A stretch of DNA of 64,000 nucleotides from an uncultured Gammaproteobacteria bacterium (GTDB taxonomy: Bacteria > Patescibacteriota > Microgenomatia > UBA8517): contig CAYSJW010000033.1 in NCBI GenBank assembly GCA_964431555.1, forward strand, positions 9,389 to 73,388, given 5' to 3'. The first letter of the stretch is position 1, and each line of letters opens with the position of its first letter. Positions 1 through 64,000 of this stretch are shown here, one piece after another. The translations under genes and the position numbers were made by a program. The notes beneath the pieces were generated by a model, which searched no databases, was not told where the DNA came from, and saw only the letters and a list, made by a program, of their open reading frames with translations.

Positions 1-708
1 TTAATGTCGAATGCTAAACCTGCAGATAAATCTGAATATTTTGATTATTATACTGTTGTTGAAAATCTTTGTTTAGCAACGGGGTTGCCTATGCCCAAGC
101 TTTATATTATTGATGACACAGCTCCCAATGCATTTGCCACAGGAAGGGGACCTCAAAATGCGGTAATTTGTGCTACCACAGGCTTACTTCAAAAACTAAA
201 CAGAACTGAAATAGAAGGTGTGATAGGGCATGAGTTGAGTCATATTAGGAATTATGACATGCTTTTGATGACTATTGTATCTGTTTTGGTAGGGTCTATA
301 GCTTTGTTAGCTGATTTTTTGTTAAGGATAAACTGGTCTAGTAGAAGAGAAAGTAATGAGAGGAGAGGAAATTTAGGGGCTATTTTCTTATTTTTAGGTA
401 TAATTTTTGCTATTCTTTCTCCAGTTATAGCCAATCTTATAAAACTAGCAATATCAAGAAGAAGAGAATTTATGGCGGATGCAGGTTCGGTATCGATAAC
501 TAAACAACCTTCTGGTTTAATTTCAGCATTAAAGAAAATATCACAAGACCATGAACCACTAGAAGTTGCTAATAAAGCTACAGCACACCTTTATATTGTA
601 AATCCTTTTAAAGATAAATCTCAATCTATGGTTGGTTGGTTTGCAAATTTATTTAACACTCATCCCCCCATTGAAGAAAGGTTGAAATTACTTGAAGAAA
701 TGGCATAA
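1..708 (+). CDS. htpX: Zn-dependent protease HtpX (M48), 5'-truncated by window edge
   Basis: HELSHIRNYD (HExxH) motif lies only ~75 aa from the ORF start and no N-terminal TM helices precede it, so the gene must begin upstream of the window. C-terminal TM segments are typical of HtpX. Confidence 0.8.
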   Translation, partial: LMSNAKPADKSEYFDYYTVVENLCLATGLPMPKLYIIDDTAPNAFATGRGPQNAVICATTGLLQKLNRTEIEGVIGHELSHIRNYDMLLMTIVSVLVGSIALLADFLLRINWSSRRESNERRGNLGAIFLFLGIIFAILSPVIANLIKLAISRRREFMADAGSVSITKQPSGLISALKKISQDHEPLEVANKATAHLYIVNPFKDKSQSMVGWFANLFNTHPPIEERLKLLEEMA

Positions 709-797
709 AATATTTTTATATGTTTTATATAATACTAGTATCGATATTTGCATTATTTATTTTTTACTTCATTTACAAATATACTCAAAGACGTTAA

Positions 798-1199
798 TCA
801 TTTTGTTATTTGAAGATAAAACTTTCTTAAAGCAACAATAGTTATCCCCCAGGCTAGAGGTAACCAAAGAGGAACATATTTTAGATTATTTACTAGAAAA
901 ACGGGTTGAATTTTATTAAACGAAAAAATTGCAAAGAACATTGGGATTAGGCAAGCGAATAGGTAGTAAAAGAAATCTCCTTTTTCCCTTAAAAAAATAA
1001 AGTAAAAAAAAGAGACGATTATTGTAAAATAATTTAAACTTTTTACAGTTGGAGTTAGAAAGGCAATGGTAAAAAGCCAGCTGAAATATAGAAAATAAAA
1101 TAATATTATTATGTTTTCTTTTTTCATTAATATAATAATATTACCTTTTTTAAAAATAATAATGCAATGATACAATTTAAAAAAATGATAATTTTTCAA
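798..1199 (-). CDS. hypothetical small polytopic membrane protein (Phe/Ile-rich)
   Basis: 133-aa ORF with several hydrophobic helices. Low-complexity composition, so the call is weak. Confidence 0.3.
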   Translation of the reverse strand: MKNYHFFKLYHCIIIFKKGNIIILMKKENIIILFYFLYFSWLFTIAFLTPTVKSLNYFTIIVSFFYFIFLREKGDFFYYLFACLIPMFFAIFSFNKIQPVFLVNNLKYVPLWLPLAWGITIVALRKFYLQITK

Positions 1200-1255
1200 T
1201 CTAAATATGTTTTTTATCTGATAGTGATATAATTACAATGTAAATAAAGTTATTT

Positions 1256-1564
1256 ATGTCCAAAAAAGTAATTGACAAAAATTTAATAAAAAAAATCGAA
1301 AAACTATCTTTCTTAAATATTAGTGAAGAAGAATCTGAATATTTTGTAAATCAGTTTAATGAAACTTTATCTATAATTGAAATTTTTGATAAATTAAATA
1401 CTAAAAATATAACTCCCACAAATCAGGTTACAGGTCTTTTTAATGTTTTTAGGGAAGATAAAATTGATAAAAAAAGGATCTTAACCCAAGCCGAAGCTCT
1501 ATCAAACACAAAAAGTTCTCTAAATGGTTATTTTATGGTAAAAGCAATCTTTAATGAAACCTAA
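1256..1564 (+). CDS. gatC: Asp/Glu-tRNA(Asn/Gln) amidotransferase subunit C
   Basis: About 100 aa, GatC-like N-terminus (LS..E...F..Q). Overlaps the gatA start by 11 nt in the gatCAB order. Confidence 0.85.
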   Translation: MSKKVIDKNLIKKIEKLSFLNISEEESEYFVNQFNETLSIIEIFDKLNTKNITPTNQVTGLFNVFREDKIDKKRILTQAEALSNTKSSLNGYFMVKAIFNET

Positions 1565-2957
1565 TTTAAGTTTAAAAAATATTATAAGACTAATAGAGAA
1601 AAAGGAGTTATCCTCTTATGAACTAGTCTATTTTTATTTATCCAGAATTAAAAAATATAATAAAAAATTTAATGTATATTTGACTGTTGATGAAAAGGCG
1701 TTAAAGAAGGCAAAGAAAATATCAGGAATACCTAACGAAAAGAAACCCATTTTGGGAATTCCTTTTGCTGTTAAGGATATTTTTCTTACAAAAAATTTAA
1801 GAACAACTGCTTCGAGTAAACTTCTCGATAAATTTATACCTAAATATTCGGCGACGGTTGTGGAGAGATTAGAAGATGCTGGGGGTATTATCTTAGGAAA
1901 GACTAATCTTGATGCCTGGTGTCATGGTTCTTCAACAGAAACTTCTGATTATGGTTCGACGAAAAATCCATGGGATTCAAAAAGATTGCCGGGGGGATCA
2001 TCTGGAGGATCGGCTGCAGCTGTGTCAGCAGACTTGGCACCATTTTCTATTGGTACAGAAACAGCAGGTTCTATAAGAGGTCCGGCCGCATGGTGTGGCA
2101 TTGTAGGTTTAAAACCTACATATGGTAGAGTTAGTAGATACGGAATAATAGCTATGGGTTCATCATTAGATTGTCCAGGACCATTAACTAAAACAGTAGA
2201 AGATTCAGCAATAATTTTAAATATTATCGCGGGGAAGGATCCTTATGATGCAACAACATCAGATAGACCTAAGGAGGATTATTTAAGTTTTTTGAAAAAA
2301 AGTATAAAAGGCTTAAGAATTGGCATAGCAGAAAATTATCTTTTACCAAAAATGGATAAAAGAGTTAAGGATTTGATTATCAAAGCAGCACAAGATTTCG
2401 AAAGTTTAGGCGCAAAAGTTGATTATGTAAAAACTCTTGATCCTAATTACGCTATAGGAGTATACACTGTTATACAGAGATCAGAAGTTTCTTCAAATCT
2501 TTCCCGATTTGATGGTATTCGTTACGGAAATGATAGATCATTTTTTAAGCAAGAAGCAAAAAGAAGAATTATGCTTGGTACTTTTACATTATCTTCAGGT
2601 TATCAAGATAGGTATTATAAAAAAGCTCAAAAGGTCAGAACATTATTTATAAATGATTTTAAAAAAATTTTTAAAAATTTTGATTTACTAATAGGACCTA
2701 CGATGCCTGGCCCAGCTCCTAAAATTGGTATAACTAAAGGTCAGGCAATGTTTGGAGAGATGGCTGATATTCTTAATGAACCAACATCTATAGCAGGATT
2801 GCCGGGAATATCGGTACCTTGTGGTTTCATAGACGGATTACCTATAGGATTGGATATATTTGGTCCTCAATTTTCTGAAGGAAAAATCTTGTCTGCTGCA
2901 CATCATTATGAGAAATTAAATAACTGGAATAAAATTTATCCGAATTTAGATAAATAA
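1554..2957 (+). CDS. gatA: Asp/Glu-tRNA amidotransferase subunit A (amidase signature)
   Basis: Amidase signature GGSSGGSAAAV. Ser-cisSer-Lys context. 467 aa. Followed immediately by gatB. Confidence 0.92.
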   Translation: MKPNLSLKNIIRLIEKKELSSYELVYFYLSRIKKYNKKFNVYLTVDEKALKKAKKISGIPNEKKPILGIPFAVKDIFLTKNLRTTASSKLLDKFIPKYSATVVERLEDAGGIILGKTNLDAWCHGSSTETSDYGSTKNPWDSKRLPGGSSGGSAAAVSADLAPFSIGTETAGSIRGPAAWCGIVGLKPTYGRVSRYGIIAMGSSLDCPGPLTKTVEDSAIILNIIAGKDPYDATTSDRPKEDYLSFLKKSIKGLRIGIAENYLLPKMDKRVKDLIIKAAQDFESLGAKVDYVKTLDPNYAIGVYTVIQRSEVSSNLSRFDGIRYGNDRSFFKQEAKRRIMLGTFTLSSGYQDRYYKKAQKVRTLFINDFKKIFKNFDLLIGPTMPGPAPKIGITKGQAMFGEMADILNEPTSIAGLPGISVPCGFIDGLPIGLDIFGPQFSEGKILSAAHHYEKLNNWNKIYPNLDK

Positions 2958-2961
2958 TTTT

Positions 2962-4263
2962 ATGAGTAAAAAATATATTGCCACAGTTGGAATGGAAGCT
3001 CATATTGAATTAAGAACAGTTTCAAAGATGTTTTGTGGTTGTCCATCTGATCACTTTGCTAAACCTCCAAATAGCCAGACTTGCCCTGTTTGTTTAGGTT
3101 TACCTGGAGCCTTACCTACGATAAATAAAAAGGCTATTGAATGGACAATTATGATAGCTTTAGCGTTGAAATGTAAAATTAGCGAACTCAGTAAATTCGA
3201 CAGAAAGCATTATTTTTATCCCGATTTACCCAAAGGTTATCAGATAAGTCAGTATGATGAACCCATAGGAATCGATGGATTTCTTGAAACATCTTACGGA
3301 AGAGTTGGTATTGAAAGGGTACATATAGAAGAAGATACAGGTAAACTCCAACATAAAGAAATAAACGGAAGAAAAATTACTTTAATCGATTTCAATAGGA
3401 GCGGAGTTCCATTAGTTGAAATTGTTACTCATCCTGATATTCATTCAGGTTTGCAGGCAAAAGAATATTGTCAGAAATTACAACAAATTATTAGGACTTT
3501 AAAAGTTTCAGATTGTGATATGGAAAAAGGTTCTATGCGTCTAGAAGCAAATGTTTCTTGGGGTTTGGATTGGGGATATAAAGTTGAAGTAAAAAACCTA
3601 AATTCATTTAGATTTGTGGATAAAGCAATAGAATATGAACTTAAAAGACAGAAAGAAATTTTGGAAAAGGGAATAATTCCTAAGCAAGAAACCAGAGGTT
3701 GGGATGAGGTAAAAAATGTCACAGTAAGTCAAAGATATAAAGAAACTGCAGCTGATTATAGATATTTTCCTGAGCCGGATTTACCTCCAATGAAGTTTAA
3801 TCATGAATTTATAAGAAAATTAAAATCTAATATTCCGGAACTTCCTGAAGATAAAAGAAAAAGATTTATTGAAAAATACGGTTTGAGAAAAGATTATGCA
3901 GATATTATTGTATCGAACCAAAAACTCGCAGAAGTTGCTGAAAAAATATTTATTCAATCAAAGAAAGAGTCATTAGATATAAATAATATTGCAAGTATAT
4001 TGATAAATCGTAAAGATATTAAAAATTTAAATAAAGATGAAATAATTAAATTATATAAGTTAAAAAAAGAAAAGATAACTGATGAAGATAGATTATCTGA
4101 ATGGGTTAAAGAGGCAATGAATTTAATGCCAAAAGCAATAGATGATTTTAAGAAGGGTAAAACAAACTCAATTATGGCTTTGGTTGGTAAAGTTGTTCAA
4201 CTTTCAAAAGGTAAAGCAGATCCGATAATAACTAAGAAAATTTTAGAACAAAGACTCAAGTAA
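2962..4263 (+). CDS. gatB: Asp/Glu-tRNA amidotransferase subunit B
   Basis: N-terminal MEAHIELRT..K.FC-C motif typical of GatB. C-terminal YqeY-like tail. Operon position after gatA. Confidence 0.9.
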   Translation: MSKKYIATVGMEAHIELRTVSKMFCGCPSDHFAKPPNSQTCPVCLGLPGALPTINKKAIEWTIMIALALKCKISELSKFDRKHYFYPDLPKGYQISQYDEPIGIDGFLETSYGRVGIERVHIEEDTGKLQHKEINGRKITLIDFNRSGVPLVEIVTHPDIHSGLQAKEYCQKLQQIIRTLKVSDCDMEKGSMRLEANVSWGLDWGYKVEVKNLNSFRFVDKAIEYELKRQKEILEKGIIPKQETRGWDEVKNVTVSQRYKETAADYRYFPEPDLPPMKFNHEFIRKLKSNIPELPEDKRKRFIEKYGLRKDYADIIVSNQKLAEVAEKIFIQSKKESLDINNIASILINRKDIKNLNKDEIIKLYKLKKEKITDEDRLSEWVKEAMNLMPKAIDDFKKGKTNSIMALVGKVVQLSKGKADPIITKKILEQRLK

Positions 4264-4280
4264 TATTTTTCTTTCAAAAA

Positions 4281-5531
4281 ATGTCCTGGAGAAAATTAAT
4301 TAAAAACAATAATTTTGTTTTTATATGGATTTCACAGATATTTTCACAATTGACCATAAACATATTAAATTACACGATTATCTTTTCATTATTTGAGAAA
4401 ACTGGTTCTTCAATAGCTACCTCACTTGTCTGGATTTTCTATGCTTTACCTGTTATTTTAATTGGTCCCTTTGCAGCTTCATCCGCCGATATGATTGATA
4501 GAAGGAAAATTTTGATTATAACAAACTTTTTACAATCTATGGTTATACTACCATACGCTTTATTATCAGCTACACACAATTATCTTGTCTATGCTGTTGT
4601 TGTAATATATTCATCAATTAATCAATTTTATGTGCCAGCGGAATTTGCCACAATTCCTTTTGTTGTTGATAGAAAGAATCTTCCTGAAGCAAACAGTCTC
4701 TTTTTGGTAACCCAGCAGGTAGCCTTACTTTTGGGATTTGGCTTTTCCGGATTACTCCTTAATTTTATAGGTTTTAAATATACATTATTGATTTGTAGTT
4801 TATTTTTAATTATTTCATTTATCTCAACAACTTTTCTTCCAAGCATGAAAATAAAAACTGAGGTTCCTAATAAATTTGATGAAATTGTTCTTAAATTTTT
4901 CACTGAAATTTTTGTAGGATACAGATTCATAAAGAATAATAAAATGGTTTTGGCACCTTTTCTTATATTGATTTTCACGCAGATATCTTTATCGATAATA
5001 ACGGTTAACGCCCCCGCTATAGCTCAAAATATAGTTGGAGTTCCTTTAAATATGGCAGGAATATATTTGATAGTTCCAGCCGGAATGGGAGCAGTTTTAG
5101 CTTCATTCAGAATACCATTCCTTCTTAGTAAAAAGATAAGAAAGATAGTTATTATTAAAAATTCTTTAATAAACGTATTTTTGTCTTTGTTACTTTTTGT
5201 TTTTGTTTTTTCTTATTTGGAAGATAATATAAGATTATTATTTGACTTTCTGCTTATATTAATAATTGGTTATTCTTATGTAGGAATTTTAGTTCCTACA
5301 CAAACTTTCCTTCAACAGAAAACTCCTTTTGATCTAAGGGGAAGAGTTTTTGGAAATTATTGGTTTTTAGTGACATTACTGAGTGTTTTTCCAGTAATAT
5401 TATCGGGAACAATAACAGATATCTTTGGAGTAAAAATACTTTTTGGATTGCTTCTAATTGGAATACTCCTTTTATATATAATATTAGGAAAGAGGGACAA
5501 AATTTATGTTACTTCAAACAATTTCACTTGA
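4281..5531 (+). CDS. MFS-type transporter
   Basis: 416 aa with about 12 predicted TM helices. Short basic loop (DRRK) after TM2 is typical of the major facilitator superfamily. Confidence 0.65.
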   Translation: MSWRKLIKNNNFVFIWISQIFSQLTINILNYTIIFSLFEKTGSSIATSLVWIFYALPVILIGPFAASSADMIDRRKILIITNFLQSMVILPYALLSATHNYLVYAVVVIYSSINQFYVPAEFATIPFVVDRKNLPEANSLFLVTQQVALLLGFGFSGLLLNFIGFKYTLLICSLFLIISFISTTFLPSMKIKTEVPNKFDEIVLKFFTEIFVGYRFIKNNKMVLAPFLILIFTQISLSIITVNAPAIAQNIVGVPLNMAGIYLIVPAGMGAVLASFRIPFLLSKKIRKIVIIKNSLINVFLSLLLFVFVFSYLEDNIRLLFDFLLILIIGYSYVGILVPTQTFLQQKTPFDLRGRVFGNYWFLVTLLSVFPVILSGTITDIFGVKILFGLLLIGILLLYIILGKRDKIYVTSNNFT

Positions 5532-5667
5532 ATGATATTTCTGTAGTAATATAGATAAAATATCCTAAAGGTAGATTGTTGATTAAAGGAAGTACAATAT
5601 TTAATATGGTTTTTTAAATTATAATAAGAATTTTTTATGAAGTTAATTTTATAAAATTTTTAAAAGT

Positions 5668-8600
5668 GTGTTAAAAATGAGTAAATTTGTTCATCTACAT
5701 TTACATACAGAATATTCCCTTTTGGATGGATTATGTAAAATAAGTCCTTTGCTTCATTCAGTTAAGGAATTGGACATGGATAGTGTTGCAATAACTGACC
5801 ATGGAGCAATGTATGGAGTAATAGAGTTTTATAAAAAAGCTAAAAAGGAAGGAATAAAACCTATTTTAGGTATAGAGATATATACAACAAATTTTCCTCA
5901 TAAGGAAAGGCCTGAAAGATCGAGGGTAAAAAATTATCATCTTTTATTGTTGGCTAAAGACAATCAAGGGTATAAAAATTTAATGAGGTTAACATCTATC
6001 GCTCACATAGAAGGTTATTATTATAAACCTAGAGTAGATAAAGAAACTTTAGCAAAATATTCGGAAGGATTGATATGTTTGTCAGGTTGTTCTCTTGGAG
6101 AAATAAATCAATTTATTATTGAGGATGATTATATGAATGCAAAAATTTCAGCTGAATGGTATTTATCAGTTTTTAAAGAAGATTTTTATTTAGAATTACA
6201 AAGGCATGAAAATAATAATTTTATTAAAGAAACCAAAATAGTAGAAATTAAAAATTCTCTTAGAGAAGCTCATGAAAACGAAACTAAAATTAATTTGGGG
6301 TTAATTAAATTAAGTAGAGATTTAGGAATTCCCTTGGTAGCAACAAACGATGTACATTATATTAAAAAAGAAGATGCTGTTGCACAAGATGCATTGATAT
6401 GCATTTCTACGGGTAAAGTTATTAATGATACTAAAAGACTACGTTTTATTGATTCCCCCACATATTATCTTAGAAGCTCCGATGAAATGTATAAGTTATT
6501 TTTTGATTTACCTGATTCTTGTGAAAATACACTAAAAATAGCGGAAAAATGTGATGTTACAATAACTTTAGATAAATGGTTTTTCCCAAATTTTATTTTA
6601 ACTGAAAAAACTCCTGATGAAGAGTTAGAAAAAAAAGCTTATCAAGGTGTAGAAAGACTTAAATTAAAAGTAACATCACAATTAAAAGAAAGATTGGAAT
6701 ACGAACTTGATATTATCAAAAAGAAAGGTTATTCCACATATTTTTTAATTGTTGCTGATATGGCGTCGTGGTGCAATGAAAAAGGGATAATAACAAATAC
6801 ACGCGGATCAACGGCGGGTTCATTAGTAGCTTATGTTTTAGGAATCATAAATATTAATCCCTTGGATTATAATTTGCCGTTTGAAAGGTTTCTTACTCCG
6901 TGGAGACCATCTCCTCCAGATATTGACTTTGATATTGCTGATAATAGAAGGGAAGAGGTTATACAATATCTTACGGATAAATATGGAAAAGAAAAGGTTG
7001 CTCAGATATGCACTTTCGGTAGGATGATGGCAAGAGGATCTGTTAGAGATATTGCTAGAGTACTTGGCTATCCTTATTTAGTCGGCGATAAAATCTCTAA
7101 GTTAATACCATTAGGCTCTCAGGGATTTCCAATGAGTATTGATAAAGCAATTGAAATTTCTCCTGAATTAAAAAAGTTGTATAAAGAAGATAAAGATTCG
7201 AGAAAAATTATAGATCTTGCCAAACAGATAGAAGGTTCAGCGAGGCATATATCTGTACATGCGGCAGGTGTTGTCATAGCTCCGACTGAAATAACTGATT
7301 TTACTCCAATACAACTTGATCCGGAAGGCAAAAAGATAATTACTCAGTATGATATGGATGCACTTGACCCAAATGTATCCCCTGGAGAAGCGGTTGGACT
7401 TTTAAAGTTTGACCTTTTAGGATTAAGAAATTTGTCAATATTAGGTTCTACTGTAGAGATAATAAAAAGAGAAGAAAATGTTGATATCAGACTTTCACAA
7501 ATTCCTTTGAACGATAAGAAGACTTTTGAAATGTTGTCCAGAGGTGAAACGATGGGAGTTTTCCAACTTTCCGGAAGTGGCATGACAAGATATTTAAAAG
7601 AGCTTAAACCCGAAAGAGTTGAAGATTTGATGGCTATGGTTGCCTTGTATAGACCAGGTCCTATGGCTCAGATACCAGAATATATAGAAAGAAAAAATAA
7701 TCCTGAAAAGATCAAATATTTTGACGAGAGAATGAAAGAGTATCTTGATAAATCCTATGGTCTTTTGGTCTATCAAGATGATGTCTTTTTAACTGCTATA
7801 AAAATAGCGGGATACACATGGGAAGAAGCTGACAAATTTAGAAAGGCTGTTGGAAAGAAAATTCCACAGGAAATGGAAAAACAAAAAGATAAATTTATAA
7901 AAGGTGCGATAGAGAATGGTATGGAAAAAAATAAAGCAGAAGAATTGTTTGATTTAATTAAGCCTTTTTCAGGATATGGTTTTAACAAAGCTCATGCTGC
8001 CAGTTATGGTCTGGTAGCATATTGGACAGCTTATCTTAAGGCGAATTATCCTGTAGAGTTTATGACTGCTTTGTTGACTGCAGAATCTGATGATACGGAA
8101 AAAATATCTTCAGCTGTCAATGAGTGTAAGAGATTGGGTATAACCGTTCTTCCTCCGGATATTAATGAGTCAGATATAGGTTTTAAGATTGTAAATAATG
8201 AAAATTATAAATTTGGTAAAGCTATAAGATTTGGTTTAAATGCAATAAAAAATGTTGGTAATGCAGCGATAGAAGCAATACTAAATGAAAGAAAGAAAGG
8301 AAAATTTCTAAATTTCTCAAATTTTATAAAACGAGTTGACTCAAGAAAAGTAAATAAAAAGGTTCTAGAAAGTTTAATAAAAGTGGGTGCTTTATCTGAA
8401 TTTGGATCAAGAGCTATGCTTTTATCTGTGATGGATGATTTAAGAAGTAAAGTTAGTAAGCCTAAATGTTACGAGAATCAAGATATTCTTTTTAGCACTG
8501 ATGAACTTGAGAAAGGCAGTGATAAAGTAATTAACTTTAATGGCGAATCGATAGAAGAATTAACAGATGAGGAAATACAGCGATTAGAAAGGGAGCTGTT

Positions 8601-9183
8601 GGGTTTTTCTATATCTGCAAAACCAATATCAGATTTACTTTCATCAATTAAACAGATGTCAACACATAGTATTCAAGAGATAGTTGAGGAAAATGTTTTA
8701 GGTTCTGAAATAAAACTTGCAGTGGTTATAAAAGATGTTAGAGTTGCAATAACCAGAAAAACAGGTCAAGAAATGGCTTTTGTCAAGGTTTCAGATGAAA
8801 CCGGAACAATAAATCTTATTGTTTTTCCCAGATTATTTAATGAAACCAAGAATCTTTGGGTTGACAATAATGCCATAATTGTAACAGGTAAAGTAGATAC
8901 ACAAGATGATGAACCTGCAATTTTGGTTGATAAAATATTTTCAAAAGATCAGTTAAATAAAAGTGAAAATCACTTATATATAAGAGTTCCTAATAATATT
9001 GAAAAAGAAAGGTTAATAAAATTAAAGAATTATTTTTTAAAAATTCCGGGAATTAATGATGTATCATTAGTATTTAACGGTAAACATAAAAGAATTGTTG
9101 ATCTTAATGTAAAAATACAGTGGAATGAAGATATTGCTAGAAATATATCACAAATTTTAGAATCAGAAAATGATTTGGATTAA
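5668..9183 (+). CDS. dnaE: DNA polymerase III alpha subunit
   Basis: PHP domain HLHLHTEYSLLDG at the N-terminus. 1171 aa. Polymerase core motifs and a C-terminal OB-fold region. Confidence 0.95.
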   Translation: MLKMSKFVHLHLHTEYSLLDGLCKISPLLHSVKELDMDSVAITDHGAMYGVIEFYKKAKKEGIKPILGIEIYTTNFPHKERPERSRVKNYHLLLLAKDNQGYKNLMRLTSIAHIEGYYYKPRVDKETLAKYSEGLICLSGCSLGEINQFIIEDDYMNAKISAEWYLSVFKEDFYLELQRHENNNFIKETKIVEIKNSLREAHENETKINLGLIKLSRDLGIPLVATNDVHYIKKEDAVAQDALICISTGKVINDTKRLRFIDSPTYYLRSSDEMYKLFFDLPDSCENTLKIAEKCDVTITLDKWFFPNFILTEKTPDEELEKKAYQGVERLKLKVTSQLKERLEYELDIIKKKGYSTYFLIVADMASWCNEKGIITNTRGSTAGSLVAYVLGIININPLDYNLPFERFLTPWRPSPPDIDFDIADNRREEVIQYLTDKYGKEKVAQICTFGRMMARGSVRDIARVLGYPYLVGDKISKLIPLGSQGFPMSIDKAIEISPELKKLYKEDKDSRKIIDLAKQIEGSARHISVHAAGVVIAPTEITDFTPIQLDPEGKKIITQYDMDALDPNVSPGEAVGLLKFDLLGLRNLSILGSTVEIIKREENVDIRLSQIPLNDKKTFEMLSRGETMGVFQLSGSGMTRYLKELKPERVEDLMAMVALYRPGPMAQIPEYIERKNNPEKIKYFDERMKEYLDKSYGLLVYQDDVFLTAIKIAGYTWEEADKFRKAVGKKIPQEMEKQKDKFIKGAIENGMEKNKAEELFDLIKPFSGYGFNKAHAASYGLVAYWTAYLKANYPVEFMTALLTAESDDTEKISSAVNECKRLGITVLPPDINESDIGFKIVNNENYKFGKAIRFGLNAIKNVGNAAIEAILNERKKGKFLNFSNFIKRVDSRKVNKKVLESLIKVGALSEFGSRAMLLSVMDDLRSKVSKPKCYENQDILFSTDELEKGSDKVINFNGESIEELTDEEIQRLERELLGFSISAKPISDLLSSIKQMSTHSIQEIVEENVLGSEIKLAVVIKDVRVAITRKTGQEMAFVKVSDETGTINLIVFPRLFNETKNLWVDNNAIIVTGKVDTQDDEPAILVDKIFSKDQLNKSENHLYIRVPNNIEKERLIKLKNYFLKIPGINDVSLVFNGKHKRIVDLNVKIQWNEDIARNISQILESENDLD

Positions 9184-9210
9184 TATAAAATATCTGATAA
9201 AATCACACCT

Positions 9211-9567
9211 ATGGCAATAAATGTAAAATACAAAAATACAAATATTTCGATTGGAGATAAAGTAAGGGTAATTTATAAAATAAAAGAACAGGACAAAACG
9301 AGGTTGCAATCATTTGATGGAATTCTCATTGCTATTAAGGGTAGGAAAGAAAATTATTCTATAACTGTTAGGAGAATTGGTGATGCTCAAATAGGTATTG
9401 AAAGAATTTTTTTACTCTCATCACCTAGTTTAGAAAAAATAGAAATTTTAAAAAAGTCAGGTAAGGGAGTAAGAAGGGCAAAGCTTTATTATATAAGGGG
9501 TAAATCTAAAAAAGAAATCGAGAAAATATATTCAGGAGTTGATAAAATTAAAAAACCTTCTAATTAA
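9211..9567 (+). CDS. rplS: 50S ribosomal protein L19 (bL19)
   Basis: 118 aa. Conserved bL19 core (..GD.V.V...I.EG.K.R.Q.F.G..I...G......T.R). Confidence 0.85.
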   Translation: MAINVKYKNTNISIGDKVRVIYKIKEQDKTRLQSFDGILIAIKGRKENYSITVRRIGDAQIGIERIFLLSSPSLEKIEILKKSGKGVRRAKLYYIRGKSKKEIEKIYSGVDKIKKPSN

Positions 9568-9597
9568 TAATAAAAAATTAAATAATAACTCGTATTA

Positions 9598-9951
9598 TTG
9601 ATGGATAACAAAAATTTTGGTTATATTGCTGAAGAATACGCAGCAAAGTTTCTCAGAAAAAGTGGCTATAGGATTATAAAAAAAAATTTTAGAACTTCAT
9701 TTTCTGAAATTGATATAATAGCGAAAAAAAATGATTATCTTGTTTTTGTTGAGGTAAAAGCTAGATCTAGCTTGAAATTTGGTTTCCCAGAAGAGGCAGT
9801 AAGTAATTTAAAATTAAATAGGATTAAAAAAGCTGCATACGTATACTTGCAAAAATATAGATTATTAAACAAAAAATTTAGAATTGATATAGTATCTCTT
9901 ACATACAATAAAAGTAAGGTAATTTCTAAAAAAATAATCCAAGTTTTTTAA
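9598..9951 (+). CDS. YraN/UPF0102 family endonuclease
   Basis: GE.Y..fL...GY.Ii..N-type N-terminus and E.D.I..K......FVEVK.R core. 117 aa. Confidence 0.8.
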   Translation: MMDNKNFGYIAEEYAAKFLRKSGYRIIKKNFRTSFSEIDIIAKKNDYLVFVEVKARSSLKFGFPEEAVSNLKLNRIKKAAYVYLQKYRLLNKKFRIDIVSLTYNKSKVISKKIIQVF

Positions 9952-10581
9952 ATGATAAAGATAATAAGGTTAGTAGTAGGTGTGATGAAAACAAACTGTT
10001 ATATACTTTATGATGACAAAATAAATGAAGCAGCAATTATAGACGCTGGTGATGATTCGGATTATATAATTTCAACAATTCTAAAATTAAATTTAAAAGC
10101 ATCTTTTATTATTTCTACACACGGACATTTTGACCATAACATGGCAGTTTATGAATTAAAAAATTTATTTAATGTACCATTTTTTTTCTCAAAAAAAGAT
10201 TATTTTATTTTAAAATATATGCCAAAATCAGCCAAACATTATATAGGATTAAGCAATGTTTTAGTTCCCAATCCAGATAGGTTTATTAAAAGTGGTGATC
10301 TTCTTAAATTAGGAGAAACGGTTATCAAAGTAATTAATACTCCCGGACATACTCCTGGAGGAATTTGTCTTTATATCAAAAAGAATAAGTTATTATTTAG
10401 TGGTGATATCATTTTTAATGAAGGGATAGGAAGATATGATTTTTCTTACTCAGACAAAAATGCATTAATTAAATCTATTAAAAAAATAATCTCTATAAAA
10501 AATCTAAAATATATCTATCCTGGACATGGAAATGTGATTATTTATAATTATATAAAGAAAATATTAAATATCTTTACTTAG
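9952..10581 (+). CDS. MBL-fold metallo-hydrolase
   Basis: THGHFDH motif plus downstream TPGHTPG and a terminal HG. 209 aa. Confidence 0.85.
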   Translation: MIKIIRLVVGVMKTNCYILYDDKINEAAIIDAGDDSDYIISTILKLNLKASFIISTHGHFDHNMAVYELKNLFNVPFFFSKKDYFILKYMPKSAKHYIGLSNVLVPNPDRFIKSGDLLKLGETVIKVINTPGHTPGGICLYIKKNKLLFSGDIIFNEGIGRYDFSYSDKNALIKSIKKIISIKNLKYIYPGHGNVIIYNYIKKILNIFT

Positions 10582-10814
10582 TTTATTTATGACTAAACGC
10601 TACAGAAGAAATATAAATTTCAGGCAAAGTGTAAAAGAATTTAGATCTCAAAATTATTCAAAAATAGTCCAACATTTTAAAATAAATTTGGCACAAAAAA
10701 TATTTGAATATTCTATAAAAGGGATACATTTTCCTATAAATATTGTAAGAGGTGTTTATAAAAAATTTATTCCTGCACTTCCTAAAAATGCAAAAAAAAT
10801 ATCATAAAAATGAT

Positions 10815-11615
10815 TTATGGTTTTATACAAAAATAGCTACCAATTATAGATAATTCACTTATTGAAATATAATCTGATATAAAAGCAGAGTGAGATCCAC
10901 CATCTAAATTAATCACATCCATTAATTCAAGATCATTTTCGATATTGATTTTTTCAATTAAGTTGGGAAGTTCTTCAAGTTTCGGACCGGAAAAATTATT
11001 GGATTCATCATATATAGCCATAAATAAAACTTTATTTTTTTTAGTTAAACCGAGAACAATTCTTCTAGAATTTTCATCGTTTTTTAGCTTTATAGTTATC
11101 TTATTTCCTTTTCTTATTAATATTGGACCACTTTGTAATGAAATTCTTGGTTTGAATATAGGGTATTCTGTAATTTCTATTTTATTCTCATAGTCTATTG
11201 AAAAATAACCATTAAATAATTGATTTTCTTCATATGGGCTTAATAATTCTCCTTGACTTACAAAAAGACCTATATGTTTACCATTTTTATCATAAAAACC
11301 TCCACTAATAAGGTGAGCGCAGTTATTAAGTGTGGCTAATTCATAAGAATTTCTTTTTTCTTTTAAATTAGAATATAAGAATATTTTTGAAGGTTCATTA
11401 ACTATAATCCAATTACTTTTATAACCTGTTTTGTTAGGTGAAAAAGTGGGTGTATTTATAATTATATTTGTTGGTAAATTTGATTGTTTTTCAATTGTTT
11501 CTTGATTGTATTTTAGATAGGAATTTTTAAAATTTGTTTTATTTTTAATAAATATAGTTACAGTAATTAAAATAGATATAAATGATGTAATTACAATTAA
11601 AAGGGTTTTTTTCAT
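10815..11615 (-). CDS. secreted/membrane-anchored phosphodiester glycosidase-like protein (DUF2233-like)
   Basis: N-terminal TM/signal segment. ISGGFYDKNGKHIGLFVSQGELL segment resembles the NAGPA/phosphodiester glycosidase family. Confidence 0.45.
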   Translation of the reverse strand: MKKTLLIVITSFISILITVTIFIKNKTNFKNSYLKYNQETIEKQSNLPTNIIINTPTFSPNKTGYKSNWIIVNEPSKIFLYSNLKEKRNSYELATLNNCAHLISGGFYDKNGKHIGLFVSQGELLSPYEENQLFNGYFSIDYENKIEITEYPIFKPRISLQSGPILIRKGNKITIKLKNDENSRRIVLGLTKKNKVLFMAIYDESNNFSGPKLEELPNLIEKINIENDLELMDVINLDGGSHSAFISDYISISELSIIGSYFCIKP

Positions 11616-11683
11616 TTACTATTTAATAAATTTGTTTAGGTTAGAATAAAAAAGTTAATATTATAATATATTATAATTTAGTC

Positions 11684-12751
11684 ATGACTAGGTTAACATA
11701 TGATGAATTAATTAAAAAGCACTTAAAAATATTAAAAAGTCTGCAATATAAAACAGGACTTTTTGCTGCATCAAAAAAAACAGTAAAAACAGGTTATGAT
11801 AAAAGTTGGTTAAGAGATAATTTTTATGAAACGATTGCTTTCGAAATAATAGGAGATTGGAAAACAGTTGAAAGAACCTATAATGCAATTTTGAAGATAT
11901 TTTTAAAATATGAATATAAAATTGACCAGGCAATAAAAGAAAAACCTGTTGAATCATTTAAAAGAATTCACGCAAGATTTAATCCTGAAACATTTGAAGA
12001 GTTTTGGGAGGAATGGGGTAACAAACAAAATGATGCTATAGGATGTATTTTATTTAGAGTCGGAGAACTTGAATATAATCAAAAAAGGTGCATCTTGAAA
12101 ACAAAAGATCATATAAGAATTATTAATAAACTTGTTCAGTATCTTCAGGCTATTGAATATTGGCATGATAAGGATTCTGGTATGTGGGAGGAGGATGAAG
12201 AATTGCACGCTTCATCTGTTGGAGCTTGTGTAGCAGGATTAAAATCTGTTTCAAGGTTATCAAGTATAGCTGTTCCAATATATTTGATTAAAAAAGGTGA
12301 AAATGCACTTAAAACATTACTTCCTCGCGAATCTGAAAAAAAATTCGTTGATTTATCTCTTTTGTCTTTAATATGGCCTTATAATGTTGTTAATGAAGAG
12401 CAAAGAAACCAGATTCTAAACAATGTTGAATATCATCTTTTAAGAGAGAGGGGTGCTATAAGATATAAGGGTGATAGATATTACAATAAGAATATCGATC
12501 ATGTATCTGAAGAAGCTGAATGGACTTTTGGATTATCATGGCTTGCTATTATCTATGAAAAAATGGGAAATATGGAAAAGGCTAAAGAACTCATAAAAGA
12601 CTTAATAGCTGTTGACACTCCCGAAGGAATGCCTGAACTCTATTTTTCAAATTCTCCTGAATATAATGAAAATACTCCCTTAGGTTGGAGTGAGTCACTT
12701 TTTATTGTTGCGTTATATGAAATGAATCAAAGAATAGAAAATATAAAGTAA
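11684..12751 (+). CDS. glycoside hydrolase family 15-like (glucoamylase-related) protein
   Basis: GLF.AS......YD.SWLRD and W.ED.E...SSVGAC.AGL segments typical of the GH15 (alpha/alpha)6 barrel. Confidence 0.6.
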   Translation: MTRLTYDELIKKHLKILKSLQYKTGLFAASKKTVKTGYDKSWLRDNFYETIAFEIIGDWKTVERTYNAILKIFLKYEYKIDQAIKEKPVESFKRIHARFNPETFEEFWEEWGNKQNDAIGCILFRVGELEYNQKRCILKTKDHIRIINKLVQYLQAIEYWHDKDSGMWEEDEELHASSVGACVAGLKSVSRLSSIAVPIYLIKKGENALKTLLPRESEKKFVDLSLLSLIWPYNVVNEEQRNQILNNVEYHLLRERGAIRYKGDRYYNKNIDHVSEEAEWTFGLSWLAIIYEKMGNMEKAKELIKDLIAVDTPEGMPELYFSNSPEYNENTPLGWSESLFIVALYEMNQRIENIK

Positions 12752-12783
12752 TAATAAATTTACTAAAATATTTTTTATTTTCT

Positions 12784-13149
12784 TCAAAGAGAATATTTAT
12801 TAACTTTTTCTACAATTTCTTCTAAATCAGTATTCGATTTTATTAAACAATCAATAGCTCCTAATTTTTTAGCTTCTTCTTTTTCGGTATCTAAATTGGT
12901 AAAAACCAAAATGGGAATATTTTTTATATAGTTTAATGATTTAATGTGTTTTAAAAATTCTAACCCGTTCATTTTTCCCGGTAGCATAATATCAAGAAGG
13001 ATTAGAGAAATTTTTGTGTTTTTAAGGATTGTTAGAGCCTGTTGAGAATCTAAAGCAAGGAAAACGATAAATCCTTTATTTCCAAGTTTTTCAGAATAAA
13101 TTCTTTGAAGATTAAGATCATCTTCTACAATCAAAATATTTTTTGACAT
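12784..13149 (-). CDS. single-domain response regulator (CheY-like receiver only)
   Basis: ILIVEDD...LLDIMLPG receiver signature with the conserved K near the C-terminus. 121 aa and no output domain. Confidence 0.8.
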   Translation of the reverse strand: MSKNILIVEDDLNLQRIYSEKLGNKGFIVFLALDSQQALTILKNTKISLILLDIMLPGKMNGLEFLKHIKSLNYIKNIPILVFTNLDTEKEEAKKLGAIDCLIKSNTDLEEIVEKVNKYSL

Positions 13150-13235
13150 TTATAGTTTAAATATATAATTGTATATATAATTTTTCAATAATTTAATAAT
13201 TGATGATAAAATTTTAAAATTGTAATATAAATATA

Positions 13236-13610
13236 ATGAGAGAAAAATTTATAGGATACATATTATTAATTTTAGGGATCTCTGTTATTTTTTTCAGCAT
13301 ATTTAATGTTTATTTTCTTTTTTCAAAAAAGATTAAGCCGTTTGAAGTTTTCGATCTTCCTGCCATTACTCTTGATTTAAGTGGATTAATGCAGTCAAAT
13401 ATCCAAGAAAGTCAATTACCTCCTGAAGCAAACTTGAATACGGAGTTGGTGAAAAAGGAAATATTAAATGATCCCTTAAATTTAATTGCTAACATTATTT
13501 TATATGGTTTTTTTGTAAATTCTGGTTTTAAAATAGCCTCACTCGGAATACTACTTTTACGGCCTATTAAAGTTGATATAAAAGAAGATAAATCATTTTT
13601 AACTAAATAA
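13236..13610 (+). CDS. hypothetical 2-TM membrane protein
   Basis: 124 aa with an N-terminal and an internal hydrophobic helix. Confidence 0.35.
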   Translation: MREKFIGYILLILGISVIFFSIFNVYFLFSKKIKPFEVFDLPAITLDLSGLMQSNIQESQLPPEANLNTELVKKEILNDPLNLIANIILYGFFVNSGFKIASLGILLLRPIKVDIKEDKSFLTK

Positions 13611-13740
13611 TGTCTTAAATAAATCTTGTGATCTTTTTGAGCGGGCAATAATTTATTCCTAATATTTATCTAATTATTGAAAAATTATCTTTTGATTATG
13701 ATTAGAGTTCAAGAAATGAGATTTAATTTTATAATTTATT

Positions 13741-14655
13741 TTAGAGATCTCTAACTTCTTTCGTTTGAAGATCAATTTCACACTCATATATGTTATCTGT
13801 AGTTGCAGCTCCTAATATATTCTCATATTTACATATAAGTTTACTCTTATCAGCTGAAAAACCAACAATTTCGTATCTTCTGAGTTGACCTGATGGAACA
13901 AAATTACTAGTTAAATCATTTTCTTTTGAATTTTCTATATCATATTCAAAGATATTTATAGGTGTAGTTTTTGCTGCAGTATTTATGTAATATATATATT
14001 TACTGTCGTTAGACCAAAGACAATTTTGTCTGTTAGTTGAAACTTTTTTTACATTCTGTCCATCAATATCTGCTAAATATAAGGCTGGTTCTGGTGAAGG
14101 AGACCAAGATTCAAAGCAAATATTTTTCTCATCAGGAGAAACTATTACCTTTAAAAATCCTGTAATTCCTGTGGAAGGATAGTTAGATTTGTCAATTAAT
14201 ATTGTAGTTTGACCATCAGGTTTTTCCATAACAACATTACCGTTTTTTATTTTTATCCAGGATGGAGTGAATTTGGGAGTCGGTGATACTTCTGGATATG
14301 TAAAGTTTGAATTGTTATTAATACTTTTTGTTTTCAATTTTTTGTTTTGAAAATACATGTAAAATACACTTCCCCAGATAATAGTAATTAAAACTAACCC
14401 CAATATTATAAAGATTTTAAAACCTCTACCGTTAACTTGGGTTTTATGAGGACCAACAATCATATCTGAGGTAATTTCATTTGGTTTTGGTGCAATAATA
14501 TCTTCTTTTTCAGCATTCATAATATTATTGTTAAGATTTTTTTCAATTAATGGGTTTAAATTATTCTTTGACTCGTTTGGATTTGTAGAATTTTGGCTAT
14601 TTTCTGAAAGCCAATCAGAATTATTATTCATATCTTTTTTTGTTTCTGGGTCCAT
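13741..14655 (-). CDS. hypothetical membrane-anchored extracytoplasmic protein (Asn-rich disordered N-terminus, one TM, beta-rich ectodomain)
   Basis: Low-complexity N-terminus. TM helix (FKIFIILGLVLITIIWGSVFYMYF). Beta-rich C-terminal domain, possibly propeller-like. Confidence 0.45.
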   Translation of the reverse strand: MDPETKKDMNNNSDWLSENSQNSTNPNESKNNLNPLIEKNLNNNIMNAEKEDIIAPKPNEITSDMIVGPHKTQVNGRGFKIFIILGLVLITIIWGSVFYMYFQNKKLKTKSINNNSNFTYPEVSPTPKFTPSWIKIKNGNVVMEKPDGQTTILIDKSNYPSTGITGFLKVIVSPDEKNICFESWSPSPEPALYLADIDGQNVKKVSTNRQNCLWSNDSKYIYYINTAAKTTPINIFEYDIENSKENDLTSNFVPSGQLRRYEIVGFSADKSKLICKYENILGAATTDNIYECEIDLQTKEVRDL

Positions 14656-14730
14656 TATTATTCAATATATAATAATTGCAACATTTAAGTAAATAAGCAG
14701 GTTTATTGTTTTAGTTGTATAATAAATAAA

Positions 14731-15462
14731 ATGGATAATCTTATTGAATTTCTAAAAAATCTTAAAAATAAAAAAATGCTTCTTATCTTTCCTCATCCAG
14801 ACGACGAAGCTTATGTATCGGGAGGATTACTTCAAGTTGCTCAAGAACTTTCCATACACACTAAATTAATATGTTTAACTAAAGGTGGGAGGGGTTTACT
14901 ACCCAAGAATAGAATAAAAGCGAAATTAATAAAAGATATTAGAATAAAGGAGTTAGAAAGGGCCTGTGAAATTTTGGGAGTAGATGAAAAAACCGTCTGG
15001 GATTATCCCGACGGAGGACTTTATTCAGAAGTAAATAAATGGCTTCCCGAATTAAAGAAAGAAATAGATAAATTTGAACCTTCAATTTTGGTAACTTTTG
15101 ATCCAAGCGGAATTACAGGTCATCCTGATCACCTTGTTGTGAATCATAAGGTAACAGAATATATTTTTTCATTAGATAAAAGGCCGATTCTGTTTCTTAG
15201 AGTTCCTGATAAGCAAGAGTATGGATTTTTTAAAAATAATAAACAATTAAGCATTGCATCAAAACCTACTCATGAATTAAATTATTCCTTTAAGATTTCA
15301 ATAAACAAAATTAAAGCAATTCTTGCTCATAAAAGTCAAATAAAAAGTTTATTTTTCAAATTGCACATTTTTGAATGGTTGTTATTTGATCATAAAGAAC
15401 TTTATCATCTTGTTGACTATGATAATGAAAAACATATACAATTTGATTTTGTAAAATGTTAG
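14731..15462 (+). CDS. PIG-L/LmbE family N-acetylglucosaminyl deacetylase
   Basis: LLIFPHPDDE motif followed by HPDH. Confidence 0.8.
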   Translation: MDNLIEFLKNLKNKKMLLIFPHPDDEAYVSGGLLQVAQELSIHTKLICLTKGGRGLLPKNRIKAKLIKDIRIKELERACEILGVDEKTVWDYPDGGLYSEVNKWLPELKKEIDKFEPSILVTFDPSGITGHPDHLVVNHKVTEYIFSLDKRPILFLRVPDKQEYGFFKNNKQLSIASKPTHELNYSFKISINKIKAILAHKSQIKSLFFKLHIFEWLLFDHKELYHLVDYDNEKHIQFDFVKC

Positions 15463-15680
15463 AAAATATTAAGCTTTTTGCTATCTTATTTTTTATTTCC
15501 ATGGCTTTTATATTTGCACTACAAAAAAAAGGTGGTAATCCGATAATTATACCCGGCGATATATACATAAGAAAAAACCAAAAATATATTTATATCCCAA
15601 TTAGTTCTACTTTTTTGCTAACATTAATAATTTATATAATTCTTAGTTCGTTAAAAAGAAAATTTGGTTTATATTAACTT

Positions 15681-16301
15681 ATGAAATTTAATCTACCAAA
15701 ACTTCCATATAAATATAACGCTCTTGAACCCTATATTGATGAACAGACTATGATAATACATCATACAAAACATCACAAAACGTATCTTGACAATCTAAAT
15801 AATCTAATTGAGAAGGAAAATATAAGGTTCAGAACTGTAGAAGATATTCTAAAAAATATAGATAAAATAAATCCTTCAATAAGGCAGGGAGTAATAAATA
15901 ACGGTGGCGGGCATGCAAACCATTGTTTATATTGGAAAATTATGTCTCCAAAAAAAACAATTTTGGAAGGATCATTAAAAGAAGCTATAGATAATACATT
16001 TGGCTCACTATCAAATTTTAAACAAAAATTTATAGAAAAATCTTTAAATCTTTTTGGTAGTGGTTGGGTATTTTTGATTTCAGATAAAAATGGAAAAATT
16101 TCATTAAAAAGGCACTCTTTTCAGAATTCTCCTTTATCAAAAGGTTTCTATCCAATCATAACTATTGACCTTTGGGAACACGCATATTACTTAAAGTATC
16201 AAAATAGAAAAGCGGACTACATCAACGCTTGGATTAATGTTATAAACTGGGAGGAAGCGAGAAAAAATTACGAAAGTGTTATTCACTCAAAAATTAAATG
16301 A
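15681..16301 (+). CDS. sodA: Fe/Mn superoxide dismutase
   Basis: LPKLPY.Y.ALEP.ID..TM..HH.KHH N-terminus. C-terminal D..WEHAYY motif. Confidence 0.92.
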   Translation: MKFNLPKLPYKYNALEPYIDEQTMIIHHTKHHKTYLDNLNNLIEKENIRFRTVEDILKNIDKINPSIRQGVINNGGGHANHCLYWKIMSPKKTILEGSLKEAIDNTFGSLSNFKQKFIEKSLNLFGSGWVFLISDKNGKISLKRHSFQNSPLSKGFYPIITIDLWEHAYYLKYQNRKADYINAWINVINWEEARKNYESVIHSKIK

Positions 16302-17056
16302 TTAGTATTGTTATGGCCAAAAACAGGAAGGTAAATAAAAAAAATTTAGAAAAGAATTTAAAAAAAATAGGTAGTTCTTTAAATAAAAATGGTAATTTAT
16401 TAAAAAAATCTAAAAATAAGAGAGACAAAAATTTACCATTATTCAAAAAAATAGAGAACTTAATTCAGGATTTTAAAAGATTAAGATTTTTTAAATTAAT
16501 CTTTTTGTTAATGTTGCTTTTGGTATTTATATATTTTGGGAGAAGTATATTGTTTGCCGCAATAGTAAATGGTAAACCAATTTTAAGATTAAAATTAATT
16601 AATGAACTTGAAAAACAAGCAGGTCAAAAAGTTTTGGACACTTTAATAACGAAAAAGTTGATTGAAGATGAAGCTAAAAAAAGAGGTGTAAATGTTAGTG
16701 ATGTTGACATAAGTAATGAAATAGAAAAAATAAAGAACGCTTTAAAAGAACAAGGAATAAATTTAGACGATGCATTAGCCATGCAAGGTATGAACTACGA
16801 CTCGCTAAACGATAATATAAAAATGCAATTAATTATTGAACGTTTAATATCTGATAATATAAACATTAACGATAACGAAATTAAGGATTATTATGAAAAA
16901 AACAAATCATTTTATAATGAAAGTGTTAAGTTTGATGATATTAAAGATCAAATCAAAGATCAAATTTTTCAAGATAAACTACCTGAAGAATATCAAAAAC
17001 TTATAGAAAGATTGAGAAATGAGGGAAGTATTATTTATTTTATGAATTTTCAATAA
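16298..17056 (+). CDS. membrane-anchored SurA-N-terminal-domain-like chaperone (no PPIase domain)
   Basis: Lys-rich N-terminus and a TM. Then a VNG.PI.......E.........L..LI...L region like the SurA N-domain. Confidence 0.5.
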   Translation: MISIVMAKNRKVNKKNLEKNLKKIGSSLNKNGNLLKKSKNKRDKNLPLFKKIENLIQDFKRLRFFKLIFLLMLLLVFIYFGRSILFAAIVNGKPILRLKLINELEKQAGQKVLDTLITKKLIEDEAKKRGVNVSDVDISNEIEKIKNALKEQGINLDDALAMQGMNYDSLNDNIKMQLIIERLISDNININDNEIKDYYEKNKSFYNESVKFDDIKDQIKDQIFQDKLPEEYQKLIERLRNEGSIIYFMNFQ

Positions 17057-17123
17057 ATTCTTCAAAATAGAACTTCTTTATTTTAATAATTAAATTGTAT
17101 TTCAGTGAATAAACATAAAAACC

Positions 17124-17639
17124 ATGTATAATAAAAGTATGAGAATAATGGGAATTGACCCCGGAACAGCTACAACAGGTTATGGGATAGTTGATATTAA
17201 AAAATCATCCGAACCTCAAGTTATTGAATGGGGTCTTATTGAAACAGAAAAAAACGGCGATATTGAAAAAAGACTAAATATTATTTATAAAGTTGCAAGT
17301 AAGTTAATTAAAAATATTAAGCCTGACATATTTGTTATGGAAAAAGTATTTTTTGCAACTAACGCAAAAACAGTTATATCTGTAGGTCAAGCACAAGGGG
17401 TTTTACTTCTCGCTGCTTCGAAAGCGAAAATTAAGGTAATTGAATATGCTCCTGGTACTATAAAGAAAACTATTACTGGTGATGGAAGAGCTAAGAAAAA
17501 AGATATTCAAAAATCTCTTAGAAAAATGCTCGGTAATCATGTAAGAAGTAAAAAACATCAAAAAACCCATTTTGATGACGCTGCAGATGCGATAGCCGTT
17601 GCACTAACACATGCAATATTATCAATAAACAGAAAATAA
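17124..17639 (+). CDS. ruvC: Holliday junction resolvase RuvC
   Basis: MRIMGIDPGTATTGYGIV N-terminus. Catalytic acidic residues conserved. Confidence 0.9.
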   Translation: MYNKSMRIMGIDPGTATTGYGIVDIKKSSEPQVIEWGLIETEKNGDIEKRLNIIYKVASKLIKNIKPDIFVMEKVFFATNAKTVISVGQAQGVLLLAASKAKIKVIEYAPGTIKKTITGDGRAKKKDIQKSLRKMLGNHVRSKKHQKTHFDDAADAIAVALTHAILSINRK

Positions 17640-17745
17640 ATATATTAAATGTTAATTTTAATATTCTTATAATAAAATTTTAAAATTTTTAATTTAATTT
17701 AATATAATATAAGGAAGACACGTTTTAAACTATCTTATAAAGGAG

Positions 17746-18009
17746 GTGAATAAAATGACTGATTTTAAGATAGGAAAGGTAACACACTATTATGATAAAA
17801 TTGGAGTCGCAGTTGTAGAACTTGATTCAGAAATTAGTGTGGGTGACAAAATAAAATTTGTAAGAGGTGATGAAGATCTTTTTGAACAAGAAGTTAGTTC
17901 AATGCAGGTTGAGCATAATCAAATAGAAAAAGCGAAAAAAGGTGATATTGTAGGATTAAAAACAGATCAACCTGTTAAAGAAGGTGCCGAAATATATAAG
18001 ATCACGTAA
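17746..18009 (+). CDS. small beta-barrel protein resembling EF-Tu domain 2
   Basis: Consensus SD AAAGGAGGTG sits immediately upstream. The likely start is the internal ATG (MTDFK...). Repeated G-D/K-I-x-F/G pattern of a translation-factor-like barrel. Confidence 0.5.
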   Translation: MNKMTDFKIGKVTHYYDKIGVAVVELDSEISVGDKIKFVRGDEDLFEQEVSSMQVEHNQIEKAKKGDIVGLKTDQPVKEGAEIYKIT

Positions 18010-18052
18010 TTTTTTTGGGATATACTACTTAAATATTTAGTTTTTAAATTTA

Positions 18053-18466
18053 ATGTTACGTAAAGATTGTGAAAAAAATATTAAGTGGGAAAAATCTACA
18101 GATGTAAAGAATAGGGTTGAAAAATTAATAAAAGTTTTAAATTTTAATTGGATAAAAACTGCCAACCTTCATTTTGTCAAATCAAAAAATGCAAATACTC
18201 AAGCTTATGCAAGAATTTGGGGATTACCTAAACTTTGGCAATTAATTTTAAAAGAAAAACCTAATTACATTATTGAGGTAATCAGTGAAAAGTTCGATAA
18301 ACTTAGTGAAAAAGAAAAAGATAGAGTATTAATACATGAATTAGCCCATATACCAAAAAATTTTTCCGGCAGTCTACTTAGTCATATTAAGAAAAAGGGC
18401 AAAAGGAATTTTAATGATAAAGTAAATAAATATATTAAGATGTATTTTAAGCAAAAAAAATTTTAA
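18053..18466 (+). CDS. putative Zn-metallohydrolase, YgjP/SprT-like (HExxH)
   Basis: RIWGLPKLW...VLIHELAHIPKNFSGS resembles the DUF45/YgjP motif (rrWGSC...HELaHl.e.nHs). Confidence 0.45.
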   Translation: MLRKDCEKNIKWEKSTDVKNRVEKLIKVLNFNWIKTANLHFVKSKNANTQAYARIWGLPKLWQLILKEKPNYIIEVISEKFDKLSEKEKDRVLIHELAHIPKNFSGSLLSHIKKKGKRNFNDKVNKYIKMYFKQKKF

Positions 18467-18478
18467 AATATTTATTTT

Positions 18479-19153
18479 ATGAATACCTATCTTATACATG
18501 GTGACCACGTTGTAAAATCAAATTCAAAATTAATAAGTTTTATAAATTTGTTCAGAAAAAAAAATATAGATATACAATTTATTGATGATTATTTACCTAA
18601 CATTAAAGAAATAGTTCTTAATCTATCACTTTTTTCAGAAAATAAATTAATTATTATTAAAAACAATAAATATCTAAATAAAAGTTTCCTTTCATGGCTA
18701 AATAAATGTATTGAACTAAAGAATGTTTATGTATTAATGTTTTATGAAACGACGATTTCTCCAAAAAAGTTAAAAAAGTTTCCAAAAAATACAAAAATCA
18801 TGGAATTTAAATTACCAAGATATATCTGGAATTTTTTGAACTCATTTTTTCCAGGCAATCTAAAAAATACATATAGGTTTTTTCTTGAGACATTGAAATA
18901 TGAACCTATAGAAATTATTTTTTCAATGTTGTCGAGGCATCTCAGAGACATATATTGGGCGAAATTTGAACCAGAGTCAATGTATTATCCCTCATGGAGA
19001 ATAGCTAAACTAAAGAATTTAGCTATAAAATATAATAAAGATACCCTTGAATCTTTAATTAATGACATGATCTTGGCTGATATTAATTCAAAAACATCAA
19101 AAGCTGAATTATCTAACTCACTTGATTTTATTATGATAAAGTATTTAGAATAA
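18479..19153 (+). CDS. DNA polymerase III delta subunit-like (HolA-like)
   Basis: YLIHGDH N-terminus resembles the yllyGeD start of HolA. 224 aa, shorter than usual. Confidence 0.35.
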   Translation: MNTYLIHGDHVVKSNSKLISFINLFRKKNIDIQFIDDYLPNIKEIVLNLSLFSENKLIIIKNNKYLNKSFLSWLNKCIELKNVYVLMFYETTISPKKLKKFPKNTKIMEFKLPRYIWNFLNSFFPGNLKNTYRFFLETLKYEPIEIIFSMLSRHLRDIYWAKFEPESMYYPSWRIAKLKNLAIKYNKDTLESLINDMILADINSKTSKAELSNSLDFIMIKYLE

Positions 19154-19164
19154 AATTCCATTAT

Positions 19165-20520
19165 ATGATTGTAGATACTACAATATTTAAAGGCTATGAT
19201 ATCCGAGGGGTATATCCTGAATCGATCAATGAAGAAATTGCTTATAAAATAGGATATGCCTATGCTTCTTTAAATAAGCCAAAAAAAGAAGTATTAGTTG
19301 GCCACGATGTAAGAATTCACTCAAAATCTTTAAAAGATCAAATAGTAAAAGGCTTAACTGATGCAGGAGCTAGTGTAATAGATGTAGGATGGATTTCAAC
19401 TGATATGTTGTATTTTGGAGTGGGTTATTATAAAACTGATGGTGGAATTGCTGTTACTGCTTCTCATAATCCTCCGGAATGGCATGGAGCAAAAATGGTT
19501 AAAGCAAATGTTATTCCAATGACACTGGAAACTGGAATAGGAGATATCAGAGATTTTATAGTAAAATATAAAAAGTACTCGATAGTTAAAAAGGGTTCTG
19601 TAAGAAGGTACAGCAATATATTAGATGATTATTCAAAATACATTTTATCATGGATTAATCCAAATAAGATTAAACCATTTAGAATTGTCATAAATCCAAA
19701 TTTCGGTTATGGAGGATTGATTTTTAAAAATATAGTTAAACTAGGAAATTTACCTCTAGAGATAATTGAATTAAATTGCGAACCTGATGGAAATTTTCCG
19801 AAAGGAAGACCTGATCCTTTTATTCCAGAAAATAGGATTGAATTTTCCCACCTAGTTAAATCTTCAAATGCTGATTTGGGAATTACTTGGGATGCGGATT
19901 CTGATAGAGTATTTTTCTGCGCTGATGGTGGTTTATTTGTAGTACCATATCATTTAAATACTCTTCTTATAGAATATATGCTTAAGAAGAATAAAGGTAG
20001 AAAAGTAATTTATGATATTAGATATACATGGGGGTTATTAGATTCTATAAAAAAATACGGTGGTAAACCTGTAATGTGTCGAGTTGGTCACTCGTATATA
20101 AAGGAGAAAATGAGAGAGGTAAACGCGCTTTTTGCTGTTGAGTCAAGTGGTCATACATATTACAGGGATTATTGGTATTCAGATTGTGGAATGATACCTC
20201 CTTTACAAATTTTGGAATATCTTTCTGAGAAAAGTGAAAAACTTTCAAAAATTATTAAGCCAGTTATAATAAAATATCCAATATACGATGAAGTAAATTC
20301 TGAAGTAAAAGATAAAGAAGCGAAAATTGAGGAAATTGCCAAAAAATATAAAGGTGGAAAACAATCAAGACTTGATGGAATTTGTGTAGAATACGATGAT
20401 TTTAGATTTGTAGTAAGACCTTCCAATACAGAATCTTTGTTAAGATTAACTCTGGAAGCTAAAAATGAAAAAATAGTTAAAGAAAAAGTTGATGAATTAT
20501 TGAAAATAATAAGATCATAA
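19165..20520 (+). CDS. phosphoglucomutase/phosphomannomutase
   Basis: Active-site TASHNP motif, Mg-binding DADSDR, 451 aa. Confidence 0.9.
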   Translation: MIVDTTIFKGYDIRGVYPESINEEIAYKIGYAYASLNKPKKEVLVGHDVRIHSKSLKDQIVKGLTDAGASVIDVGWISTDMLYFGVGYYKTDGGIAVTASHNPPEWHGAKMVKANVIPMTLETGIGDIRDFIVKYKKYSIVKKGSVRRYSNILDDYSKYILSWINPNKIKPFRIVINPNFGYGGLIFKNIVKLGNLPLEIIELNCEPDGNFPKGRPDPFIPENRIEFSHLVKSSNADLGITWDADSDRVFFCADGGLFVVPYHLNTLLIEYMLKKNKGRKVIYDIRYTWGLLDSIKKYGGKPVMCRVGHSYIKEKMREVNALFAVESSGHTYYRDYWYSDCGMIPPLQILEYLSEKSEKLSKIIKPVIIKYPIYDEVNSEVKDKEAKIEEIAKKYKGGKQSRLDGICVEYDDFRFVVRPSNTESLLRLTLEAKNEKIVKEKVDELLKIIRS

Positions 20521-20571
20521 ATTAATTTAGTTTTGTTATTATTTAGAAGTTTATAGATTTAAAATTTAAAA

Positions 20572-21639
20572 ATGGCTTTAAGTAATAAATATTTATTTGA
20601 GAAGTACAAATTAGTTTCTGACACAATTAAATTGTATCCAAATCAATTTGAACAAGCTTGGGAAGAAATAAAAAATATCAATATTCCGGACGATTACAAA
20701 AAAATCGATAATGTTGTTTTTTGCGGAATGGGAGGATCGGCGTTAGGTGCAAGAATTGTTGAATCTTTTGGGTTTGGAAAACTTAGGGTTCCAATAAAAA
20801 TTGTTAACGATTACAAAATTCCTGCGTATGTAAATCCAAAAACTTTGGTTATTGTTTCTTCTTATTCTGGGACGACAGAAGAAACAATAGAGTCAACCTA
20901 TAAAGCGATTAAATCTAATGCAAAACTATTCGCTATTACAACAGGTGGTAAACTTTCCGAAATAGTGAAAAAAGAAAAAATTCCTGCTTATGTTTTTAAT
21001 CCTCTTTTCAATCCTTCAAACCAACCAAGAATGTCTATTGGATATGCTTTTGGAGCTACTTTAGCAACTTTTAATAAATTAAATTTACTAACGATTTCTG
21101 ATGATGAAATTGGAAATGCTTTAAGAAATAGTTATAAGATTTTAACGGAGATTCAAGAAAATGCTCCAATAAGTAAAAATCTAACACATCACTTTTCTTT
21201 GTCATTAAGAAACAAAATACCAATTATCGTTGCTTCTGAACACCTTTATGGTGCTTCTTATACAATAAAAAATCAGTTTAATGAATCAGCAAAAACATTT
21301 TCGGTTATTTTTGATATTCCTGAATTAAATCATCATTTAATGGAAGGTTTATCCAATCCTAAAGGACAGAAGGAATTGTTTGAATTCATTTTTTTTGAGT
21401 CTGAAAATTACGACGAAAAAATTAGAAAACGATACAAAATAACAGCCGACGTTCTTGATAAAAATAATATAAGTTATTTGTTTTACAATACAAAGTCTAA
21501 AGACTTATTATCTGAAATTTTTGAAGTATTAATTTTTGGATCATACACAGTATACTTTTTAACAAAATTATACAATATAGATCCTCTTGAAATACCATGG
21601 GTGGATTACTTCAAGGAAAAGCTTTCAAAATATTCTTAA
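20572..21639 (+). CDS. bifunctional phosphoglucose/phosphomannose isomerase (archaeal-type SIS)
   Basis: SIS motif GMGGSALGARI. 355 aa. Sits next to pgm/pmm. Confidence 0.75.
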   Translation: MALSNKYLFEKYKLVSDTIKLYPNQFEQAWEEIKNINIPDDYKKIDNVVFCGMGGSALGARIVESFGFGKLRVPIKIVNDYKIPAYVNPKTLVIVSSYSGTTEETIESTYKAIKSNAKLFAITTGGKLSEIVKKEKIPAYVFNPLFNPSNQPRMSIGYAFGATLATFNKLNLLTISDDEIGNALRNSYKILTEIQENAPISKNLTHHFSLSLRNKIPIIVASEHLYGASYTIKNQFNESAKTFSVIFDIPELNHHLMEGLSNPKGQKELFEFIFFESENYDEKIRKRYKITADVLDKNNISYLFYNTKSKDLLSEIFEVLIFGSYTVYFLTKLYNIDPLEIPWVDYFKEKLSKYS

Positions 21640-21694
21640 ATTTTAATGGTTGATTAAAAATTTCTAATAGTTTAGGATTATTTTATATAAAATT

Positions 21695-23968
21695 ATGACT
21701 GCCCATCCATTAATAGCCTTTTTCAAAGATATAGACAAGGGAGATGTAAACCTAGTTGGTGGAAAAGGAGCTAACCTAGGAGAGATGACCCAAGCTGGAT
21801 TTCCTGTCCCAAATGGTTTTGCAATTACTGTTGAATCTTATGATCTTTTTCTCAAGAGAAATGAAATATCGCAAAAAATAAGTAAAATATTAAAGACTGT
21901 TAATGTAAATAATTCTGAAGAACTTGAAGCTGCTTCTAAAAGTATAGAAAAACTGATAAAAACCAGTGAAATTCCTTCTGAAGTAACACACTCAATTATA
22001 TCATCCTATAATAAATTATCAGGTCATTTTAAAAAGGCTCTTGTTGCTGTAAGATCATCAGCCACAGCTGAAGATTTGCCTCAAGCGTCATTTGCGGGAC
22101 AACAAGCAACTTTTTTAAATATTAAAGGTGAAGCGAATTTATTAAATGCTGTAAGAGATTGTTGGGCATCATTATTTACTCAAAGAGCTATTTTTTACCG
22201 TGAACAAAATAAAATTCCTCACGATAAAGTAAAAATCTCAGTAATTGTTCAAAAAATGGTTCAATCGGAAGTATCAGGTGTAATGTTTACAATAGACCCG
22301 GTTACAAATGATAAAGATAGAATCATTATAGAGGCAGTCTGGGGTCTAGGAGAAATGATTGTCCAAGGTTCTGTAATACCTGATACTTACGTTGTTCAAA
22401 AAGAAACATTCGCTATATTATCTAAAGAAATATCCGATCAAAAAGTTCAACTCATTAAAAAGGGTGCTTTAACAATAGAAACAGAAGTTCCTAAAAACAA
22501 AAGAGATCTACAAAAAATTTCAGATGAAGAGATCGTGAAAATAGCCAAAATTGGCTACAAATTACAACAACATTATTATTTCCCTCAGGATATTGAATGG
22601 GCAAAAGAAGGAAAAGATATATTTATTGTTCAAACGCGTCCTGTAACCACAATTAAAGATAAAAAGGTTTCAATAAAAGATAAAGATATAAAAATATCAG
22701 AATTTCCCGTATTATCAGGAGCGGGAGCATCGCCTGGTATTGGTACAGGAACTGTTAAAATACTAAAAAGTCCAAAAGAGATATACAAGGTCAAAGAAGG
22801 AGATGTTTTAGTAGCTAAAATGACTTCTCCGGATTATGTTCCTGCAATGAAAAAGGCTTCAGCTATTGTTACTGATGAAGGAGGACAAACAAGTCATGCG
22901 GCTATTGTATCAAGAGAACTCGGTATTCCTTGTGTTGTTGGAACACAATTTGCAACTCAAAAATTAAAGGAAGGTATGGTTATTACTGTAAACGGCGCAG
23001 ATGGTAATGTTTATATAGGTTCAAAAGTTAAGAAAATATTTAAAGATGAAGAAGAAAAAGAAGATGAAGTATTTCATGGCAAAACCGCTACGAAAGTTTA
23101 CGTTAATTTAGCCGAAGTTGAAAAAGCAAATCAAATTGCAAAAGAAAATGTCGATGGGGTAGGTTTATTAAGAGCAGAATTCATGATAGCCAATATCGGA
23201 ATTCATCCTAAAGAAGCTATAAAAATTAAGAAACAAAATATTTTTATCGAAAAACTTACTCACGACATTGGTGTTTTTTGCAAGGCATTTTATCCAAGAC
23301 CGGTTGTTTATAGAGCTACAGATTTTAAAACAAACGAATATAGATCACTTCCGGGAGGAGACAAATGGGAACCATTAGAAAGTAATCCAATGTTGGGATT
23401 TAGAGGAGCGTACAGATATATATCAAATCCTGATGTATTCAACCTTGAGCTTCAAGCAATTAAAAATGTCAGATCTAAATATCCAAATTTGTACCTTATG
23501 ATTCCATTCGTCAGATCTCCAGAAGAGTTGGCTAAAGTAAGAAGGTTGGTTGCAGCAGAAGGTTTGTTTAAAATGGTTTCATTTAAATTTTGGATGATGG
23601 TAGAAATTCCTACTAACGTAATTTTAATTGATAAGTTTATTGATGTTGGTATTGACGGAGTATCAATAGGTTCGAATGACTTAACTATGCTTATCACTGG
23701 AACTGATAGAGATAATTCTGAAGTGGCAAAAGCTTTTGATGAAAGATCACCAGCAGTTTTATGGGCATTGAGAAGGGTTATTAAACATTGTGTTGCTAGA
23801 GGAATAACAACATCTATTTGCGGACAAGCTCCAAGCGAATATGATGATCTTGTTAAAAAGCTAGTTAAATATGGTATTACAAGTATTTCTGTTAACCCTG
23901 ATTCAATAAATAGAGCAAGAAAACTAATAAAAGATGCAGAAAAAGAGATTGCATTAGGTAAAAAATAA
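21695..23968 (+). CDS. ppsA: phosphoenolpyruvate synthase (PEP-utilising enzyme)
   Basis: ATP-grasp N-domain. Phosphohistidine motif GGQTSHAAIVSRELGIPCVVG. C-terminal PEP-binding TIM barrel. 757 aa. Confidence 0.9.
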   Translation: MTAHPLIAFFKDIDKGDVNLVGGKGANLGEMTQAGFPVPNGFAITVESYDLFLKRNEISQKISKILKTVNVNNSEELEAASKSIEKLIKTSEIPSEVTHSIISSYNKLSGHFKKALVAVRSSATAEDLPQASFAGQQATFLNIKGEANLLNAVRDCWASLFTQRAIFYREQNKIPHDKVKISVIVQKMVQSEVSGVMFTIDPVTNDKDRIIIEAVWGLGEMIVQGSVIPDTYVVQKETFAILSKEISDQKVQLIKKGALTIETEVPKNKRDLQKISDEEIVKIAKIGYKLQQHYYFPQDIEWAKEGKDIFIVQTRPVTTIKDKKVSIKDKDIKISEFPVLSGAGASPGIGTGTVKILKSPKEIYKVKEGDVLVAKMTSPDYVPAMKKASAIVTDEGGQTSHAAIVSRELGIPCVVGTQFATQKLKEGMVITVNGADGNVYIGSKVKKIFKDEEEKEDEVFHGKTATKVYVNLAEVEKANQIAKENVDGVGLLRAEFMIANIGIHPKEAIKIKKQNIFIEKLTHDIGVFCKAFYPRPVVYRATDFKTNEYRSLPGGDKWEPLESNPMLGFRGAYRYISNPDVFNLELQAIKNVRSKYPNLYLMIPFVRSPEELAKVRRLVAAEGLFKMVSFKFWMMVEIPTNVILIDKFIDVGIDGVSIGSNDLTMLITGTDRDNSEVAKAFDERSPAVLWALRRVIKHCVARGITTSICGQAPSEYDDLVKKLVKYGITSISVNPDSINRARKLIKDAEKEIALGKK

Positions 23969-23984
23969 ATTTAATATAAATTAT

Positions 23985-25253
23985 ATGGGAAAAATTCAAA
24001 AAATTTGGTCTAGACAAATACTTGATTCAAGAGGAACACCAACTGTTGAAACAGCTTGTCAGCTTGATAATGGTGAGGTTTCTGTAGCTTCTGTACCCAG
24101 TGGTGCGTCGACAGGTTCATATGAAGCATTGGAGTTAAGAGATGAAGACCCCAAAATGTATTATGGAAAAAGCGTGATGAAAGCAGTAGATAACGTCAAT
24201 AAGGTACTAGGTCCTGGCGTATGGGGTCTAGATGTTACTGATCAGGAAAAAATTGATAAAAGATTAATAGAATTAGATGGAACAAAAAATAAATCAAAAT
24301 ACGGTGCTAATGCAATACTTTCAATATCAATAGCAACTGTAAAAGCTGCTTCTCTTTCTACAAAACAACCTCTTTACCGCTGGATTAACACTTTAGCTAA
24401 AAGAGTAGGAATAAAAGAAGATGTAAAAGTACCAACACCTATATTTAACATGATAAACGGAGGTTTACATGGAGCTGGAAATCTTGATTTTCAGGAATTT
24501 CATGTAATTCCAGCAACATCTAAATCATATTCTGAAGGATTAAGAAGCGGTGTTGAAATATATATGATGTTAGGTAAAGATTTACAAAGAAGAGGTGCTA
24601 TTCATTCAATCGGAGATGAAGGAGGATATGCGCCTAATTTGTTTACAAATGCCGATGCTCTTGAAGTATTGTATGACACTATAAAACAGACACCATACCA
24701 AGTAGGAAGAGATGTCTTTTTTGGATTAGATGTTGCTGCAAGCCAATTTTTCAAAAATGGGGAGTATACTATTAGAGATAAAAGTGATGCCTTAAATGAT
24801 GAAGGACTACTTGAATATTATAAGTATCTTAATTCTCAATACCATTTAGCTGAAATAGAAGATCCCTTTCACGAGGATGCTTGGGATTCCTGGAAAAAGA
24901 TAAATGAAACATTTCAAGGCCAAATGATGATTGTAGGAGATGATCTTTTGGCTACAAATATTGAAAGGTTGGAAAAAGCAATTTCTGAAAAAAGTTGCAA
25001 TGCAATACTGGTAAAACCAAATCAAGTAGGAACTGTTTATGAAACTTTAATGGTTATAAAAAAAGCAAGAGACGCAAATTGGAAGATTGTTACATCACAT
25101 CGCTCGGGTGAGACTACTGACTGGTTTATAGCTGACTTTGCTGTTGGAGTAGGAAGTGAATTTACAAAATTTGGTGCTCCGTCAAGGGGAGAGAGGGTAA
25201 TAAAATATAATAGGTTACTTAGTATTGAAGCAGAAATTAATCAAAACAGATAA
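23985..25253 (+). CDS. eno: enolase
   Basis: SRQILDSRGTPTVE N-terminus. Length and motifs typical of enolase. Confidence 0.95.
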   Translation: MGKIQKIWSRQILDSRGTPTVETACQLDNGEVSVASVPSGASTGSYEALELRDEDPKMYYGKSVMKAVDNVNKVLGPGVWGLDVTDQEKIDKRLIELDGTKNKSKYGANAILSISIATVKAASLSTKQPLYRWINTLAKRVGIKEDVKVPTPIFNMINGGLHGAGNLDFQEFHVIPATSKSYSEGLRSGVEIYMMLGKDLQRRGAIHSIGDEGGYAPNLFTNADALEVLYDTIKQTPYQVGRDVFFGLDVAASQFFKNGEYTIRDKSDALNDEGLLEYYKYLNSQYHLAEIEDPFHEDAWDSWKKINETFQGQMMIVGDDLLATNIERLEKAISEKSCNAILVKPNQVGTVYETLMVIKKARDANWKIVTSHRSGETTDWFIADFAVGVGSEFTKFGAPSRGERVIKYNRLLSIEAEINQNR

Positions 25254-25438
25254 ATAAAATATAAACAATTCACTTATTTATTCTTTAAAAGTATTAAGTT
25301 AAACTTCCTGATTTAATTATTTCTAATTTAAAATTATTCACTTTTTAATATATGAATTTTCTGAAATATACTAATATATAAATATTTTTAAAATTAAATA
25401 TGAAATATGAAGTAAATTAGTTAGTTTTAATTATAAGA

Positions 25439-26059
25439 TTAATTTTTTATGTACCTTCTTATCAAACCGACTACCTTACCTTGAATTTTTACATTTTTTA
25501 CAAAAATTGGACTCATCTTTGAATTAGCCGGTTCTAGTCTTATTCTTGTTGTTTCTTTGTAAAATCTTTTTAAAGTAGCCATACCATTGTCTAATAAAGC
25601 AACAACGATGTCTCCATTATTTGCGCTTTCCGTTTGTTCAATAACAACATAATCACCATCTCTTATTTGTTCTTCAATCATAGATTCTCCTCTTACCTGA
25701 AGAACGTATGTTCTTTTATTGCCAGAAATAAAAGTTGATGGTATAGAGAATGTTGCGTTTGGATCTGTGTAAGGTTCAATTGGTGATCCTGCAGCTATAA
25801 AGCCTAATATAGGGACATCAACAGTTTGAGAAAGATTTATATCATAATTTATTAATTCCATAGATCTTCTTTTTCCTTTATTTCTTTTTAATAAACCTTT
25901 TTCTTCGAGTGTAGTTAGGTGTTCATGAACCGTTGCTAAAGATGAAACTCCTATCGCTTCTGCGATTTTTTTTAATGTAGGTGCTGAACCATATTTCTGT
26001 ATATATTGTTTTATAAAATCTAATATTTGATTCTGTTTTCTATAGATTATTAAAGCCAT
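25439..26059 (-). CDS. lexA: LexA repressor (S24 peptidase)
   Basis: N-terminal wHTH. Ala-Gly cleavage region (GFIAAGSPI). S24 catalytic Ser in GESM and a conserved Lys. The ORF track extends the start to 26089, but MALIIY at 26059 is the more plausible start. Confidence 0.9.
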   Translation of the reverse strand: MALIIYRKQNQILDFIKQYIQKYGSAPTLKKIAEAIGVSSLATVHEHLTTLEEKGLLKRNKGKRRSMELINYDINLSQTVDVPILGFIAAGSPIEPYTDPNATFSIPSTFISGNKRTYVLQVRGESMIEEQIRDGDYVVIEQTESANNGDIVVALLDNGMATLKRFYKETTRIRLEPANSKMSPIFVKNVKIQGKVVGLIRRYIKN

Positions 26060-26076
26060 AATATTAATCTTTGTAT

Positions 26077-26094
26077 AATATTTGTACAAATATT
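26077..26094. promoter_or_regulatory. perfect 18-bp palindrome AATATTTGTACAAATATT in the lexA/uvrB divergent promoter region; candidate LexA operator
   Basis: Palindrome read directly from the sequence. It lies 18 nt upstream of the lexA start and about 60 nt upstream of uvrB. Confidence 0.5.
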
Positions 26095-26155
26095 ACCCGA
26101 ATATGTCAAGAGGCAAATTATAGTTTTTTTGCTGTATAATTATTAAAAATTTATT

Positions 26156-28216
26156 ATGAAATTTAAACTAAAATCATCATTTAAACCTACAAAAGATCAA
26201 CAAAATTCAATAGAAAAATTGGTTGAAAGATATAAAAAAAACATAAAATATCAGGTATTGCTGGGAGTTACTGGTTCTGGAAAAACTTTTACAATTGCTA
26301 ATGTTATAGAAAAGTTACAAAAACCGGCCCTGATAATCTCTCATAACAAAACGTTAGCCGCTCAGCTGTATCAGGAATTTAGAGAATTTTTTCCTGATAA
26401 TGCCGTTTCATATTTTGTTTCTTATTATGATTTTTATCAACCTGAGGCATACATACCATCAACTGATACTTATATAGAAAAGGATGCACAAATTAATGAA
26501 TCAATTGATAAATTAAGATTAGCAGCTACAACTAATATACTAACCAGAAATGATACCATAATAGTCGCTTCAGTTTCCTGTATATATAATATAGGCTCTC
26601 CATTAGAATACGGTCATTTTGTTTTTGAATTCTCACAAGGACAAAAAATTCAAAGAGAACAAATAATCAAAAGATTAATTGACCTTCAATATGAAAGAGA
26701 CAGTTTTAGCTTCAGAAGAGGAACATTTAGAATTATAGGCAATAATATTGATATATATCCAGCCTATCAAGACGAAGCTGTAAGGATAACAATTGATCAT
26801 GATAGAATATCAAATGTTGAGTTCTTTGATCCTATAACGGGTATAATAAATGAAGATAAACTTAAAATTTCAAATTTTATCCTTTATCCTTCAAAGCATT
26901 ATATAACAGACCCTTTAAATCAAAAGGATGCTTTTAGTCAAATAGAAATCGATTTAGAAAAAAGAGTTAAAGAATTAAAAAAACAAGGTAAAAATCTTGA
27001 GGCTTATAGATTAAAACAAAAAGTAACCTATGATTTGGAGATGATTAAGGAAATTGGGTATGTTAAGGGAATAGAAAACTATTCAAGATATTTCGATGGT
27101 AGAAATCCTGGAGATCCTCCTTACACACTTTTGGATTATTTTAATCATCCTTATAAAAATGATTGGTTAACTTTTATAGACGAAAGTCACATTACCTTTA
27201 CACAAATTAAGGGTATGTTTCAGGGAGATCTTTCAAGAAAAAAAATACTAATTGAATACGGATTTAGATTACCTTCTGCATTGGACAATCGTCCTTTAAC
27301 ATTTGATGAATTTTTAAGAAAAATACCTGGTTTTATCGCTACCAGTGCTACACCTTCAAGTTGGGAAGTTAGCATGGCAAATGAATCTGCAAAAAACCTG
27401 CATATTAAAAGAAAAAATCCAGGTGTCGTTGAACAATTACTTAGACCAACGGGTATACCTGATCCGGAAATATTTATAAGACCTACAATTAATCAAGTAT
27501 CAGATGTAATAAAAGAAATAATAAAAGTAAGAAATAAAGGGGAGAGATCATTAATAACTACTTTAACCAAAAAAACAGCAGAGGATCTATCCTCTTATCT
27601 TAAAGAAAAAGGTCTAAATGTCCATTATCTCCATTCAGATATTGAAACACTAGAAAGAACGAATATTCTAGAAGATTTAAGGAGAGGAAATTATGATTGT
27701 TTAGTTGGCGTAAATTTATTAAGAGAAGGTCTAGATCTTCCTGAAGTATCTCTTGTAGCTATATTGGATGCAGATAAAGAAGGTTTTTTAAGAAGTGAGG
27801 TATCTTTAATACAAACAATGGGTAGGGCAGCAAGACATAAAGATGGTAGGGTAATTTTATATGCAGATAATATTACCGGATCAATAAAAAGAGCTATATC
27901 AGAAGTAAAAAGAAGAAGAAAATATCAAATTGAGATGAATAAAAAATATGGTATAATACCATCTTCTATTCAAAAGCCAATTAGAAACAGATTAATAGAA
28001 GATGATAATACAACTGAAATAAATAGATTATTAAACAATAAAAATACACCAAATTATGATTTGGATTTATTAATTAAAGATTATCTTACTCCTATGGATA
28101 AAAAAAAGTTAATAATAAAGTTAAGAAAAGAGATGAAAATTGTTGCACAAGACATGAATTTTGAACTAGCTGCAAAATTAAGAGATAAAATATATGAATT
28201 ATCCGATAACTTATAA
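26156..28216 (+). CDS. uvrB: excinuclease ABC subunit B
   Basis: Walker A GVTGSGKT. Helicase motifs. C-terminal UVR domain (ELAAKLRDKIYEL). Confidence 0.95.
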   Translation: MKFKLKSSFKPTKDQQNSIEKLVERYKKNIKYQVLLGVTGSGKTFTIANVIEKLQKPALIISHNKTLAAQLYQEFREFFPDNAVSYFVSYYDFYQPEAYIPSTDTYIEKDAQINESIDKLRLAATTNILTRNDTIIVASVSCIYNIGSPLEYGHFVFEFSQGQKIQREQIIKRLIDLQYERDSFSFRRGTFRIIGNNIDIYPAYQDEAVRITIDHDRISNVEFFDPITGIINEDKLKISNFILYPSKHYITDPLNQKDAFSQIEIDLEKRVKELKKQGKNLEAYRLKQKVTYDLEMIKEIGYVKGIENYSRYFDGRNPGDPPYTLLDYFNHPYKNDWLTFIDESHITFTQIKGMFQGDLSRKKILIEYGFRLPSALDNRPLTFDEFLRKIPGFIATSATPSSWEVSMANESAKNLHIKRKNPGVVEQLLRPTGIPDPEIFIRPTINQVSDVIKEIIKVRNKGERSLITTLTKKTAEDLSSYLKEKGLNVHYLHSDIETLERTNILEDLRRGNYDCLVGVNLLREGLDLPEVSLVAILDADKEGFLRSEVSLIQTMGRAARHKDGRVILYADNITGSIKRAISEVKRRRKYQIEMNKKYGIIPSSIQKPIRNRLIEDDNTTEINRLLNNKNTPNYDLDLLIKDYLTPMDKKKLIIKLRKEMKIVAQDMNFELAAKLRDKIYELSDNL

Positions 28217-28531
28217 TATAGGTATTTCAAAAGTTAAAAGATCTATACCATAAAACTGGTTTAAAATATTCATCAATGCATAGATTGAAAAAACAATAAA
28301 TATTCCTAAAAATGCGTTTATCAGTTGTCTTTTAGCTTGATCTAGTTTATCTTTTGAACCGCTTGATAATATAATTTTAATTCCACCAAACAACAAAGAA
28401 AATAGAAATAAAATTGAAGCGAACATTAAAGTTATGTTAATAAATGAATTGATCAAACCAGGAATAGTTATATATTCTAAACTTTTAAATTGACCTTTTG
28501 GCAACAAAATTATTTGTTTATTATATTTCAT
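28211..28531 (-). CDS. small 2-TM membrane protein, possibly TrbC/VirB2-like (T4SS-pilin-like family common in CPR/Firmicutes)
   Basis: 106 aa. Hydrophobic helix, then GGIKIILSSGSKDKLDQAKRQLINAFLGIFIVF, which resembles the conserved core of small conjugative-pilin-like proteins. Confidence 0.35.
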   Translation of the reverse strand: MKYNKQIILLPKGQFKSLEYITIPGLINSFINITLMFASILFLFSLLFGGIKIILSSGSKDKLDQAKRQLINAFLGIFIVFSIYALMNILNQFYGIDLLTFEIPIL

Positions 28532-28624
28532 AAATTTATATCAAAATATTTTATCAATTTATAATCCTATTTGCTATAATCTTTTTACCATGGTAAAGCG
28601 ATGGAGGTTTATTAGTGAAATTTT

Positions 28625-31573
28625 ATGGACTATATAAAAATAAGAGGTGCTCGTCAGCATAATTTAAAAAATATAAATATAGACTTACCCAAAAACAAAT
28701 TAATATGTTTTACGGGAGTATCAGGAAGTGGAAAAAGTTCATTGGCATTTGACACTATATATGCAGAAGGACAAAGGAGATATGTTGAAAGCCTTTCAAC
28801 TTATGCAAGACAATTTTTAGGTGTTATGGAAAAACCTGATTTTGATTCAATCGAGGGTTTATCTCCATCAATATCAATTGATCAAAAAACAATTTCTAAA
28901 AATCCACGTTCCACAGTTGGTACTATAACTGAAATTTACGATTATTTAAGATTGCTTTTTGCTAGGATAGGACATCCACATTGTCCAATTTGCCAAAGAG
29001 AAATTTCAAGTCAAAGTATAGACGAAATTGTAAATTCAGTAATGAAATTAATAGATGATAATTTAAAAACCAAAAAAATATTTAAATTTCTAATATTATC
29101 TCCAGTTGTTAGAGACAAAAAAGGAGAATTTTCTGGTCTAATAGACAATCTAAAAGTTAAAGGAATTCAAAAAATAAGAATAGATAATATTATTAAAAGT
29201 ACATCTGAAGATTATTACCTCATAAAAACAAATAAACATACAATAGAGGCTGTAATTGATAAGTTGTCAGTTACAAAGAAAGATATTAAAAATGAAATTT
29301 TCAAAAATAATCTAAAAACTAGACTTACCGATTCTCTCGATTTGTCATTAAAACTTTCTAATGGATACACCATAGTTTCAGAGGTGTTGGATAAAGATTT
29401 TTCTATTCCTGAATATCCAAAAGAATTTCACGATTACTTGTTTTCTGAAAAGTTTGCGTGTCCGAAAGACAACATAAGCTTTCCAGAAATAGAACCTAGA
29501 AGTTTTTCTTTCAATTCTCCTCATGGTGCTTGTCCAATCTGTAATGGAATAGGAAAAATATTAAAAGTAGATGTTGAAAAAATATTTTCTCCAGAGATAT
29601 CTATAACAGAAGGGGGGATTTTGCCTTTTTCAAATATATTTGAACAAGATACTTGGTATTCTAGAATAATTTTAACTGTTTGCCATGAAAATGGTATTGA
29701 TCCTAAAACTCCAATTAAATATTTAACAAAAGAGCAAAAAAGTTTATTACTTTACGGAACTGGAGATAAAGAGTATGAAGTTTTTGGAACAAACAGATTT
29801 GGAAAGATGACACGCATTTTCGAAAATTTTTCAGGTATAGTAAAAGAGCTTGAAAATAAATATTCTGAAACAGAATCAGAATGGATAAGATACGAAATTG
29901 AAAAATTTATGAAAGAAAATTTATGTCCCGAGTGCAATGGAGCAAGGTTAAAAAAAGAGTCTCTTTCAATAACTATCAATAAACTTTCAATTTATCAAGT
30001 TACTAATTTTTCAATAGACGAAGCTTATCAATGGTTTTTGGATTTAATTAACAAAGATATATTGTCAAAAAGAGAACGCCAAATATCCAATCTTATTTTA
30101 AAAGAAATAGTTGATAGATTGAATTTTTTAAAATCTGTTGGATTAGGATATTTAACACTTGATAGAAGTTCAGGATCATTATCCGGCGGAGAATCACAAA
30201 GAATAAGATTGGCAAGTCAAATAGGTAGCGGATTAACCGGAGTTATATATGTTTTAGATGAACCGACAATTGGTCTTCATCAAAAGGATAATTCTTTGTT
30301 AATTAATACCCTTAAAAATTTAAGAAACCTAGGGAATACTGTAATCGTAGTAGAACACGATAGTCAAACTATAAAAAATTCCGATTATGTAATTGATTTT
30401 GGACCGGGAGCAGGTAAATATGGTGGTTATATCATTGCTAAAGGAACACCAAAAGAAATATCTAACAATCCTAATTCTATTACAGGACAATATTTATCTG
30501 GTAAAAAAAAGGTTAATTTAGCAAAAACAAATAACATTAAAATTTATAATCAGGGTATTATTGAAAATAAAGATAATCAAAAATTTATATGCTTATATGG
30601 AGCATCACAATATAATCTCAAAAATATAAATGTAAAATTCCCTTTAGGTAAATTAGTTGCAATAACAGGTGTTTCTGGAAGCGGAAAATCTACTTTGTTA
30701 GTTGAAACCCTTTATCCAGCTTTAGAAAAAAATATAAACCCAAGATTTAAGGGAAATGTAGGAAAATTTGAAAAAATAGAAGGTATTGAAAATATTAATA
30801 AAGTAATTTTAATCGATCAATCTCCTATAGGAAGAACTCCACGTAGCAACCCAGCTACATATACAAAATTATTTGACTATATTAGAGAAGTTTTTTCTCA
30901 AACAAAAGATTCAAAAATAATGGGATTTAAAAAGGGAAGATTTAGTTTTAACGTAAAAGGAGGAAGATGTGAGGCTTGTGAAGGTCAAGGACAAATAAAA
31001 ATAGAAATGCAATTTATGAGCGATATTTGGATTACATGCGATGTTTGTAAAGGAAACCGATATAATTCACAAACATTAGAGATTAGCTATAAAGGTAAAA
31101 ATATTGCCGAAGTATTGAAAATGACAGTCAGTGAAGCAATAGAATTTTTTCATTCAAACAATCAAATCTTGTCAAAACTTAATACTTTATCAGAAGTGGG
31201 ACTTGATTACATTGAATTAGGTCAGCCTGCAACTACATTATCAGGAGGAGAGGCACAAAGAATAAAACTAGCAACTGAACTTTCTAAAAAAGAAACTAGT
31301 AAAACAGTATATATTCTCGATGAACCCACAACCGGGCTTCACTTTTCGGATGTAGAAAAACTTCTTAATGTCCTAAAAACACTTGTAAGTAAAGGTAATA
31401 GTATCTTTATAATAGAGCATAATATGGATATTATAAAAAATTCCGATTGGATAATCGATTTGGGTCCGTTAGGTGGTGAAAATGGTGGGGAGATTATTGC
31501 TCAAGGAACTATAAAAGATATCATTAATAACAAAAATTCATTTACAGGCCAATATCTGAAAAACTACATATAA
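28625..31573 (+). CDS. uvrA: excinuclease ABC subunit A
   Basis: Two ABC modules (GVSGSGKSS and GVSGSGKST), zinc-finger CxxC pairs, 982 aa. Confidence 0.95.
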   Translation: MDYIKIRGARQHNLKNINIDLPKNKLICFTGVSGSGKSSLAFDTIYAEGQRRYVESLSTYARQFLGVMEKPDFDSIEGLSPSISIDQKTISKNPRSTVGTITEIYDYLRLLFARIGHPHCPICQREISSQSIDEIVNSVMKLIDDNLKTKKIFKFLILSPVVRDKKGEFSGLIDNLKVKGIQKIRIDNIIKSTSEDYYLIKTNKHTIEAVIDKLSVTKKDIKNEIFKNNLKTRLTDSLDLSLKLSNGYTIVSEVLDKDFSIPEYPKEFHDYLFSEKFACPKDNISFPEIEPRSFSFNSPHGACPICNGIGKILKVDVEKIFSPEISITEGGILPFSNIFEQDTWYSRIILTVCHENGIDPKTPIKYLTKEQKSLLLYGTGDKEYEVFGTNRFGKMTRIFENFSGIVKELENKYSETESEWIRYEIEKFMKENLCPECNGARLKKESLSITINKLSIYQVTNFSIDEAYQWFLDLINKDILSKRERQISNLILKEIVDRLNFLKSVGLGYLTLDRSSGSLSGGESQRIRLASQIGSGLTGVIYVLDEPTIGLHQKDNSLLINTLKNLRNLGNTVIVVEHDSQTIKNSDYVIDFGPGAGKYGGYIIAKGTPKEISNNPNSITGQYLSGKKKVNLAKTNNIKIYNQGIIENKDNQKFICLYGASQYNLKNINVKFPLGKLVAITGVSGSGKSTLLVETLYPALEKNINPRFKGNVGKFEKIEGIENINKVILIDQSPIGRTPRSNPATYTKLFDYIREVFSQTKDSKIMGFKKGRFSFNVKGGRCEACEGQGQIKIEMQFMSDIWITCDVCKGNRYNSQTLEISYKGKNIAEVLKMTVSEAIEFFHSNNQILSKLNTLSEVGLDYIELGQPATTLSGGEAQRIKLATELSKKETSKTVYILDEPTTGLHFSDVEKLLNVLKTLVSKGNSIFIIEHNMDIIKNSDWIIDLGPLGGENGGEIIAQGTIKDIINNKNSFTGQYLKNYI

Positions 31574-31612
31574 AAATTAACAAATTATCTATTTTATAAA
31601 AAATCTTAATAA

Positions 31613-33454
31613 ATGATAAAAAAATCCATAATCTTTAACATAATATTGGTATCTATTTACTTTTTGTCAGTAAAAAATATAAAAGCGTCTTCAGAATATC
31701 AAATAAATTCAATAATAGAATATAAGATTCGTGATGAAGGATATTTTTCTGTAACTCATACAATAACCTTAACAAACATCACCACAGAAAAATATGCTAA
31801 ATACTACATAATAAATCTTTCAAATCAAATCCCAGTAAATATAAAAGTTTATGAAAAAGGAGAAGAATTACCAGTAGAAATAAATAAAATTAATAACGAT
31901 TATTCTTTAAAAATTACATTTGTTGAACCTGTCTTAGGTAAAAACAATTCAAGAACTTTTATTGTAACATATGATGAAAAAAATATTTTACAAAAAAATG
32001 GGGATGTTTTGGAATTTTCTTTACCTTTAGTTAATCAGGAGTATAGTGATTGCAAAATTTTGATATCTGTTCCTGAAACTGTTGGAGATTTGGCTTATAT
32101 TACTCCTGACAAATATGAAATTGAAAAGCAAAACAATAGAATAGTTTATAAATTTTCTAAAAACTTAATAAAAAACCAAAAAATTAACGCAATTTTTGGA
32201 AAATTTAAAGTATATTCAATAAAAGTAAATATCCCATTAAAAAATTATGAGAATAAGAATAAAGAAATTAAATTTGCAATTCCACCTGACACATCTATGC
32301 AAAAAGTTTATTACAACAAACTTGAACCGCTTCCCAATAATATTTATGTTGACGAAGATGGCAATTGGATAGCAACATATTTACTAAAGCCAAAAGAAAA
32401 TATTAATTTAAATGTTGAAGGTTATATACAGGTATTTTCTAGACCCTTAAAATTATTTAGACAAACTCCGTCATCAATAATCTCAAACTTAAAGCCTCAA
32501 ATTTATTGGGAGTCTGATGACCCATTAATTAAAAATTTAACAGAAAATTTTAAAAATCCAAAAGAAATTTATGATTATGTAGTCGACAATTTAATCTATA
32601 ACTATAAAAGAATATCACCAAATGCAGATAGATATGGAGCAAAAAAAGCACTACTTAACAAAAATGATTCGTTATGTACTGAATTTACAGATTTATTTAT
32701 AGCTCTTTCAAGGGCTTCAGGTATCCCAGCCAGAGAAATCAATGGTTATGCTTATTCTGACAATATCAATATAAAACCTTTATCTTTAATTTCTGATATT
32801 TTTCATTCATGGCCTGAATATTGGGACGAAGATCTACAAGACTGGAAACCTATCGATCCAACATGGGAATCAACATCAAATATAGATTATTTTAATGGAT
32901 TTGATTTAAATCATATAACACTTTTAATTCATGGAAAAAGTTCAACTTATCCAAGTTCACCTATTATTCAAAATACAGATGATATTAAAAAAAATTTATA
33001 TATATACCCTTCATCTCTACCAAATATAGAAATTAAACCTTTGATAATAAACCATAAAATTGTGAATTATTTGAACCCCTTTAAAAAAGAATTAAATGTT
33101 ATAATAAAAAATGAAACTCCCATAGCTTTCTATAATATAAATCCAATCATCTACTTTGAAAACAAAAAAATAATTACAGAAAAGATAAATGTATTACCTC
33201 CCATGTCTTACAAAAAAATTGTATTTAACATTCCTGTTGGTTTTCTTGCTTTAGATTCTCCTAATAAAATATCAATAGAAGTTAATAATTACATAAATGA
33301 GATTTATTTAAATAAAGCAAAGTTGATAACCATACAACTTATATATATATTTTCAATTTTCATTTTTATAATTTTATTTCTTCTAATAATATTAAATATG
33401 AATTTAATAAAAAGTATATTAGCCAAGATAAATATCAAAAGGTATGTTAAATAA
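31613..33454 (+). CDS. membrane-anchored transglutaminase-like (Cys protease fold) protein
   Basis: Signal/TM at the N-terminus. CTEFTDLFIALSRASGIPAREINGYAY is a transglutaminase-core Cys motif. C-terminal TM helix. Overlaps the uvrC start by 11 nt. Confidence 0.7.
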   Translation: MIKKSIIFNIILVSIYFLSVKNIKASSEYQINSIIEYKIRDEGYFSVTHTITLTNITTEKYAKYYIINLSNQIPVNIKVYEKGEELPVEINKINNDYSLKITFVEPVLGKNNSRTFIVTYDEKNILQKNGDVLEFSLPLVNQEYSDCKILISVPETVGDLAYITPDKYEIEKQNNRIVYKFSKNLIKNQKINAIFGKFKVYSIKVNIPLKNYENKNKEIKFAIPPDTSMQKVYYNKLEPLPNNIYVDEDGNWIATYLLKPKENINLNVEGYIQVFSRPLKLFRQTPSSIISNLKPQIYWESDDPLIKNLTENFKNPKEIYDYVVDNLIYNYKRISPNADRYGAKKALLNKNDSLCTEFTDLFIALSRASGIPAREINGYAYSDNINIKPLSLISDIFHSWPEYWDEDLQDWKPIDPTWESTSNIDYFNGFDLNHITLLIHGKSSTYPSSPIIQNTDDIKKNLYIYPSSLPNIEIKPLIINHKIVNYLNPFKKELNVIIKNETPIAFYNINPIIYFENKKIITEKINVLPPMSYKKIVFNIPVGFLALDSPNKISIEVNNYINEIYLNKAKLITIQLIYIFSIFIFIILFLLIILNMNLIKSILAKINIKRYVK

Positions 33455-34766
33455 AATTAAAAAATTATCTTTTAATAAAAATAATATCAAAAATATACCT
33501 GAAGAACCGGGTGTATATATATTCTTTTCAGAATTAAAACCTTTATATGTAGGTAAATCAAAAAATTTAAAAAATAGATTAACATCATATATGAACTTAA
33601 ATCTTTTACCGAAAACTTCAAAAATGATTTCTATTACAAAATATTTTTCTTTTATTTTAGTATCATCTGAAATAGAATCACTCATACTTGAAGCTAATTT
33701 AATAAACAAATTAAAACCAACTTACAATATTCAATTAAAAGATGACAAAAGTCCCATTTATATATGCATTACCAATGACAAATATCCTATGGTCATAACA
33801 AAAAGAAAACCAAATAAAAATAACAATATTAAATATTATTTTGGGCCTTTTACATCAATAAAATCTGCTAAAAATATACTTTATCACTTAAGAAAGATTA
33901 TTCCTTTCTCTCAACATAAACCTAATAAAAAGGTTTGTTTATATCACCAAATGAATCTTTGTAATCCATGTCCATCTTTAATTGAAAAAACTGATAACTT
34001 AAGACAAAAAAGCATTTTAATCAAACAATATAAGAAAAATATAATTAATGTAAAAAATTTTTTATATGGTAATATGTCAAATTTAAAGAAATCTTTACTA
34101 GATAATATAAATTTTTTAATAAAAAATGAAAAATTTGAAGAGGCTTCTATAATCAAAAAAAAGCTTGATTACCTTAATTTCATAACAAATAAATCTTTCT
34201 CTGATAATGATTACATAGAAAACCCAAATCTTATTGAAGATATTAGAGAAAAAGAGCTATATGATTTAAAATCTATTATAAGAAATTATTTAATATTAAA
34301 AAATATAAAACGTATTGAATGCTACGATATTTCACATTTATCTGGAATTTATCCTACCGCTTCGATGGTTACATTTAATAATGGAAATCCAGACAGAAAT
34401 TTATATAAACATTTTATCTTAAGAAACAACCATAAGGGTGATGATATTTCTGGTATGTCAGAAATAGCTAAAAGAAGAATAAAACACTTTAATGATTGGG
34501 GTAAACCCGATTTAATTTTAGTTGATGGTGGAAAAGCTCAAATTAAAGCTTTTCTAAATGAATTTAATGATACCAATATTCCAATATTAGGTATTGTTAA
34601 AAAAACTGAAAAATTGATAATACCATATAAAAATTCTTATAAAATTATTAATTTAAAAGGACCTTCATTATTATTAATACAAAGATTAAGAAATGAAGCT
34701 CATAGATTTTCAAGAGTATTACACCATAAGCTATTCAAAAAATATCTTATAAAAAACAATATATAA
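33444..34766 (+). CDS. uvrC: excinuclease ABC subunit C, short form (GIY-YIG, UVR and RNase H-like endonuclease domains; no C-terminal HhH)
   Basis: GIY-YIG motif (GVYIFF...LYVGKSKNLKNRL). UVR-like coiled segment. Endonuclease region (YDISHLSG...LILVDGGKAQ). The protein ends at 440 aa, before where the (HhH)2 domain would be. Confidence 0.8.
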   Translation: MLNKIKKLSFNKNNIKNIPEEPGVYIFFSELKPLYVGKSKNLKNRLTSYMNLNLLPKTSKMISITKYFSFILVSSEIESLILEANLINKLKPTYNIQLKDDKSPIYICITNDKYPMVITKRKPNKNNNIKYYFGPFTSIKSAKNILYHLRKIIPFSQHKPNKKVCLYHQMNLCNPCPSLIEKTDNLRQKSILIKQYKKNIINVKNFLYGNMSNLKKSLLDNINFLIKNEKFEEASIIKKKLDYLNFITNKSFSDNDYIENPNLIEDIREKELYDLKSIIRNYLILKNIKRIECYDISHLSGIYPTASMVTFNNGNPDRNLYKHFILRNNHKGDDISGMSEIAKRRIKHFNDWGKPDLILVDGGKAQIKAFLNEFNDTNIPILGIVKKTEKLIIPYKNSYKIINLKGPSLLLIQRLRNEAHRFSRVLHHKLFKKYLIKNNI

Positions 34767-34777
34767 TAAATATAATA

Positions 34778-35179
34778 ATGAAAAAGATTCTTAAACATTA
34801 TGCTATCAATACATTTTCATTATGGGTTATAAGTAATATTGCTACAGGTTTAGTTTTTGAAAAAGGTTTAAAAACACTCTTTATTTCTGGTATAGCCATA
34901 ACTGCTGTATTTTTTCTAGCCAAACCTGTTATCAATTTACTACTTCTTCCTTTAAATTTAGTAACCTTCGGACTTTTTAAATGGGTATCATCAGCCGTAG
35001 TTCTTTATCTCGTAACACTAATAATAAAGGATTTTAAAATAATTGGCTTTCATTTTTACGGATATTCTAGCAAATGGATTGATATACCTACTATTGATGT
35101 TAAAGGATTTTTATCATATGTTCTTTTTTCTTTTTTACTTTCATTAATTACATCATTTATTTACTGGTTAATGAAGTAA
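34778..35179 (+). CDS. DUF360/YvlD-like membrane protein (phage holin family 4-like)
   Basis: 133 aa, four hydrophobic helices. N-terminal pattern matches the YvlD family. Confidence 0.5.
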   Translation: MKKILKHYAINTFSLWVISNIATGLVFEKGLKTLFISGIAITAVFFLAKPVINLLLLPLNLVTFGLFKWVSSAVVLYLVTLIIKDFKIIGFHFYGYSSKWIDIPTIDVKGFLSYVLFSFLLSLITSFIYWLMK

Positions 35180-35206
35180 AAATATATTTTCTGTATAATA
35201 ATCTTT

Positions 35207-35416
35207 ATGAAAAACACTTTATTAATTTTTCAAATTATATTGGCTATAATACTTACATTTTTTATATTTATCCAATCAAGTGGAAGTGGTTTTAACAGAA
35301 GTTGGAAAGGACCATCATCATTTACAAGAAGAGGACTAGAAAAAGTTGTTTTTAGACTTACTTTCTTCATATCCGGCATTTTTATAGCAGTCTCGATTCT
35401 CAGTGTACTCTTATAA
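35207..35416 (+). CDS. secG: preprotein translocase subunit SecG
   Basis: 69 aa. TM helix, Gly-rich loop (SSGSGF), then a second TM, as in SecG. Confidence 0.6.
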   Translation: MKNTLLIFQIILAIILTFFIFIQSSGSGFNRSWKGPSSFTRRGLEKVVFRLTFFISGIFIAVSILSVLL

Positions 35417-35439
35417 ACTTTTAGCTTTAAATACTACTT

Positions 35440-36744
35440 ATGTATTACTTTAAACTAATAATTGCATTTTTAAACAAATTTAAGTTTATTATTTCAATAG
35501 GAATTGTTTTTGGAATATTTTCATTTTATCTATTTAACAATTTTATTTATAAAAATTACTTAGGAAAAACAACTACAATAGGTATATTAGGCAGATACAG
35601 ACCGAATGACTTACCTTTATATATTTTAAATAAGATTAGTAGAGGACTTACAAAAGTTAAAGATGGTAATTTAGAACCAGACTTAGCTGAATATTGGGAA
35701 ACTACTGATAAAGGTAAGACTTGGATATTTAAACTAAAAGACAACATTTATTGGCATGATGGTACCAAAATTTCCAGTAATGACATTATTTTAGAATTTT
35801 CTGGTGTTAGTATTGAAAAACCAAATGATAATACTATTAAATTCATATTAGATGAACCTTATTCTCCATTTCCTTACATAGTCTCAAAACCAATTTTTAA
35901 AAAGGGACTAATGGGAACCGGTGATTGGAAAGTTAAAAATATTAAAATCGTCAACACCTATATTAGTTATTTAATGCTTAAAAATAGTGAAGGAAACACA
36001 CTTATATATAAGTTTTATCCTTCAAGTGATCTTTTAAAACATGCCTATAAAATGGGGAAAATAGATCAAATTAAAAATATATCAGATCCAAGTCCGTTCA
36101 ATAATTGGAATAATTCCAAAATTATAAAAAATTTAAACTATTCACAAATTGTTACCTTGTTTTTTAATACACAAGATAAAATTCTTTCAGAAAAAATAAT
36201 AAGACAATCTCTAAATTACGCTATAGATAAAGAATCCTTTGGTAATAGAGCATATACTCCATTAAATCCTGAATCCTGGGCTTACAATCCTCAAGTAAAA
36301 TCTTATGATTTTAACATAGATAATTCTTTAAATTTATTAAAAGAAATACCTAAAGAAATTAAAGATAATCTTGAAATAACATTAATAACAACTCCAAATT
36401 TATTAAACATAGCGGAAAAAATATCCAAGGATTGGGAAAAAATATCAGTTAAAACAACCATACAAGTATCATCTACCAAACCTAATGAATATCAATGTTT
36501 TTTAACTATATTTGATATACCAAATGATCCAGATCAATACCCGCTTTGGCACTCAACAAAAAAAGATACTAATATAACAAAATTAAATAATCCTAGAATA
36601 GATAAATTATTAGAAGATGGTAGAGTAGAACTTGACATAGAAAAAAGGAGAAAGATTTATTTGGATTTTCAAAAATATCTTTTAGAGGAATTACCCGCAA
36701 TATTTTTATATCATCCAGTCTACTACGACATTATTCGAAAATAA
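35440..36744 (+). CDS. ABC transporter substrate-binding protein, family 5 (peptide/nickel type)
   Basis: N-terminal anchor. LAEYWETTDKGKTWIFKLKDNIYWHDGT is a family-5 SBP signature. No permease or ATPase genes lie adjacent. Confidence 0.7.
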   Translation: MYYFKLIIAFLNKFKFIISIGIVFGIFSFYLFNNFIYKNYLGKTTTIGILGRYRPNDLPLYILNKISRGLTKVKDGNLEPDLAEYWETTDKGKTWIFKLKDNIYWHDGTKISSNDIILEFSGVSIEKPNDNTIKFILDEPYSPFPYIVSKPIFKKGLMGTGDWKVKNIKIVNTYISYLMLKNSEGNTLIYKFYPSSDLLKHAYKMGKIDQIKNISDPSPFNNWNNSKIIKNLNYSQIVTLFFNTQDKILSEKIIRQSLNYAIDKESFGNRAYTPLNPESWAYNPQVKSYDFNIDNSLNLLKEIPKEIKDNLEITLITTPNLLNIAEKISKDWEKISVKTTIQVSSTKPNEYQCFLTIFDIPNDPDQYPLWHSTKKDTNITKLNNPRIDKLLEDGRVELDIEKRRKIYLDFQKYLLEELPAIFLYHPVYYDIIRK

Positions 36745-36747
36745 TTT

Positions 36748-38475
36748 TTAATGAAACTCCTGTTTTTCTTCACTAATAAAATCACTCCAACCTTGTATTA
36801 AATTCAATATCACAGCAAAGGGAGTTTCGATAAGAAAATTAAATAGAATTGCAACAACATTGTATTCTTTCCATTTCCTTGCCAGAAACGCTCCAACTTT
36901 TGCGATAGGAACAGACAACATGTCTAAAAGAAAACTTCCAATAGTAGTATCTTCATCAACATTTAATTCTTTAGATTTATTTTTTATAGCAACAGCGGCA
37001 AAAAATGTGAGAGAAATTGTAAATGTGTCAAATATTACTGAAGTCATAGGCAATCCTCCGATATAGAAAAGATACGCTATACCTATAAATGCAAATATAA
37101 TAATTTCTATGTACAAAGAGACCATAAATATTTTTAACAATGATGGTTTTCCATTATCAAATTTAATCTGGAAATATCTTTTCTCAGAATTTTTATATAC
37201 AATACTATTTGCTAGATTAATAACTTTATTCATATTGTCTTTTGATGGAAGTTTAATAATTGAAACTAATAAAAACATTACAAATGTCGGGATCAAAAAA
37301 TCAATAATCGCTGCTTTTAGATTAAACCCCTCATAAAATAACTTCGCCAGTGGAACTTCTATTATAAAAAAGGTAAACCAGTTAGATAAAAATACAGACA
37401 AAGTAGAAAATATAGCTAATCTTATCAATCGAGTTTTAAGTGTAGAGTATCTTTTTTTATATGCTATCTTAATTTCCTTTTCAAACTTAATTTTATTATC
37501 AAAAATCTTATATAAAATATTTGGTTTGTTTTTATACTTCAATAAAATATCGTCAATCAATAAAAATATTGTATCAACATATTCAGCAACTCTAGTGAAC
37601 TTTTTTAAAATTTTATTCTTTAAGTCAATTTCAATTTGATTCCAAATTTCAGGTAATTTTTTTGAGATAATTCTGATCTCATCCTCTTCTAAAATATTCC
37701 AATTTGGAAAATTAAGCTTTAGTAAAATATAAGAAATATATTTATCGTCTAAATCATATAAAGTTTTAATTGTCGATATCAATAAAAACTTTTTAATTTC
37801 ATCATTCTTCAAAAAATCATTTGGTTCAAAACGAACTATATTTTCTAAACATTTTGACATTGCATTAATAATTCCATATTCCTTAAATGGATTGGTTAAT
37901 ATTTCTTCTATTTCACAGGCAGAAATTTCAATTAAAAAATTAATATAATTTACTCTTTGTTTAAACGCAAAAATATCAAATTTTGAAGATGAATCTAAAA
38001 AAATTAAATATTTTTTAATAATTCTCTCAACATCAATTAACCTTTCAAGAGGTATACTATTATTCGGTAAATGACCCCCTCTTATCAATTCAAATGTGAG
38101 GGTTTCAGCTAAATATTTTATATCAAACTTTTTAACAGTAATCTTAGCTATATTTGGAAATATTATTCTTTTTAAAATTCTTTCTATTGCTCCTCTTCTT
38201 AAAGCATTGTCATCTTTCCAATCAATAATCTTTCTTATTTTTTCATAAATTTTAGCTATCCTTGATGCTACCTCATCAACATGTATTGGGGTAAAACTCT
38301 CATTTTCATTTAATAATTCAAAAATATAATTATCTAGAAGTTTGACTATATATTCATTTAATATTTCACCATCGTCATTAACTGTTAAAGCCATATTATT
38401 TTTAATACTAGTTAAATCAATAGAATCATTGTTTTTATGCAAACTTAAATCTTCATTTTGATAAATAACAGCCAT
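36748..38475 (-). CDS. hypothetical 575-aa membrane protein (large cytoplasmic N-terminal domain plus about 5 C-terminal TM helices)
   Basis: No recognisable motif. Last gene of a five-gene minus-strand string. Confidence 0.5.
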   Translation of the reverse strand: MAVIYQNEDLSLHKNNDSIDLTSIKNNMALTVNDDGEILNEYIVKLLDNYIFELLNENESFTPIHVDEVASRIAKIYEKIRKIIDWKDDNALRRGAIERILKRIIFPNIAKITVKKFDIKYLAETLTFELIRGGHLPNNSIPLERLIDVERIIKKYLIFLDSSSKFDIFAFKQRVNYINFLIEISACEIEEILTNPFKEYGIINAMSKCLENIVRFEPNDFLKNDEIKKFLLISTIKTLYDLDDKYISYILLKLNFPNWNILEEDEIRIISKKLPEIWNQIEIDLKNKILKKFTRVAEYVDTIFLLIDDILLKYKNKPNILYKIFDNKIKFEKEIKIAYKKRYSTLKTRLIRLAIFSTLSVFLSNWFTFFIIEVPLAKLFYEGFNLKAAIIDFLIPTFVMFLLVSIIKLPSKDNMNKVINLANSIVYKNSEKRYFQIKFDNGKPSLLKIFMVSLYIEIIIFAFIGIAYLFYIGGLPMTSVIFDTFTISLTFFAAVAIKNKSKELNVDEDTTIGSFLLDMLSVPIAKVGAFLARKWKEYNVVAILFNFLIETPFAVILNLIQGWSDFISEEKQEFH

Positions 38476-38555
38476 AGAAAATTACTACATTATATCATTA
38501 TGCCATTTTAAAATATCCACCTTTACAAAAAGATGTAATAATAAAAGATTATAAT

Positions 38556-39176
38556 TTAAAATTTAATAAAATAATCTATTTTACTTGAAGCTTTTACTTC
38601 CTCTATCCATGAATCATATCTCTCTTTTATTTTCGAATCCAATAATAGTTTTCTTACACCTTCTCTTGCCTCTTCACGACTCATATTTTCATATAATTCA
38701 GGATTTTCTCTTATAAACTTATCTATTTCATCTTCACTAAGATCTATATCTTGAGACAAAATTTTATATACAATAATTCTTAACCTTACATTTCTTTCCA
38801 AATCCGAAGCTGTTTGATTGGATTCCTTTAATATTTGTGCTAGAGTTTTACCATTGGTTAAAGCTTCCTTCTCTATTTTTAATATCTCTGATCTTATTTC
38901 CTCTTGTTTTACGATAATATTTCTTTTTTTAGCTTCATACTCAATTAACTTTTCCGAAATAATTTTATCTATAATATTATTTTTATCTTTTGATTCAAAA
39001 TATCTTATAACATCAGATATTGATATAGGCTGACCGTTTATAAAAGCTAATGCGATAACACCTCTTTTATAAAGAGAAAGCAAAATAAATATTACAAAAA
39101 TTAATGAAGCTGACTTAAATAACCATATATTACTAATTTTAATTTTAAAAATTCGTTTTATATCGTATTTATTCAT
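38556..39176 (-). CDS. membrane-anchored SurA-N-terminal-domain-like protein (paralog of 16298-17056)
   Basis: TM, then INGQPISISDV......LI..KL.E.EAKKR, which parallels the other copy. Confidence 0.5.
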   Translation of the reverse strand: MNKYDIKRIFKIKISNIWLFKSASLIFVIFILLSLYKRGVIALAFINGQPISISDVIRYFESKDKNNIIDKIISEKLIEYEAKKRNIIVKQEEIRSEILKIEKEALTNGKTLAQILKESNQTASDLERNVRLRIIVYKILSQDIDLSEDEIDKFIRENPELYENMSREEAREGVRKLLLDSKIKERYDSWIEEVKASSKIDYFIKF

Positions 39177-39207
39177 TTTAACTTAATGTTGACTGAATAT
39201 TAAAATA

Positions 39208-39831
39208 TCACAAAATCTTATCAAAATAATTTTTAACTTTTTCTTCTAAAAAATTTTTAATCTCCTTCCAATTTATATACTTTACAAAATCAGGTTCTGG
39301 ATCATTTTCAGCATCTTGAAAATAAATCATAGATTTAAGGATAGCTAGTTTCTGAAATGAAACATCTTTATATTTTTTTTCAAACATTTCAAATATGTAA
39401 GAAAGAGAATTCCTTTGAAGAATAACGTAAATATCTATAAAATCTTTTTTAGATCCTCTGGAAGATATCGCTGATAATTTCATACAGGCGATATCAATTA
39501 TTGAAGCCATATAAATACCTTCAAATTTTATTAAATTTTTAACCAAAGGGTATTTATACAATAAAAAACTTACTTTTACGTCATCAATTAATAAATCCAG
39601 AGTTCCATCGGATTCATGAATTATTTTTGGTTTATATGGCTTTAAATTTTGTAAAATGAGATCTCTTTTTGGAAAGTTGTATGCAAAAAAATCTAGATCA
39701 AAAGATTTTCTATGACCAATTTGTAGAGCTAAAGCAGTACCACCTGCTAGATAAAATTCTTTTAAAATATCTAAATTCTTAATATTATTTAGAACCTCTC
39801 TTGTTTTCGGATAAAGGGTTTCTGGATACAT
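39208..39831 (-). CDS. AbiEii/AbiGii-family nucleotidyltransferase (type IV toxin-like, DUF1814)
   Basis: FYLAGGTALALQIGHRKSFDLDFF matches the GGTAL...R.S.D.DF signature of AbiEii nucleotidyltransferases. Confidence 0.7.
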   Translation of the reverse strand: MYPETLYPKTREVLNNIKNLDILKEFYLAGGTALALQIGHRKSFDLDFFAYNFPKRDLILQNLKPYKPKIIHESDGTLDLLIDDVKVSFLLYKYPLVKNLIKFEGIYMASIIDIACMKLSAISSRGSKKDFIDIYVILQRNSLSYIFEMFEKKYKDVSFQKLAILKSMIYFQDAENDPEPDFVKYINWKEIKNFLEEKVKNYFDKIL

Positions 39832-40082
39832 AGTACTTCCTTTTTATTGATATCAAAGTACAAAGAAAAAAAATTTCCTGTTTTTGGAGATATTTTTTTA
39901 CTACTTTTTAAAACTTCAACAATTTTATTTTTATTAATATTTTTTATAAGCCATCTAAAGGAATCAATATCTCCATATTCCAAAACTCTTTCAATAACAA
40001 AGGCATAATTTTCATCAAGATCTAAAGAATCAATCTTAACATCCCATAAATACTTATTTAAAAATGAAGGGATTTTATTCAT
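39789..40082 (-). CDS. small upstream partner of the AbiEii-like NTase (candidate antitoxin/regulator)
   Basis: 97 aa. Overlaps the NTase start by 43 nt on the same strand, in upstream position. Confidence 0.45.
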   Translation of the reverse strand: MNKIPSFLNKYLWDVKIDSLDLDENYAFVIERVLEYGDIDSFRWLIKNINKNKIVEVLKSSKKISPKTGNFFSLYFDINKKEVLCIQKPFIRKQERF

Positions 40083-40150
40083 TATTAAATTATATCATCA
40101 AATATAATACATCTATAAATTAAAATTTAGAAGATAAACATTTTTAAATT

Positions 40151-41695
40151 TTAAAAATTAGAATCCTTTTCGCTAAAACTTAATACTTCAAAACTAAAGA
40201 TATCGACGGAACTATCCTTATAACATTCTTTATCTAGATTTGCTTTCTGATGACAAAGCTGACTTAAATACTCATCTAAATTCCAATCAAATTCTTCAGC
40301 AACTTGTGGCAAAAAAGTACCGGCATTAAAACCTTTTTTCACTACAACTCCATCAATACCCAATCTTATATTTTTCCAATCTTTAACCTTTTTTCTCGGC
40401 GTCATAATAGATATTTCTATATCAATATCTTTTAATTCATCATATGTTAATGGTTTAAATCTTTGGTCCTTTGTAGCACTTGAAATTGCGGTTTCTTGAA
40501 TAACTTTATACATAGGTTTTGTAGGTTCAAATTCACCTATACAACCTCTTAAATATCCATTTTTTTTCAAGGTAACGAAAACTCCCATTGGTGTATTTAA
40601 TAAATGCGAGTCTTCTTTATAATTTTCTAATTCTCCCTTTGAAAGAAAGCTCTCTAGTGTATTTCTTGCCAATTTTAAAATTTTAATCTTATCTTGCTGA
40701 TTTACTCTTATAGTAAATTTTTCTAAGAAATCAGAATAACCCACAATGCTTACATATCCAACAACTCTATTTTTATCATTCGTTACATCCCCCGAATTTT
40801 TATAGATTAAATTTTTATAATTTTTGATTCCTAAAATATTTCCAATTTCTAAGGCTGTTTCTATCGCGTCTTTAGCACAAGCTGTGGTCACTAAACCATT
40901 ATATGAACTTTCATTAATTTCTTTTAAAGTATGTTTAAATTTTTCAACATCACCGTCTAATATTGAATTTATTGTTTTATAATCAATATTATTAGCATCT
41001 TCATACTTGGGATAATGTGAAAGATCGGAACTTACTACCAATAATGTGTTTTCATCGAAATTATATGAAAGCTTTTGAGCAAGCATCATTAGAAAATACT
41101 CATCTACTTGACCAATCAATATTGGAGTAATTTTAAAATCATTTAAAACAGATTGTAGGAAGATTAGCTCAATTTCCAAAGAATGTTCTTCTGAATGAGG
41201 ACTGGAATCTAATTTTACAGAATCATTGTTAACCAATGACTTAATTAAGTCCTTATCTAATTCTACTTTTCCTAAAGGAGTTTCCCAATAATCATTGTCA
41301 TCAATTGCAATAAAATTAAAGCTTCTTTTATGACTTGAACCCAAAAGAATAACTTTAGAATAATTATTATCTTTTAATTGCTTATAACCATAAGCTGCAA
41401 CTTGTCCAGAATAGGATAATCCTGCGTGAGGTGTAATTAATATTCTAATTTTTTCCTTAATTTCAAAATTTTCTGCATTATTAAGAAAAATTGATATCTG
41501 TTTTTCAAGATCTTCTTTCTTAGATGGATAAAAAGTTCCTGAAACAGCAGGTTTCCTTATCCTTTCAAAATTTCTATTTACTTCTGGAACCTTAATGTCA
41601 ATTTGATTTTTTTTGTTTAAATAAAATATCCAAAAAATAAGAAATATAAATAGAAAGAAGATAAGAATTTTAATAAAATATCTTATAGATAACAT
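40151..41695 (-). CDS. TM-anchored fusion of a Memo-like domain (AmmeMemoRadiSam system protein B) and an AMMECR1 domain (protein A)
   Basis: N-terminal TM. ILITPHAGLSYSGQVAAYGY is a MEMO1-family motif. C-terminal GVFVTLKKNGYLRGCIGEF is the AMMECR1 LRGCIG signature. Confidence 0.75.
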   Translation of the reverse strand: MLSIRYFIKILIFFLFIFLIFWIFYLNKKNQIDIKVPEVNRNFERIRKPAVSGTFYPSKKEDLEKQISIFLNNAENFEIKEKIRILITPHAGLSYSGQVAAYGYKQLKDNNYSKVILLGSSHKRSFNFIAIDDNDYWETPLGKVELDKDLIKSLVNNDSVKLDSSPHSEEHSLEIELIFLQSVLNDFKITPILIGQVDEYFLMMLAQKLSYNFDENTLLVVSSDLSHYPKYEDANNIDYKTINSILDGDVEKFKHTLKEINESSYNGLVTTACAKDAIETALEIGNILGIKNYKNLIYKNSGDVTNDKNRVVGYVSIVGYSDFLEKFTIRVNQQDKIKILKLARNTLESFLSKGELENYKEDSHLLNTPMGVFVTLKKNGYLRGCIGEFEPTKPMYKVIQETAISSATKDQRFKPLTYDELKDIDIEISIMTPRKKVKDWKNIRLGIDGVVVKKGFNAGTFLPQVAEEFDWNLDEYLSQLCHQKANLDKECYKDSSVDIFSFEVLSFSEKDSNF

Positions 41696-41763
41696 TTTTA
41701 TAAGAATATTTTTACAACTTTTTTAAGTTAAAATTAATACATTTAATAGTATTTAAAAATATA

Positions 41764-43377
41764 ATGTCCATAAAAATATATAAATATATTATAGCTACTA
41801 TATTAATTATATTCTTAGTACTATTAATTTTTACAAATTCAATAAATACTTTAATTCCAAGCAGGGATTCAGGTACCTTTCTTTATGCAGGAAAAGAAAT
41901 TCTTCAAGGCAAAATTCCATATAAAGACTTTTGGGAACACAAAACTCCCCTGATATTCCTAATCAACGCTTTTGCATTAAAACTTTTTAATGGAGACTTC
42001 TGGGGATTATGGATTATCGAATTAATATTTTTATTCCTTTCTTTGTTATTATTTTTTATATTAACAAACAAGATATTTATATTTAATAATTCTATTATAG
42101 GACTAATATTTATTTCTTATTATCTAATAAAATTTTTAGAAGGAGGTAATAGGGTAGAAGAATTTGCTATATTATTTCAAATTGTTATATTAGTATTATT
42201 TTACAATTCACATAATACTTCTAAAATAAAGTCTATTAAAATTTATTCATTTATTACTGGAGTTTTTACTGCTTTTCTTTTCCTTTTAAGACCAAATTTA
42301 ATAGGTATATTTCTTTCAATATTAATAACTAATTCATTCTTACTCTTAAAAGATAATTATAAAAAATATATTAATAACATTATTTTTGTAATTTTAGGTA
42401 TTTCATTACCAATTATTTCCATAATTGTCTTTTTCTCATATAAATCTGCAATAATTGATTTTTTTGATCAAACAATAATCTTTAATATTATTTATTCAGA
42501 TTCAAATATTGAAAAAAAAATTATCTCCATTTTGAACTTCATTAGAACGAACTATAATGTTTTCATTTTAACTTTTATAGGGTATATATTACTTTTAAAG
42601 GAAAAAAAGAAAAATATTATAGTAACATTATCTTCTATATGGCTCCCAATTGAAATTATTTTTTCTTCAATTTCTGGAAGAGAATATAAACATTATTATT
42701 TATCACTTTTAATACCGCTTATTATTCTATTAATTTATCCATTAAATAAATTATTTTCTAAATTAGACAAAATAACAAATAAAAATATTTTTAAAATTTC
42801 TATATTAAATGTATTCATAATTATATCTTTATATTTTATTTTCTTTAACAAAGAAATCATTAAAATATTTATAAATTTTGATGAGAAAAAACCTTTTGAT
42901 AGAAATTTTAACTTTCGTTCATTTCTTTATAACAATTTTGATGAACATAAGGATACGATTTCAATTATTAAAAAGGAAACCACCAATTATGACAAAATAA
43001 TTATCTGGGGAAGCGAGCCATCTTTGTACCTTATATCAAATCGAGTTTCAGCCTCAAAATACTTTTACCAATTTCGTCTTTTTCATCCAAATTACGATGT
43101 AGATGGTCACCACATAAACAGGTTTATATATGAAGTCAAATACAATTTACCAAAGTTAATTATCGATGCTTCAGAAAGTACATACGATAAAGATATCGGT
43201 GAATATTCAGCATTACCTCCTTTAGACAAAGAAAAGATGTTGAAATGGAAAGAAAAATCCAATTACAAAAATTATTATATATTGGACGAACTTGTAAATT
43301 TTATAGAAGAAAACTATTTATTTATTTCAAAAACTTACCACAATAAATGGTTAGTTTATAAACTGAATAATTTGTAA
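41764..43377 (+). CDS. GT39/ArnT-like membrane glycosyltransferase (PMT_2 family)
   Basis: RDSGTFLYAGKEIL.G..PYKDFWEHKTPL N-terminal loop typical of PMT_2/GT83-39. About 11 TM helices, then a soluble C-terminal domain. Confidence 0.65.
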   Translation: MSIKIYKYIIATILIIFLVLLIFTNSINTLIPSRDSGTFLYAGKEILQGKIPYKDFWEHKTPLIFLINAFALKLFNGDFWGLWIIELIFLFLSLLLFFILTNKIFIFNNSIIGLIFISYYLIKFLEGGNRVEEFAILFQIVILVLFYNSHNTSKIKSIKIYSFITGVFTAFLFLLRPNLIGIFLSILITNSFLLLKDNYKKYINNIIFVILGISLPIISIIVFFSYKSAIIDFFDQTIIFNIIYSDSNIEKKIISILNFIRTNYNVFILTFIGYILLLKEKKKNIIVTLSSIWLPIEIIFSSISGREYKHYYLSLLIPLIILLIYPLNKLFSKLDKITNKNIFKISILNVFIIISLYFIFFNKEIIKIFINFDEKKPFDRNFNFRSFLYNNFDEHKDTISIIKKETTNYDKIIIWGSEPSLYLISNRVSASKYFYQFRLFHPNYDVDGHHINRFIYEVKYNLPKLIIDASESTYDKDIGEYSALPPLDKEKMLKWKEKSNYKNYYILDELVNFIEENYLFISKTYHNKWLVYKLNNL

Positions 43378-43407
43378 TAATTATATACTATATCAAAATT
43401 TACTTTT

Positions 43408-43484
43408 TGGGGTGGGTGAGCGGATTCGAACCGCCAGCCTCTTGCTCCACAGGCAAGCGCTCTAACCATTAAGCTACACCCACC
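43408..43484 (-). tRNA. tRNA-His (anticodon GTG), with encoded G-1 and 3' CCA
   Basis: Cloverleaf folded by hand. Anticodon loop CTGTGGA. G-1 pairs with C73. The CCA is encoded in the genome. Confidence 0.8.
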
Positions 43485-43575
43485 ATTATATAAATTTTAC
43501 TCCAATTTATAACTTTTTTAAATAAAAGTCTTTTTCTATTGAAATTATATTCTAAATAGTTTAATAATTAATTAT

Positions 43576-43893
43576 ATGATTGATATCACTATATCAACAA
43601 TTGTTGGATATCACTTAATGAAACTCATAAGTCACCCTAAATCCAAAATACGCAAAAAATTACCATTAATAAAAATTAAATTTATACAACTGTCGCCAAA
43701 TTTAACTTTCGCTGTAAAAGGAAAGGTAATATGGTTTCACCATTGGATTTGCTTCTCGGTAATACTGATAATATCAATAATTGTTGATAAAGGTTTCCTT
43801 TCCTTACCTTTGATTAAAGGTGCTTTATTGGGGGGTATCATACAGGGATTTACCTATCCGGACTGGAAAAGAATCATACAAAATAAAAAATAA
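43576..43893 (+). CDS. hypothetical small membrane protein
   Basis: 105 aa with two hydrophobic segments. Confidence 0.3.
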   Translation: MIDITISTIVGYHLMKLISHPKSKIRKKLPLIKIKFIQLSPNLTFAVKGKVIWFHHWICFSVILIISIIVDKGFLSLPLIKGALLGGIIQGFTYPDWKRIIQNKK

Positions 43894-43963
43894 AAGTATT
43901 AATTTTCTAGTAATTGACAAGATATAATTAAATATTTCAAAATTAAAATATAAATCTTAAAAA

Positions 43964-44767
43964 ATGAAGTTAAAAGATAAAAAACCAAAAATTAAAGTTG
44001 AAGAATTAAAAGAAGAATCCACAAATATATCATCCGGGAATATTGATACAACTAAAATTACATCATTTAGTCAACTAGATTCTATACCTCCAACTATTTC
44101 AGATTCTAAAGATTCTCAACTTAAAAATAATCTTAATGAAGAAATCAACGAAAATGACACATCCCTAAATAACATAAATGATATAGAAAAAAGTTCAGAT
44201 AGTGACAAAACTACGTCAGAAAATGAAAAAATATCTTCTGAAGAAGTAAAAGAATGGCTAAAAGATGTACGACCAGATACAACAAAAGAAAACCAAAAGG
44301 GGAGAGGTATTGGAGGAAAGGTTTTTTTTATAGTTATAACTCTATTCTTGTTAGGTGCTATATCAGGTGGATTTATTTATTTTCAGAAAGGTGTTAACAA
44401 ACCTTCTATAAATCCAACACCAACAGAAACCCCAAAAATTACACCTACAATTACTAAAGCTCCTGAAGAGATTGTCAATTTGAAGAATATCTCCATAAAT
44501 GTTTTAAACGGATCAGGGATTTCTGGTGAAGCAGGTAGAGTAAAGGACCTACTAATAAAAGGTGGCTTCGATAATGATAAAATAAAAACAGGTAATGCAG
44601 ACTCTTACGACTACTCGAATATAAATTTAAGCGCGAAAGAAAATATTTCAAATAAAGTCTTAGACATTATTAAAGATACATTAAAAGATAAATACAAAAT
44701 TTCTAAAGATATAAAAACTCTTAATGAAGAATCAAATTTTGATATTGAAATTATTGTTGGAAAGTAA
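43964..44767 (+). CDS. LytR_C (cell-envelope-related transcriptional attenuator C-terminal) domain protein
   Basis: Disordered S/T/N-rich N-terminus, TM, then INVLNGSGISGEAGRVKDLLIKGGF (LytR_C-like). Confidence 0.6.
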   Translation: MKLKDKKPKIKVEELKEESTNISSGNIDTTKITSFSQLDSIPPTISDSKDSQLKNNLNEEINENDTSLNNINDIEKSSDSDKTTSENEKISSEEVKEWLKDVRPDTTKENQKGRGIGGKVFFIVITLFLLGAISGGFIYFQKGVNKPSINPTPTETPKITPTITKAPEEIVNLKNISINVLNGSGISGEAGRVKDLLIKGGFDNDKIKTGNADSYDYSNINLSAKENISNKVLDIIKDTLKDKYKISKDIKTLNEESNFDIEIIVGK

Positions 44768-44920
44768 ATCTATACCCTAGTATTTATAAATTTTTATATT
44801 CTTCTTGAATCTTGATATAATATAACGAACAATTAATATTAAAATAATTCTTAAATTAGATTTGTAAAAAAAGTATTTTCAATTGTAAAATATTATTTTG
44901 TTAGGTTATTATCTTTAAAA

Positions 44921-45005
44921 GCCGAGGTGGCGGAATGGTATACGCGCAAGACTTAAAATCTTGTGTCACAATTGTGATGTGCGGGTTCGAGTCCCGCCCT
45001 CGGCA
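44921..45005 (+). tRNA. tRNA-Leu (anticodon TAA), class II long variable arm
   Basis: Acceptor GCCGAGG/CCTCGGC. Anticodon loop CTTAAAA. Confidence 0.8.
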
Positions 45006-45054
45006 CATCAAATTAATTTTTTAGATATTAATCCTCTTTTTAAAATATTACTTT

Positions 45055-45127
45055 CGGGGATTGGCTCAGTTGGTAGAGCGCACGGTTTGGGACCGTGAGG
45101 TCGCCAGTTCGAATCTGGCATCCCCGA
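45055..45127 (+). tRNA. tRNA-Pro (anticodon TGG)
   Basis: Acceptor CGGGGAT/ATCCCCG. Anticodon loop TTTGGGA. Confidence 0.8.
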
Positions 45128-45199
45128 CATTATAATAAGTAAAAAAATATAAAAAAATATTGTACGTTTAAAAAATCTATATTATTATATTTAAATTTC

Positions 45200-45270
45200 G
45201 CGGGATTAGTTGAGCGGTTCAACACCTCCCTTCCAAGGAGGAAAGACGGGTTCGACTCCCGTATCCCGCT
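45200..45270 (+). tRNA. tRNA-Gly (anticodon TCC)
   Basis: Acceptor GCGGGAT/ATCCCGC. Anticodon stem CCTCC/GGAGG with loop CTTCCAA. Discriminator U. Confidence 0.75.
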
Positions 45271-45286
45271 CAAATTAAATAAAATG

Positions 45287-46990
45287 TTATTGATTTAACA
45301 TTGATGATTCGAGAAAAGAGATAAAAATAGGGTGAGGAGAAAGAGGTCTGCTTAGATATTCCGGATGAAATTGAACACCGATAAAAAAGGGGTGATTTTT
45401 TATCTCAATAGCCTCAACCAAAGAATTAAATGGAGAAATACCCGAAATAATCAATCCATTTTTTTCAAAAATTTCCCGATATTCATTATTAAACTCATAC
45501 CTGTGCCTATGACGTTCATATATTAAAGTACCTGAACCTGAATACCTCACCTTTTTAGAAAATAAAGGATTAGGTAAAAACCAAGGATTATTCCTTTTAC
45601 CTCCGTATTTTTTATAAATACTTTCAAGTTTGGTACCACTTTTAACAATGCATGGCCAAGCTCCTAAACGAATAGTTCCGCCATATTGATGTTTTTTTAG
45701 ATACTCTTTTTGATTATCCATTAAATGTATTACTTTATGTGATGATTTTGGATTAACTTCTTGAGAATTTGCATCTTTAAAGCCCAAAATACTCCTTGAG
45801 AATTCTATAACTGCCATCTGCATTCCAAAACAAAGTCCTAAATACGGAATATTGTTCAATCTTGCGTAATTAACCGCCCTAATTTTTCCTTCAACGCCTC
45901 TTTTTCCCCATCCTTGTGGTACTATAATTCCACTAATACCGTTAAATATTTCTTTTATTTCAGAATCTTTTAAACTTTCTAAATCTTCTGAATTAACCCA
46001 TTTTATTTTTAATTTAACCTTTAATTTAAATCCCGCATGTTTTAAAGCTTCAACAACAGAAACATAAGCGTCTTCCAAGAGATAATCTCCTGTCTTTTGA
46101 TATTTTCCTACAATAGATATGTTTATTTCTTTAATTGATCGATCAATTCTTTTAATTAAACTTTTCCACTCTTTTAAATCGTTTTTAATGATTTTTATAT
46201 TCATTTTTTTAGCAACCTTTTTTGTAAAATTCTGTTCCTCCAATTTTAAAGGGACCTTATAAACAGAATCTAAATCTGGTGATGATATAATATTTTCCAA
46301 AGGAACACCTGATGCGAGAGAAATTTTTTCTTTTCTTTTTTCATCTACATCTTTTGAAGCTCTACATACAATAAAGTCAGGCTGTATACCCATTGTATTT
46401 AAAAAATAAACTGATTGTTGTAATGGCTTTGATTTCAATTCGCCAATATTGCCTGGAGTAGGTAAATATCCAACATGTATAAAGCAGATATTGTCTGGTT
46501 CTTTTAACTTAATCCTTCTTGCCGCTTCAAAAAACAAAAGTCCCTCATACTCTCCTACAGTTCCACCCATTTCAATTAAAATAACATCAGCTTTATTTTC
46601 TCTTCCTGCTATTTCCCATCTTTTTATAATTTCGGGTGGTATGTGGTGATACGGCTGAACACAAGCTCCTTCGTAATCCAATGATCTTTCTTTATCCAAA
46701 ACACTCTTATAAACCTGACCATTTGTTGTATAGTTATACCTAGACAAATTAGTATTAATAAATCTTTCATAATGACCTAAATCCTGATCTGTTTCTAACC
46801 CATCGTGTGTTACAAAAACCTCTCCATGTTCTAAAGGATTCATAGTACCTGCATCAATATTAAGATACATATCGCACTTGAAGGCTGTTACCTTAACACC
46901 GTATGATTTTAAAAGTAAACCCAAGGAAGCTGTAAATATCCCTTTTCCTAATCCAGATAGAACTCCGCCGGAAACAATTATATATTTCAC
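45287..46990 (-). CDS. pyrG: CTP synthase
   Basis: MKYIIVSGGVLSGLGKG N-terminus. Glutamine amidotransferase triad region (GLCFGMQ). 567 aa. Confidence 0.95.
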   Translation of the reverse strand: MKYIIVSGGVLSGLGKGIFTASLGLLLKSYGVKVTAFKCDMYLNIDAGTMNPLEHGEVFVTHDGLETDQDLGHYERFINTNLSRYNYTTNGQVYKSVLDKERSLDYEGACVQPYHHIPPEIIKRWEIAGRENKADVILIEMGGTVGEYEGLLFFEAARRIKLKEPDNICFIHVGYLPTPGNIGELKSKPLQQSVYFLNTMGIQPDFIVCRASKDVDEKRKEKISLASGVPLENIISSPDLDSVYKVPLKLEEQNFTKKVAKKMNIKIIKNDLKEWKSLIKRIDRSIKEINISIVGKYQKTGDYLLEDAYVSVVEALKHAGFKLKVKLKIKWVNSEDLESLKDSEIKEIFNGISGIIVPQGWGKRGVEGKIRAVNYARLNNIPYLGLCFGMQMAVIEFSRSILGFKDANSQEVNPKSSHKVIHLMDNQKEYLKKHQYGGTIRLGAWPCIVKSGTKLESIYKKYGGKRNNPWFLPNPLFSKKVRYSGSGTLIYERHRHRYEFNNEYREIFEKNGLIISGISPFNSLVEAIEIKNHPFFIGVQFHPEYLSRPLSPHPIFISFLESSMLNQ

Positions 46991-47049
46991 TTTAAATTTA
47001 AATACTACAATTTACACTTAAGTTGTCAACAATAAGAAAATATAAGATG

Positions 47050-47121
47050 TGCGCCTAGGGGGAGTCGAACCCTCATCATCGGTTCCGAAGACCGCTGCTC
47101 TATCCATTGAGCTATAGGCGC
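47050..47121 (-). tRNA. tRNA-Arg (anticodon TCG)
   Basis: Acceptor GCGCCTA/TAGGCGC. Anticodon loop CTTCGGA. Confidence 0.7.
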
Positions 47122-47165
47122 AATATTCTAAGAAATTATACATTTTTTAATATATAATTTCAGCT

Positions 47166-48278
47166 ATGATATATAATTCAAAATTTGAAAATATACAAAC
47201 ACAAATTTCAAGAATTGAAGAAGAAATACGCAAAACTCCTTATCACAAAGGCACAGAACATCATATCGGAAAATTAAGAGCTAGATTATCAATCCTAAAA
47301 GAAAAACTTTTAGAATATTCACAAAAAAAGGGAGCAAGGGAAGGTTACGCCATAAAGAAGCAAGGAGACGCTACAGTTATCTTAATAGGACCACCATCAG
47401 TTGGAAAATCTACACTTTTGAATAAACTCACAAATGCAAAAAGTAAAGTTGCTCCATACGCATTCACAACAGTTTCCGTAATTCCAGGTATGATGAATTA
47501 TAAAAATGCTAATATTCAAATTCTAGACGTTCCAGGCTTAATTGAAGGAGCCGAGGAAGGGAAAGGAAGAGGAAAAGAAATTTTATCAGTTGCAAGAGGA
47601 GCTGACTTAATTCTTATTATAGTCGATCCTGAACATATATCATCTATAGAAAGAATTAAACACACACTCGAGAAAAACGGAATCAGACTTAATCAAAAAC
47701 CTCCCCAAGTTGTTATTGATAAAAAAACACAAGGAGGAATAGTAATAAGAAGTAACATTTATCAAACAATCTCTAAAGATTATATAAAAGAAATTGCTCT
47801 AGAATTTGGCATTAAGAATGCTGAAATAACCATAAATGAAAATATAACTCTTAACAGACTTATTGATGCGTTCAGTAAAAATCGAGTATACATTCCTTCT
47901 TTAATCGTCATAAATAAAATTGATCTTCTCAACGATAAAAACCACACTAAGATTTGTACTGATGATTCAAATCATCAAAGTATAATACACATCAGTGCAG
48001 AAAAGAGTATAGGCCTTGATGAACTAAAAGAAAAAATTTGGGAAACACTCGAATTTATTACTGTTTATTTGGTTCGTCAGGATGAAGAACCCTCATTTTA
48101 TAACCCTATTGTTATAAAAAATGGAAGTACACTTAGAGATATAGCTAATTTATTAGGTACAGACTTTGTTGAAAATAAAAGAAAAGCAATAATATGGGGA
48201 AAACATGCTAAATACCCGGGCCAAGAAGTATCGTTATCAACAACCGCAGAAGACGGACTCCAAGTCAGATTTATATGA
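47166..48278 (+). CDS. OBG-HflX-like GTPase of the DRG/Rbg1 type with C-terminal TGS domain
   Basis: G1 GPPSVGKST, G3 DVPG, G4 NKID. The N-terminal helix and C-terminal TGS-like tail resemble archaeal/eukaryotic DRG. Confidence 0.7.
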   Translation: MIYNSKFENIQTQISRIEEEIRKTPYHKGTEHHIGKLRARLSILKEKLLEYSQKKGAREGYAIKKQGDATVILIGPPSVGKSTLLNKLTNAKSKVAPYAFTTVSVIPGMMNYKNANIQILDVPGLIEGAEEGKGRGKEILSVARGADLILIIVDPEHISSIERIKHTLEKNGIRLNQKPPQVVIDKKTQGGIVIRSNIYQTISKDYIKEIALEFGIKNAEITINENITLNRLIDAFSKNRVYIPSLIVINKIDLLNDKNHTKICTDDSNHQSIIHISAEKSIGLDELKEKIWETLEFITVYLVRQDEEPSFYNPIVIKNGSTLRDIANLLGTDFVENKRKAIIWGKHAKYPGQEVSLSTTAEDGLQVRFI

Positions 48279-48289
48279 AATAAAAATTG

Positions 48290-48362
48290 TGCCCCTGGGA
48301 GGAATCGAACCTCCAGTCTTTCCCTTAGAAGGGGACTGCTTTATCCGTTAAGCTACAAGGGC
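48290..48362 (-). tRNA. tRNA-Arg (anticodon TCT)
   Basis: Acceptor GCCCTTG/CAGGGGC. Anticodon loop CTTCTAA. Confidence 0.7.
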
Positions 48363-48470
48363 TTAAATTATTTCTGAAAAATAAACTAAATTTAAAAGTC
48401 AAAAACAATTGGATTATTTATAATTATTTATTGATATTCTAACAGATTATGATTTAATAATAAATATAAC

Positions 48471-49565
48471 ATGACAAATTTTTTAAGTAATGAAAATACA
48501 AAATCTTCATCTTCTAATGGTTACGAATTACCAAAAAAAATAGCAATACTTTACAGTTTTGTTAAAAGAGAATATTTTCCTACAGAAGCTCAATATATCA
48601 CCGAAAAAGACGCAGAAAAAGATGCAATACTTGTTGCTGAATATGTAAAAAAATTTGGAATAGAAGTAAAGTTATTTCCAGCTAATTCCAATATTGCATT
48701 GTATCTAAGAAAATATAAACCTGATATGGTTATAAATTTGGTTGACTCTATTAAGGGTATCGAAAGTTTACAAAGCGCGATACCCGGAATTTTGGAAATA
48801 TTAGACATTCCATATACAGGCGGAGACATACTAGGTTTGTCACTCACTACTAATAAATTTTTAGTTAAAAAACTTCAAGAACAAAATGGCGTTCCTGTTC
48901 CTCACTATCAGATGTTTAATACCTATAGCGATTATCTTATACCAAGTCTTAGATTTCCACTAATTTCCAAACTAAATGAAATTCATGGAGCCGTAGAAAT
49001 CACCAAAGATGCTGTTTCTGAAAACGAAAAACATTTAAGAGATAGAATTAAATATCTAATCCAAACTTATAAACAACCCGTAATTGTTGAAGAATTCATT
49101 GTAGGCAGAGAAATCACTGCAATTCTCTTAGAAGGATTAAACAAAAAAGTATACTTGGCAGAAAAAGTTTTTCATAAAGAAAACGAAAAATATGTTTTCG
49201 CTACCTTTGAAGACCAATGGATTAACAAAAATCCTGTCTTTGAGTATGTAAAATATGATGATCCAATACTTAGAGAGTATGTGAAAAAAGCTTTTGATGT
49301 CACTAAAATGTATGACTACGCAAAATTTGATATAAGATTAGATCAATCAGGAAGATATTTTTTTATAGACAGTAATTGTAACCCTGCCTTTGGCCCCAAA
49401 GAAGCAGATGTTGCAATTTCAAATATTTTATCACTATATGGAATTTCCTTTTCCGAAATATTAAAACGTTTATTACTTAACACAATGCGTGATGCTCAAG
49501 GCAAAGAAAGATTACCAGTTCCTGACACATTTCAAAATCAATTACAAGGTAATAACTTTTTATAA
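48471..49565 (+). CDS. ATP-grasp domain protein (D-Ala-D-Ala ligase-like fold)
   Basis: N-terminal Rossmann-like pre-ATP-grasp region (KIAILYS.). Central ATP-grasp region. The Ddl SxEhevS signature is not evident. Confidence 0.45.
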   Translation: MTNFLSNENTKSSSSNGYELPKKIAILYSFVKREYFPTEAQYITEKDAEKDAILVAEYVKKFGIEVKLFPANSNIALYLRKYKPDMVINLVDSIKGIESLQSAIPGILEILDIPYTGGDILGLSLTTNKFLVKKLQEQNGVPVPHYQMFNTYSDYLIPSLRFPLISKLNEIHGAVEITKDAVSENEKHLRDRIKYLIQTYKQPVIVEEFIVGREITAILLEGLNKKVYLAEKVFHKENEKYVFATFEDQWINKNPVFEYVKYDDPILREYVKKAFDVTKMYDYAKFDIRLDQSGRYFFIDSNCNPAFGPKEADVAISNILSLYGISFSEILKRLLLNTMRDAQGKERLPVPDTFQNQLQGNNFL

Positions 49566-50044
49566 ATTTTAATCTTTTCTTTAAGACTTATCTTTGCAAA
49601 ACGAGGAGAAGGAGATGGTAAAGAAAAAATTGATATTTTAGGATATTTCAGAATTAATCCTTTAAAATTCTTCCTAAACAATTTTTCAACATATAAACTG
49701 GTAAAAAATATTTTTTCTATCGGATTATTCCTTATAATATTTTTGATTTCCACTATATTGTATTTTATCACCTTAAGATTCTCATCAGAATTATTATTCT
49801 TTATTCTTTCACACTCTGAAATAATATCAGCTATCGCAATTTTTAAATCAATAAGAAATCTTTTCTTATCTTTTATATTATTTAATTTTTTATCATAAAC
49901 TTTTTCCATTATCTTCCAGAATTGATTTATCCTTCCACCATAATACCAATCACCCCTTAAACCTTCTTTGCCAGGGAAACTTCCTAATATCAAAAATTTG
50001 GATTTTTGAGGTACAAAACTTCCGAAGGGATGTTTTTCTATCAT
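49538..50044 (-). CDS. uracil-DNA glycosylase superfamily protein (family 6/HDG-like?)
   Basis: FLILGSFPG motif A-like region early in the protein. 168 aa. Confidence 0.45.
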   Translation of the reverse strand: MIEKHPFGSFVPQKSKFLILGSFPGKEGLRGDWYYGGRINQFWKIMEKVYDKKLNNIKDKKRFLIDLKIAIADIISECERIKNNNSDENLKVIKYNIVEIKNIIRNNPIEKIFFTSLYVEKLFRKNFKGLILKYPKISIFSLPSPSPRFAKISLKEKIKIYKKLLPCN

Positions 50045-50079
50045 TAAAACACCGTAAAATAAAATTACCTATAATTTTG

Positions 50080-50151
50080 AGCGGTGGACCGGATTTGAAC
50101 CGGCGACCTTCTCCTTGGCAAGGAGACATTCTACCACTGAACTACCACCGC
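50080..50151 (-). tRNA. tRNA-Gly (anticodon GCC)
   Basis: Acceptor GCGGTGG/CCACCGC. Anticodon loop TTGCCAA. Confidence 0.8.
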
Positions 50152-50159
50152 TTATTATG

Positions 50160-50232
50160 TGCCGAGAGTGTGAGTCGAACACACATCTGACGCTCTTCAG
50201 GCGCCCGCCGTGACCACCTTGGCTATCTCGGC
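50160..50232 (-). tRNA. tRNA-Phe (anticodon GAA)
   Basis: Acceptor GCCGAGA/TCTCGGC. Anticodon stem GGCGC/GCGTC with loop CTGAAGA. Confidence 0.8.
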
Positions 50233-50303
50233 AAACTCTATATATTTTATCAGATCTTACAAGCAAAAATTATATATAAAAACCTAATATATACTCAAAA
50301 TTG

Positions 50304-50377
50304 TGGGCTTGTCAGGATTCGAACCTGAGACCTTACGGATGTAAGCCGTACGCTCTAACCAACTGAGCTACAAGCCC
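50304..50377 (-). tRNA. tRNA-Val (anticodon TAC)
   Basis: Acceptor GGGCTTG/CAAGCCC. Anticodon loop CTTACAT. Confidence 0.8.
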
Positions 50378-50498
50378 TTAAATCTTTTTTCACAATTTAA
50401 GGAAAATTAACTTATTTAAAACTTTAAATATTATACAAAAAACTAATAAAAATTATAAGATAAGATAAAACAGGATAGGATAAAATCCTTTTAGAATA

Positions 50499-53060
50499 TC
50501 AACTTTCATATTTCATAAAAAATCTTTTTTTAACCAACTCCGTAACATAAAAATAAGCAAAAAGATCAAAAATTATTAAAAACCAAATTATTTTCGGGAT
50601 TTTTGCAAAACTAAAAATAGAAATTTCAAATATTGCCAAAAATACAACGGATAGTATAGAAATTACACTTAACCAAAAAAGCCACTTACTTGGCTTACTC
50701 TTATAAAAGGGGAGTTTTGTCCTTATAGCAAAGGTAACCAACATCTCGGAAATTGATGATTGAACAAACCAGGCTGTTTGAAAAACACTAGGACTTACCT
50801 TAAACAAAAAAGCCATGGGGATTATCAAACATAAATCAAAAACAGAACTTATAAAACCAAAGTAAATCATAAAATTTTTTATGTAATTTAAATTCCATTT
50901 ATTTGGTTTCTGAGTAAATCCTTCATCAACATTGTCAGTAGCTATCGCAAATAAGGGTATATCACTAATAAGATTATTCAACAAAATTTGTTTTGGAAGA
51001 AGAGGAATAAAATTCAAAAACAGCGAAGATAATGCGACGGTGAACATATTTCCAAAATTCGCTGAAATAGTATTTAAAATATATTTCATAATATTACCAA
51101 AAGTTTTTCTGCCAGCTTCAATTCCATCGACTAAAACTTTTAAATCTTTTTGCAAAAGAATTATATCCGAAGCTTCTTTGGCCACATCCGTACCAGTATC
51201 AACGGTAATTCCAACATCAGATTCTTTTAATGCAGGTGCATCATTGACACCATCTCCTAAAAAACCCACAATATGTCCCTCATAATTCAAAACTTTAACG
51301 ATTTCATATTTTTGAATTGGCGATACTCTTGCAAATACAATACAACTTTTCGCATAATCCACAAATTCATCACGAGTGCAATTTTTTAATTCATCACCTG
51401 TGATAACTTCATTATCAGAAAACTCTATTCCAGATTCCTTTGCAATACTTTTTGTAACAGTCAAACTATCTCCACTTAAAATCTTTAAAGATATACCCAT
51501 ATCCAAAAACTTCTCAATGGCTACTTTAGTCGTAGTTTTAATCGGATCTTTAAAAAGAATAATTCCCAGATAAATCAATTCTTTTTCGTCACTTGAATTT
51601 GATTTTTTTATATCACAATATCTTAAAGCCAAAGATATAGCTCTTAATCCTCTTTTTTCATATTTTTTAACCTCGTTTAGAATAAATTTTTTAATTTTCT
51701 CCGATAATTTTAATTTTTTGTTATCCTTATAATAAAAGCTTGAAATACTAATTATTGATTCTGGTGAACCTTTAACTATTAAAAAAGTCTCGTCACCACT
51801 TTTTACCAAAACACTCATCCTTCTTCTTTCATAATCAAATTCATTTTCATCAATAACCTTATACTTACTCATCTCATTTTTATAACTTCTGGCAAAATAG
51901 CTCTCCCAGATAGCTCTATCTGTTGGATTTAATTTTTGGCCAATTTTACTTTCAGAAGCTCCTTCAGTACAAAGCATAGAATAAATAATTAATTTTTTAT
52001 CTCTTATTCCATCATTATTTTTATAATCAAAAAGAGTAAAATTTCCTTCCGTCAAAGTACCTGTTTTATCCATACACAGCGTATTTATATTTCCAAAATC
52101 CTCAACAGCTGCCAATTTCTTAACAACAACCTTTTTTTTTGCCATTTTAATAGCTCCTTGAGACAGAGTTACTGTGATTATTGCTGGAAGCATTTCAGGA
52201 GCAATTCCTACAGCCAAAGCTATGGCAAACATAAAAGAAGAAAATATACCTTTATTTAAAATAGCGTTAGATAAAAAAATAAAAACTGTCATCAAAATTA
52301 TCAAACGAAAAAGAAACCTACTAAATTTAGATATTTGTATCTGAAAATCTGTTTCCGGTTCGTTTTCTTTAACAACCTTTACAATTTTTCCAAATTGAGT
52401 TCTTAAACCAGTTTCAACAACCACCCCAAGAGCATTTCCTTCGACAACAGATGTTCCCATGAAGACCATATTCTTCATATCTGAAATCAAAGAATCTGGG
52501 GAAATTATTACGTCTGCTTCCTTGATTACTGGAAAAGATTCACCAGTCAATATCGCCTCATTAAGTGATAAAGCATCAGTTTTTATAAGCCTTATATCCG
52601 CCGGTACTATGTCTCCTATGTGTAGTGAAACTATGTCACCTGGAACAATATATTCATGTTCTATCCTAGATAATCTACCGCTTCTAAAAACATTAGAATA
52701 TCGCTTTACATATTTTTTAAGTTTTACTAGAGTTCTTTCAGCTTTATATTCTTGATAAAATCCGAATAAAGCAGAAAGAACAACAAGTAAAATAATTACT
52801 ATCGAATCTATTTTCTCACCTAATATGAGAGAAACAACTGAAGCAAATATTAATACAAGAGTAAGCCAATTTTTAAATTGAGAAATAAGTACTTTAAAAA
52901 AAGAAAGTTTTTTTTCTTCGCCAAAATTATTTAAACCATAGATCTTCAAACGCTTATAGGCTTCATCATCTGACAATCCACTTCTTTTTGTATCAAATTC
53001 TCTTAATACAGAATTAATATCTTTACTACACCATTTATTATCAAAACCTTTTTCATTCAT
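50499..53060 (-). CDS. cation-transporting P-type ATPase (P2/P3-like, Ca2+/Mg2+ type)
   Basis: LTGESFPV, DKTGTLTEGN (phosphorylation site), GDGVNDAPALK hinge. 853 aa with about 10 TM helices. Confidence 0.9.
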   Translation of the reverse strand: MNEKGFDNKWCSKDINSVLREFDTKRSGLSDDEAYKRLKIYGLNNFGEEKKLSFFKVLISQFKNWLTLVLIFASVVSLILGEKIDSIVIILLVVLSALFGFYQEYKAERTLVKLKKYVKRYSNVFRSGRLSRIEHEYIVPGDIVSLHIGDIVPADIRLIKTDALSLNEAILTGESFPVIKEADVIISPDSLISDMKNMVFMGTSVVEGNALGVVVETGLRTQFGKIVKVVKENEPETDFQIQISKFSRFLFRLIILMTVFIFLSNAILNKGIFSSFMFAIALAVGIAPEMLPAIITVTLSQGAIKMAKKKVVVKKLAAVEDFGNINTLCMDKTGTLTEGNFTLFDYKNNDGIRDKKLIIYSMLCTEGASESKIGQKLNPTDRAIWESYFARSYKNEMSKYKVIDENEFDYERRRMSVLVKSGDETFLIVKGSPESIISISSFYYKDNKKLKLSEKIKKFILNEVKKYEKRGLRAISLALRYCDIKKSNSSDEKELIYLGIILFKDPIKTTTKVAIEKFLDMGISLKILSGDSLTVTKSIAKESGIEFSDNEVITGDELKNCTRDEFVDYAKSCIVFARVSPIQKYEIVKVLNYEGHIVGFLGDGVNDAPALKESDVGITVDTGTDVAKEASDIILLQKDLKVLVDGIEAGRKTFGNIMKYILNTISANFGNMFTVALSSLFLNFIPLLPKQILLNNLISDIPLFAIATDNVDEGFTQKPNKWNLNYIKNFMIYFGFISSVFDLCLIIPMAFLFKVSPSVFQTAWFVQSSISEMLVTFAIRTKLPFYKSKPSKWLFWLSVISILSVVFLAIFEISIFSFAKIPKIIWFLIIFDLFAYFYVTELVKKRFFMKYES

Positions 53061-53127
53061 GCTCTTATCTAATAATACAACATGAAGAGTTATTAGAAAA
53101 TGAAGTTATTAATTTTTTAATTTTTTG

Positions 53128-53209
53128 TGCGCGGGACAGGACTTGAACCTGCACGCCTTACGGCACAGCCTCCTCAAGACTGCGTGTATACCAATTTCAC
53201 CACCCGCGC
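53128..53209 (-). tRNA. tRNA-Leu (anticodon GAG), class II
   Basis: Acceptor GCGCGGG/CCCGCGC. Anticodon stem CAGTC/GGCTG with loop TTGAGGA. Variable arm GCC-GTAA-GGC. Confidence 0.75.
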
Positions 53210-53247
53210 ATACAGCAAACTATATATAACCAAAAAACTCTACAGTG

Positions 53248-53333
53248 TGCCGAAGAGAGGATTTGAACCTCCACGCTCATATTCGAGCACACGCTCCTGA
53301 AGCGTGCCTGTCTGCCAATTCCAGCACTTCGGC
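53248..53333 (-). tRNA. tRNA-Leu (anticodon CAG), class II
   Basis: Acceptor GCCGAAG/CTTCGGC. Anticodon stem CACGC/GCGTG with loop TTCAGGA. Long variable arm. Confidence 0.8.
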
Positions 53334-53488
53334 TTACTAAATCTCTTAAAACACATAAAATAAAAATACTTAAATATTATTCAGTTTTATATCTCTAAAA
53401 ATTAAACCTAACCTCAAATTGCTTATGAGAATCATTCAATTATATCATTTTAATGCAGCCACATAAATCCTAAAATACAATAAATCAT

Positions 53489-54745
53489 ATGAAAAAATAC
53501 ATTTTTTTAATTACAACTAATATCTTAGTATTTTTAAGCTTTTTTAATCCTTTTTGCGTCTCATCTAAAGTAAACCCTCTTTCCAATCCTAACAATTACT
53601 TCGGAATCCACATTTTGAACGAAAATGACTTAGATGATGCAGCAAAACTCGTAAATTCTAGTGGAGGAGACTGGGGTTATGTAACATTAGTAATCCGTAA
53701 AGATGAACTAAATAAAGATAGGTGGCAAAAAGTATTTGACAAAATGCGCCGTTTACATTTAATTCCAATCGTTAGAATTGCAACAAAACAAATTGAAAAT
53801 TACTGGGAAAAACCAAATCTTAACGAAATTGACGCATGGGTTTCATTTCTCGATTCTCTAAATTGGGTAATTAAAAACCGTTATTTGATAATCGGAAACG
53901 AGCCTAATCATGCAAAAGAATGGGGTAATGAAGTAAATCCTGAAGAATATGCGGACTATTTAATAACATTTTCAGAAAAATTAAAAAATAAATCCGAAAA
54001 CTTTTTTATATTACCAGCAGGACTTGATGCTTCAGCTCAAAGCATAAAAGGATCTATGAGCGAAGATGAATATTTGAAAAAAATGCTATCTCATAAACCT
54101 TCTCTCTTTAACTATATCGACGGTTGGAATTCTCACTCCTACCCAAATCCAGAATTTTCTGGATCAGAATTGGAAAAGGGTAGGGGAACAATTACTACCT
54201 ATGACTGGGAACTTGAATTTTTAAAATCTTTAGGTGTGAATAAAGAATTACCAGTATTTATAACAGAAACAGGATGGGCGCATAATCGTTATGACAAAGT
54301 TTTAGCATATAAAACCCCTGACGAAGTTTCACATAGTTTAAAATTCGCTTTCGAAAATGTCTGGAATGATAAAAGAATCGTTGCTGTTACTCCTTTTGTT
54401 TTAAATTACAAATACCCACCCTTTGACATCTTTTCCTGGCGTAAAAAAGATGGAGGTTTTTATAACTTTTACTATAATATACAAAAAATTCCAAAAATTG
54501 CAGGAAAACCTATTCAGGAAATAAAAGTTAAGCTTATATCTATAATATTTCCTCCAATTATTAAAAAGCATAATAAATTTTATGGTCTTTCTTTTATAAA
54601 AAATGAAGGTCAATCAATTTGGAAATGGGGCGAATTCATCAATGCTTCTAATTGGGGACCTAATATTCAGTTTATTCCCCTTCTATTTTTTTTGAACGGT
54701 GAACCAGGACAGCGAGCACTATCAATCATAAAAGTAGGAAGTTAG
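53489..54745 (+). CDS. secreted clan GH-A glycoside hydrolase (GH5/GH39-like)
   Basis: Signal peptide. IIGNEPNH (acid/base Glu in an NEP context) and FITETGWAHN (nucleophile Glu) about 120 aa apart, as in (beta/alpha)8 retaining glycosidases. Confidence 0.55.
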   Translation: MKKYIFLITTNILVFLSFFNPFCVSSKVNPLSNPNNYFGIHILNENDLDDAAKLVNSSGGDWGYVTLVIRKDELNKDRWQKVFDKMRRLHLIPIVRIATKQIENYWEKPNLNEIDAWVSFLDSLNWVIKNRYLIIGNEPNHAKEWGNEVNPEEYADYLITFSEKLKNKSENFFILPAGLDASAQSIKGSMSEDEYLKKMLSHKPSLFNYIDGWNSHSYPNPEFSGSELEKGRGTITTYDWELEFLKSLGVNKELPVFITETGWAHNRYDKVLAYKTPDEVSHSLKFAFENVWNDKRIVAVTPFVLNYKYPPFDIFSWRKKDGGFYNFYYNIQKIPKIAGKPIQEIKVKLISIIFPPIIKKHNKFYGLSFIKNEGQSIWKWGEFINASNWGPNIQFIPLLFFLNGEPGQRALSIIKVGS

Positions 54746-55110
54746 ATAATTTTTGATTTTATATTTATCTGTCTAAAAATGTATTTATAAGCATCTAATA
54801 CCCAAGTATTGGCACAAGAAACAATTAAAAAAAGTGCATCCATCAGTTGATTTTTATAAAATGCTTCATTAAAAAGTTTATTTATAATTTTTTATCTTTA
54901 AATAAAACAAAAAGAAAACTTTTAAAATTTCGGTTGATGATTATTTTTTTCTGCTTTAAGAATTCTTTTGATTAAATAATTTAAAACCTCTCTCTGCTTA
55001 AATTTTCATACACAATGTCTTTTTTTCAACGACTTCAAAAAATTTACAAATATTAAAAAATAAATCAATTTACAAAATTTAATTTATCCAAAAAACATTT
55101 CAATATCTTT

Positions 55111-56502
55111 TTAATAAACGAAACTTATTATTTTTATCATAATATATTTCATATATTTTAAAATATATTTTAATAGAAAAAACAAACCTGATAACTGAAA
55201 TAAGGTAAAAAAGAAAGATAGGTGAACATAATAACGCATCCAGTCTAAAATAAGATAATAATTCATAAATAAAAGTATTATTAAAAAGGAAGTAATAATT
55301 ATAATAGCCATTACATATTTCTGTAAAACAAGTTTTATTGTGTAAATCATTCCCAATAAAAATAAAAGAAAAAGATAAACTCCATAATTTTTTATTAAAT
55401 TCAATCGATTAAATATCTTTATACCATTGAAGATTTTCGTGTATCCAGAAAAATAGAAATTCTCAAATATTTTCTTTATACTTTTTCCACGTTCAATCGA
55501 AGCTTCAGGATTATATATTCTCTCATAGATAGCTGTACTGTTTCTATGTTCAAACATATATTTAATATTTTTAAAAGGATTTGAATAAGTAAAAGGATTC
55601 AAACCTACAAAAATTACTAATCCTAAAAACAAAGAAAAAATATTCCAAAGAATATTTGAAACTTTTTTTTCCTTAAAAAGGATAAGGATCAAAGTATTTA
55701 CAAATGTAAATATAATAAACATAAAAGAACCGTTTAATTTGGTTGACATACACAGTGAAGAAAATAAAGAGAATAAAATCAAATATAAAATATTTCTATT
55801 CTTTTCGAAATAAAGAACCATAAAATAAAGTGACGCGTTAAAAGTTAAAAGAAAAAGAGCTTCTGAATATGCTTTTAACCCTGTTTCTATAATTAAAGAA
55901 TTGTACCCGTAAAGTATTGAAAAAATTATTGAAAAAATAAATCCTTTGAATTTTAATGCTAAAAAGTAGGCAATAATAACCGCTCCGGATAACAAAAATA
56001 CGTTAAGAATTCTAGCGTATAAAATTAAATTAACAGTTTTTCTACTTTCAATACCATATTTTGCAACCCAATCCTCAAGATAACCAATCATTGCACCATC
56101 ATATTTAACAAAATTATAAATACTCTTATATTCAAGAGGTGCACTATCATAATCTTCTTGAATAAAATAAAATCCATTCTTAATCAAAAACTGATTATAG
56201 TCGATAGGTTTTGAATCTTTCGCTTTATTGAGAAGATATATAGGATAAAGCCAAGCACCAAAAGCATATTCAGCAAGTTTAGGTTGATCAAATGATTTAT
56301 AATTTTTCCAAACTTCATTACCAAAATCTCCATTTATAAAATAAACAAAAAAATTACTTCTATCTACCCAATATACTTCATCCCAATATGAAACCGGTAG
56401 TAACTTATTAAAATAACCGTAGCTATAAACAAGTACTAAAAAAAATAGATAGGGAAAAATTAAAGTTTTAAACAAAGATTTACTAAAAACATATTTTATC
56501 AT
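55111..56502 (-). CDS. polytopic membrane protein, possible GT-C/GT39-like glycosyltransferase
   Basis: 463 aa with 11 or more TM helices. An extracytoplasmic loop early in the protein contains acidic residues (YWDEVYWVDR), as in GT-C enzymes. Confidence 0.35.
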   Translation of the reverse strand: MIKYVFSKSLFKTLIFPYLFFLVLVYSYGYFNKLLPVSYWDEVYWVDRSNFFVYFINGDFGNEVWKNYKSFDQPKLAEYAFGAWLYPIYLLNKAKDSKPIDYNQFLIKNGFYFIQEDYDSAPLEYKSIYNFVKYDGAMIGYLEDWVAKYGIESRKTVNLILYARILNVFLLSGAVIIAYFLALKFKGFIFSIIFSILYGYNSLIIETGLKAYSEALFLLTFNASLYFMVLYFEKNRNILYLILFSLFSSLCMSTKLNGSFMFIIFTFVNTLILILFKEKKVSNILWNIFSLFLGLVIFVGLNPFTYSNPFKNIKYMFEHRNSTAIYERIYNPEASIERGKSIKKIFENFYFSGYTKIFNGIKIFNRLNLIKNYGVYLFLLFLLGMIYTIKLVLQKYVMAIIIITSFLIILLFMNYYLILDWMRYYVHLSFFFTLFQLSGLFFLLKYILKYMKYIMIKIISFVY

Positions 56503-56704
56503 ATAAACATCTTAACTCAAAAATAATAAAAGTAGTTATTGTAAATCTTAGCTGATATTATCTATCTTCGGTAATATAAATGTCTTAAATTTTTATCTGT
56601 ATCTTTAATTTTTAAATTTGATCTTATTAAATCTAATTTTAATAGCTTTTTAAGATTAATAAAGTCATATGAAGTACTTCTTGCTACCTTGAAAATTCTT
56701 GATG

Positions 56705-56776
56705 TGAGCCCAGAGGGATTCGAACCCCCAACCAACTCCTTAAGAGGGAGCTGCTCTACCATTGAGCTATGGGCCC
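56705..56776 (-). tRNA. tRNA-Lys (anticodon CTT)
   Basis: Acceptor GGGCCCA/TGGGCTC. Anticodon loop CTCTTAA. Confidence 0.8.
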
Positions 56777-56913
56777 ATAAATTTATGAGATTTAATTTTA
56801 ATAATTTAAACAATTTTATTTAATTAAAAACAAACAATAATTAATTTTATCAAATCATTAAAACAAATTCACACCCACAACTTGACTTTATAATCTTAAA
56901 TATGTAATTCTGA

Positions 56914-57579
56914 TTGATAATAGCTAAAAGTACAAATATACATACGTTATCTACCGTGGAAAATAAAAACTTAGAAAAGGAGTCAATATCAAGAAAATTG
57001 TTACTAATGGTTATTTTTTTTGTAATAACCCCATTGGCACTCTTTTCCAGTGTAATATCTCTCATAGCTTTAACAGAAAGACATATTTCTAATCTTGATC
57101 AAAACAATAACCTTTTAGAAAAACCAAAACCGGGCTTAAAAGTATTTGCTGCACTTCCACCCAACACATCTTCAATAAATGAAGAAATTATCTCCGCTGA
57201 CGCTCGCCCAGAAATAATCAGAAAATATCTAAAAGAAAGAAATTCTCCTTTAGAAAAATACGCTGAACTACTTGTTCAAACTGCAGACAAATATCAACTA
57301 GATTTTAGATTATTAACTGCAATTGCACAAAAAGAATCAGGACTTTGTCGTATCATTCCTCCAGAAAGCCACAATTGCTGGGGCTGGGGAATACACAGCA
57401 AAGGAACCTTAAGTTTTGACTCCTATGAAGAAGCTATAGAAGCTGTTTCCAAAGGACTAAAAGAAAACTACATAGACAAAGGATATATAACAATAGAACA
57501 AATAATGAAAAAATACGCCCATCCAGAATCAACCACTTGGGCAGAGGGTGTTAATAGGTACATGAAACAAATGGAATAA
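56914..57579 (+). CDS. hypothetical membrane-anchored exported protein (possible lysozyme-like/glucosaminidase-like C-domain)
   Basis: TM helix, then an ...AIAQKESG... segment weakly reminiscent of muramidase-type ESG motifs. Weak call. Confidence 0.3.
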   Translation: MIIAKSTNIHTLSTVENKNLEKESISRKLLLMVIFFVITPLALFSSVISLIALTERHISNLDQNNNLLEKPKPGLKVFAALPPNTSSINEEIISADARPEIIRKYLKERNSPLEKYAELLVQTADKYQLDFRLLTAIAQKESGLCRIIPPESHNCWGWGIHSKGTLSFDSYEEAIEAVSKGLKENYIDKGYITIEQIMKKYAHPESTTWAEGVNRYMKQME

Positions 57580-57828
57580 TCTCTAAAATCTTCTATTTCT
57601 TGACAAAACTAAACTTTTATTTGATAAACCATGTTAAAATTATTTTAATTTAATGAGTCTTAATTTACGTCACAGTTTAAAAACATACTTTATTAAGTTG
57701 CTTTAATTCTTATAAAAAAATATAGCTTTATTATCATCGATTCATACAAATGTGTATTCATTAAAAAAGAAAATCAAAGAAGATAAAATTAAAAATTTAT
57801 ATATACTTCAATCTATCAAACATTAATT

Positions 57829-58584
57829 ATGTCTGCATATTACGATTCATACGATTATCCTTCATATTGGAAGGGTAGAGAATATGAGCATGAAGCTGAA
57901 ATTATGGCTATAAAAAGTTTTATTAATAAAATTCCAAAAATAAATACCATTGTTGAAGTAGGAGCGGGCTATGGAAGACTTGTCCCTTCTTATTATTTTA
58001 GAGCAAAAAAAATCATTCTTTCCGATCCTTCTGCTAGACTTCTCAAAATAGCAAAAAGCAGGCTTAGAAATAAGGGAATAAATTTTATCCAGTCAAGTGT
58101 TGAAAATCTTCATCCTAAAATTAGGCGTAATACAGCGGATTTGGTGATATTTGTTAGAGTAATTCATCATATTCAAAATATAGATTCAGCCCTTAATATT
58201 ATTTCCAAAATAACCAAAAAAGGTGGTTATCTTATACTTGAATTCGCTAATAAAAGACATCTTAAAGCAACCTTATTTGAATTTCTAAAAGGCAATTTTA
58301 CATTTCCCTTGGATATTTTTCCCAAAGAGATAAAAAGTAAAAATAAAAAGACAAAAACAATACCATTTTTAAATTATCATCCTGATATGATTAGAGAAAA
58401 ATTATCTCAACATGGATATAATATTGTTGAACAAAGGTCAGTTTCAAACATTAGAAGTAAATTTATGAAAAAGATTTTCTCATTAGATAATCTATTAATT
58501 CTAGAAAAACTTTTACAAAAACCATTTTCGTACATTCATTTTGGTCCTTCAATCTTTGTACTTGCAAAAAAATGTAGCATATAA
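57829..58584 (+). CDS. class I SAM-dependent methyltransferase
   Basis: Motif I VEVGAGYGRL. Motif II/III spacing consistent with a Rossmann-fold methyltransferase. Confidence 0.8.
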   Translation: MSAYYDSYDYPSYWKGREYEHEAEIMAIKSFINKIPKINTIVEVGAGYGRLVPSYYFRAKKIILSDPSARLLKIAKSRLRNKGINFIQSSVENLHPKIRRNTADLVIFVRVIHHIQNIDSALNIISKITKKGGYLILEFANKRHLKATLFEFLKGNFTFPLDIFPKEIKSKNKKTKTIPFLNYHPDMIREKLSQHGYNIVEQRSVSNIRSKFMKKIFSLDNLLILEKLLQKPFSYIHFGPSIFVLAKKCSI

Positions 58585-58661
58585 TAAATATACTATAACA
58601 ATGTATATAATATTTTTAATAAGAACCTATAATATTATTATTCAGTAATTATTAATAATAT

Positions 58662-58690
58662 TTGACAATCTTATAGTAATGTGTTATAGT
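58662..58690 (+). promoter_or_regulatory. consensus sigma70-type promoter TTGACA-17 nt-TATAGT
   Basis: -35 TTGACA (58662-58667), exact 17-nt spacer, -10 TATAGT (58685-58690). Predicted transcription start near 58697. Confidence 0.6.
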
Positions 58691-58696
58691 ACACTT

Positions 58697-58782
58697 ACGT
58701 TCTGAGGCAAACCAAGTATAACTTGGGTGAGCGCGTCAGAATTTTTCATGACAGGTACTTTAGGGTACCTGTCTTTTTTTTG
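58697..58782 (+). ncRNA. candidate small structured RNA (about 85 nt) ending in an intrinsic terminator
   Basis: Between promoter and terminator, nested helices TTCTGA...TCAGAA and CCAAGT-ATA-ACTTGG. Then the terminator hairpin and U-tract. No coding potential. Confidence 0.5.
58750..58782 (+). terminator. rho-independent terminator GACAGGTAC-TTTAGG-GTACCTGTC followed by T8
   Basis: Perfect 9-bp stem with a 6-nt loop and a run of 8 T. Confidence 0.75.
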
Positions 58783-58793
58783 TAAGATAAATT

Positions 58794-59027
58794 ATGATAA
58801 TAAAATTATTTTCAATAATAATACTTACTTTAATTAAACTTAACTTTCCTGATTTGGCTCCTGCCAACAGTTTTTATGTATCTTCTTTAGCAAAATTAAA
58901 TTTATACCTACAAGATAATGATAGTAATGATGAAATTACAAAAATTTATACATCCCTAAGCAAAAATTGGGCAAATGATGTAAAATATCTTATTAATAAG
59001 ATAGATAGATCAGAAATATTAATATAA
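58794..59027 (+). CDS. hypothetical small protein (77 aa)
   Basis: ORF starts 11 nt after the terminator T-tract with no SD. Doubtful. Confidence 0.2.
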   Translation: MIIKLFSIIILTLIKLNFPDLAPANSFYVSSLAKLNLYLQDNDSNDEITKIYTSLSKNWANDVKYLINKIDRSEILI

Positions 59028-59037
59028 TATTGATAGA

Positions 59038-59123
59038 GCCGAGGTGGCGGAATTGGCAGACGCGCAGGATTTAGGATCCTGTGAGGGTTAATCCTTATGG
59101 AGGTTCGAGTCCTCTCCTCGGCA
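59038..59123 (+). tRNA. tRNA-Leu (anticodon TAG), class II
   Basis: Acceptor GCCGAGG/CCTCGGC. Anticodon stem CAGGA/TCCTG with loop TTTAGGA. Confidence 0.8.
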
Positions 59124-59314
59124 CAAATAAATTTTATAATATAAATAATATGAATATCTTACACATTCATTTTGACAAAAGAACTAAAAAATACGAAACA
59201 TTTTTGCTTTTAATACCTCCAACAATATACACAATAATAATTTTATTTTATTTACTTGCATCTTTTCTAAACCCTAGCCCTTGACAAAAAAATACAATAT
59301 GTTGTTAAATAATA

Positions 59315-60007
59315 ATGATGAAGCGTATTCTTTTTATTTCTTTTTTAATTTTAATCTCACTCACTTTCTCACCAAATGCCTCGTACGCATTAATATCGAC
59401 ATCAGAGGAAAATACATATAGAAACCAATTAAAAGAAAGAGTAAATGAAAATCTTACTCAAAGCGAAAATATCAGAGCTGAAATTCAAGAAAGAATTCAA
59501 GAAAGAATAAAAGAAAAAAGAGCCACCCAAGAGTCGAAACTTACACAATTAAGAAAAGAAAAGATAAGAAAATATTGGAATCTTATGGAAAAAAGAATAT
59601 CAGCCACAATAGAAAGATTGAATAAGCTTATTACAAGAATCGAATCAAGAATTGTAAAAATTAAAGAAGAAAACACTGATATTGATACTTCAAAAGTTGA
59701 ACCTGAGATAGATAAAGCAAAAGATTTGCTTTCTGACACTCAAAAATTACTCAATGAAACCAGTGAAAATATTGATGTCATATTAGAATCAGAAAATCCT
59801 AAAATTGCTTTTGAAATCCTAAGAGAAAAAGTTCAAGAAATTAAAAAGAATCTGATTAAAGTTCATAACATATTAGTACACATAATAGGTGATATTAAAG
59901 GTTTAAGAGTTGGTACTTATAAACTCTCACCAACTCAAAAGACATTACCAACATCTACACCGACAACAATGCCAACATCAACAGTGACACCGACTGAAGG
60001 AGTTTAA
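59315..60007 (+). CDS. secreted coiled-coil protein with Thr/Pro-rich C-terminal tail
   Basis: Signal peptide. About 150 aa of charged heptad-like sequence. TLPTSTPTTMPTSTVTPT tail. Confidence 0.5.
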   Translation: MMKRILFISFLILISLTFSPNASYALISTSEENTYRNQLKERVNENLTQSENIRAEIQERIQERIKEKRATQESKLTQLRKEKIRKYWNLMEKRISATIERLNKLITRIESRIVKIKEENTDIDTSKVEPEIDKAKDLLSDTQKLLNETSENIDVILESENPKIAFEILREKVQEIKKNLIKVHNILVHIIGDIKGLRVGTYKLSPTQKTLPTSTPTTMPTSTVTPTEGV

Positions 60008-60010
60008 TTT

Positions 60011-60268
60011 ATGCAATTAGTATCACGAAAGAATTTTATAATACTTTTAGCTGCAATTTTAATCGTAGGCTTGGGTTTTTTCGCTATAAACACTTCTAAA
60101 AAAGGGGTAAAACTTCCGTCGGAAAGCGATAAAGAAATTAAACAAATCCAAACTCAATCTAAATCAGATAATTTAGAAGATATTGAAAAAGACTTACAAA
60201 ATACTGATTTAAACAATATTGATAAAGAACTTTCTGACATTGAAAAAGAAATAAACACAAGTTACTAA
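60011..60268 (+). CDS. small membrane-anchored protein with short acidic repeats
   Basis: TM helix, then DIEKDLQNTDLNNIDKELSDIEKEI repeats. 3-nt gap to the upstream gene. Confidence 0.4.
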   Translation: MQLVSRKNFIILLAAILIVGLGFFAINTSKKGVKLPSESDKEIKQIQTQSKSDNLEDIEKDLQNTDLNNIDKELSDIEKEINTSY

Positions 60269-60291
60269 TTATTAAAATCTCTTCTCTTCTA

Positions 60292-60789
60292 ATGAAGCGT
60301 ATTATTTTATTTCTATCTCTTATAATGTGTGTGCTTTTCTCCATTCATTTAATCAATAAAACTAGGTCTTTAACCAACCACCAAACTAACAAAAAAAATA
60401 CTTCTACCTTGAAACAAGAAGCAAAAATAAAAATAGGTTCTAAAGAAATCAATGTAGAAATTGCAGACAGCCTTTACGAAAAAGAAAAAGGTCTTTCAGG
60501 AAAGGATTTTATTTTAGACAACGAGGGAATGATCTTTGTTTTTCCCCAAAAAACATACCCCTTTTTTTGGATGAAAGGTATGAAGTTTCCCTTAGACATA
60601 ATCTGGATATCAAATAATAAAATAGTTCAAATCGACGAAAATATACCCTCTCCAAATAAAATACAAAAAGAGAGCGATTTACCACTTTATAGACCATCTG
60701 AAGCGGTAGATTACGTTTTAGAGGTAAACGCCGGTTTTTCAAAAAAATACTCAATTAAAAAGGGCGATACAGTAGAAATTAAATTCTAA
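60292..60789 (+). CDS. DUF192 (COG1430) family protein
   Basis: Signal/TM. Conserved core (...E.......GL......DNEGMIFVF.......FWMKGM.FPLDIIWI). Confidence 0.65.
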   Translation: MKRIILFLSLIMCVLFSIHLINKTRSLTNHQTNKKNTSTLKQEAKIKIGSKEINVEIADSLYEKEKGLSGKDFILDNEGMIFVFPQKTYPFFWMKGMKFPLDIIWISNNKIVQIDENIPSPNKIQKESDLPLYRPSEAVDYVLEVNAGFSKKYSIKKGDTVEIKF

Positions 60790-60835
60790 AAATAGATAAT
60801 TTAAAGAGGAAAAATTAACAAAAATAATTTTCAAA

Positions 60836-62104
60836 TTAAAGCAAAGAGTAATTAGATCTTTCAAGCACAGAGGAAGAAAAAACAAAATCTTCCAACTCTT
60901 TAACCCCTCCAAAAGCAATCCTGTCTGGAACTTCATTATTTTTCAAAAAAAGCATTCGGGCTGGTTTTAGGACAAAACTTCCCCAGCGATTATTAATCTT
61001 ATCAATTGCCTCAAAAAGCTTTTCTTTTTTTAGACAATCCTGAAAAAGTTCCAACTGTAAATTACTTTTTTTCTTCAAACCAAAAACCGAAACTGAAAGA
61101 TCACGCACTGGCTTACTATAAGGAGACATAGCCAAAATTCGCAAAGCATTCTTATAAATTTCTCTAGAATCAAAAAAGCTTCTCAGAAAACTAACTCCCT
61201 TATGCCAAAAGGTTCCATCTTTATATCCTATGGCTACATGTATTCCTTTTGCCGAATAACCAGCCTTTCTTAATCTAAAAGCCGATTTTTCAGTAAGTTT
61301 GCAAAGAATAGGGGAGAGTTCTTGAAGTGAAACCAAAGGCTTAGGAAGAGCGTAGGAATTCCCAAAACTTTTTCTGCCAAACTCAATATTATCTATCTCA
61401 TATCCGCGAAGGCGCAGATACCAAAAATATCCGTTGATCGATTCAAACGCTGCTTTCAACTTCCACAAAGGTGAATGATAAAAATCCAAAACACTGAAAA
61501 TGCCCACAGAATTCAAACGCAGAGAATTCTGAAACTTTATATAAGGAAGGTCTGTAAGGCTAAGTTTTGAGTAAATACCACAAAAATTATCTTTATTTAT
61601 CTCCTCAAGGCCATCGGGTTTGTGCAAATTTGAAGCCAACTTGGCAAGAAATCTATTCGGGGCAACACCTATTGAAACAGTCAACCAATCTCCAATCTCC
61701 CTTTTAATCCTTAACTTTATTTCTTTCCCTAACTTAAACATCTTATTTTCAATCCCCGATACCTTGCTTTTAAAACTCCAATAGTCTTCCAAGTCTAAAA
61801 CAAATTCGTCTATGGATTTTGGTACTAATTTGGGAGTATACTCCGACAAAAGCCTGCGGAGTTTGAGGTGAACATTTCTATATTTCCAAGGATCCGGAGG
61901 CAAAACTACCAAGTTAGGGTAGATTGCTTTTCCTTCTTCAACTCTCATTCCCACCTTAATTCCAAGTCTTTTAGCTTCAACAGAAGGAGCTATAATACAT
62001 CCCCTTGGAGTGGTGTAAGCAGCCACTGCAATTGGTTTTCCCCTCAAATACGGATTTGCCTGCTGCTCAATCGAAGCAAAGCAGGAGTTTAAATCAATGT
62101 GCAT
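60836..62104 (-). CDS. dinB: Y-family DNA polymerase (DinB/UmuC-like, Pol IV)
   Basis: MHIDLNSCFASIEQQANPYLRGKPIAVA is the canonical Y-family N-terminus. The ORF track extends to a TTG at 62179, but ATG at 62104 (MHIDL) or 62143 (MRFL) is the more plausible start. Confidence 0.85.
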   Translation of the reverse strand: MHIDLNSCFASIEQQANPYLRGKPIAVAAYTTPRGCIIAPSVEAKRLGIKVGMRVEEGKAIYPNLVVLPPDPWKYRNVHLKLRRLLSEYTPKLVPKSIDEFVLDLEDYWSFKSKVSGIENKMFKLGKEIKLRIKREIGDWLTVSIGVAPNRFLAKLASNLHKPDGLEEINKDNFCGIYSKLSLTDLPYIKFQNSLRLNSVGIFSVLDFYHSPLWKLKAAFESINGYFWYLRLRGYEIDNIEFGRKSFGNSYALPKPLVSLQELSPILCKLTEKSAFRLRKAGYSAKGIHVAIGYKDGTFWHKGVSFLRSFFDSREIYKNALRILAMSPYSKPVRDLSVSVFGLKKKSNLQLELFQDCLKKEKLFEAIDKINNRWGSFVLKPARMLFLKNNEVPDRIAFGGVKELEDFVFSSSVLERSNYSLL

Positions 62105-62237
62105 TACACTTGGTTTTTTAGAATTAAAGGGAAGAAATCTCATAGTTAATAGATAATTTAAAAAAACTCTAAATACCAAATACTAATACCTAAATACCCA
62201 CTTCCGGCTTCTAGATTTTACTCTCTAATTTCTAAAT

Positions 62238-62440
62238 CACTTACAACTCACAACTAATTTCTCATTTTCTACCACTCACTTCTTACCTCCCATCGCCCAC
62301 ATCTCACTTCTAACTTCCCACTTCTCACTTCTTACATCTTACTTCTTACGTCCTACATCCTACTTCCAATCTCCAACAACCAACAACTCACAACCCACCA
62401 CTCATTTCTCACTACTCGCTACTTACAATCATCAACTTAT
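62238..62440. repeat. array of 29 tandem degenerate heptamers (consensus about WWCYYAC), G-depleted on the plus strand
   Basis: Perfect 7-nt register over 203 nt. C at position 3 in 27/29 units, A at position 6 in 27/29. Only 3 G in 203 nt. Confidence 0.85.
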
Positions 62441-62465
62441 TTATACTCTAAATGTTTTATCCACT

Positions 62466-62485
62466 TCGATGATTCGAATCATCGA
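62466..62485. repeat. perfect 20-bp palindrome TCGATGATTCGAATCATCGA in the AT-rich spacer between the two heptamer arrays
   Basis: Self-complementarity checked base by base. Confidence 0.85.
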
Positions 62486-62683
62486 TACAGTTTAAAATTT
62501 GTCAACTATTAAGAATAATTTGATAACTGGTAATTGGTAATAATTACAAAATAATAACTATAAAATTATCTACTCTTTTTAATAAAATATTCCTACATCA
62601 TTTATTAAAATCATTCATTAACCATTAACCAAATTTAATACATAAAGGCTAATTCATAATTTCAATCTCTTATCGTATTCCAA

Positions 62684-62803
62684 TCTTACTTCACCCAGTA
62701 CCCAAAATCATCCCTTACAACTAACAACTAATAACTTACAACTCACAACCCACCCGCTCATCACTCACTACTCACTCCCCACTAATTTCCTCCAACCTCC
62801 AGT
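62684..62803. repeat. second heptamer array (about 16 units, one 1-nt register slip), same orientation and consensus
   Basis: Units such as aactaac aactaat aacttac aactcac aacccac ... cactcac tactcac tccccac. G-poor. Confidence 0.75.
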
Positions 62804-63023
62804 GCAAATTATCTGTATTCAAAACCAAACGTAAAAATAAAGTTTTACTAACAACCGAAAACACATGAAAGAGAGTAAGACCCTCTCGATAGGTGTGATG
62901 AAATCCAACCTTAACTACCGGGTAAAGGCGATTATTCCAAACAACCCATTTGGGAAAAACCCGGCACGTTTTTTGATCAAAAACCAAAACCACTGAAACC
63001 GGTTCATTAACCTTTGTATTCAT
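62772..63023 (-). CDS. hypothetical 83-aa ORF whose C-terminus runs into the second heptamer array
   Basis: Non-repetitive N-terminal 70 aa, but no SD. Could be spurious. Confidence 0.25.
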   Translation of the reverse strand: MNTKVNEPVSVVLVFDQKTCRVFPKWVVWNNRLYPVVKVGFHHTYREGLTLFHVFSVVSKTLFLRLVLNTDNLHWRLEEISGE

Positions 63024-63105
63024 ATCAGATAAAATTAAAAATCCGAATATAATACGAAATATAATTTATTTATAAAACCGAATAAAATACAAATCAAGAG
63101 GCAAT

Positions 63106-63648
63106 TTAAAGTAGATTCTTAAGTTCAAACCTTTTTAAAACAATATATTTAGCTCCAAAGGGGGAAAGCAAAGATTCAAAAAGACAAAATGTATCAACCT
63201 TGATTTTCCAAAAAACCCTATCCTCAATCCTTTTTATAACAAATGACCTAAAATCGCTACCCTTAAAACGCGCTAAGGTAAGATGAACCTTAAAATCCCT
63301 ATTTTCTGGTTTTATACTAATACTTTCTTCAATACTTTTCTTAAGCTTGGTAATTGTTTCGCTAGTTTCACCCTTAGCCCAAATAAGTCTTGGTCTTTTA
63401 TAATCTGGACCATAGCATACTTCATTAAATAAAATTTCAAATGGATTAATTAAAGCTCGGATTTGATCAATCCCTGCAATCACTTTTTCTAAATCTTCCT
63501 CATACCAGGGAGGTACCAAGGTTATATGAAGATTTTCTTTTTCTATCCAACGAACATTCAATTTATTCTGATACTTATTTTTCCATTCCTCAATTTCATT
63601 TATTAAATTAGATTCCGCCTTGATACCTATAAAAACTCTCTTTTTCAT
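63106..63648 (-). CDS. 2H phosphoesterase / 2'-5' RNA ligase (LigT/ThpR) family
   Basis: Two H-x-T-x motifs (NLHITLVP and KVHLTLARF) spaced as in the LigT family. 180 aa. Confidence 0.75.
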   Translation of the reverse strand: MKKRVFIGIKAESNLINEIEEWKNKYQNKLNVRWIEKENLHITLVPPWYEEDLEKVIAGIDQIRALINPFEILFNEVCYGPDYKRPRLIWAKGETSETITKLKKSIEESISIKPENRDFKVHLTLARFKGSDFRSFVIKRIEDRVFWKIKVDTFCLFESLLSPFGAKYIVLKRFELKNLL

Positions 63649-63690
63649 AATTTTAATAAGTATTTATAATTATTAAATTGTAAAATATCT

Positions 63691-64000
63691 TATGTTTAGA
63701 AAAATTCTCTTTTTAATTATTATAACTTTTGCCTTTATAGTTGGATATTTCTCCAGAGGAAAAATTGAAAATCTAAAAAATCAAGTATCTCAAGATAAGC
63801 AAAATAACCCCATATCCGATAGATCACTAGATAAATACACAATTGAAAATCTTAAGAAAGCCAACTTTACAGTTTCAGATTTTAAAATAACAAAAATTCT
63901 TAAAGAAGGTGAAAGTTTTAATTCTTATCTTTTCTCTTTTAGATTTAACCCAAATCTAGACGGTAAAACCTTTAAAAATGTTTCAGGACAGATAAATTTA
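63691..64000 (+). CDS. hypothetical membrane-anchored protein, 3'-truncated by window edge
   Basis: ATG at 63691, TM helix (ILFLIIITFAFIVGYF). The frame stays open to the end of the window. Confidence 0.4.

Follow-up and report, generated by a model that had tools for sequence, protein, structure and literature searches.

A near-obligate gene pair of a DUF6922 protein and an AbiEii-like nucleotidyltransferase, most likely a toxin-antitoxin module of uncultured bacteria

In a stretch of 64,000 nucleotides from an uncultured bacterium (contig CAYSJW010000033.1; referred to here as the window), a gene for a nucleotidyltransferase (NTase) of the AbiEii/DUF1814 family overlaps a small upstream gene whose product belongs to the Pfam family DUF6922. 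This two-gene module recurs as a unit in hundreds of uncultured bacteria, and it is most likely a toxin-antitoxin (TA) pair with an antitoxin family that has not been described before. The original prediction had proposed a type IV TA or abortive-infection pair from the sequence of this one locus. The comparative pattern, consisting of one-sided decay, a variable genomic context and co-divergence of the two proteins, fits a TA pair; the presumed antitoxin, in turn, is not of the AbiEi type.

The features of the locus are collected in Table 1. Both open reading frames, their strand, their positions and the overlap between them agree with the ORF list and the sequence as predicted, with the NTase gene lying in the -1 frame relative to the DUF6922 gene, and the motif quoted for the NTase (FYLAGGTALALQIGHRKSFDLDFF) is found at residues 26-49 of the protein. 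The flanking genes are also those that had been named, with Memo and AMMECR1 domains encoded by the upstream one and a SurA_N_3 domain by the downstream one. Neither mobile-element nor defence genes were found beside the pair in the window, where the neighbours are housekeeping genes and share the GC content of the pair. tRNA genes are located nearby. A search for an RNA antitoxin gave no Rfam match above noise at the locus, and no true tandem repeat was found there.

Table 1. Features of the DUF6922-NTase locus, in positions of the window
Feature	Position	Strand	Basis or detail
Small upstream gene, DUF6922 (PF21956), 97 aa, ATG start	39789..40082	minus	ORF list and Pfam
AbiEii/DUF1814 nucleotidyltransferase (NTase) gene, 207 aa, ATG start	39208..39831	minus	ORF list and Pfam
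Dual-coding overlap, 43 nt	39789..39831	minus	common to the DUF6922 and NTase genes
NTase motif I, residues 30-47 (GGTALALQIGHRKSFDLD)	39691..39744	minus	Gly30/31, Arg41, Ser43, Asp45, Asp47
NTase motifs III/IV, residues 113-133 (DIACMKLSAISSRGSKKDFID)	39433..39495	minus	Asp113, Lys118, Arg125, Asp130, Asp133
AAGGAAG, Shine-Dalgarno-like, 5-11 nt before the NTase ATG, inside the DUF6922 ORF	39836..39842	minus	sequence
Intergenic region, 68 nt, upstream of the DUF6922 ORF	40083..40150	minus	sequence
Perfect extended -10 (TGATATAAT), ending 6 nt before the DUF6922 ATG	40089-40097	minus	sequence

The assignment of the NTase to the AbiEii/DUF1814 family is firm, being carried by the Pfam threshold, the fold and the motifs together. 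The Pfam AbiEii profile (PF08843) matched the protein significantly with 52.1 bits (cut-off 22.5, E 1.1e-13), and a precomputed PF08843 label is listed for all of its close homologs. An AlphaFold2 (AF2) model was obtained with a pLDDT of 95.3, and its top Foldseek matches in the PDB are DUF1814 proteins. JHP933 is the best of these (E 1.1e-7, TM 0.60, 19% identity), and MenT4 (E 2.3e-5), TglT/MenT3 (E 1.6e-4) as well as the MenAT1 complex and MenT1 (E 6e-6 to 2e-4) are also among them. Superposition on the MenT proteins gave TM values of 0.43-0.60 at an rmsd of 5-10 A. The non-toxin ANT(2'')-Ia superposes at a lower rmsd of 3.6-3.8 A, and together with LnuA, also a fold match, it has the lowest rmsd. 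A PDB sequence search, including one with the family profile, yielded no match for the NTase, and nine AbiEii models of PADLOC recognized it weakly and partially (best E 1.5e-5, 22.9 bits). Judged by this lack of a PDB sequence match, the weak PADLOC scores and TM values of only 0.43-0.60, the NTase belongs to a subfamily that is remote from proven toxins.

The catalytic residues of the NTase are intact and strictly conserved. Motif I is of the DNA polymerase beta type, with GGT at residues 30-32 followed by R41-K42-S43-F44-D45-L46-D47; it is invariant in the alignment of close homologs and kept in 131-134 of 134 diverse relatives, a set with a mean pairwise identity of 41%. Within this set G30, R41, S43 and D45 are conserved in all 134 sequences and D47 in 131, and K118, R125, D130 and D133 of motifs III and IV are likewise present in all 134, with D113 in 130. 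Earlier descriptions treat motifs III and IV as specific to DUF1814 toxins and tRNA nucleotidyltransferases, and motif IV as unique to DUF1814. The spacing of S43, D45 and D47 equals that of T39, D41 and D43 in MenT1, and the distance of 15 residues between K118 and D133 equals that between K137 and D152, residues that are all mutationally validated in MenT1; this equivalence rests on spacing and fold rather than on a residue-level structural alignment. D79 was considered as the motif II carboxylate and rejected, since it is invariant among close homologs only and not in the wider family; D113 would be the better candidate. By analogy, Ser43 is a putative phospho-acceptor. The corresponding Ser/Thr of MenT1 and MenT3 is dispensable for toxicity, yet it is a regulatory phospho-acceptor, and the absolute conservation of Ser43 therefore fits a regulatory role.

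The 97-aa protein is a full-length member of DUF6922, as its residues 7-58 align with positions 1-52 of the 52 in the Pfam model PF21956 (56 bits, cut-off 27). It has 56 full-length homologs at 47-68% identity, the NTase has 7,390 homologs, and with the Pfam matches of both proteins this shows that the two ORFs are real genes and not chance ORFs. DUF6922 comprises 2,504 clusters at 50% identity and is abundant in Patescibacteria and Chloroflexota. Structure prediction with AF2, as had been proposed for this protein, gave a confident domain of four helices at residues 26-75 (pLDDT 87.8) and a basic C-terminal tail of low model confidence. The model had no fold match in the PDB or BFVD (best PDB Foldseek E = 3.2), and sequence and profile searches of the PDB retrieved nothing meaningful, including the chains of 8AN5 and the AbiEi structure 6Y8Q. 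The early impression that the partner has no obvious helix-turn-helix (HTH) holds, as neither Pfam nor NCBIfam nor PADLOC gave an HTH or AbiEi match and no solved structure shares its fold, and the suspicion of a non-canonical partner family was correct: the partner is DUF6922 and not AbiEi/COG5340. The median pI is 9.35 for DUF6922 proteins and 6.4, that is mildly acidic, for the NTases. A basic partner with an acidic NTase is the reverse of many TA pairs and compatible with a nucleic-acid-binding accessory subunit.

Furthermore, the pairing of the two families is close to obligatory. An NTase gene lies directly downstream in 74-76 of 80 DUF6922-anchored genome loci, and a DUF6922 gene lies upstream in 75/75 NTase-anchored metagenome loci, these 75 being the loci with enough upstream sequence. 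Conservation of the small ORF beside NTase homologs, on which the original prediction had been made to depend, is thus borne out. The two proteins also co-diverge, with a Mantel r of 0.74 between their identity matrices that was reached in 0 of 999 permutations. The surroundings of the pair, in contrast, are variable. Neighbouring genes differ between genomes, a homologous flanking gene is common to only 135 of 10,731 locus pairs (1.3%), and no conserved third gene was found around the homologous loci. These loci are drawn from more than 10 phylum-level groups in a patchy distribution; some lineages of the candidate phyla radiation (CPR) keep the pair in synteny, and tandem or second copies occur on some contigs (L046, L065/L074). 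No viral contig carrying the NTase gene was found, and the homologous loci examined lie among housekeeping neighbours, with no defence islands around them.

Loss within the pair is one-sided. In 12/80 loci the DUF6922 gene is intact while the NTase gene is truncated or deleted, and an NTase without DUF6922 occurs in 0/75 (Fisher p = 3.3e-4); two of the degraded copies sit among MNT/HEPN-type modules. A toxin-antitoxin pair would be expected to decay in just this way. Taken together with a self-contained module and an operon in which the small gene stands first across distant taxa, the generic comparative hallmarks of TA systems are present.

The overlap of the two genes covers 14 codons of each: the final ones of DUF6922, which encode its basic tail, and the initial ones of the NTase. 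The NTase ATG combines the third base of the Leu84 codon with the TG of the Cys85 codon in the DUF6922 frame. Overlaps of 43 or 52 nt in the -1 frame are found at 66/75 junctions across phyla, and in roughly half of the NTase-anchored loci the two genes do not overlap. A separate start codon for the NTase is present at every junction examined, and a strong Shine-Dalgarno core at the position of the AAGGAAG element occurs in 33/75 loci (44%), compared with 10% of control windows. The description of this layout as a typical translationally coupled arrangement does not stand: overlaps of 43-52 nt compare with the typical 1-4 nt, about half of the NTase starts have a Shine-Dalgarno core of their own, and many relatives do not overlap. 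Selection on the overlapping tail finds only modest support, the small frame being open only modestly more than under a null of synonymous recoding, where it stays open in about 63%; the third frame is open in 22 of the 66 overlap sequences. In the 68-nt region before the DUF6922 ORF no Shine-Dalgarno sequence was found, and from its sequence the extended -10 is a putative promoter element for a transcript that may be leaderless. Statistically the element does not stand out, since the window contains 12 such motifs against 9 expected. A generic promoter scan of the locus remained at chance level, and because this DNA has a GC content of 25%, promoter and terminator scans are uninformative here.

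Three other explanations were weighed. The pair could form a two-subunit enzyme, in which the NTase modifies an RNA, a small molecule or an antibiotic in a beneficial way (compare ANT(2'')-Ia and LinA) and the basic DUF6922 protein is a positive accessory subunit for recruiting or placing the substrate, such as a nucleic acid. DUF1814 has non-toxin members in ANT(2'')-Ia and JHP933, and the low rmsd of ANT(2'')-Ia and LnuA, the opposite charges of the two proteins, the housekeeping context and matching GC in the window, the synteny in CPR lineages with reduced genomes, the existence of one fused form and the lack of any phage or mobile-element association found would all suit such an enzyme. 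Mutually needed subunits should, however, decay symmetrically, so that the asymmetry of 12/80 versus 0/75 (p = 3e-4) counts against it, as do the patchy distribution over many phyla with unrelated flanks, the tandem or second copies, the degraded copies among other TA modules and the strict conservation of motifs III and IV. The sole fusion, moreover, results from a 1-nt insertion in a homopolymer run of a single contig. We consider a two-subunit enzyme unlikely.

That fusion also bears on the idea that programmed ribosomal frameshifting or transcriptional slippage turns part of the product into a DUF6922-NTase fusion. The recurrent -1 overlap across phyla and the A-runs within the overlap of many loci would allow it, and a protein of 294 aa (P0112) joins both partners exactly at an A-run. 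P0112 is a singleton, however, and an A5-to-A6 insertion in its DNA explains the fusion. As a common architecture, fusion was rejected: P0112 is the sole full-length fusion among thousands of homologs (636 bits versus 335 for the next), with no fused protein among the top 150 DUF6922 representatives. A conserved slippery heptamer was not found, the window offering only CGAAAAC, and the separate NTase starts, nearly half of them with a Shine-Dalgarno core, the loci without overlap and the modest excess of open small frames further argue against recoding, which we regard as highly improbable. A strict phage defence of the AbiE type, with an NTase that is released or activated on infection and kills or arrests the cell, is improbable as well. 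Anti-phage effects have been reported for lactococcal AbiE, RlegTA and SanaTA, which are DUF1814 systems, JGI labels some homologs 'predicted nucleotidyltransferase component of viral defense system', and the PADLOC AbiEii models do match, if weakly. On the other hand, the defining AbiEi partner is absent, AbiE of S. agalactiae itself gave no protection against 32 phages, and housekeeping genes instead of defence islands surround the pair in the window and in the homologous loci. Phage defence would in any case be a sub-case of the TA reading and not a true alternative to it.

The evidence thus tips towards a two-gene TA module, which we hold to be the probable explanation, with the DUF1814 NTase as the toxin, the DUF6922 protein as its cognate antitoxin, tRNA as the target by analogy and neutralization by direct contact. 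In analogy to MenT1, MenT3, MenT4 and AbiEii, the NTase would extend tRNAs at their 3' CCA ends with extra nucleotides, thereby blocking translation. The DUF6922 protein, encoded just upstream and presumably made from the same transcript, would act as the cognate antitoxin and could represent a fourth family of partners with no relation to AbiEi/COG5340, COG4861 or the MazE-like MenA1. It would most likely neutralize the toxin by binding directly at the active site of the NTase, and its binding may trigger auto-phosphorylation of the invariant Ser43, following the logic of type VII systems. Within the clade, ribosomes that translate the antitoxin would have to cross the ribosome binding site and start codon of the toxin gene, and as the antitoxin tail is encoded inside the toxin start, we propose that toxin synthesis is coupled and probably limited.

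A more far-reaching version of this proposal is that DUF6922 constitutes a type VII-like antitoxin of a new structural class, in which the four-helix domain with its basic tail docks on a minimal toxin and drives the auto-phosphorylation of Ser43; we put this forward tentatively, as a possibility that we would not yet favour. If true, evolution would have arrived independently at one control mechanism for a fourth time, the overlap would add a translational layer of control on toxin dosage, and a DUF6922 partner tied to a minimal, Ser-keeping toxin of 200 aa would be a clean test of the generality of this mechanism. The TA reading would also explain what a Pfam DUF of about 2,500 sequence clusters does, and it would add a tractable TA system for bacteria of the candidate phyla radiation, whose physiology is largely unknown. 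In Patescibacteria and Chloroflexota, to our knowledge, essentially no TA biology has been tested. Should the partner instead be a positive subunit, the pair would mark a non-toxin branch of the DUF1814 family. DUF6922 is a Pfam family without an assigned function; the literature searched did not mention it, and none of the sources consulted describes the near-obligate association with short AbiEii-like NTases that is seen here.

DUF1814 toxins (AbiEii/MenT) are among the most widespread toxin families, and AbiE has been described as the fourth most abundant phage-defence system. The toxins pair with unrelated antitoxin families, including a protein of only 68 aa, and three structurally unrelated antitoxins have been reported to provoke auto-phosphorylation of one active-site Ser/Thr; for MenT2 no toxicity was seen. 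AbiE has been reclassified in a preprint as type VII, with antitoxin-induced auto-phosphorylation of the toxin (bioRxiv 10.64898/2026.01.19.700257), which makes the label 'type IV' used in the original prediction doubtful even for the founding system. Compared with individual systems, JHP933 of Helicobacter pylori (4O8S/4OK0) ranks first among the structural matches of the NTase and belongs to the same DUF1814 superfamily. It has been discussed by its authors as a possible antibiotic-modifying enzyme; no substrate or partner is on record for it, and to its third carboxylate, E113, no invariant residue of the NTase could be clearly matched. With AbiE of Lactococcus and S. agalactiae and with MenAT3/MenAT4 the pair shares PF08843, the four NTase motifs and the antitoxin-first operon, and the phospho-acceptor position of AbiEii T65 and MenT3 S78 corresponds to Ser43. 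In those systems, however, the toxins have about 290 aa, in contrast to 207 aa here, and the antitoxin, a COG5340 member about 200 aa long, carries a conserved loop besides its winged HTH, features that are not seen in DUF6922. MenAT1 of M. tuberculosis (Rv0078B-Rv0078A) is an experimentally proven system, whereas the DUF6922-NTase pair is known here from sequence and models. MenA1 is a MazE-related protein of 68 aa that forms a largely extended helix, while DUF6922 is a folded four-helix domain of 97 aa with a basic tail and has neither a sequence nor a fold match to the 8AN5 chains; similarly, no sequence similarity is detectable between MenT1 and the NTase. Even so, both systems combine a DUF1814 toxin or NTase of about 200 aa (the MenT1 chains, 184-195 residues long, rank high among the fold matches) with a short non-AbiEi protein encoded directly upstream, and both show identical spacing of the active-site residues, a Ser/Thr followed by Asp at +2 and +4 and a Lys followed by Asp at +15.

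Pairing of the 97-aa DUF6922 protein with the 207-aa nucleotidyltransferase (NTase) was assessed in both directions. A forward scan with the DUF6922 profile, using one genome per species, yielded 80 loci from Patescibacteria (Woese-, Dojka- and Saccharibacteria, Parcubacteria) and, beyond these, from Chloroflexota, Bacillota, Omnitrophota, the PVC group, Spirochaetes, KSB1, WOR-3, Elusimicrobia and others. The window NTase has a tblastn match in 76 of these loci, and in 74/80 the NTase N-terminus adjoins the 3' end of the small ORF. The reverse scan started from the NTase in metagenome contigs. Of the 75 loci whose contig extends 250 nt or more upstream, 74 have DUF6922 directly upstream; L118 alone seemed to lack it, but the gene sits there about 270 nt upstream, and the count is therefore 75/75. 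The association of DUF6922 with the NTase is genuine and almost obligatory, which bears out the partner claim of the original prediction. Furthermore, the pairwise identities of both proteins correlate over 116 pairs (Mantel r = 0.74, reached in 0/999 permutations).

No third conserved gene was found across 10,731 locus-pair flank comparisons: a flanking homolog is common to just 135 of them, and those flank homologs either belong to generic families or reflect local synteny between related CPR genomes. The housekeeping neighbours in annotated examples vary from genome to genome, and no relatives encoded on viral contigs were found. Duplicates occur on one Saccharibacteria contig (L046, two tandem pairs, the second far more divergent) and on one Bacillota contig (L065 and L074, about 6 kb apart). 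Several MAGs (L003, L004, L006, L010, L014, L016, L019 and L034) bear the label 'uncultured Gammaproteobacteria/Pseudomonadales' but have pairs nearest to Patescibacteria ones; these could be mislabelled bins or horizontal transfers.

In the window, both ORFs were recovered where the original prediction had placed them, sharing 43 nt with the downstream gene in the -1 frame. Neither gene has a second copy in the 64 kb, and GC at the pair (0.22-0.26) equals that of the surroundings. The setting consists of housekeeping genes, the upstream one encoding a Memo+AMMECR1 fusion and the downstream one a protein with a SurA_N_3 domain; the Memo and AMMECR1 families are frequently encoded by separate genes. 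The approximately 16 kb downstream of the locus (43408-59124) hold 13 tRNA genes including four for tRNA-Leu, and no evidence was found for a tie between these and the NTase.

Coordinates of the features in the window and at homologous loci
Feature	Sequence	Positions	Strand	Remarks
207-aa NTase ORF	window	39208..39831	minus	ORF listing
97-aa small ORF	window	39789..40082	minus	ORF listing
514-aa protein	window	40151-41695	minus	Memo domain (residues 49-318) and AMMECR1 domain (340-505) after hydrophobic N-terminus
575-aa protein	window	36748-38475	minus	strongly hydrophobic, flanks region; no Pfam match at E <= 0.001
537-aa protein	window	41764-43377	plus	strongly hydrophobic, flanks region; no Pfam match at E <= 0.001
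Perfect extended -10 TGATATAAT	window	40089-40097	minus	before small ORF, which has no Shine-Dalgarno
Perfect extended -10 TGATATAAT	window	38489-38497	minus	just upstream of 575-aa gene
DUF6922-NTase fusion P0112	L164	3001-3885		junction 3256-3300
Tandem pairs	L046	5001-5881 and 6000-6810
Degraded copy	L017	3488-6296		in nucleotidyltransferase cluster
Degraded copy	L074	4027-4892		in nucleotidyltransferase cluster

The assignment of the 207-aa protein to the AbiEii family holds: it scores 52.1 bits against a curated Pfam AbiEii/DUF1814 threshold of 22.5. PADLOC AbiEii models match it weakly, and no sequence relative was detected in the PDB, even with a 50-sequence profile. AlphaFold models it with very high confidence (pLDDT 95.3, pTM 0.89), and the top structural matches are DUF1814 proteins, namely JHP933 (E 1e-7, TM 0.60), MenT1 (by itself and as part of the MenAT1 complex), MenT4 and TglT/MenT3, with aminoglycoside and lincosamide NTases interspersed among them. 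The subfamily is remote from all proven toxins. The GGTAL...R-S-D-D motif spans residues 30-47; among 134 intact NTases recovered from the loci (mean pairwise identity 41%), G30, R41, S43, D45, K118, R125, D130 and D133 are invariant and D47 and D113 are kept in 131 and 130, respectively, while D79 is not conserved. The Ser/Thr+2/+4 and Lys+15 spacings equal those of MenT1, for which mutagenesis identified T39, D41 (with D43), K137 and D152 as the residues that matter. This Ser/Thr is dispensable for toxicity in MenT1 and MenT3, yet it is here that the antitoxin induces auto-phosphorylation, and the same role is reported for T65 of AbiEii. The invariance of Ser43 is therefore in keeping with a putative role as regulatory phospho-acceptor.

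The small protein belongs to Pfam DUF6922 (56 bits against 27), a term that appears in no paper of the literature searched. A word-indexed search returned 56 near-full-length homologs and an exhaustive profile search matches in 2,504 clusters (50% identity); the top 150 are without exception stand-alone proteins of 69-186 aa. The model is confident (pLDDT 87.8, pTM 0.76), with four helices within residues 26-75 and a low-confidence C-terminal tail.

With regard to function, the NTase is affected beside an intact DUF6922 gene in 12/80 DUF6922-anchored loci, being absent (L023, L034), cut to its first 13 codons (L001), present just as a C-terminal remnant (L017, L035), disrupted by an internal deletion or frameshift (L032, L073), or truncated (L026, L027, L064, L069, L072), whereas an NTase without DUF6922 occurs in 0/75 NTase-anchored loci (Fisher's exact p = 3.3e-4). 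Because each scan favours intact copies of its own anchor, with no such bias for the partner, the two counts can be compared fairly. Such one-sided decay is what a toxin with an indispensable antidote predicts; mutually dependent subunits do not predict it. Two degraded copies, L017 and L074, are surrounded by a few further nucleotidyltransferase modules of MNT/HEPN type. By reading of the translations, L017 has a separate pair of a 209-aa HTH-like protein and a 207-aa NTase upstream and an MNT-like and HEPN-like pair downstream, and L074 an MNT/HEPN-like pair upstream.

Several points speak against a toxin: the distance of the subfamily from proven ones, the housekeeping setting, the presence in DUF1814 of non-toxins such as ANT(2'')-Ia, and MenT2, for which toxicity was not detected. 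Among proteins from L001-L161, moreover, DUF6922 is basic (median pI 9.35), whereas the NTase is mildly acidic (median 6.4), which would also suit an accessory subunit that binds nucleic acid. The charge polarity is opposite to that in many toxin-antitoxin pairs. On the whole, the pair is rated as a putative toxin of the DUF1814 family whose partner comes from a structurally novel family not described before.

The typical translational coupling of the original prediction is probably wrong. In 66/75 junctions the NTase is in the -1 frame, with overlaps of 43 nt in 27 and 52 nt in 39; in the wider set anchored on the NTase, roughly half of the loci lack an overlap and gaps reach about 65 nt. In 33/75 loci the NTase start is preceded at 5-16 nt by a strong Shine-Dalgarno core (AAGGAAG in the window), compared with 10% of control windows; at the small ORF such a core is rare (10/67). 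Since TGATATAAT ends 6 nt before the ATG of the small ORF, a leaderless message is suggested, and its two occurrences hint at very short or absent leaders for this ORF and the 575-aa gene; the motif is not enriched in the AT-rich window (12 found, 9 expected), where a generic promoter scan stayed at chance level. The NTase start codon consists of the last base of the preceding codon and the TG from the codon of an "invariant" Cys in the small protein, and the apparent Cys conservation is therefore at least partly that of the other gene's start. The tail past this Cys, holding about +3.8 of the net +4.5 charge in the window protein, is conserved among close relatives only, with overlap length maintained. 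Under synonymous recoding of the NTase N-terminus the small frame stays open about 63% of the time, and 22/66 of the real sequences have an open third frame; thus, selection on the tail is plausible, not strongly shown.

The sole fusion found, P0112, is a 294-aa protein with both domains on one JGI contig, in which the frame changes at an A-run within the overlap. Its DNA reads TCAAAAAAC where relatives have CCAAAAAC, a 1-nt homopolymer insertion (A6 instead of A5) that closes the canonical NTase start frame with a stop after 15 codons, and we read it as a probable mutation or sequencing error. Programmed frameshifting is considered unlikely, as P0112 is a singleton and no slippery heptamer is conserved at the junctions.

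The type IV label is probably incorrect as well: the data presented here give it no support, and a 2026 preprint (bioRxiv 10.64898/2026.01.19.700257) reassigns AbiE, the S. agalactiae version of which gave no protection against 32 phages, to type VII. Diverse antitoxins for DUF1814 toxins were already expected, and the abundant, minimal DUF6922-NTase pair is well suited for testing the generality of auto-phosphorylation control. Among known systems, AbiEii shares the Pfam family of the window NTase, JHP933, whose substrate is unknown, is nearest in fold, and MenAT1 is the nearest analogue in layout and toxin size. DUF6922 differs from all three antitoxin families described for DUF1814 toxins, COG5340/AbiEi (MenA3, MenA4), COG4861 (MenA2) and the 68-aa MazE-like MenA1, and the suggestion of a non-canonical partner was right.

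Follow-up and report, generated by a model that had tools for sequence, protein, structure and literature searches.

The DNA analyzed here (a stretch of 64,000 nucleotides, hereafter the window) encodes an intact and ordinary member of a large protein family that joins proteins B (Memo) and A (AMMECR1) of the AmmeMemoRadiSam system in one chain behind an export or anchor signal. Database search with this protein revealed 2,530 matches, the best 120 of which are all fused (43–55% identity), and end-to-end alignment with 119 fused proteins gave 43–55% identity over 90–99% of the length. Relatives were also detected in metagenomes, where an alignment-based scan identified at least 597 loci. In IMG, the fused relatives are named "AmmeMemoRadiSam system protein B/protein A". 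The first-pass annotation of this DNA had implied an unusual version of the system; given the size of this already annotated family, that part of its reading is not supported. A scan of genome contigs with the single protein detected only a distant locus from an archaeon, in which the genes are separate (L006, Woesearchaeota).

A protein identical to the window fusion (P0001) is present in NCBI/JGI/ENA on an 84,762-bp contig. All named best matches of the UvrB encoded in the window are from Candidatus Woesebacteria, and judged from sequence the host is a Woesebacteria-like CPR bacterium. Conservation of MEMO1 and AMMECR1 extends from archaea to humans, and they have been linked to human disease. 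The window gene by itself adds little, as the large family to which it belongs has already been labelled by annotation pipelines. What appears to be new here is a four-gene cluster in its close relatives, as well as lipoprotein or secretory signals that replace the anchor elsewhere in the family.

Domains of the fused protein

The features of the fused gene are listed in table 1. HMM searches with the protein A and B models confirmed both domains in a single polypeptide, as the first-pass annotation had proposed, with Pfam and NCBIfam scores far above the curated cut-offs. The two motifs quoted in that annotation, ILITPHAGLSYSGQ in the Memo half and LRGCIGEF in the AMMECR1 half, are also present.

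Table 1. Features of the fused Memo–AMMECR1 gene (window positions)
Feature	Position	Strand	Basis
Complete fused CDS, ATG start, 514 aa + stop	40151..41695 (stop codon 40151-40153)	(-)	ORF list and translation
N-terminal hydrophobic segment, residues 6-27 (YFIKILIFFLFIFLIFWIFYLN), predicted uncleaved signal anchor / single TM helix	41615..41680	(-)	Hydropathy, AF2, family
Tether, residues 28-46 (KKNQIDIKVPEVNRNFERI), from anchor to catalytic body	41558..41614	(-)	AF2, alignment A1
Memo / AmmeMemoRadiSam protein B domain, residues 47-318	40742..41557	(-)	Pfam and NCBIfam matches
Metal-site residue codons of the Memo domain	H90 41426-41428; H122 41330-41332; D224 41024-41026; H227 41015-41017; C273 40877-40879	(-)	
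Inter-domain linker, residues 319-338	40682..40741	(-)	Between the two HMM envelopes
AMMECR1 / AmmeMemoRadiSam protein A domain, residues 339-507	40175..40681	(-)	Pfam and NCBIfam matches
LRGCIG signature, residues 382-387	40535-40552	(-)	Translation

The Memo domain was matched by PF01875 at residues 49–318 (206.3 bits, cut-off 27; profile positions 2–269 of 269) and by the protein B model TIGR04336 (234.5 bits, cut-off 26). Multiple alignment of 60 fused homologs (alignment A1) revealed that H90, H122, D224, H227, and C273 are invariant. In a phmmer alignment, the first four of these residues correspond to the PHAG, SH, and SSD..H motifs found in human MEMO1. This alignment ends at residue 230, and C273 is the putative equivalent of the metal-site Cys of MEMO1. 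When the AF2 model was compared with MEMO1 structures (7kq8, 7l5c, and 3bcz) using Foldseek, a TM-score of 0.83 and an E-value of 1.6e-22 were obtained. The MEMO1-like fold is of the class III extradiol-dioxygenase-like type.

The AMMECR1 domain was matched by PF01871 at residues 340–505 (171.1 bits, cut-off 25) and by the protein A model TIGR04335 (164.3 bits, cut-off 99). Within the LRGCIG signature, L, R, G, C, and the last G are invariant in alignment A1, and its cysteine (C385) is invariant across 192 sequences. This half matches 1vaj by fold (TM-score 0.81, Foldseek, AF2 model), and by sequence it matches 1vaj and 1zq7 (94–99 bits) and 1wsc (79 bits). A disulfide between Cys481 and Cys491 was considered as a mark of export and rejected: the pair is equally conserved in proteins with and without an anchor, and AMMECR1 proteins of archaea, which are cytoplasmic, likewise possess the second Cys.

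The AF2 model of the whole chain has a mean pLDDT of 94.1 and a pTM of 0.86, and in it one part of the linker is coil, the other belonging to the first helix of the AMMECR1 domain. These scores are compatible with a fixed arrangement of the two domains, whose predicted interface is judged from the pTM alone. Considering that the fusion of A and B is repeated across the family and that the model behaves as a rigid body, Rosetta-stone evidence suggests a joint, one-to-one action of the two domains.

Genomic context and the radical SAM partner

To describe the genomic context, 24 homolog loci with flanks of at least 5 kb on each side of the fused gene were taken as well flanked. In 10 of them, the fused gene has a TIGR04337 radical SAM gene at a distance of no more than 10 kb. 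TIGR04337 identity was confirmed at 339–374 bits. The radical SAM gene often overlaps or abuts the fused gene (L004, L027, L029, L062, and L068). In the other 14 loci, including those of the close relatives L003, L009, L088, and L089, no such gene is present within 10 kb. In the tree, linked copies intermingle with unlinked ones among the closest relatives of the window protein. Because the unlinked copies fall between linked ones and form no clade of their own, scattered gene order fits better than a functional switch. A radical SAM partner is also named in Gottesmanbacteria, Shapirobacteria, and Microgenomates. The implied radical-SAM-less version of the system is not supported, given these linked loci, the mixing of the two kinds of copy in the tree and the presence of the enzyme in related Microgenomates. 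The closest relative has a radical SAM gene in its vicinity (L087, 403 aa), which was examined as a partner and rejected, as its product is not TIGR04337-like.

Clustering of 887 neighbor proteins identified only three recurrent families: the radical SAM enzyme, a SpeE-like membrane protein, and a DsbD_2-like protein. The SpeE-like protein was found in 23 loci and contains 11–14 hydrophobic segments around a soluble domain of approximately 285 aa. The DsbD_2-like gene was found in five loci (L004, L018, L019, L024, and L029), all of which show the same four-gene order: DsbD_2, radical SAM, SpeE-like, and fused gene. One natural DsbD_2–radical SAM fusion protein (P0342) was also detected. A cell-envelope theme among the neighbors was considered too (a GT-C-like gene next to the fused gene of the window, Wzy_C in L024, GT87 and BacA in L088) and was rejected, as no recurrent family other than these three emerged. 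A promoter and terminator scan (32 sites versus 26.8 expected, zero terminators) was uninformative in DNA of 26% GC.

The absence of a radical SAM gene from the window, as claimed in the first-pass annotation, was borne out by motif, tblastn, and profile searches. The CxxxCxxC motif is absent from all stop-to-stop frames of at least 80 aa in the window, and one match to a looser Cys motif lies inside UvrC. Using tblastn, three verified TIGR04337 proteins had zero matches in the window, and the best match there to a profile of 28 TIGR04337-like proteins had an E-value of 0.28 (below 4 bits). Two contigs of another assembly, which share 10,895 and 12,957 bp with the window at 100% identity, extend the locus by 9,648 bp to the right and 8,447 bp to the left, giving 82 kb in total, and no radical SAM gene was found in these approximately 18 kb of added flanks. 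A partner encoded just outside the window, named beforehand as the finding that would contradict the first-pass annotation, is therefore absent for a further 8–10 kb on each side. On the two sides of the fused gene, 48.6 kb (low-coordinate side) and 32.0 kb (high-coordinate side) are free of radical SAM genes. Profiles of TIGR04337, the SpeE-like protein, and the DsbD_2-like protein had no matches in the window and its extensions (82 kb).

These 82 kb correspond to about one tenth of a typical CPR genome. The window is best read as showing a lost linkage between the fused gene and its partners rather than a new system without partners. Most likely, the three partners lie in another part of the genome, whose size is about 1 Mb, although this is an assumption, as none of them was found in the 82 kb. 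The interpretation that we prefer, with moderate confidence, is that the window protein is a fused, exported B–A member served by a membrane-spanning partner pathway whose other genes lie elsewhere in the genome.

It is possible, although we doubt it, that the radical SAM, SpeE-like, and DsbD_2 partners have disappeared from the host, or were never there, and that the B–A protein works alone as a radical-SAM-independent enzyme. The absence of all partners from 82 kb agrees with this, as do the 14 homolog loci mentioned above; moreover, all catalytic residues are kept, which indicates that the fused protein is under selection. Small, reduced genomes are typical of CPR bacteria; eukaryotes, in which MEMO1 and AMMECR1 probably work alone, possess both domains and are not known to have a TIGR04337 enzyme. 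However, the searched DNA is only that tenth of a genome, the unlinked copies do not form a separate clade, and the partner is common in related Microgenomates.

Membrane side and possible pathway

The N-terminal hydrophobic helix described in the first-pass annotation is well supported: the Kyte-Doolittle mean over 19 residues reaches 2.78 in this segment, which is modelled by AF2 as a helix with high pLDDT. The tether that follows is the least confident part of the model (block means 78 and 55), has no regular secondary structure, and shows no conservation in alignment A1. Among 192 distinct fused proteins, a long N-terminal segment free of charges is present in 120, a lipoprotein-type signal in 17 (e.g., FSLTMSC|NSQ in L050, MVTTGC|SGQ in L066, and LFVSAC|SSE in L084), and a shorter secretory-type signal in 14 (e.g., FSALA|Q in L069), whereas only 24 lack an N-terminal extension. 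Since lipoprotein and secretory signal peptides replace the anchor in other lineages, the signal-bearing fused family is probably exported, as far as can be judged from sequence.

If so, the N-terminal helix would be an uncleaved signal anchor (N-in, C-out), which would keep the catalytic body, by way of the tether of about 19 residues, on the outer side of the cytoplasmic membrane. In this position, the Fe/Cu-type Memo site (H90, H122, D224, H227, and C273) and the LRGCIG cysteine may act together on a membrane-bound or envelope-bound substrate. The gene cluster of the close relatives suggests a pathway across the membrane, in which the first partner would be the cytoplasmic TIGR04337 radical SAM enzyme, the second the protein with 11–14 transmembrane segments and a central spermidine-synthase-like transferase domain, and the third the DsbD_2-like membrane protein, which could send reducing power or metal outward.

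A more specific hypothesis, which we offer tentatively, is that the signal-bearing fused proteins carry out the terminal, extracytoplasmic step, whereas the radical SAM enzyme, the transporter-like SpeE-type transferase, and the DsbD_2-like protein perform the cytoplasmic and membrane steps. In that case, Memo and AMMECR1 would be independent of SAM, of nucleotides, and of direct contact with the radical SAM enzyme; in this branch they would act on a lipid-linked or envelope molecule and not on RNA or a nucleotide; and the window copy would be a natural example of a B–A unit retained alone.

On the other hand, the helix might be oriented N-out, C-in, so that the B–A body lies at the inner face of the membrane beside the SpeE-like membrane protein and the radical SAM enzyme and all of the chemistry is cytoplasmic. 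Many CPR-type anchors are followed by KRKRE, KKNQ, or similar clusters of Lys/Arg. Raw counts of Lys and Arg for anchors of this type are 3.5 on the C-terminal flank and 1.9 on the N-terminal flank, the C-terminal flank being richer in 108 of 144 sequences, and the flanks of the window protein are balanced (N flank +3 with the amino terminus included, C flank +2); these charges leave room for a cytoplasm-facing tether. In addition, the canonical stand-alone A and B proteins are cytoplasmic and have no signal (L001), and the overlap of radical SAM and fused genes hints at direct contact between their products, which is awkward if they reside on opposite sides of the membrane. We nevertheless regard this orientation as unlikely. 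The lipoprotein and secretory signals of homologs in other lineages make sense only for exported proteins, the net-charge difference across the anchor favors N-in in 83 cases versus 35, and the association with a DsbD_2-like protein, whose family is named for outward reducing power, fits an enzyme located outside.

A different role is also conceivable for the radical SAM enzyme. By analogy with anaerobic sulfatase-maturating enzymes, which modify sulfatases, it might modify the B–A protein itself in the cytoplasm before Sec export instead of a small molecule, and the window protein would then require a maturase encoded elsewhere. The next-best matches of TIGR04337 proteins are protein-activating enzymes (PflA, YjjW-type, and NrdG activases), there are tightly spaced or overlapping pairs of the two genes, and LRGCIG has an invariant Cys between invariant Gly residues. 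However, eukaryotic MEMO1 and AMMECR1 keep their motifs without any known maturase of this kind, a nearby radical SAM gene is missing for many fused genes, and, judged by their titles only, solved AMMECR1-like structures report no modified residue, which makes this role quite improbable. Finally, the joining of two genes by a gene-calling, frameshift, or assembly error can be dismissed because of the breadth of the fused family, the frame being continuous in the best 120 database matches and 80 fetched metagenome loci, the region being 100% identical in an independently assembled protein record, and the AF2 model forming one compact chain.

It is the family that places constraints on function: most fused members carry export or anchor signals, and in close relatives a transporter-like transferase and a DsbD_2-like protein are encoded as well. 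Export, if correctly deduced, would argue for a membrane or envelope substrate, and the compact four-gene cluster would offer an expressible route to the product.

Comparison with known systems

The Memo half shares its fold and the PHAG/SH/SSD..H motifs with human MEMO1 (3bcz; iron-bound 7kq8; copper-bound 7l5c), to which the window protein is approximately 23% identical. Human MEMO1 is a soluble, cytosolic protein without AMMECR1 fusion or anchor and is not known to have a radical SAM partner. Memo has reportedly been linked to modification of nucleotide bases and aliphatic isoprenoids. The AMMECR1 half has the LRGCIG motif in common with the archaeal proteins PH0010 (1vaj), MM0484 (1zq7), and ST0229 (1wsc), but these are stand-alone proteins of approximately 200 aa which have neither Memo domain nor signal.

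The closest known relatives of the SpeE-like partner are the NF037959 and NF002956 families (fused MFS/spermidine synthase and membrane polyamine aminopropyltransferase), with which it shares the layout of many transmembrane segments and a central transferase. These partners scored 33–84 bits against PF01564 (Spermine_synth) and matched NF002956 and NF037959 weakly. As they fall well short of the equivalog cut-offs (e.g., 148 versus 472 bits), they are not ordinary spermidine synthases.

A literature search found no functional paper on a prokaryotic AmmeMemoRadiSam system and neither substrate nor chemistry for prokaryotic members of either domain family. For a description of Memo-AMMECR1 systems, other authors cite Burroughs et al. 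(2019, J Biol Chem 294:10211).

The fused B/A proteins annotated by IMG and NCBI in Microgenomates and other bacteria have the same domain order and N-terminal anchor as the window protein, and nothing substantive distinguishes the latter from them; the window copy has no radical SAM gene nearby. In comparison with the canonical three-gene system (TIGR04335, TIGR04336, and TIGR04337), the two halves of the window protein pass the cut-offs of its A and B models, and the fused genes of relatives adjoin bona fide TIGR04337 genes, as in that system. On the other hand, canonical A and B are separate proteins, whereas here they form one polypeptide with an N-terminal anchor. In L001, the stand-alone B and A proteins are 38% and 36% identical to the corresponding window domains, versus 51% for the fused paralog. 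The canonical cluster includes a radical SAM gene, whereas the window locus has none within 82 kb, and close relatives of the window gene possess two extra membrane partners beyond the canonical three genes.

The fused gene and its surroundings

The fused open reading frame of the window is a real gene (table). Pfam assigned residues 49-318 of its product to Memo (206 bits) and residues 340-505 to AMMECR1 (171 bits), and two NCBIfam models of the AmmeMemoRadiSam system were also matched above cut-off: TIGR04336 (protein B) with 234.5 bits against 26, and TIGR04335 (protein A) with 164.3 bits against 99. Together with strong hydrophobicity at residues 6-27, these matches bear out the architecture proposed in the first-pass annotation, a Memo and AMMECR1 fusion behind an N-terminal hydrophobic helix. 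Alignment of 60 fused homologues revealed that H90, H122, D224, H227 and C273 of the Memo domain and LRGCIG (382-387) of the AMMECR1 domain are unvarying; the PHAG, SH and SSD..H motifs of human MEMO1 align with H90, H122, D224 and H227. The gene is shown to encode an intact and conserved two-domain enzyme, tethered to the membrane, that has both the Memo-type metal site and the cysteine motif of AMMECR1.

AlphaFold2, given the same alignment, returned a model (mean pLDDT 94.1, pTM 0.86) composed of an N-terminal helix, an ill-defined tether and two well-ordered domains. Foldseek matched it to MEMO1 (TM-score 0.83) and to the AMMECR1-like protein PH0010 (0.81), and found no solved chain spanning both domains. 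The high whole-chain pTM fits a fixed arrangement of the two domains.

The window lacks a radical SAM gene, as had been noticed on first reading: the canonical radical SAM motif is absent from every frame, and neither tblastn with three verified TIGR04337 proteins (the radical SAM enzyme of the system) nor a profile from 28 such proteins gave a match. A protein identical to the fused one occurs on an 84,762-bp public contig. Looking up the genes at the window's edges led to contigs of another assembly, which are 100% identical to the window across 10.9 and 13.0 kb and lengthen it by 9,648 and 8,447 bp. The added sequence immediately outside the window is also without a radical SAM gene or other partner, so that the partner-free flanks of the gene reach 48.6 and 32.0 kb; none of the partners known from relatives (radical SAM enzyme, SpeE-like and DsbD_2-like membrane proteins, described below) was found in these 82 kb. 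About 8.5-9.2 kb past the right edge, the extending contig L090 carries a Y1-type transposase-like gene (weak Pfam match) near the source contig's end, which may be why the assemblies break there.

Features of the window and of related loci
Sequence	Feature	Position	Strand	Remark
Window	uvrB, uvrA, uvrC	26156-34766		grouped on one strand
Window	613-aa transglutaminase-like protein	31613-33454		between uvrA and uvrC
Window	575-aa protein	36748-38475	-	several hydrophobic segments in C-terminal half
Window	AbiEii-type nucleotidyltransferase toxin gene	39208-39831	-	
Window	DUF6922 gene	39789-40082	-	
Window	fused Memo-AMMECR1 CDS	40151..41695	-	ATG start, 514 aa
Window	537-aa polytopic membrane protein	41764-43377	+	
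Window	13 tRNA genes	43408-59124		spread over 16 kb
Window	tRNA cluster Leu, Pro, Gly	44921-45271		
Window	tRNA cluster Gly, Phe, Val	50079-50377		
Window	463-aa ORF	55111-56502	-	no Pfam match at E 1e-5
L001	radical SAM (TIGR04337), stand-alone B, stand-alone A, anchored fused B-A paralogue	7673-11530		consecutive, one strand
L004	region with two TIGR04337 paralogues (374, 359 bits)	4833-11533		either side of SpeE-like gene
L090	Y1-type transposase-like gene	479-1144		

The window (GC about 23-33%) also encodes DnaE, UvrA, UvrB, UvrC, GatA and 13 tRNAs, a high density for one part of a small genome; every named best match of UvrB is Candidatus Woesebacteria (69-76% identity). The DNA is accordingly bacterial, and its source belongs to the Microgenomates group of the CPR/Patescibacteria. 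The AbiEii-type and DUF6922 genes follow the fused gene after 68 bp, overlap each other and resemble a type IV toxin-antitoxin pair. Genes of the AbiEii kind are found close to the fused gene in L047, L058 and L064 as well, probably by coincidence, since such modules are mobile. The 537-aa membrane protein gene, divergent from the fused gene and 68 bp apart, matched PMT_2 (GT-C glycosyltransferase) at 17.7 bits, below the cut-off of 26.1, had no NCBIfam match and is not a repeated neighbor of fused genes elsewhere. The 575-aa protein matched neither Pfam, NCBIfam nor a profile of the SpeE-like partner.

Distribution of the fusion and its radical SAM linkage

A homology search with the fused protein gave 2,530 matches, the best 120 of which are all Memo-AMMECR1 fusions (about 460-560 aa, 43-55% identity), one from a 'Microgenomates group bacterium' and several bearing the IMG name 'AmmeMemoRadiSam system protein B/protein A'. 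An alignment-based metagenome scan detected at least 597 relatives, and all 80 metagenome loci retrieved were fused. The architecture is therefore not unusual, and the window gene belongs to a known, already annotated kind.

In locus L001, a complete canonical set (radical SAM, B, A) is followed by a fused gene, so that one genome carries the cytoplasmic set next to a fused copy with a signal. Its stand-alone B and A are 38% and 36% identical to the corresponding domains of the window protein (the latter with LCGCIG in place of LRGCIG), whereas its fused paralogue is 51% identical. Judged from sequence, the fused form is a lineage of its own.

A TIGR04337 gene lies within 10 kb of the fused gene in 10 of the 24 loci that extend 5 kb or more to each side, both with and without the anchor, and adjoins or overlaps the fused gene's start in L004, L027, L029, L062 and L068. 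The radical SAM genes that accompany fused genes in L001 and L004 are genuine TIGR04337 members by profile score (339-374 bits; cut-off 220). Thus, the observation of a fusion with no radical SAM gene nearby is confirmed, and its interpretation is supported in part; the family as a whole is not free of radical SAM genes.

The window's protein might still be truly independent of a radical SAM enzyme, as its long partner-free flanks would allow. In a neighbor-joining tree it groups with those of L007, L087, L013, L018, L015, L003 and L001, a group in which linked (L018, L001 and nearby L019) and unlinked copies are mixed. Close homologues of the L018 radical SAM protein are named Gottesmanbacteria, Shapirobacteria, Microgenomates and Patescibacteria, and ten lie on contigs equal in exact size to contigs bearing fused genes. 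The mixture and these Microgenomates homologues show that linkage was broken repeatedly and that the lineage overall keeps its partner; in the window organism the partners are probably encoded elsewhere in the genome.

Membrane partners and N-terminal signals

Clustering of 887 neighboring proteins showed that, the fused gene aside, just two families recur strongly: the radical SAM enzyme (25 loci) and a SpeE-like membrane protein of 640-855 aa (23 loci). The latter contains a domain resembling spermidine synthase (PF01564, 33-84 bits) and weakly matches models for membrane polyamine aminopropyltransferase and for fused MFS/spermidine synthase; it has a soluble, Lys/Arg-rich domain of about 285 residues amid 11-14 hydrophobic segments. 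In the closest radical SAM-linked relatives (L004, L018, L019, L024 and L029), a third partner of about 200 aa is DsbD_2-like (PF13386, 63-78 bits; conserved YCLGLC and VCPP motifs), and the order is always DsbD_2-like, radical SAM, SpeE-like, fused gene. In L004, with its DsbD_2-like gene upstream, the second of the two radical SAM genes runs 13 bases into the start of the fused gene. Members of the fused family are hence shown to share their loci with genes for a cytoplasmic radical SAM enzyme, for a transporter-like transferase and for a DsbD_2-like protein. Two homologues of the L018 radical SAM protein (P0342 and P0353, about 550 aa) join a DsbD_2 membrane domain (6-191) to a TIGR04337-like domain (294-445); this natural fusion gives the four-gene cluster its second Rosetta-stone link.

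Among 192 distinct fused sequences, 120 begin, like the window protein, with a long uncharged segment; others have a PROSITE lipoprotein signal core (9), a relaxed lipobox (8) or a shorter secretory-type signal (14), and the remainder have no extension (24), an extension without a hydrophobic segment (8) or an unclassifiable N-terminus (9). Examples of export signals are L050 ...FSLTMSC|NSQ, L066 ...MVTTGC|SGQ, L076 ...LIFFGC|AAQ, L084 ...LFVSAC|SSE and L069 ...FSALA|Q. Because such signals make sense only for exported proteins, these relatives are presumably exported, and their homologous position suggests that the CPR helix is a signal anchor oriented N-in, C-out. Net charge, compared across the helix, favors N-in (83 vs 35 cases), although raw Lys+Arg counts point the opposite way, as expected of a tether facing inward, and the window protein's own flanks are balanced. 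Export of the window protein seems fairly probable.

Proposed function and relation to known systems

In the most likely reading, the B-A body would act on the membrane's outer face, and its substrate would be bound to the membrane or the envelope; the other components would ready this substrate and hand it across the membrane, with the DsbD_2-like protein perhaps providing reducing power or metal. Alternatively, the tether could face inward, or the radical SAM enzyme could be a maturase; the next-best matches of TIGR04337 proteins are protein activases.

No functional study of the prokaryotic AmmeMemoRadiSam system was found in the literature; one paper speaks of 'recently-described Memo-Ammecr1 systems', citing Burroughs et al. 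2019. The family-level points, probable export and the four-gene membrane cluster, matter more than the window gene alone. The 2019 work of Burroughs and colleagues reportedly finds contextual associations that go further than AMMECR1 and radical SAM, and is said to suggest that nucleotide bases and aliphatic isoprenoids are modified. Some of the partners noted here may already be described in it.

Follow-up and report, generated by a model that had tools for sequence, protein, structure and literature searches.

We examined a candidate small RNA in a 64,000-nucleotide stretch of DNA (hereafter, the window), and comparisons with its relatives indicate that it almost certainly belongs to a real structured RNA family. 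Our best explanation, which we think has about an even chance of being right, is that it is the product of an autonomous small-RNA gene, that it binds a protein, and that it belongs to an uncatalogued family from the Microgenomates (CPR/Patescibacteria). The window has a G+C content of about 28%, and homologues of its proteins are found in Candidatus Woesebacteria and other Patescibacteria. As the original prediction from this sequence had it, the unit lies between a methyltransferase gene and tRNA-Leu(UAG) (Table 1). That prediction described a candidate sRNA gene, which is supported by conservation, by covariation, and by the unit's own promoter and its own intrinsic terminator. These two are conserved together, as expected for an independent sRNA gene.

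Table 1. Features of the RNA and its surroundings, in window coordinates.
Feature	Position	Strand	Basis or remark
GL208, secreted 221-aa GH73-type cell-wall hydrolase paralogue	56914..57579	+	profile matches
Class I SAM methyltransferase	57829..58584	+	Pfam Methyltransf_11/25/31
-35 hexamer TTGACA	58662..58667	+	sequence inspection and promoter scan
Second TATAGT within the promoter spacer	58672..58677	+	13 bp upstream of the -10
Extended -10, TG-T-TATAGT	58682..58690	+	TG at 58682-58683, TATAGT at 58685-58690
Predicted primary transcript, ~85 nt	58697..58781	+	inferred +1 A to end of U8
P1 5' strand, UUCUGA	58700..58705	+	pairs with 58736-58741
Core 5' side, G58706, G58707, C58708	58706..58708	+	conserved in family alignment
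Internal loop 5' side, AAA	58709..58711	+	fold
P2 hairpin, CCAAGU-AUA-ACUUGG, with variable apical cap	58712..58726	+	fold
Internal loop and core 3' side: GUGA, extra GC, G-C-G	58727..58735	+	alignment
P1 3' strand, UCAGAA	58736..58741	+	pairs with 58700-58705
U-rich linker, UUUUUCAU	58742..58749	+	sub-type comparison
P3 terminator stem-loop, GACAGGUACU-UUAG-GGUACCUGUC	58750..58773	+	fold and terminator scan
U8 tract of the intrinsic terminator	58774..58781	+	terminator scan
77-aa ORF, internally deleted GL175 remnant	58794..59027	+	hhalign, BLASTP
tRNA-Leu(UAG)	59038..59124	+	constant downstream neighbour

The promoter is of the sigma-70 type and nearly matches the consensus, with 17 nt between the -35 and -10 hexamers. 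The TTGACA and TATAGT of the original prediction are both in place, and the TG of the extended -10 element is additional to that description. This promoter is the top match between 54 and 64 kb in a promoter scan (11/12 plus the TG), and it is the sole intergenic TTGACA-17-TAnAnT of the entire 64-kb window. Among the 123 family members listed, TTGACA is kept in 121, the spacer is 17 nt in 116, and TG is present at -15/-14 in 104. (TTGACA was obligatory in the pattern for the metagenome scan described below; it was not obligatory in the synteny-anchored set.) The -10 hexamer varies across the family as TATAGT, TATAAT, TATATT, or TATACT. The consensus of the spacer across the 123 members listed is aCcTATAgTttTATGc, and it is seen in all sub-types. 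The second TATAGT within the spacer is a putative conserved element.

The start of transcription at A58697, which is 6 bases past the -10, was inferred from the 123 homologues listed: the distance from the -10 to this conserved A is fixed at 6-8 nt in all of these members, which also share the near-consensus promoter and the start point. The 3' end was taken from the terminator scan, so that both ends of the transcript are predicted from the sequence, and the resulting boundaries agree with the segment of about 85 nt, beginning about 6 nt past the -10, that had been proposed.

RNAfold predicts a free energy of -33.4 kcal/mol for this RNA. The predicted structure is identical to the helices described earlier, with an outer helix (P1, TTCTGA/TCAGAA) enclosing CCAAGT-ATA-ACTTGG (P2), followed by a terminator hairpin and T8. 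Dinucleotide shuffles are much less stable (-16.9 ± 3.1 kcal/mol; z = -5.3), and none of 200 shuffles was as stable as the RNA. Hairpin 1 begins 3 nt from the inferred start. The terminator stem is GC-rich and has 9-10 bp, with the strands GACAGGUAC(U)/(G)GUACCUGUC. Near the base of hairpin 1, G58706 lies opposite G58735, and the GC at 58731-58732 is an insertion of 2 nt that no other member has. The claim that the unit contains no ORF essentially stands: a mechanical 36-aa ORF with a GTG start (58727-58837) does overlap the RNA, but we dismissed it because the indels in homologues there are not multiples of three. We also rejected a conserved upstream ORF that would run from an AUG past the U-tract, as its length varies inconsistently from 2 to 8 codons.

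To find relatives of the RNA, we searched GTDB species representatives with a profile of the methyltransferase, which gave 80 loci. The original prediction had proposed conservation in relatives and compensatory base changes as checks. A covariance model of the 5' domain matches all 42 of the Woesebacteria-type loci that are anchored by the methyltransferase, with scores of 28-68 bits and always at the same position; 8 of these 42 loci were outside the set that was used to build the model. Weaker homologues, or homologues recognized by eye, occur at the same position in loci from Amesbacteria, Shapirobacteria, and unclassified Patescibacteria. On contigs whose methyltransferases are 67-74% identical to the window's, the element is again downstream of the stop codon. 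The promoter, P1, the linker, and the terminator are nearly unchanged on these contigs, and P2 is rewritten in a compensatory manner.

We also scanned metagenomes with a pattern that constrained nothing beyond the promoter and the 12 bases at the start of the transcript. This identified at least 120 contigs; among those listed, the 3' strand matches in about 105, and about 14 are GC-rich contigs that match by chance, so the element is found on more than 100 metagenome contigs among the matches listed. Altogether, there are at least 123 distinct copies of the hairpin, from Woesebacteria, Amesbacteria, Shapirobacteria, and related Microgenomates, in metagenome-assembled genomes (MAGs) and metagenomes. 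We did not find a second copy within the 64-kb window.

In a model-based alignment, 92.5% of cells have standard pairs, as compared to 76% in shuffles and 30-44% in controls in which the partner was slid. Both sides have changed at 11 of the 14 pairs, which exceeds the controls, and the covariation score is 0.511, versus 0.231 for shuffles (0 of 500 reach the real score) and 0.08-0.17 for slid partners. We obtained similar evidence from a MAFFT alignment of 103 non-redundant members of those listed, which was made without fitting to the structure: double changes are found in 127 cells of the outer helix, as against 19 in shuffles. Across the family, double compensatory changes are found in 4 of the 6 pairs of P1 and in all 6 pairs of P2. 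P2 varies freely in both sequence and length, and the inner segment ranges from 11 to 25 nt across the family listed.

The core of hairpin 1 is different. In the 103-member alignment, for which the parser demanded six P1 pairs with C and G/U on the 3' side, and for which the scan pattern fixed the 5' GG, the G at +11 (G58707-C58734 in the window) pairs with C in 103 of 103 members, and the G at +10 (G58706) faces G in 74 members, U in 29, and never C. The adjacent position, C58708-G58733, covaries (C-G in 65, U-A in 31, and U-G in 7 of the 103). Those demands make the percentage of paired cells in this alignment partly circular; the covariation counts, the result from the model-based alignment, and the synteny-anchored members are free of this bias. 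G-U pairs are frequent (for instance, P1.5 is G-U in 73 and G-C in 27), which indicates that the RNA is on the + strand, because these would be A-C mismatches on the opposite strand.

The family includes several sub-types. The window's RNA is of the GGC/GCG (Woesebacteria) type, which has hairpin 1, about five U, and then a second hairpin and U-tract. In the GGU/ACU and GGU/GCU types, a tract of U7-8 directly follows hairpin 1, and the linker at 58742-58749 is homologous to this tract, which directly ends the RNA in the GGU sub-types. The first transcribed AGA of these types is able to pair with the first Us, so the predicted RNA, at about 48 nt, would be a hairpin that is paired throughout and ends in a U tail. 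In U-type relatives, Watson-Crick or G-U pairs replace the AAA internal loop, so that loop is not universal. The apical caps are short, stable, and freely varying (GAAA, UUUA, AUA). In Shapirobacteria-like members, the hairpin is almost wholly invariant, including the loop, UCCUCUAAAA. One sub-type, which is not the window's, has UUUAGGAUCCUG-like strings that suggested mimicry of the anticodon arm of tRNA-Leu; we treated this as coincidence.

A hairpin followed by a T-run is present in all 104 members that were scored, with a mean best of 7 T in 8, and a GGUACC/GGUACC stem is common to many of the Woesebacteria-type members. Conceivably, the element is just the terminator of the upstream hydrolase/methyltransferase operon along with a promoter for the downstream genes, and the RNA product has no function. 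The hairpin and U-tract do meet the rules for terminators, and the interval from the upstream stop codon to the -35, which is only 10-110 nt in most loci, has no evident terminator of its own. Nevertheless, we consider this explanation very unlikely. It does not account for the core, where one G-C pair is invariant and one G is never paired, at a fixed distance from the start and over class-level divergence, in a stem that otherwise covaries. Also, the promoter is upstream of the terminator, so its transcripts reach the terminator at once. Finally, four loci (L014, L026, L027, and L031) keep a GGUACC-type second hairpin even though a separate terminator comes after it, which implies that, in this clade, the second hairpin is probably more than a terminator.

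The RNA does not match a known family. When we compared the sequence to Rfam 15, no family reached its gathering threshold, and a scan of the 64-kb window gave 13 tRNAs only. With a permissive cutoff (E ≤ 10) and three divergent members (the window's RNA, L018, and L063), the matches were to sRNAs or leaders and were driven by the terminator, with scores of 8-30 bits versus thresholds of 31-127. SRP RNA, 6S RNA, tmRNA, RNase P RNA, and riboswitch families are absent from these lists, which agrees with the impression, originally formed by eye, that the RNA resembles none of the first four. The best match is to RF01489 (sbrA), at 29.5 bits versus a gathering threshold of 45. Like sbrA, which is an sRNA from Listeria, our RNA is short and ends in a GC-rich terminator hairpin and a U-tract, but only the terminator contributes to the match, and non-standard pairs appear where the 5' helix is aligned.

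By eye, we also considered SRP domain IV, the hammerhead core, domain 5 of group II introns, C/D boxes, kink-turn motifs, the PyrR box, and segments of 16S rRNA; each of these fails at a defining position. For example, a kink-turn of the L7Ae/YbxF type is inconsistent with the CC that follows the AAA bulge on the 5' strand, as these bases form covarying Watson-Crick pairs of P2, and with the U-type and L063-type members, in which the internal loop is missing or closed. In the literature on small RNAs from CPR/Patescibacteria or Microgenomates, we did not find a description of this family, and we did not find any paper on non-coding RNAs of the CPR/Patescibacteria.

The closest published analogs are the lysM-TM7, lysM-Actino, lysM-Prevotella, and M23 motifs, which are orphan candidate cis-regulatory motifs found ahead of genes for cell-wall hydrolases (Weinberg et al. 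2017, PMC5737381). Like our RNA, these are small structured motifs that were found by comparative genomics and that precede genes for wall-degrading enzymes, and lysM-TM7 is from a CPR phylum (TM7) (PMC5737381). None of the four motifs matches the three divergent members of our family in Rfam, even at E ≤ 10. In contrast to these motifs, our RNA is always accompanied by its own terminator, and about 40% of lineages do not have a hydrolase gene downstream.

Type I sRNAs that are derived from 3' UTRs, such as DapZ and MicL, have their own promoter at or after the 3' end of a gene and share a terminator with the mRNA; they rely on Hfq, and their seed is single-stranded and conserved. Our RNA is similar in that the promoter is just past a coding gene and one intrinsic terminator could serve both the mRNA and the sRNA. 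However, the conserved part of our RNA is double-stranded, and we did not find a seed or a target. The core may also bring to mind ribosomal protein S15, which recognizes a G.U/G-C motif in helix 22 of 16S rRNA and in rpsO leaders. Members of the GGU/ACU and GGU/GCU sub-types have a possibly comparable step, with 5'-GG-3' over 5'-CU-3', where G.U precedes G-C in the same orientation. The majority sub-type, including the window's RNA, has G.G instead, and our RNA is not beside rpsO and does not have a three-way junction.

The gene order around the RNA is constant: a gene for a GH73-type hydrolase, an optional methyltransferase, the RNA, an optional second GH73 gene, and tRNA-Leu(UAG). The upstream hydrolase (GL208) has a weak match to Pfam's Glucosaminidase, and it belongs to the same family as its paralogue of about 175 amino acids (GL175), which is encoded 3' of the RNA in relatives. 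In this family, Glu and Ser are invariant at E141-S142, in a conserved stretch that resembles GVES(T)FGK. Its profile matches a phage cell wall hydrolase (8yxk; E = 1.7e-9) as well as LytB-type endo-beta-N-acetylglucosaminidases, and because of these matches, we treat both GL208 and GL175 as GH73-type cell-wall hydrolases.

The methyltransferase is the usual upstream neighbour (about 80 of 125 loci listed), and this holds as its identity falls from 74% to 37%. It is related to the PDB entries 4htf and 8joz, and the named proteins closest to it are tRNA cmo5U34 methyltransferases. In E. coli, tRNA-Leu(UAG) carries cmo5U34, and tRNA-Leu(UAG) is 3' of the RNA in nearly all of the synteny-anchored loci that have the RNA. 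Could the RNA be a substrate, guide, or regulator of a CmoM-like methyltransferase, or be linked in some other way to tRNA-Leu(UAG)? We think that a tie to tRNA metabolism is highly improbable. The best named relative, CmoM, scores just 60 bits, far below the cutoff of 366. The RNA directly follows the GH73 gene (GL208), without a methyltransferase, in about 22 of the loci listed, so we rejected an obligatory link. Conversely, the RNA was not found alongside the methyltransferase homologue in loci from Saccharibacteria. More broadly, the whole region is syntenic, so adjacency carries little weight.

Downstream of the RNA, the neighbour is GL175/GH73 in about 59 of the loci listed, tRNA-Leu(UAG) in about 46, and another gene in about 10, including efp in Shapirobacteria-like loci. 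The original prediction offered, as an alternative, that the unit might be a terminator/antiterminator leader for a dubious 77-aa ORF just downstream. In part this holds up: the ORF is a decayed GH73 gene, and it is intact 3' of the terminator in about half of relatives. Residues 34-74 of the ORF match the C-terminal end of the GL family (profile columns 131-171; hhalign, 89.6%; BLASTP, 1e-5). It lacks the catalytic region, while the RNA in the window is intact. What does not fit is that we saw no conserved antiterminator pairing by inspection and that the RNA outlasts the loss of the gene.

A broader version of this idea is that the RNA is a by-product of a cis-acting attenuator, or of a leader for processive antitermination, that controls the downstream hydrolase. 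The promoter would be constitutive and most transcripts would stop at the terminator, unless hairpin 1 were recognized by a factor that permitted read-through; this could be a protein, or it could be the polymerase, as for HK022 put or lambda nut. More loci have a GH73 gene next downstream than any other neighbour (about 59 of the 115 informative ones listed), and in about half of lineages, the strong promoter, structured RNA, terminator, and ribosome binding site followed by the ATG of the hydrolase make up the architecture of an attenuator. In 37 of the 57 loci listed, no more than 20 nt separate the GH73 ATG from the last T-run, and the median distance from the terminator is 11 nt in the window's sub-type. 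This is too near to leave room for a promoter, so where the GH73 gene is present, read-through of the terminator appears to be its only visible route of transcription. Like put, nut, and EAR elements, hairpin 1 precedes the terminator without overlapping it, and a regulator could bind at the conserved element within the promoter spacer. The orphan motifs discussed above also precede cell-wall hydrolase genes (PMC5737381).

The leader model has some resemblance to phage systems as well. Lambda's PR'-6S RNA-tR' and HK022's put use processive antitermination upstream of lysis genes. As at lambda PR'-tR', a strong promoter makes a short terminated transcript, and the hydrolase gene would be reached via read-through only; as with the binding element for lambda Q, there is a conserved element between the -35 and the -10; and as with put, a structured RNA is upstream of the terminator. 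This resemblance is only architectural: our locus is on the chromosome, with synteny throughout a bacterial class, and we did not identify phage genes or a homologue of Q or N. When we scanned viral contigs from IMG/VR with the same pattern, we found four matches, all without the hairpin (three are in near-identical sequence on separate contigs). With no family member in these viral contigs, we rejected a phage origin.

Overall, we consider the leader explanation, which is the chief competitor of our own, to be possible but somewhat unlikely. The RNA is conserved, with compensatory changes, ahead of tRNA-Leu (about 46 lineages), which has a promoter-like sequence to itself, or other genes such as efp (about 10). 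About 40% of lineages, including the window's own, where the gene is a remnant, do not have an intact GH73 gene downstream, and compensatory changes are still seen among such lineages (L028 vs. L035 and L042 vs. L168). The terminators are not weaker ahead of GH73 than ahead of tRNA-Leu (the mean longest T-run is 6.58 vs. 6.64), so we rejected the idea of a specifically leaky terminator. In the aligned sequences, we did not see, by inspection, any alternative pairing of hairpin 1 with the terminator that is conserved. One possible alternative pairing in the window's RNA, GUUCUGA/UCAUGAC, is absent from L013, L018, and L030-type sequences (also by inspection). With no conserved antiterminator pairing to be seen by inspection, we rejected riboswitch logic. 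In the GGU sub-types, the U7-8 comes straight after hairpin 1, which would be odd for an antitermination signal. We favor an autonomous sRNA because the RNA is kept, with compensatory changes, where the intact downstream GH73 gene is missing.

If the RNA is indeed an autonomous sRNA, then its product would be an abundant and stable RNA of 48-85 nt, and we predict that it acts through a protein that binds it rather than by pairing with mRNAs, because the conserved nucleotides are all in a helix and there is no conserved single-stranded seed. (This is reasoning by exclusion, and it makes protein binding probable.) The protein would bind at the G.G(U)/G-C step near the base of the helix, and the RNA might be a decoy, a regulator, or a subunit of a small ribonucleoprotein. 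The terminator of the RNA would also end the upstream hydrolase/methyltransferase transcript. Where a second GH73 gene is present, leaky read-through would hold the autolysin at a low level.

If the RNA instead acts in trans by base pairing, then the seed could be the U-rich linker or an apical loop, with targets that are, for example, around AUGAAAAA start regions, and a Sm/Hfq-like chaperone might bind at the AAUUUUU site between the two hairpins. The layout is analogous to the Hfq-binding module of enterobacterial sRNAs, which has a 5' hairpin, an A/U-rich single strand, a terminator hairpin, and a U tail, and the invariant loop in the Shapirobacteria-type RNAs resembles an anti-Shine-Dalgarno sequence. 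But the sole single strand that is conserved across the family is the U-run, which is the terminator tract in most sub-types, and elsewhere in the family the apical loops are short stable caps that vary freely. We also looked for targets near each locus. The apical part had no consistent target within 2.5 kb on either side, with the best duplex sites evenly scattered, and within a few kb per locus, there were 5 and 6 9-mers complementary to the two conserved strands, versus 5.7 expected by chance. We therefore rejected a local antisense target for both the variable apex and the conserved strands. Altogether, base pairing seems quite unlikely.

A more speculative proposal, which is unlikely, is that hairpin 1 is the RNA half of a lineage-specific complex that gates cell-wall hydrolases in these episymbiotic, ultra-small bacteria, with the G at +10 as the recognized base. 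Hairpin 1 might reprogram RNA polymerase to pass terminators, as put and nut do, or it might have a dedicated partner, either an RNA-binding protein or the CmoM-like methyltransferase.

As a promoter-and-terminator unit that would encode a bacterial small RNA or leader, this new family is ordinary in kind, and it does not overturn current understanding. The element is among the clearest candidates that a genome of this sort could provide. It is noteworthy because the non-coding RNAs of the CPR are almost unexplored, because the comparative signal is unusually clean, and because of the link to cell-wall hydrolases. The covariation-supported fold is found in more than 100 species-level lineages of Microgenomates, and its invariant non-Watson-Crick G is unusual. 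The adjoining GH73 hydrolases plausibly have a central role when these epibionts remodel their own walls or attack the walls of their hosts. If the RNA is a protein-binding regulator or an antitermination signal, then it would offer a starting point for understanding gene regulation in a lineage that is uncultured, and the family would be ready for an entry in Rfam.

The tRNA-Leu gene looks like it has its own promoter. In the window, a TATAAT is present ahead of the tRNA (59023-59028), and relatives have TGnTATAAT or TATAAT before tRNA-Leu, immediately past the terminator of the RNA. Beyond tRNA-Leu, there are genes for two small secreted or membrane proteins, a DUF192 protein, and a DinB-type polymerase.

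Within its spacer, the promoter of the small RNA has a second hexamer (TATAGT or TATAAG), which precedes the real -10 by about 13 bp. This hexamer is kept in all sub-types of the small RNA family, and the consensus of the spacer is aCcTATAgTttTATGc. It could be a site for binding a regulator, or else a vestigial overlapping promoter. In one relative's locus (L006), we cannot see the first bases of the RNA because an assembly gap, a run of 10 Ns in the ENA scaffold, lies exactly in the transcription start region. Some members of the family, such as those at the L022 and L203 loci, have an additional hairpin that follows hairpin 1 and precedes the terminator, for three hairpins in total, and L203 has a tandem pair of GUACCGUAAGGUAC-type hairpins.

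Downstream of the small RNA, the 77-aa ORF corresponds to the GH73-type hydrolase family at its two ends: it retains the signal-peptide end and the final ~40 residues. Because both ends are kept and the catalytic middle is gone, the ORF is a remnant of an in-frame deletion, and its sequence is non-random.

In the window and in four relatives (L163, L168, L201, and L206), TATAAT or TGnTATAAT directly adjoins the U-tract of the small RNA and lies just ~8-10 nt before the mature 5' end of tRNA-Leu(UAG). Such a short distance implies that the 5' leader of the pre-tRNA would be very short or absent.

The methyltransferase gene is near the gene for tRNA-Leu(UAG), and among named relatives the enzyme is closest to tRNA cmo5U34 methyltransferases. 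(Its score against CmoM, 60 bits, is far under the cutoff; its relatives in the PDB are 4htf and 8joz.) In E. coli, tRNA-Leu(UAG) bears cmo5U34. It is possible that the enzyme and this tRNA form a functional pair.

Coordinates of features in the window and in relatives' loci
Feature	Sequence	Position	Remark
tRNA cluster	window	43408-59124	13 tRNA genes within 16 kb
Methyltransferase gene	window	57829-58584	
Second TATAGT/TATAAG	window	58672-58677	in promoter spacer; equivalent site in relatives
77-aa ORF	window	58794-59027	deletion remnant of GH73-type hydrolase gene
TATAAT	window	59023-59028	upstream of tRNA-Leu(UAG)
tRNA-Leu(UAG)	window	59038-59124	
N run	L006	1680-1689	
Additional hairpin	L022	3365-3430	
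Additional hairpin	L203	~3840-3900	

The tRNAs of this cluster (Leu, Val, Phe, Gly, Arg, and Lys) recur in relatives, where they are found immediately upstream of the block formed by the GH73-type hydrolase gene (GL208), the methyltransferase gene, and the small RNA, in variable orientations.

Across the window, GC skew is positive at 1-32 kb and negative at 32-64 kb, with the flip at about position 32000, and G+C is lowest (0.24) at 32-44 kb. A skew flip with a minimum of G+C is the pattern expected of a replication terminus or origin.

Several Woesebacteria-like loci (L013, L016, L017, L021, L025, and others) are in public MAG records titled "uncultured Gammaproteobacteria," and another (L050) is in a record titled "Candidatus Bathyarchaeia archaeon." These records are probably mislabelled or mis-binned.

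Follow-up and report, generated by a model that had tools for sequence, protein, structure and literature searches.

A degenerate heptanucleotide repeat tract between a small ORF86-family gene and dinB in a Woesebacteria-like bacterium

Results

Genes and features of the locus

We present here the analysis of a 64-kb stretch of DNA (64,000 nucleotides, hereafter the window) from an ultra-small, Woesebacteria-like bacterium of the candidate phyla radiation, in which two arrays of seven-nucleotide units lie inside an operon whose downstream gene is dinB (Table 1). The arrays had originally been placed between the ligT-like gene and dinB. The position of dinB, downstream and on the same strand, is correct, but a conserved gene for an 83-aa protein, belonging to the ORF86 family, had been overlooked and intervenes. 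Since the right end of array 2 codes for this protein, the arrays lie between the 83-aa gene and dinB. In 72 of 87 related loci an ORF86 gene directly precedes dinB, and most often the two genes abut (the modal spacing, 27 loci); here they are 628 nt apart. The nearest relative in the databases shows 79% protein identity. Searches with the 83-aa protein gave no match in Pfam or NCBIfam and no sequence match in the PDB. AlphaFold predicts for it, with confidence (pLDDT 95.8), an all-beta meander free of helices, for which no match to nucleic-acid-binding folds was found, and on these grounds the neighbour was rejected as a heptad-binding protein.

Table 1. Genes, repeats and predicted elements of the ORF86–dinB region (positions in the window)
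Feature	Position	Strand	Remarks
dinB, Y-family DNA polymerase	60836..62143	−	IMS and IMS_C domains; downstream gene of the operon
Third heptad run, AAATACC x4	62171..62198	−	reads GGTATTT on the operon strand; shortly before the dinB ATG
Array 1	62238..62440	−	29 degenerate heptads; operon strand is the minus strand
Inter-array spacer	62441..62683		243 nt, AT-rich
Perfect 20-bp palindrome, TCGATGATTC/GAATCATCGA	62466..62485		within the AT-rich spacer
Sigma-70-like match, TTGACA-16-GATGAT	62478..62505	−	10/12; consensus match only
Predicted long-range RNA hairpin	62486..62740	−	pairs array 2 (3' part) with a G-poor arm of the spacer (ATTACCA)
Array 2 core	62712..62781	−	about 10 heptads; +1 register shift (1 nt) at 62754
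83-aa gene, ORF86 family	62772..63023	−	conserved; upstream of dinB
ligT-like 2',5' RNA ligase/phosphoesterase gene	63106..63648	−	upstream neighbour

Periodicity and composition of array 1

The heptads of array 1 follow each other head-to-tail in a single register, each exactly 7 nt long, and the unit reads xxCxxAC on the plus strand and GTRRGWW on the operon strand. All counts given for it in the original prediction were reproduced: 29 units, C at position 3 and A at position 6 in 27 of them each, and only three G residues among 203 nt (A55 C80 G3 T65). The only near-invariant positions are 3, 6 and 7. On the plus strand C reaches 39%, compared with 14% in the window background, and G 1.5%; the operon strand is thus G-rich and almost C-free. 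The proposed autocorrelation analysis gave a clear period, with an identity of 0.65 at lag 7 (z=9.9 vs shuffles) and further peaks at lags 14, 21 and 28 (z 7–8.5). The skeleton (C..AC..)x7 was matched four times at the tract and never in 100 shuffles, and the three top period-7 windows of the whole 64 kb all fall within the ORF86–dinB intergenic region.

The units are degenerate, 25 of the 29 being distinct from one another, and the tract is too variable for active phase variation, which the original prediction had also excluded. T and C are the commonest of the non-consensus bases, among which C exceeds G by 20:3 (p=5e-4). Such strand-biased variant bases are not predicted by neutral decay in a genome of 28% GC, which hints at selection or at a strand-specific mutation bias. 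The units are WWCTYAC-like, many of them with a CAC-containing core (CTCAC). On the operon strand their positions 2–4 hold a mixture of TAA, TGA, TAG, TGG and TTG, amounting to a stop codon in 18 of the 29 units, and the 628-nt intergenic stretch as a whole carries stop codons in all three frames. H-DNA and G-quadruplex structures were set aside because the units are broken by T at fixed positions and contain no G-runs.

Array 2, the spacer and a third heptad run

The stop codon of the 83-aa gene marks the start of array 2, which has the same orientation as array 1 and is periodic as well (lag-7 z=5.1). Its existence and orientation had been recognized correctly, but not its size: we count about 10–13 units rather than about 16 over 62684–62803, as 62684–62711 is scarcely periodic and 62782–62803 encodes the conserved C-terminus HWRLEEIS of the 83-aa protein. 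The two arrays have a 36-nt segment in common with 89% identity (62738–62773 and 62383–62417), and periods of 14 and 21 nt were detected by TRF.

The separator is AT-rich and carries a perfect 20-bp palindrome, both as described before, with a length of 243 nt (previously about 245). It contains heptad runs of its own, GGTTAAT x2 and ATTACCA x2 / TTGGTAA x3. The palindrome overlaps the second hexamer of the sigma-70-like site, which, judged by its match to the consensus, could be an internal promoter for dinB. No intrinsic terminator was found on the operon strand within the spacer. The palindrome occurs only once in the window and was not found in viral contigs, and it was therefore rejected as a dispersed element. 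The AAATACC x4 run stops about 28 nt short of the dinB ATG; its unit recurs in the spacers of related loci L156, L138 and L135.

Assembly and coding checks

Contigs from ENA and JGI are 100% identical to the window over the whole tract, although they may sample one population, and a Logan contig, likewise 100% identical, ends inside the spacer at about 62627 and so covers array 2 only. Wherever the independent assemblies reach they are identical, and an assembly artefact was rejected on this ground. The contigs spanning the tract, possibly representing a single population, do not vary in its length. All six frames were checked and no ORF with coding potential was found on either strand: the minus strand is full of stops, and the single open frame of the plus strand has neither a start codon nor gene-like content. 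The tract is non-coding, in line with the earlier view. The earlier exclusion of CRISPR, REP, iteron and CsrB-like elements likewise stands; Rfam gave nothing at the gathering threshold over the 64 kb and no match, of CsrB/RsmZ type or any other, at E<=10 over 62000–63200.

RNA folding

The operon-strand arrays, being C-less, are predicted to form only weak G-U and A-U pairs, and structure prediction found no complementary arm for array 1. The long-range hairpin listed in Table 1 is modestly supported (z=-2.9, 1/200 shuffles) and is present also in the centroid structure. RNA of the plus strand, antisense to the operon, is predicted to be entirely unpaired across both arrays in MFE and centroid structures alike, and in composition and lack of structure it suits a rut site, for which a C-rich, G-poor and unpaired RNA of some 80 nt or more is required.

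The ORF86–dinB junction in relatives

The suggested homology search for arrays conserved upstream of dinB did not find any: none of the 87 related loci has a homologue of the tract, and when the 628-nt spacer was compared by blastn with 745 kb of related loci, the only match was a spurious one of 27 nt. Lack of conservation in homologous genomes was among the outcomes that the original prediction had named as speaking against a functional element. Since the sequence is absent from every relative, the tract is, on this comparison, a lineage-specific expansion. The homology of the relatives ends after ...GAAATTAGT, within the last codons of the 83-aa gene. From there the window continues with AGTGAGT AGTGAGT and then GATGAGCGGG, and the relatives with AGTGATGG. 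A TGA arising in the first repeat units is a premature stop that truncates the C-terminus of the 83-aa protein.

Relatives have gained heptad inserts at this junction independently. A period-7 excess of at least 0.25 was found in 8 of 17 ORF86–dinB intergenic regions, compared with 13 of 271 other intergenic regions of the same loci (Fisher p=3e-6), the 8 high-scoring regions being non-independent and representing about 6–7 sequence families. These inserts are built of other heptads, often as G-less/C-less hairpins, and several are predicted to form significant hairpins (z -3.2 to -6.3 vs shuffles). In L171, L156, L008, L161 and L179 the spacer consists of a G-less heptad arm and a C-less, G-rich arm, forming a long hairpin, and a U-rich tail. 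Expanded spacers turn over fast, with only three small homology groups among about 25 distinct ones; the homologous pairs L138/L156 and L144/L161 are too alike to be informative about covariation in the hairpins.

Discussion

Relation to known heptanucleotide repeats

The original prediction set the tract apart from all described repeat classes. This view has to be corrected, as intergenic heptanucleotide tandem repeats are already published (PMC4679880; PMC4692102; PMC12721329; bioRxiv 10.1101/2022.06.06.494920) and the tract belongs to this class as a degenerate, decayed member, array 1 lacking the identical or near-identical units by which simple repeats are strictly defined. Among the long simple sequence repeats of prokaryotes, heptamers are the most abundant, with slippage proposed as the cause (PMC4679880; PMC4692102); those of 7 nt are ascribed to Mrazek et al. 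2007, as summarised in the same two papers. In genomes closely related to the repeat-bearing ones, the intergenic regions are typically shorter and free of repeats (PMC4679880; PMC4692102). Similarly to these repeats and to the tandem heptamers of the cyanobacteria Calothrix and Nostoc, the tract is composed of head-to-tail 7-nt units, is far longer than expected by chance, is intergenic and has a strand-asymmetric base content; as with long simple sequence repeats, close relatives lack it in the orthologous intergenic region. Even the unit types are identical to those of other phyla: arrays of TTCTCAC, TTCTTAC, AACTCAC, AACTAAC or AACCAAC occur in more than 120 genome stretches among the matches listed, from Cyanobacteria, Bacteroidota, Acidobacteriota, Planctomycetota and others, and 60 of 67 heptamer-array stretches, again among the matches listed, are intergenic. 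Two control skeletons of the same composition were matched in viral contigs just like the target, each at least up to the number of matches listed. The scans demonstrate that heptamer arrays are common, not that this skeleton stands out, so a cross-phylum 'xxCxxAC' family was rejected. The known arrays are near-perfect, made of one or two units and often numerous in a genome, whereas the units here are mostly distinct and the tract is the only one in 64 kb, in a candidate-phyla-radiation genome. We found no prior report in the literature of a heptamer tract in such a genome.

In Haemophilus influenzae the transcribed (ATCTTTC)n repeats of hmw1A/hmw2A set expression by their length through a 5'-UTR hairpin, which is processed by RNase III, expression being inversely related to repeat number (PMC12721329). 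The tract shares with hmw a G-less 7-nt unit in an untranslated region upstream of a gene, transcription being demonstrated for hmw, and the hmw design of G-less arm, C-less arm, hairpin and U-rich tail is mirrored in the five relatives named above. In contrast to hmw, the operon strand of the window has the G-rich arm type only, and the pairing partner of array 2 is modestly supported; as array 1 is without a complementary arm, the experimentally proven hmw mechanism is not directly transferable. Length switching, too, is unlikely with units this degenerate.

Intergenic TAACTGA repeats are known from Beggiatoaceae, Cyanobacteria and Bacteroidetes (PMC4679880), and in Nostoc modest regulatory effects are described for the heptamer repeats that precede recF and recO (bioRxiv 10.1101/2022.06.06.494920). 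In both sets, as here, heptamers stand shortly upstream of start codons, including those of DNA-repair genes, and the AAATACC x4 run close to dinB fits this pattern. Those sets, however, have 2–8 copies (few reach 43) of one exact heptamer at many loci, and the tract about 40 varied units at one locus.

Origin and proposed effect of the tract

Our preferred reading, to which we assign a probability of about 0.55, is that the tract is a decayed intergenic heptanucleotide repeat expansion, an intercistronic spacer or leader that arose by slippage and would uncouple and tune dinB. The starting point would be a two-gene operon of the ORF86-family gene and dinB, abutting or overlapping as in most relatives. 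The tract seems to have been started in place, by slippage at the 3' end of the small gene, with AGTGATG giving AGTGAGT AGTGAGT, as the sequences at the junction suggest. Further units would have been added as the 7-nt unit slipped at replication, and duplications of blocks of 14, 21 and 36 nt, along with point changes, may have led to some 40 non-identical units and to two paralogous arrays around the AT-rich core. The tract would be transcribed with the operon as an untranslated stretch, G-rich, almost C-free and closed by stops in three frames, and this stretch would uncouple the translation of dinB from that of the gene before it. With the coupling broken, the output of the mutagenic polymerase would be set, and probably lowered, by the tract. 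The AT-rich core may contribute a putative internal promoter and a palindromic operator. The bias of C over G among variant bases is left unexplained by slippage expansion.

The most serious alternative, although we consider it unlikely, accepts the same slippage and denies the function: the tract would be neutral filler that dinB, having its own start codon, can tolerate, and would be repetitive simply because new intergenic DNA arises only by local duplication. The degeneracy of the units, the rapid turnover of spacers in relatives, the conservation of the tract sequence in none of them and the attribution of heptamer abundance to polymerase slippage in the literature are all consistent with this. 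Three observations argue for more than filler: the variant bases avoid G and not C, heptad-rich inserts are over-represented at this particular junction, and the hairpins of several relatives are far more stable than their shuffles.

A bolder reading would see in heptad cassettes, recruited repeatedly and independently at this junction, a fast-evolving, RNA-level rheostat on the error-prone polymerase in Woesebacteria, in which gain and loss of repeats tunes mutability. It would assign hmw-like hairpins to most lineages and a long, G-rich, C-free leader to the present genome, and we regard it as speculative, with the odds well against it.

It is improbable that the heptads are iterated protein-binding sites, forming a multivalent platform on DNA or on the G-rich RNA that regulates dinB. 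The strong fixation of C3 (2.2 bits) and C7 (1.6 bits), with the rest of the unit freely variable, would suit such sites, and a heptamer-binding factor has been postulated for the TAACTGA and Nostoc sets (MacGregor 2015, PMC4679880; Nostoc preprint, bioRxiv 10.1101/2022.06.06.494920). The relatives carry quite different heptads at the junction, so there is no conserved site, and neither a candidate binder nearby nor an Rfam match was found. Candidate models for a heptad binder are the omega repressor on DNA (WATCACW), and TRAP, HutP, CsrA, S1 and cold-shock proteins on RNA. Omega and HutP sites have the 7-nt spacing seen here. Omega operators of inc18 plasmids are contiguous direct 7-bp WATCACW units in arrays of 7–10; the tract resembles them in its contiguous direct units and frequent CAC-containing core, but departs from the WATCACW consensus, has the ATCAC core in only one or two units, lies in a chromosomal, intra-operon context and has no ribbon-helix-helix gene nearby. 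TRAP recognizes (G/U)AG triplets 2–3 nt apart and HutP those 4 nt apart, in 3+3 copies. Although the HutP spacing fits, neither GAG nor UAG is fixed, UAG occurring at the fixed position in few units only, the number of units is 29 rather than 6 or 11, and no TRAP- or HutP-type gene is adjacent to the tract.

Still less probable is a strand-specific insulator against Rho. RNA that is C-rich, G-poor and unstructured is a good Rho substrate, and C-free RNA is a bad one. The nearly C-less operon RNA would thus escape Rho, so that the long untranslated gap would cause no polarity, and the antisense RNA, with its 39% C, 1.5% G and predicted lack of pairing over both arrays, would be an ideal loading site at which antisense transcription is halted. 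However, the inserts of relatives have both arm types on one strand and the asymmetry is therefore not general; moreover, we know of no 7-nt periodicity in Rho sites, and to our knowledge Cyanobacteria, which are rich in such repeats, have no Rho.

A foreign insertion or integration scar, e.g. a small non-autonomous mobile element flanked by arrays, as also once suggested, hardly comes into consideration: the tract is some 500 nt longer than in relatives and, between two direct arrays, does have an AT-rich core in which a promoter-like site and a palindrome lie, but no further copy occurs in the 64-kb window or among 745 kb of related DNA, viral contigs lack the palindrome, no gene for a transposase or integrase adjoins the tract, and at the junction the homology ends inside the small gene's last codons, the first units resembling an in-place duplication of local sequence.

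Conclusions

Taken alone, the tract is one more heptamer repeat, which extends this class to an ultra-small bacterium of the candidate phyla. Its seeding is legible in the sequence, where the 3' end of a small gene seems to have been duplicated in 7-nt steps and its protein truncated. In related lineages the same operon junction has been refilled repeatedly with unrelated, heptad-built sequences, many of them hmw-hairpin-like. If these inserts control dinB, simple-repeat evolution would be linked to the control of a mutagenic polymerase, and the junction, with its abutting genes, hairpin spacers and direct array, would offer a tractable comparative system for the roles of bacterial heptamers.

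Structure of the tract

In this AT-rich window (28% G+C) the gap between a small conserved gene of the ORF86 family and dinB, which encodes an error-prone Y-family DNA polymerase, contains two blocks of heptamer repeats, array 1 and array 2 (see table). Array 1 agrees with the original prediction: C at position 3 and A at position 6 occur in 27/29 units each, C or T occupies position 7 in all 29, and its 203 nt contain 80 C (39%, against 14% in the background) and only 3 G. The claimed period of seven was borne out by autocorrelation, with lag-7 identity of 0.65 (z=9.9 versus shuffles), further peaks at lags 14, 21 and 28 and all remaining lags at or below expectation. The seven-unit skeleton matched array 1 four times and none of 100 dinucleotide-preserving shuffles, while the top three period-7 windows of the entire 64 kb all fell within the ORF86-dinB intergenic region. 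Array 2 (lag-7 z=5.1) is real and oriented as described, but of the approximately 16 units assigned to 62684-62803 only a core of about ten remained, 62684-62711 being scarcely periodic and 62782-62803 protein-coding. The intervening spacer, expected at about 245 nt, and its palindrome were recovered. Since the arrays have in common one 36-nt segment (89% identity) and two segments of about 20 nt, we consider them paralogous. An assembly artefact is ruled out by ENA and JGI contigs, 100% identical over the whole tract, and by a Logan contig, 100% identical for array 2 only, as it stops inside the spacer.

The tract is non-coding, as predicted: the operon (minus) strand has stops in every frame, with TAA, TAG or TGA at positions 2-4 in 18/29 units, and the single open frame of the plus strand is without a start codon.

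Features of the window and of related Woesebacteria-type loci (L-numbers)
Feature	Sequence	Position	Strand	Description
ligT-like gene	window	63648..63106	minus	
Region 5' of ORF86	window	63030-63105	minus	promoter-like
83-aa ORF (ORF86 family)	window	63023..62772	minus	
Array 2, clean core	window	62712-62781		~10 units; one-base register shift at 62754
Spacer between arrays	window			243 nt, AT-rich; perfect 20-bp palindrome at 62466-62485
Array 1	window	62238-62440	read on plus	29 units, single register
dinB	window	62143..60836	minus	
13 tRNA genes	window	43411-59123	both	
ORF86-dinB spacer	L171			(AAATCCT)n...(AGGATTT)n
ORF86-dinB spacer	L161, L144			(CCTAATT)n...(AATTAGR)n
ORF86-dinB spacer	L156, L138			(AAATACC)...(GGTATTT)
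ORF86-dinB spacer	L008			(ATCGGTT)n...(AAATCCGA)n
ORF86-dinB spacer	L147, L179, L134			also G-less arm/C-less arm
Mini-protein gene	L005; L130; L132	4244-4352; 2398-2502; 1263-1367		
Mini-protein gene	L152, L170, L172			in spacer
Heptad run 5' of ORF86	L136; L004; L183	9613-9999; 3725-4000; 2014-2319		L136 run same in L134, L135, L137
Heptad hairpin elsewhere	L172	2759-2846		z=-2.2
Heptad hairpin elsewhere	L004	5773-5885		between convergent dinB and DUF192 gene; z=-3.0
Four-locus conserved block	L164; L204; L145; L152	5263-5717; 979-1356; 4802-5106; 4739-5105		

Operon context

Gene order on the minus strand is ligT-like gene, 83-aa ORF, repeat tract, dinB; thus dinB does lie downstream on the same strand, as stated originally, but the 83-aa ORF preceding the tract had been missed. 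This ORF has 182 homologues of about 86 aa, 57-79% identical and derived only from Woesebacteria, Microgenomates or Patescibacteria, with 20 residues invariant in the family; Pfam, NCBIfam and PDB sequences gave no match. As judged from sequence comparison, it is a genuine gene. Among 87 related loci fetched for comparison, dinB stands directly 3' of the ORF86-family gene in 72, and most of the other 15 lie on contigs that stop short of where dinB would be expected. The two genes most commonly abut or overlap (27 loci), other loci having spacers of 60-491 nt. Gene order points to a conserved two-gene operon holding the tract. The longest spacer, 628 nt, is that of the window, and blastn found nothing homologous to it among the relatives, contrary to the conservation considered originally; the tract is therefore regarded as a lineage-specific expansion inside the operon.

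The promoter-like region is conserved in the equivalent 160 nt 5' of ORF86 in L005, L007, L008, L130 and L132, and reads TTGAyTT..ATTTTATTCGGnTTTATAAA, then ATATTTCGTATTATwTTCGG. TTCGG(A)TTT motifs recur 5' of ORF86 and also appear in spacers of some relatives (L008, L145), in both orientations; the region bearing them may be a candidate operator for a regulator of the dinB operon. In several relatives the gap encodes a conserved hydrophobic mini-protein of 33-34 aa (e.g. MMKEINFVFELVKIVGFVVLPFSLCLILSFVALS), absent from the window, whose gene overlaps both neighbours and is hence counted, in some lineages, as an additional, third gene of the operon. Loci L158 and L159 from one sample (Ga0265297) differ by about 467 nt in this gap, and their ORF86 copies score equal identity (64.2%) to the window's protein; the L159 gap has an additional non-repetitive segment, probably encoding a small reverse-strand gene. 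Elsewhere in the window the tRNA genes, spread over about 16 kb, are unusually dense for a small genome.

Class of repeat

The tract is not CRISPR, REP or CsrB-like, as originally concluded, and no Rfam family matched even at E<=10. The claim that it resembles no described class did not survive, heptamer repeats having been published (PMC4679880, PMC4692102, PMC12721329), and the tract belongs to that class. Among the long simple sequence repeats of prokaryotes those with heptanucleotide units are the most abundant, and polymerase slippage is their proposed cause, according to Mrazek 2007 as cited in PMC4679880 and PMC4692102. Both Calothrix and Nostoc contain tandem heptamers (PMC4692102), in Nostoc also upstream of recF and recO (bioRxiv 10.1101/2022.06.06.494920), and another example is the (ATCTTTC)n tract of hmw in H. 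influenzae (PMC12721329). TAACTGA repeats lie just 5' of start codons in Beggiatoaceae, Cyanobacteria and Bacteroidetes, and intergenic regions in close relatives of their bearers are shorter and repeat-free (PMC4679880), a feature shared with the window.

With each prokaryotic species represented by a single genome, a scan for (C..AC..)x7 yielded more than 120 matching stretches (a lower bound), from Cyanobacteria, Bacteroidota, Acidobacteriota, Planctomycetota, Verrucomicrobiota, Chloroflexota and others. The listed matches are mostly near-perfect heptamer arrays, and their units include those mixed in the window (TTCTCAC, TTCTTAC, AACTCAC, AACTAAC, AACCAAC, TTCCCAC). At loci below 55% G+C, 60/67 arrays among the listed matches are intergenic; listed arrays that face the start of a gene have their G-rich strand as the sense strand in 25 cases versus 13, an orientation also seen in the window. 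On viral contigs this skeleton and two control skeletons of the same composition all matched abundantly (lower bounds only), so xxCxxAC cannot be called special, and the scans show only that heptamer arrays are common. The real difference from published arrays is degeneracy, 25/29 units of array 1 being distinct, and the tract is an unusually degenerate example of an already described class. We found no report in the literature of heptamer arrays in candidate-phyla bacteria.

Origin of the tract

Nucleotide homology to the relatives extends as far as ...CACTGGAGGTTGGAGGAAATTAGT (residue 81) and is lost beyond it. Relatives continue with GATGG..., giving D-G-x-x-x-stop, and the window with GGGGAGTGA GTAGTGA GTGATGAGCGGG; the local heptamer AGTGATG/AGTGAGT is repeated in the window, followed by sequence resembling the relatives' AGTGATGG. 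A premature TGA, coming from the first added unit, shortens the window protein to ...EEISGE. Higher-order periods of 14 and 21 nt were detected with TRF, and neither the window nor 745 kb of related DNA contained a second copy of the tract. These periods, the 36-nt duplication and the missing second copy argue for 7-nt slippage and block duplication in place and not for foreign insertion; absence of the 20-bp palindrome from viral contigs was counted likewise. By its sequence signature, the tract was born in place by slippage.

Heptad-built spacers of relatives

Many relatives have expanded ORF86-dinB spacers made of unrelated units of about 7 nt, usually with a G-less arm first and a C-less arm after it. 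For several of them folding predicts long hairpins of much higher stability than in shuffles (L171 z=-6.3, L156 -3.8, L008 -3.6, L161 -3.4, L179 -3.2), and in many relatives a U-rich tail comes next, immediately before the dinB AUG. Among intergenic regions of >=60 nt from 70 non-redundant loci, period-7 excess of >=0.25 was found in 8/17 ORF86-dinB spacers versus 13/271 other regions (Fisher p=3e-6, somewhat optimistic because the 8 cases are about 6-7 independent sequence families; length-matched Mann-Whitney p=0.005). These spacers resemble hmw1A, where the regulated gene is likewise preceded by a long hairpin with one G-less heptamer arm and one G-rich arm; the hmw1A hairpin is cleaved by RNase III, and expression was shown experimentally to fall with more repeats (PMC12721329).

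The window departs from this design, both big arrays belonging, as read on the operon strand, to the C-less type; folding prediction found no complementary arm for array 1. It has in common with relatives' spacers four GGTATTT just 5' of the dinB start, and TTTAGAAATTAGAG adjoining array 1. Plus-strand RNA is predicted to be wholly unpaired over both arrays, and operon-strand RNA to fold through weak G-U and A-U pairs only (z=-2.4). For array 2 the folding model suggests possible pairing between its 3' part and an ATTACCA arm, poor in G, that lies in the spacer (z=-2.9, 1/200 shuffles as good).

In some relatives heptad runs stand upstream of ORF86 and not in the ORF86-dinB gap, for example (AATTACA)3(AATGACA)2, then inverted ATTTGGC/ATTTAGG units reaching the start codon. 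Heptad hairpins of AAATCCN / NGGATTT type occur at other Woesebacteria intergenic sites, among them gaps between convergent genes, in which a terminator role is conceivable; such elements may constitute a dispersed family in Woesebacteria. Four intergenic regions from different Woesebacteria, which came up solely through a weak nearby period-7 signal, have in common a conserved block (…CCTTTGTGTTGGGTTTTGAATTG…CCACTAAAAATAC…GATTTAATA…GGTTTTCATAC) that might represent either a non-coding RNA or a small gene on the reverse strand that has escaped annotation.

Discussion

The original interpretation is partly supported overall. Our preferred account, to which as a whole we assign a probability of about 0.55, is that a slippage-born untranslated stretch uncouples the two genes and sets DinB output. 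Transcribed with the operon, the tract would form a long untranslated, G-rich, nearly C-free, stop-dense stretch, which would abolish the translational coupling implied by the relatives' abutting genes; loss of coupling would set, and probably lower, the amount of DinB made in proportion to the upstream protein. A TTGACA-16-GATGAT site overlapping the palindrome, a consensus match only, could supply dinB with its own regulated promoter.

The strongest competitor, though an unlikely one, is that the tract is neutral filler. Among non-consensus bases T occurs 50 times, C 20, A 8 and G 3 (C:G p=5e-4), and this strand asymmetry at variable positions is the main unexplained fact, which simple neutral decay at 28% G+C does not predict. 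We consider it improbable that, as was suggested originally, the units act as a multivalent array bound by protein, either as DNA or as RNA. Unstructured RNA that is rich in C and poor in G is a textbook Rho loading site; the antisense RNA fits this description and the sense RNA is the opposite, and a Rho-related strand-specific insulator would be a still more doubtful reading. Foreign insertion, including the integration scar proposed originally, is hardly credible beside the in-place duplication at the junction and the lack of a second copy in the window and the related DNA compared.

Alongside the uncoupling account of the window's tract, the most interesting by-product of the analysis is the recurrence of heptad-built spacers at the ORF86-dinB junction.
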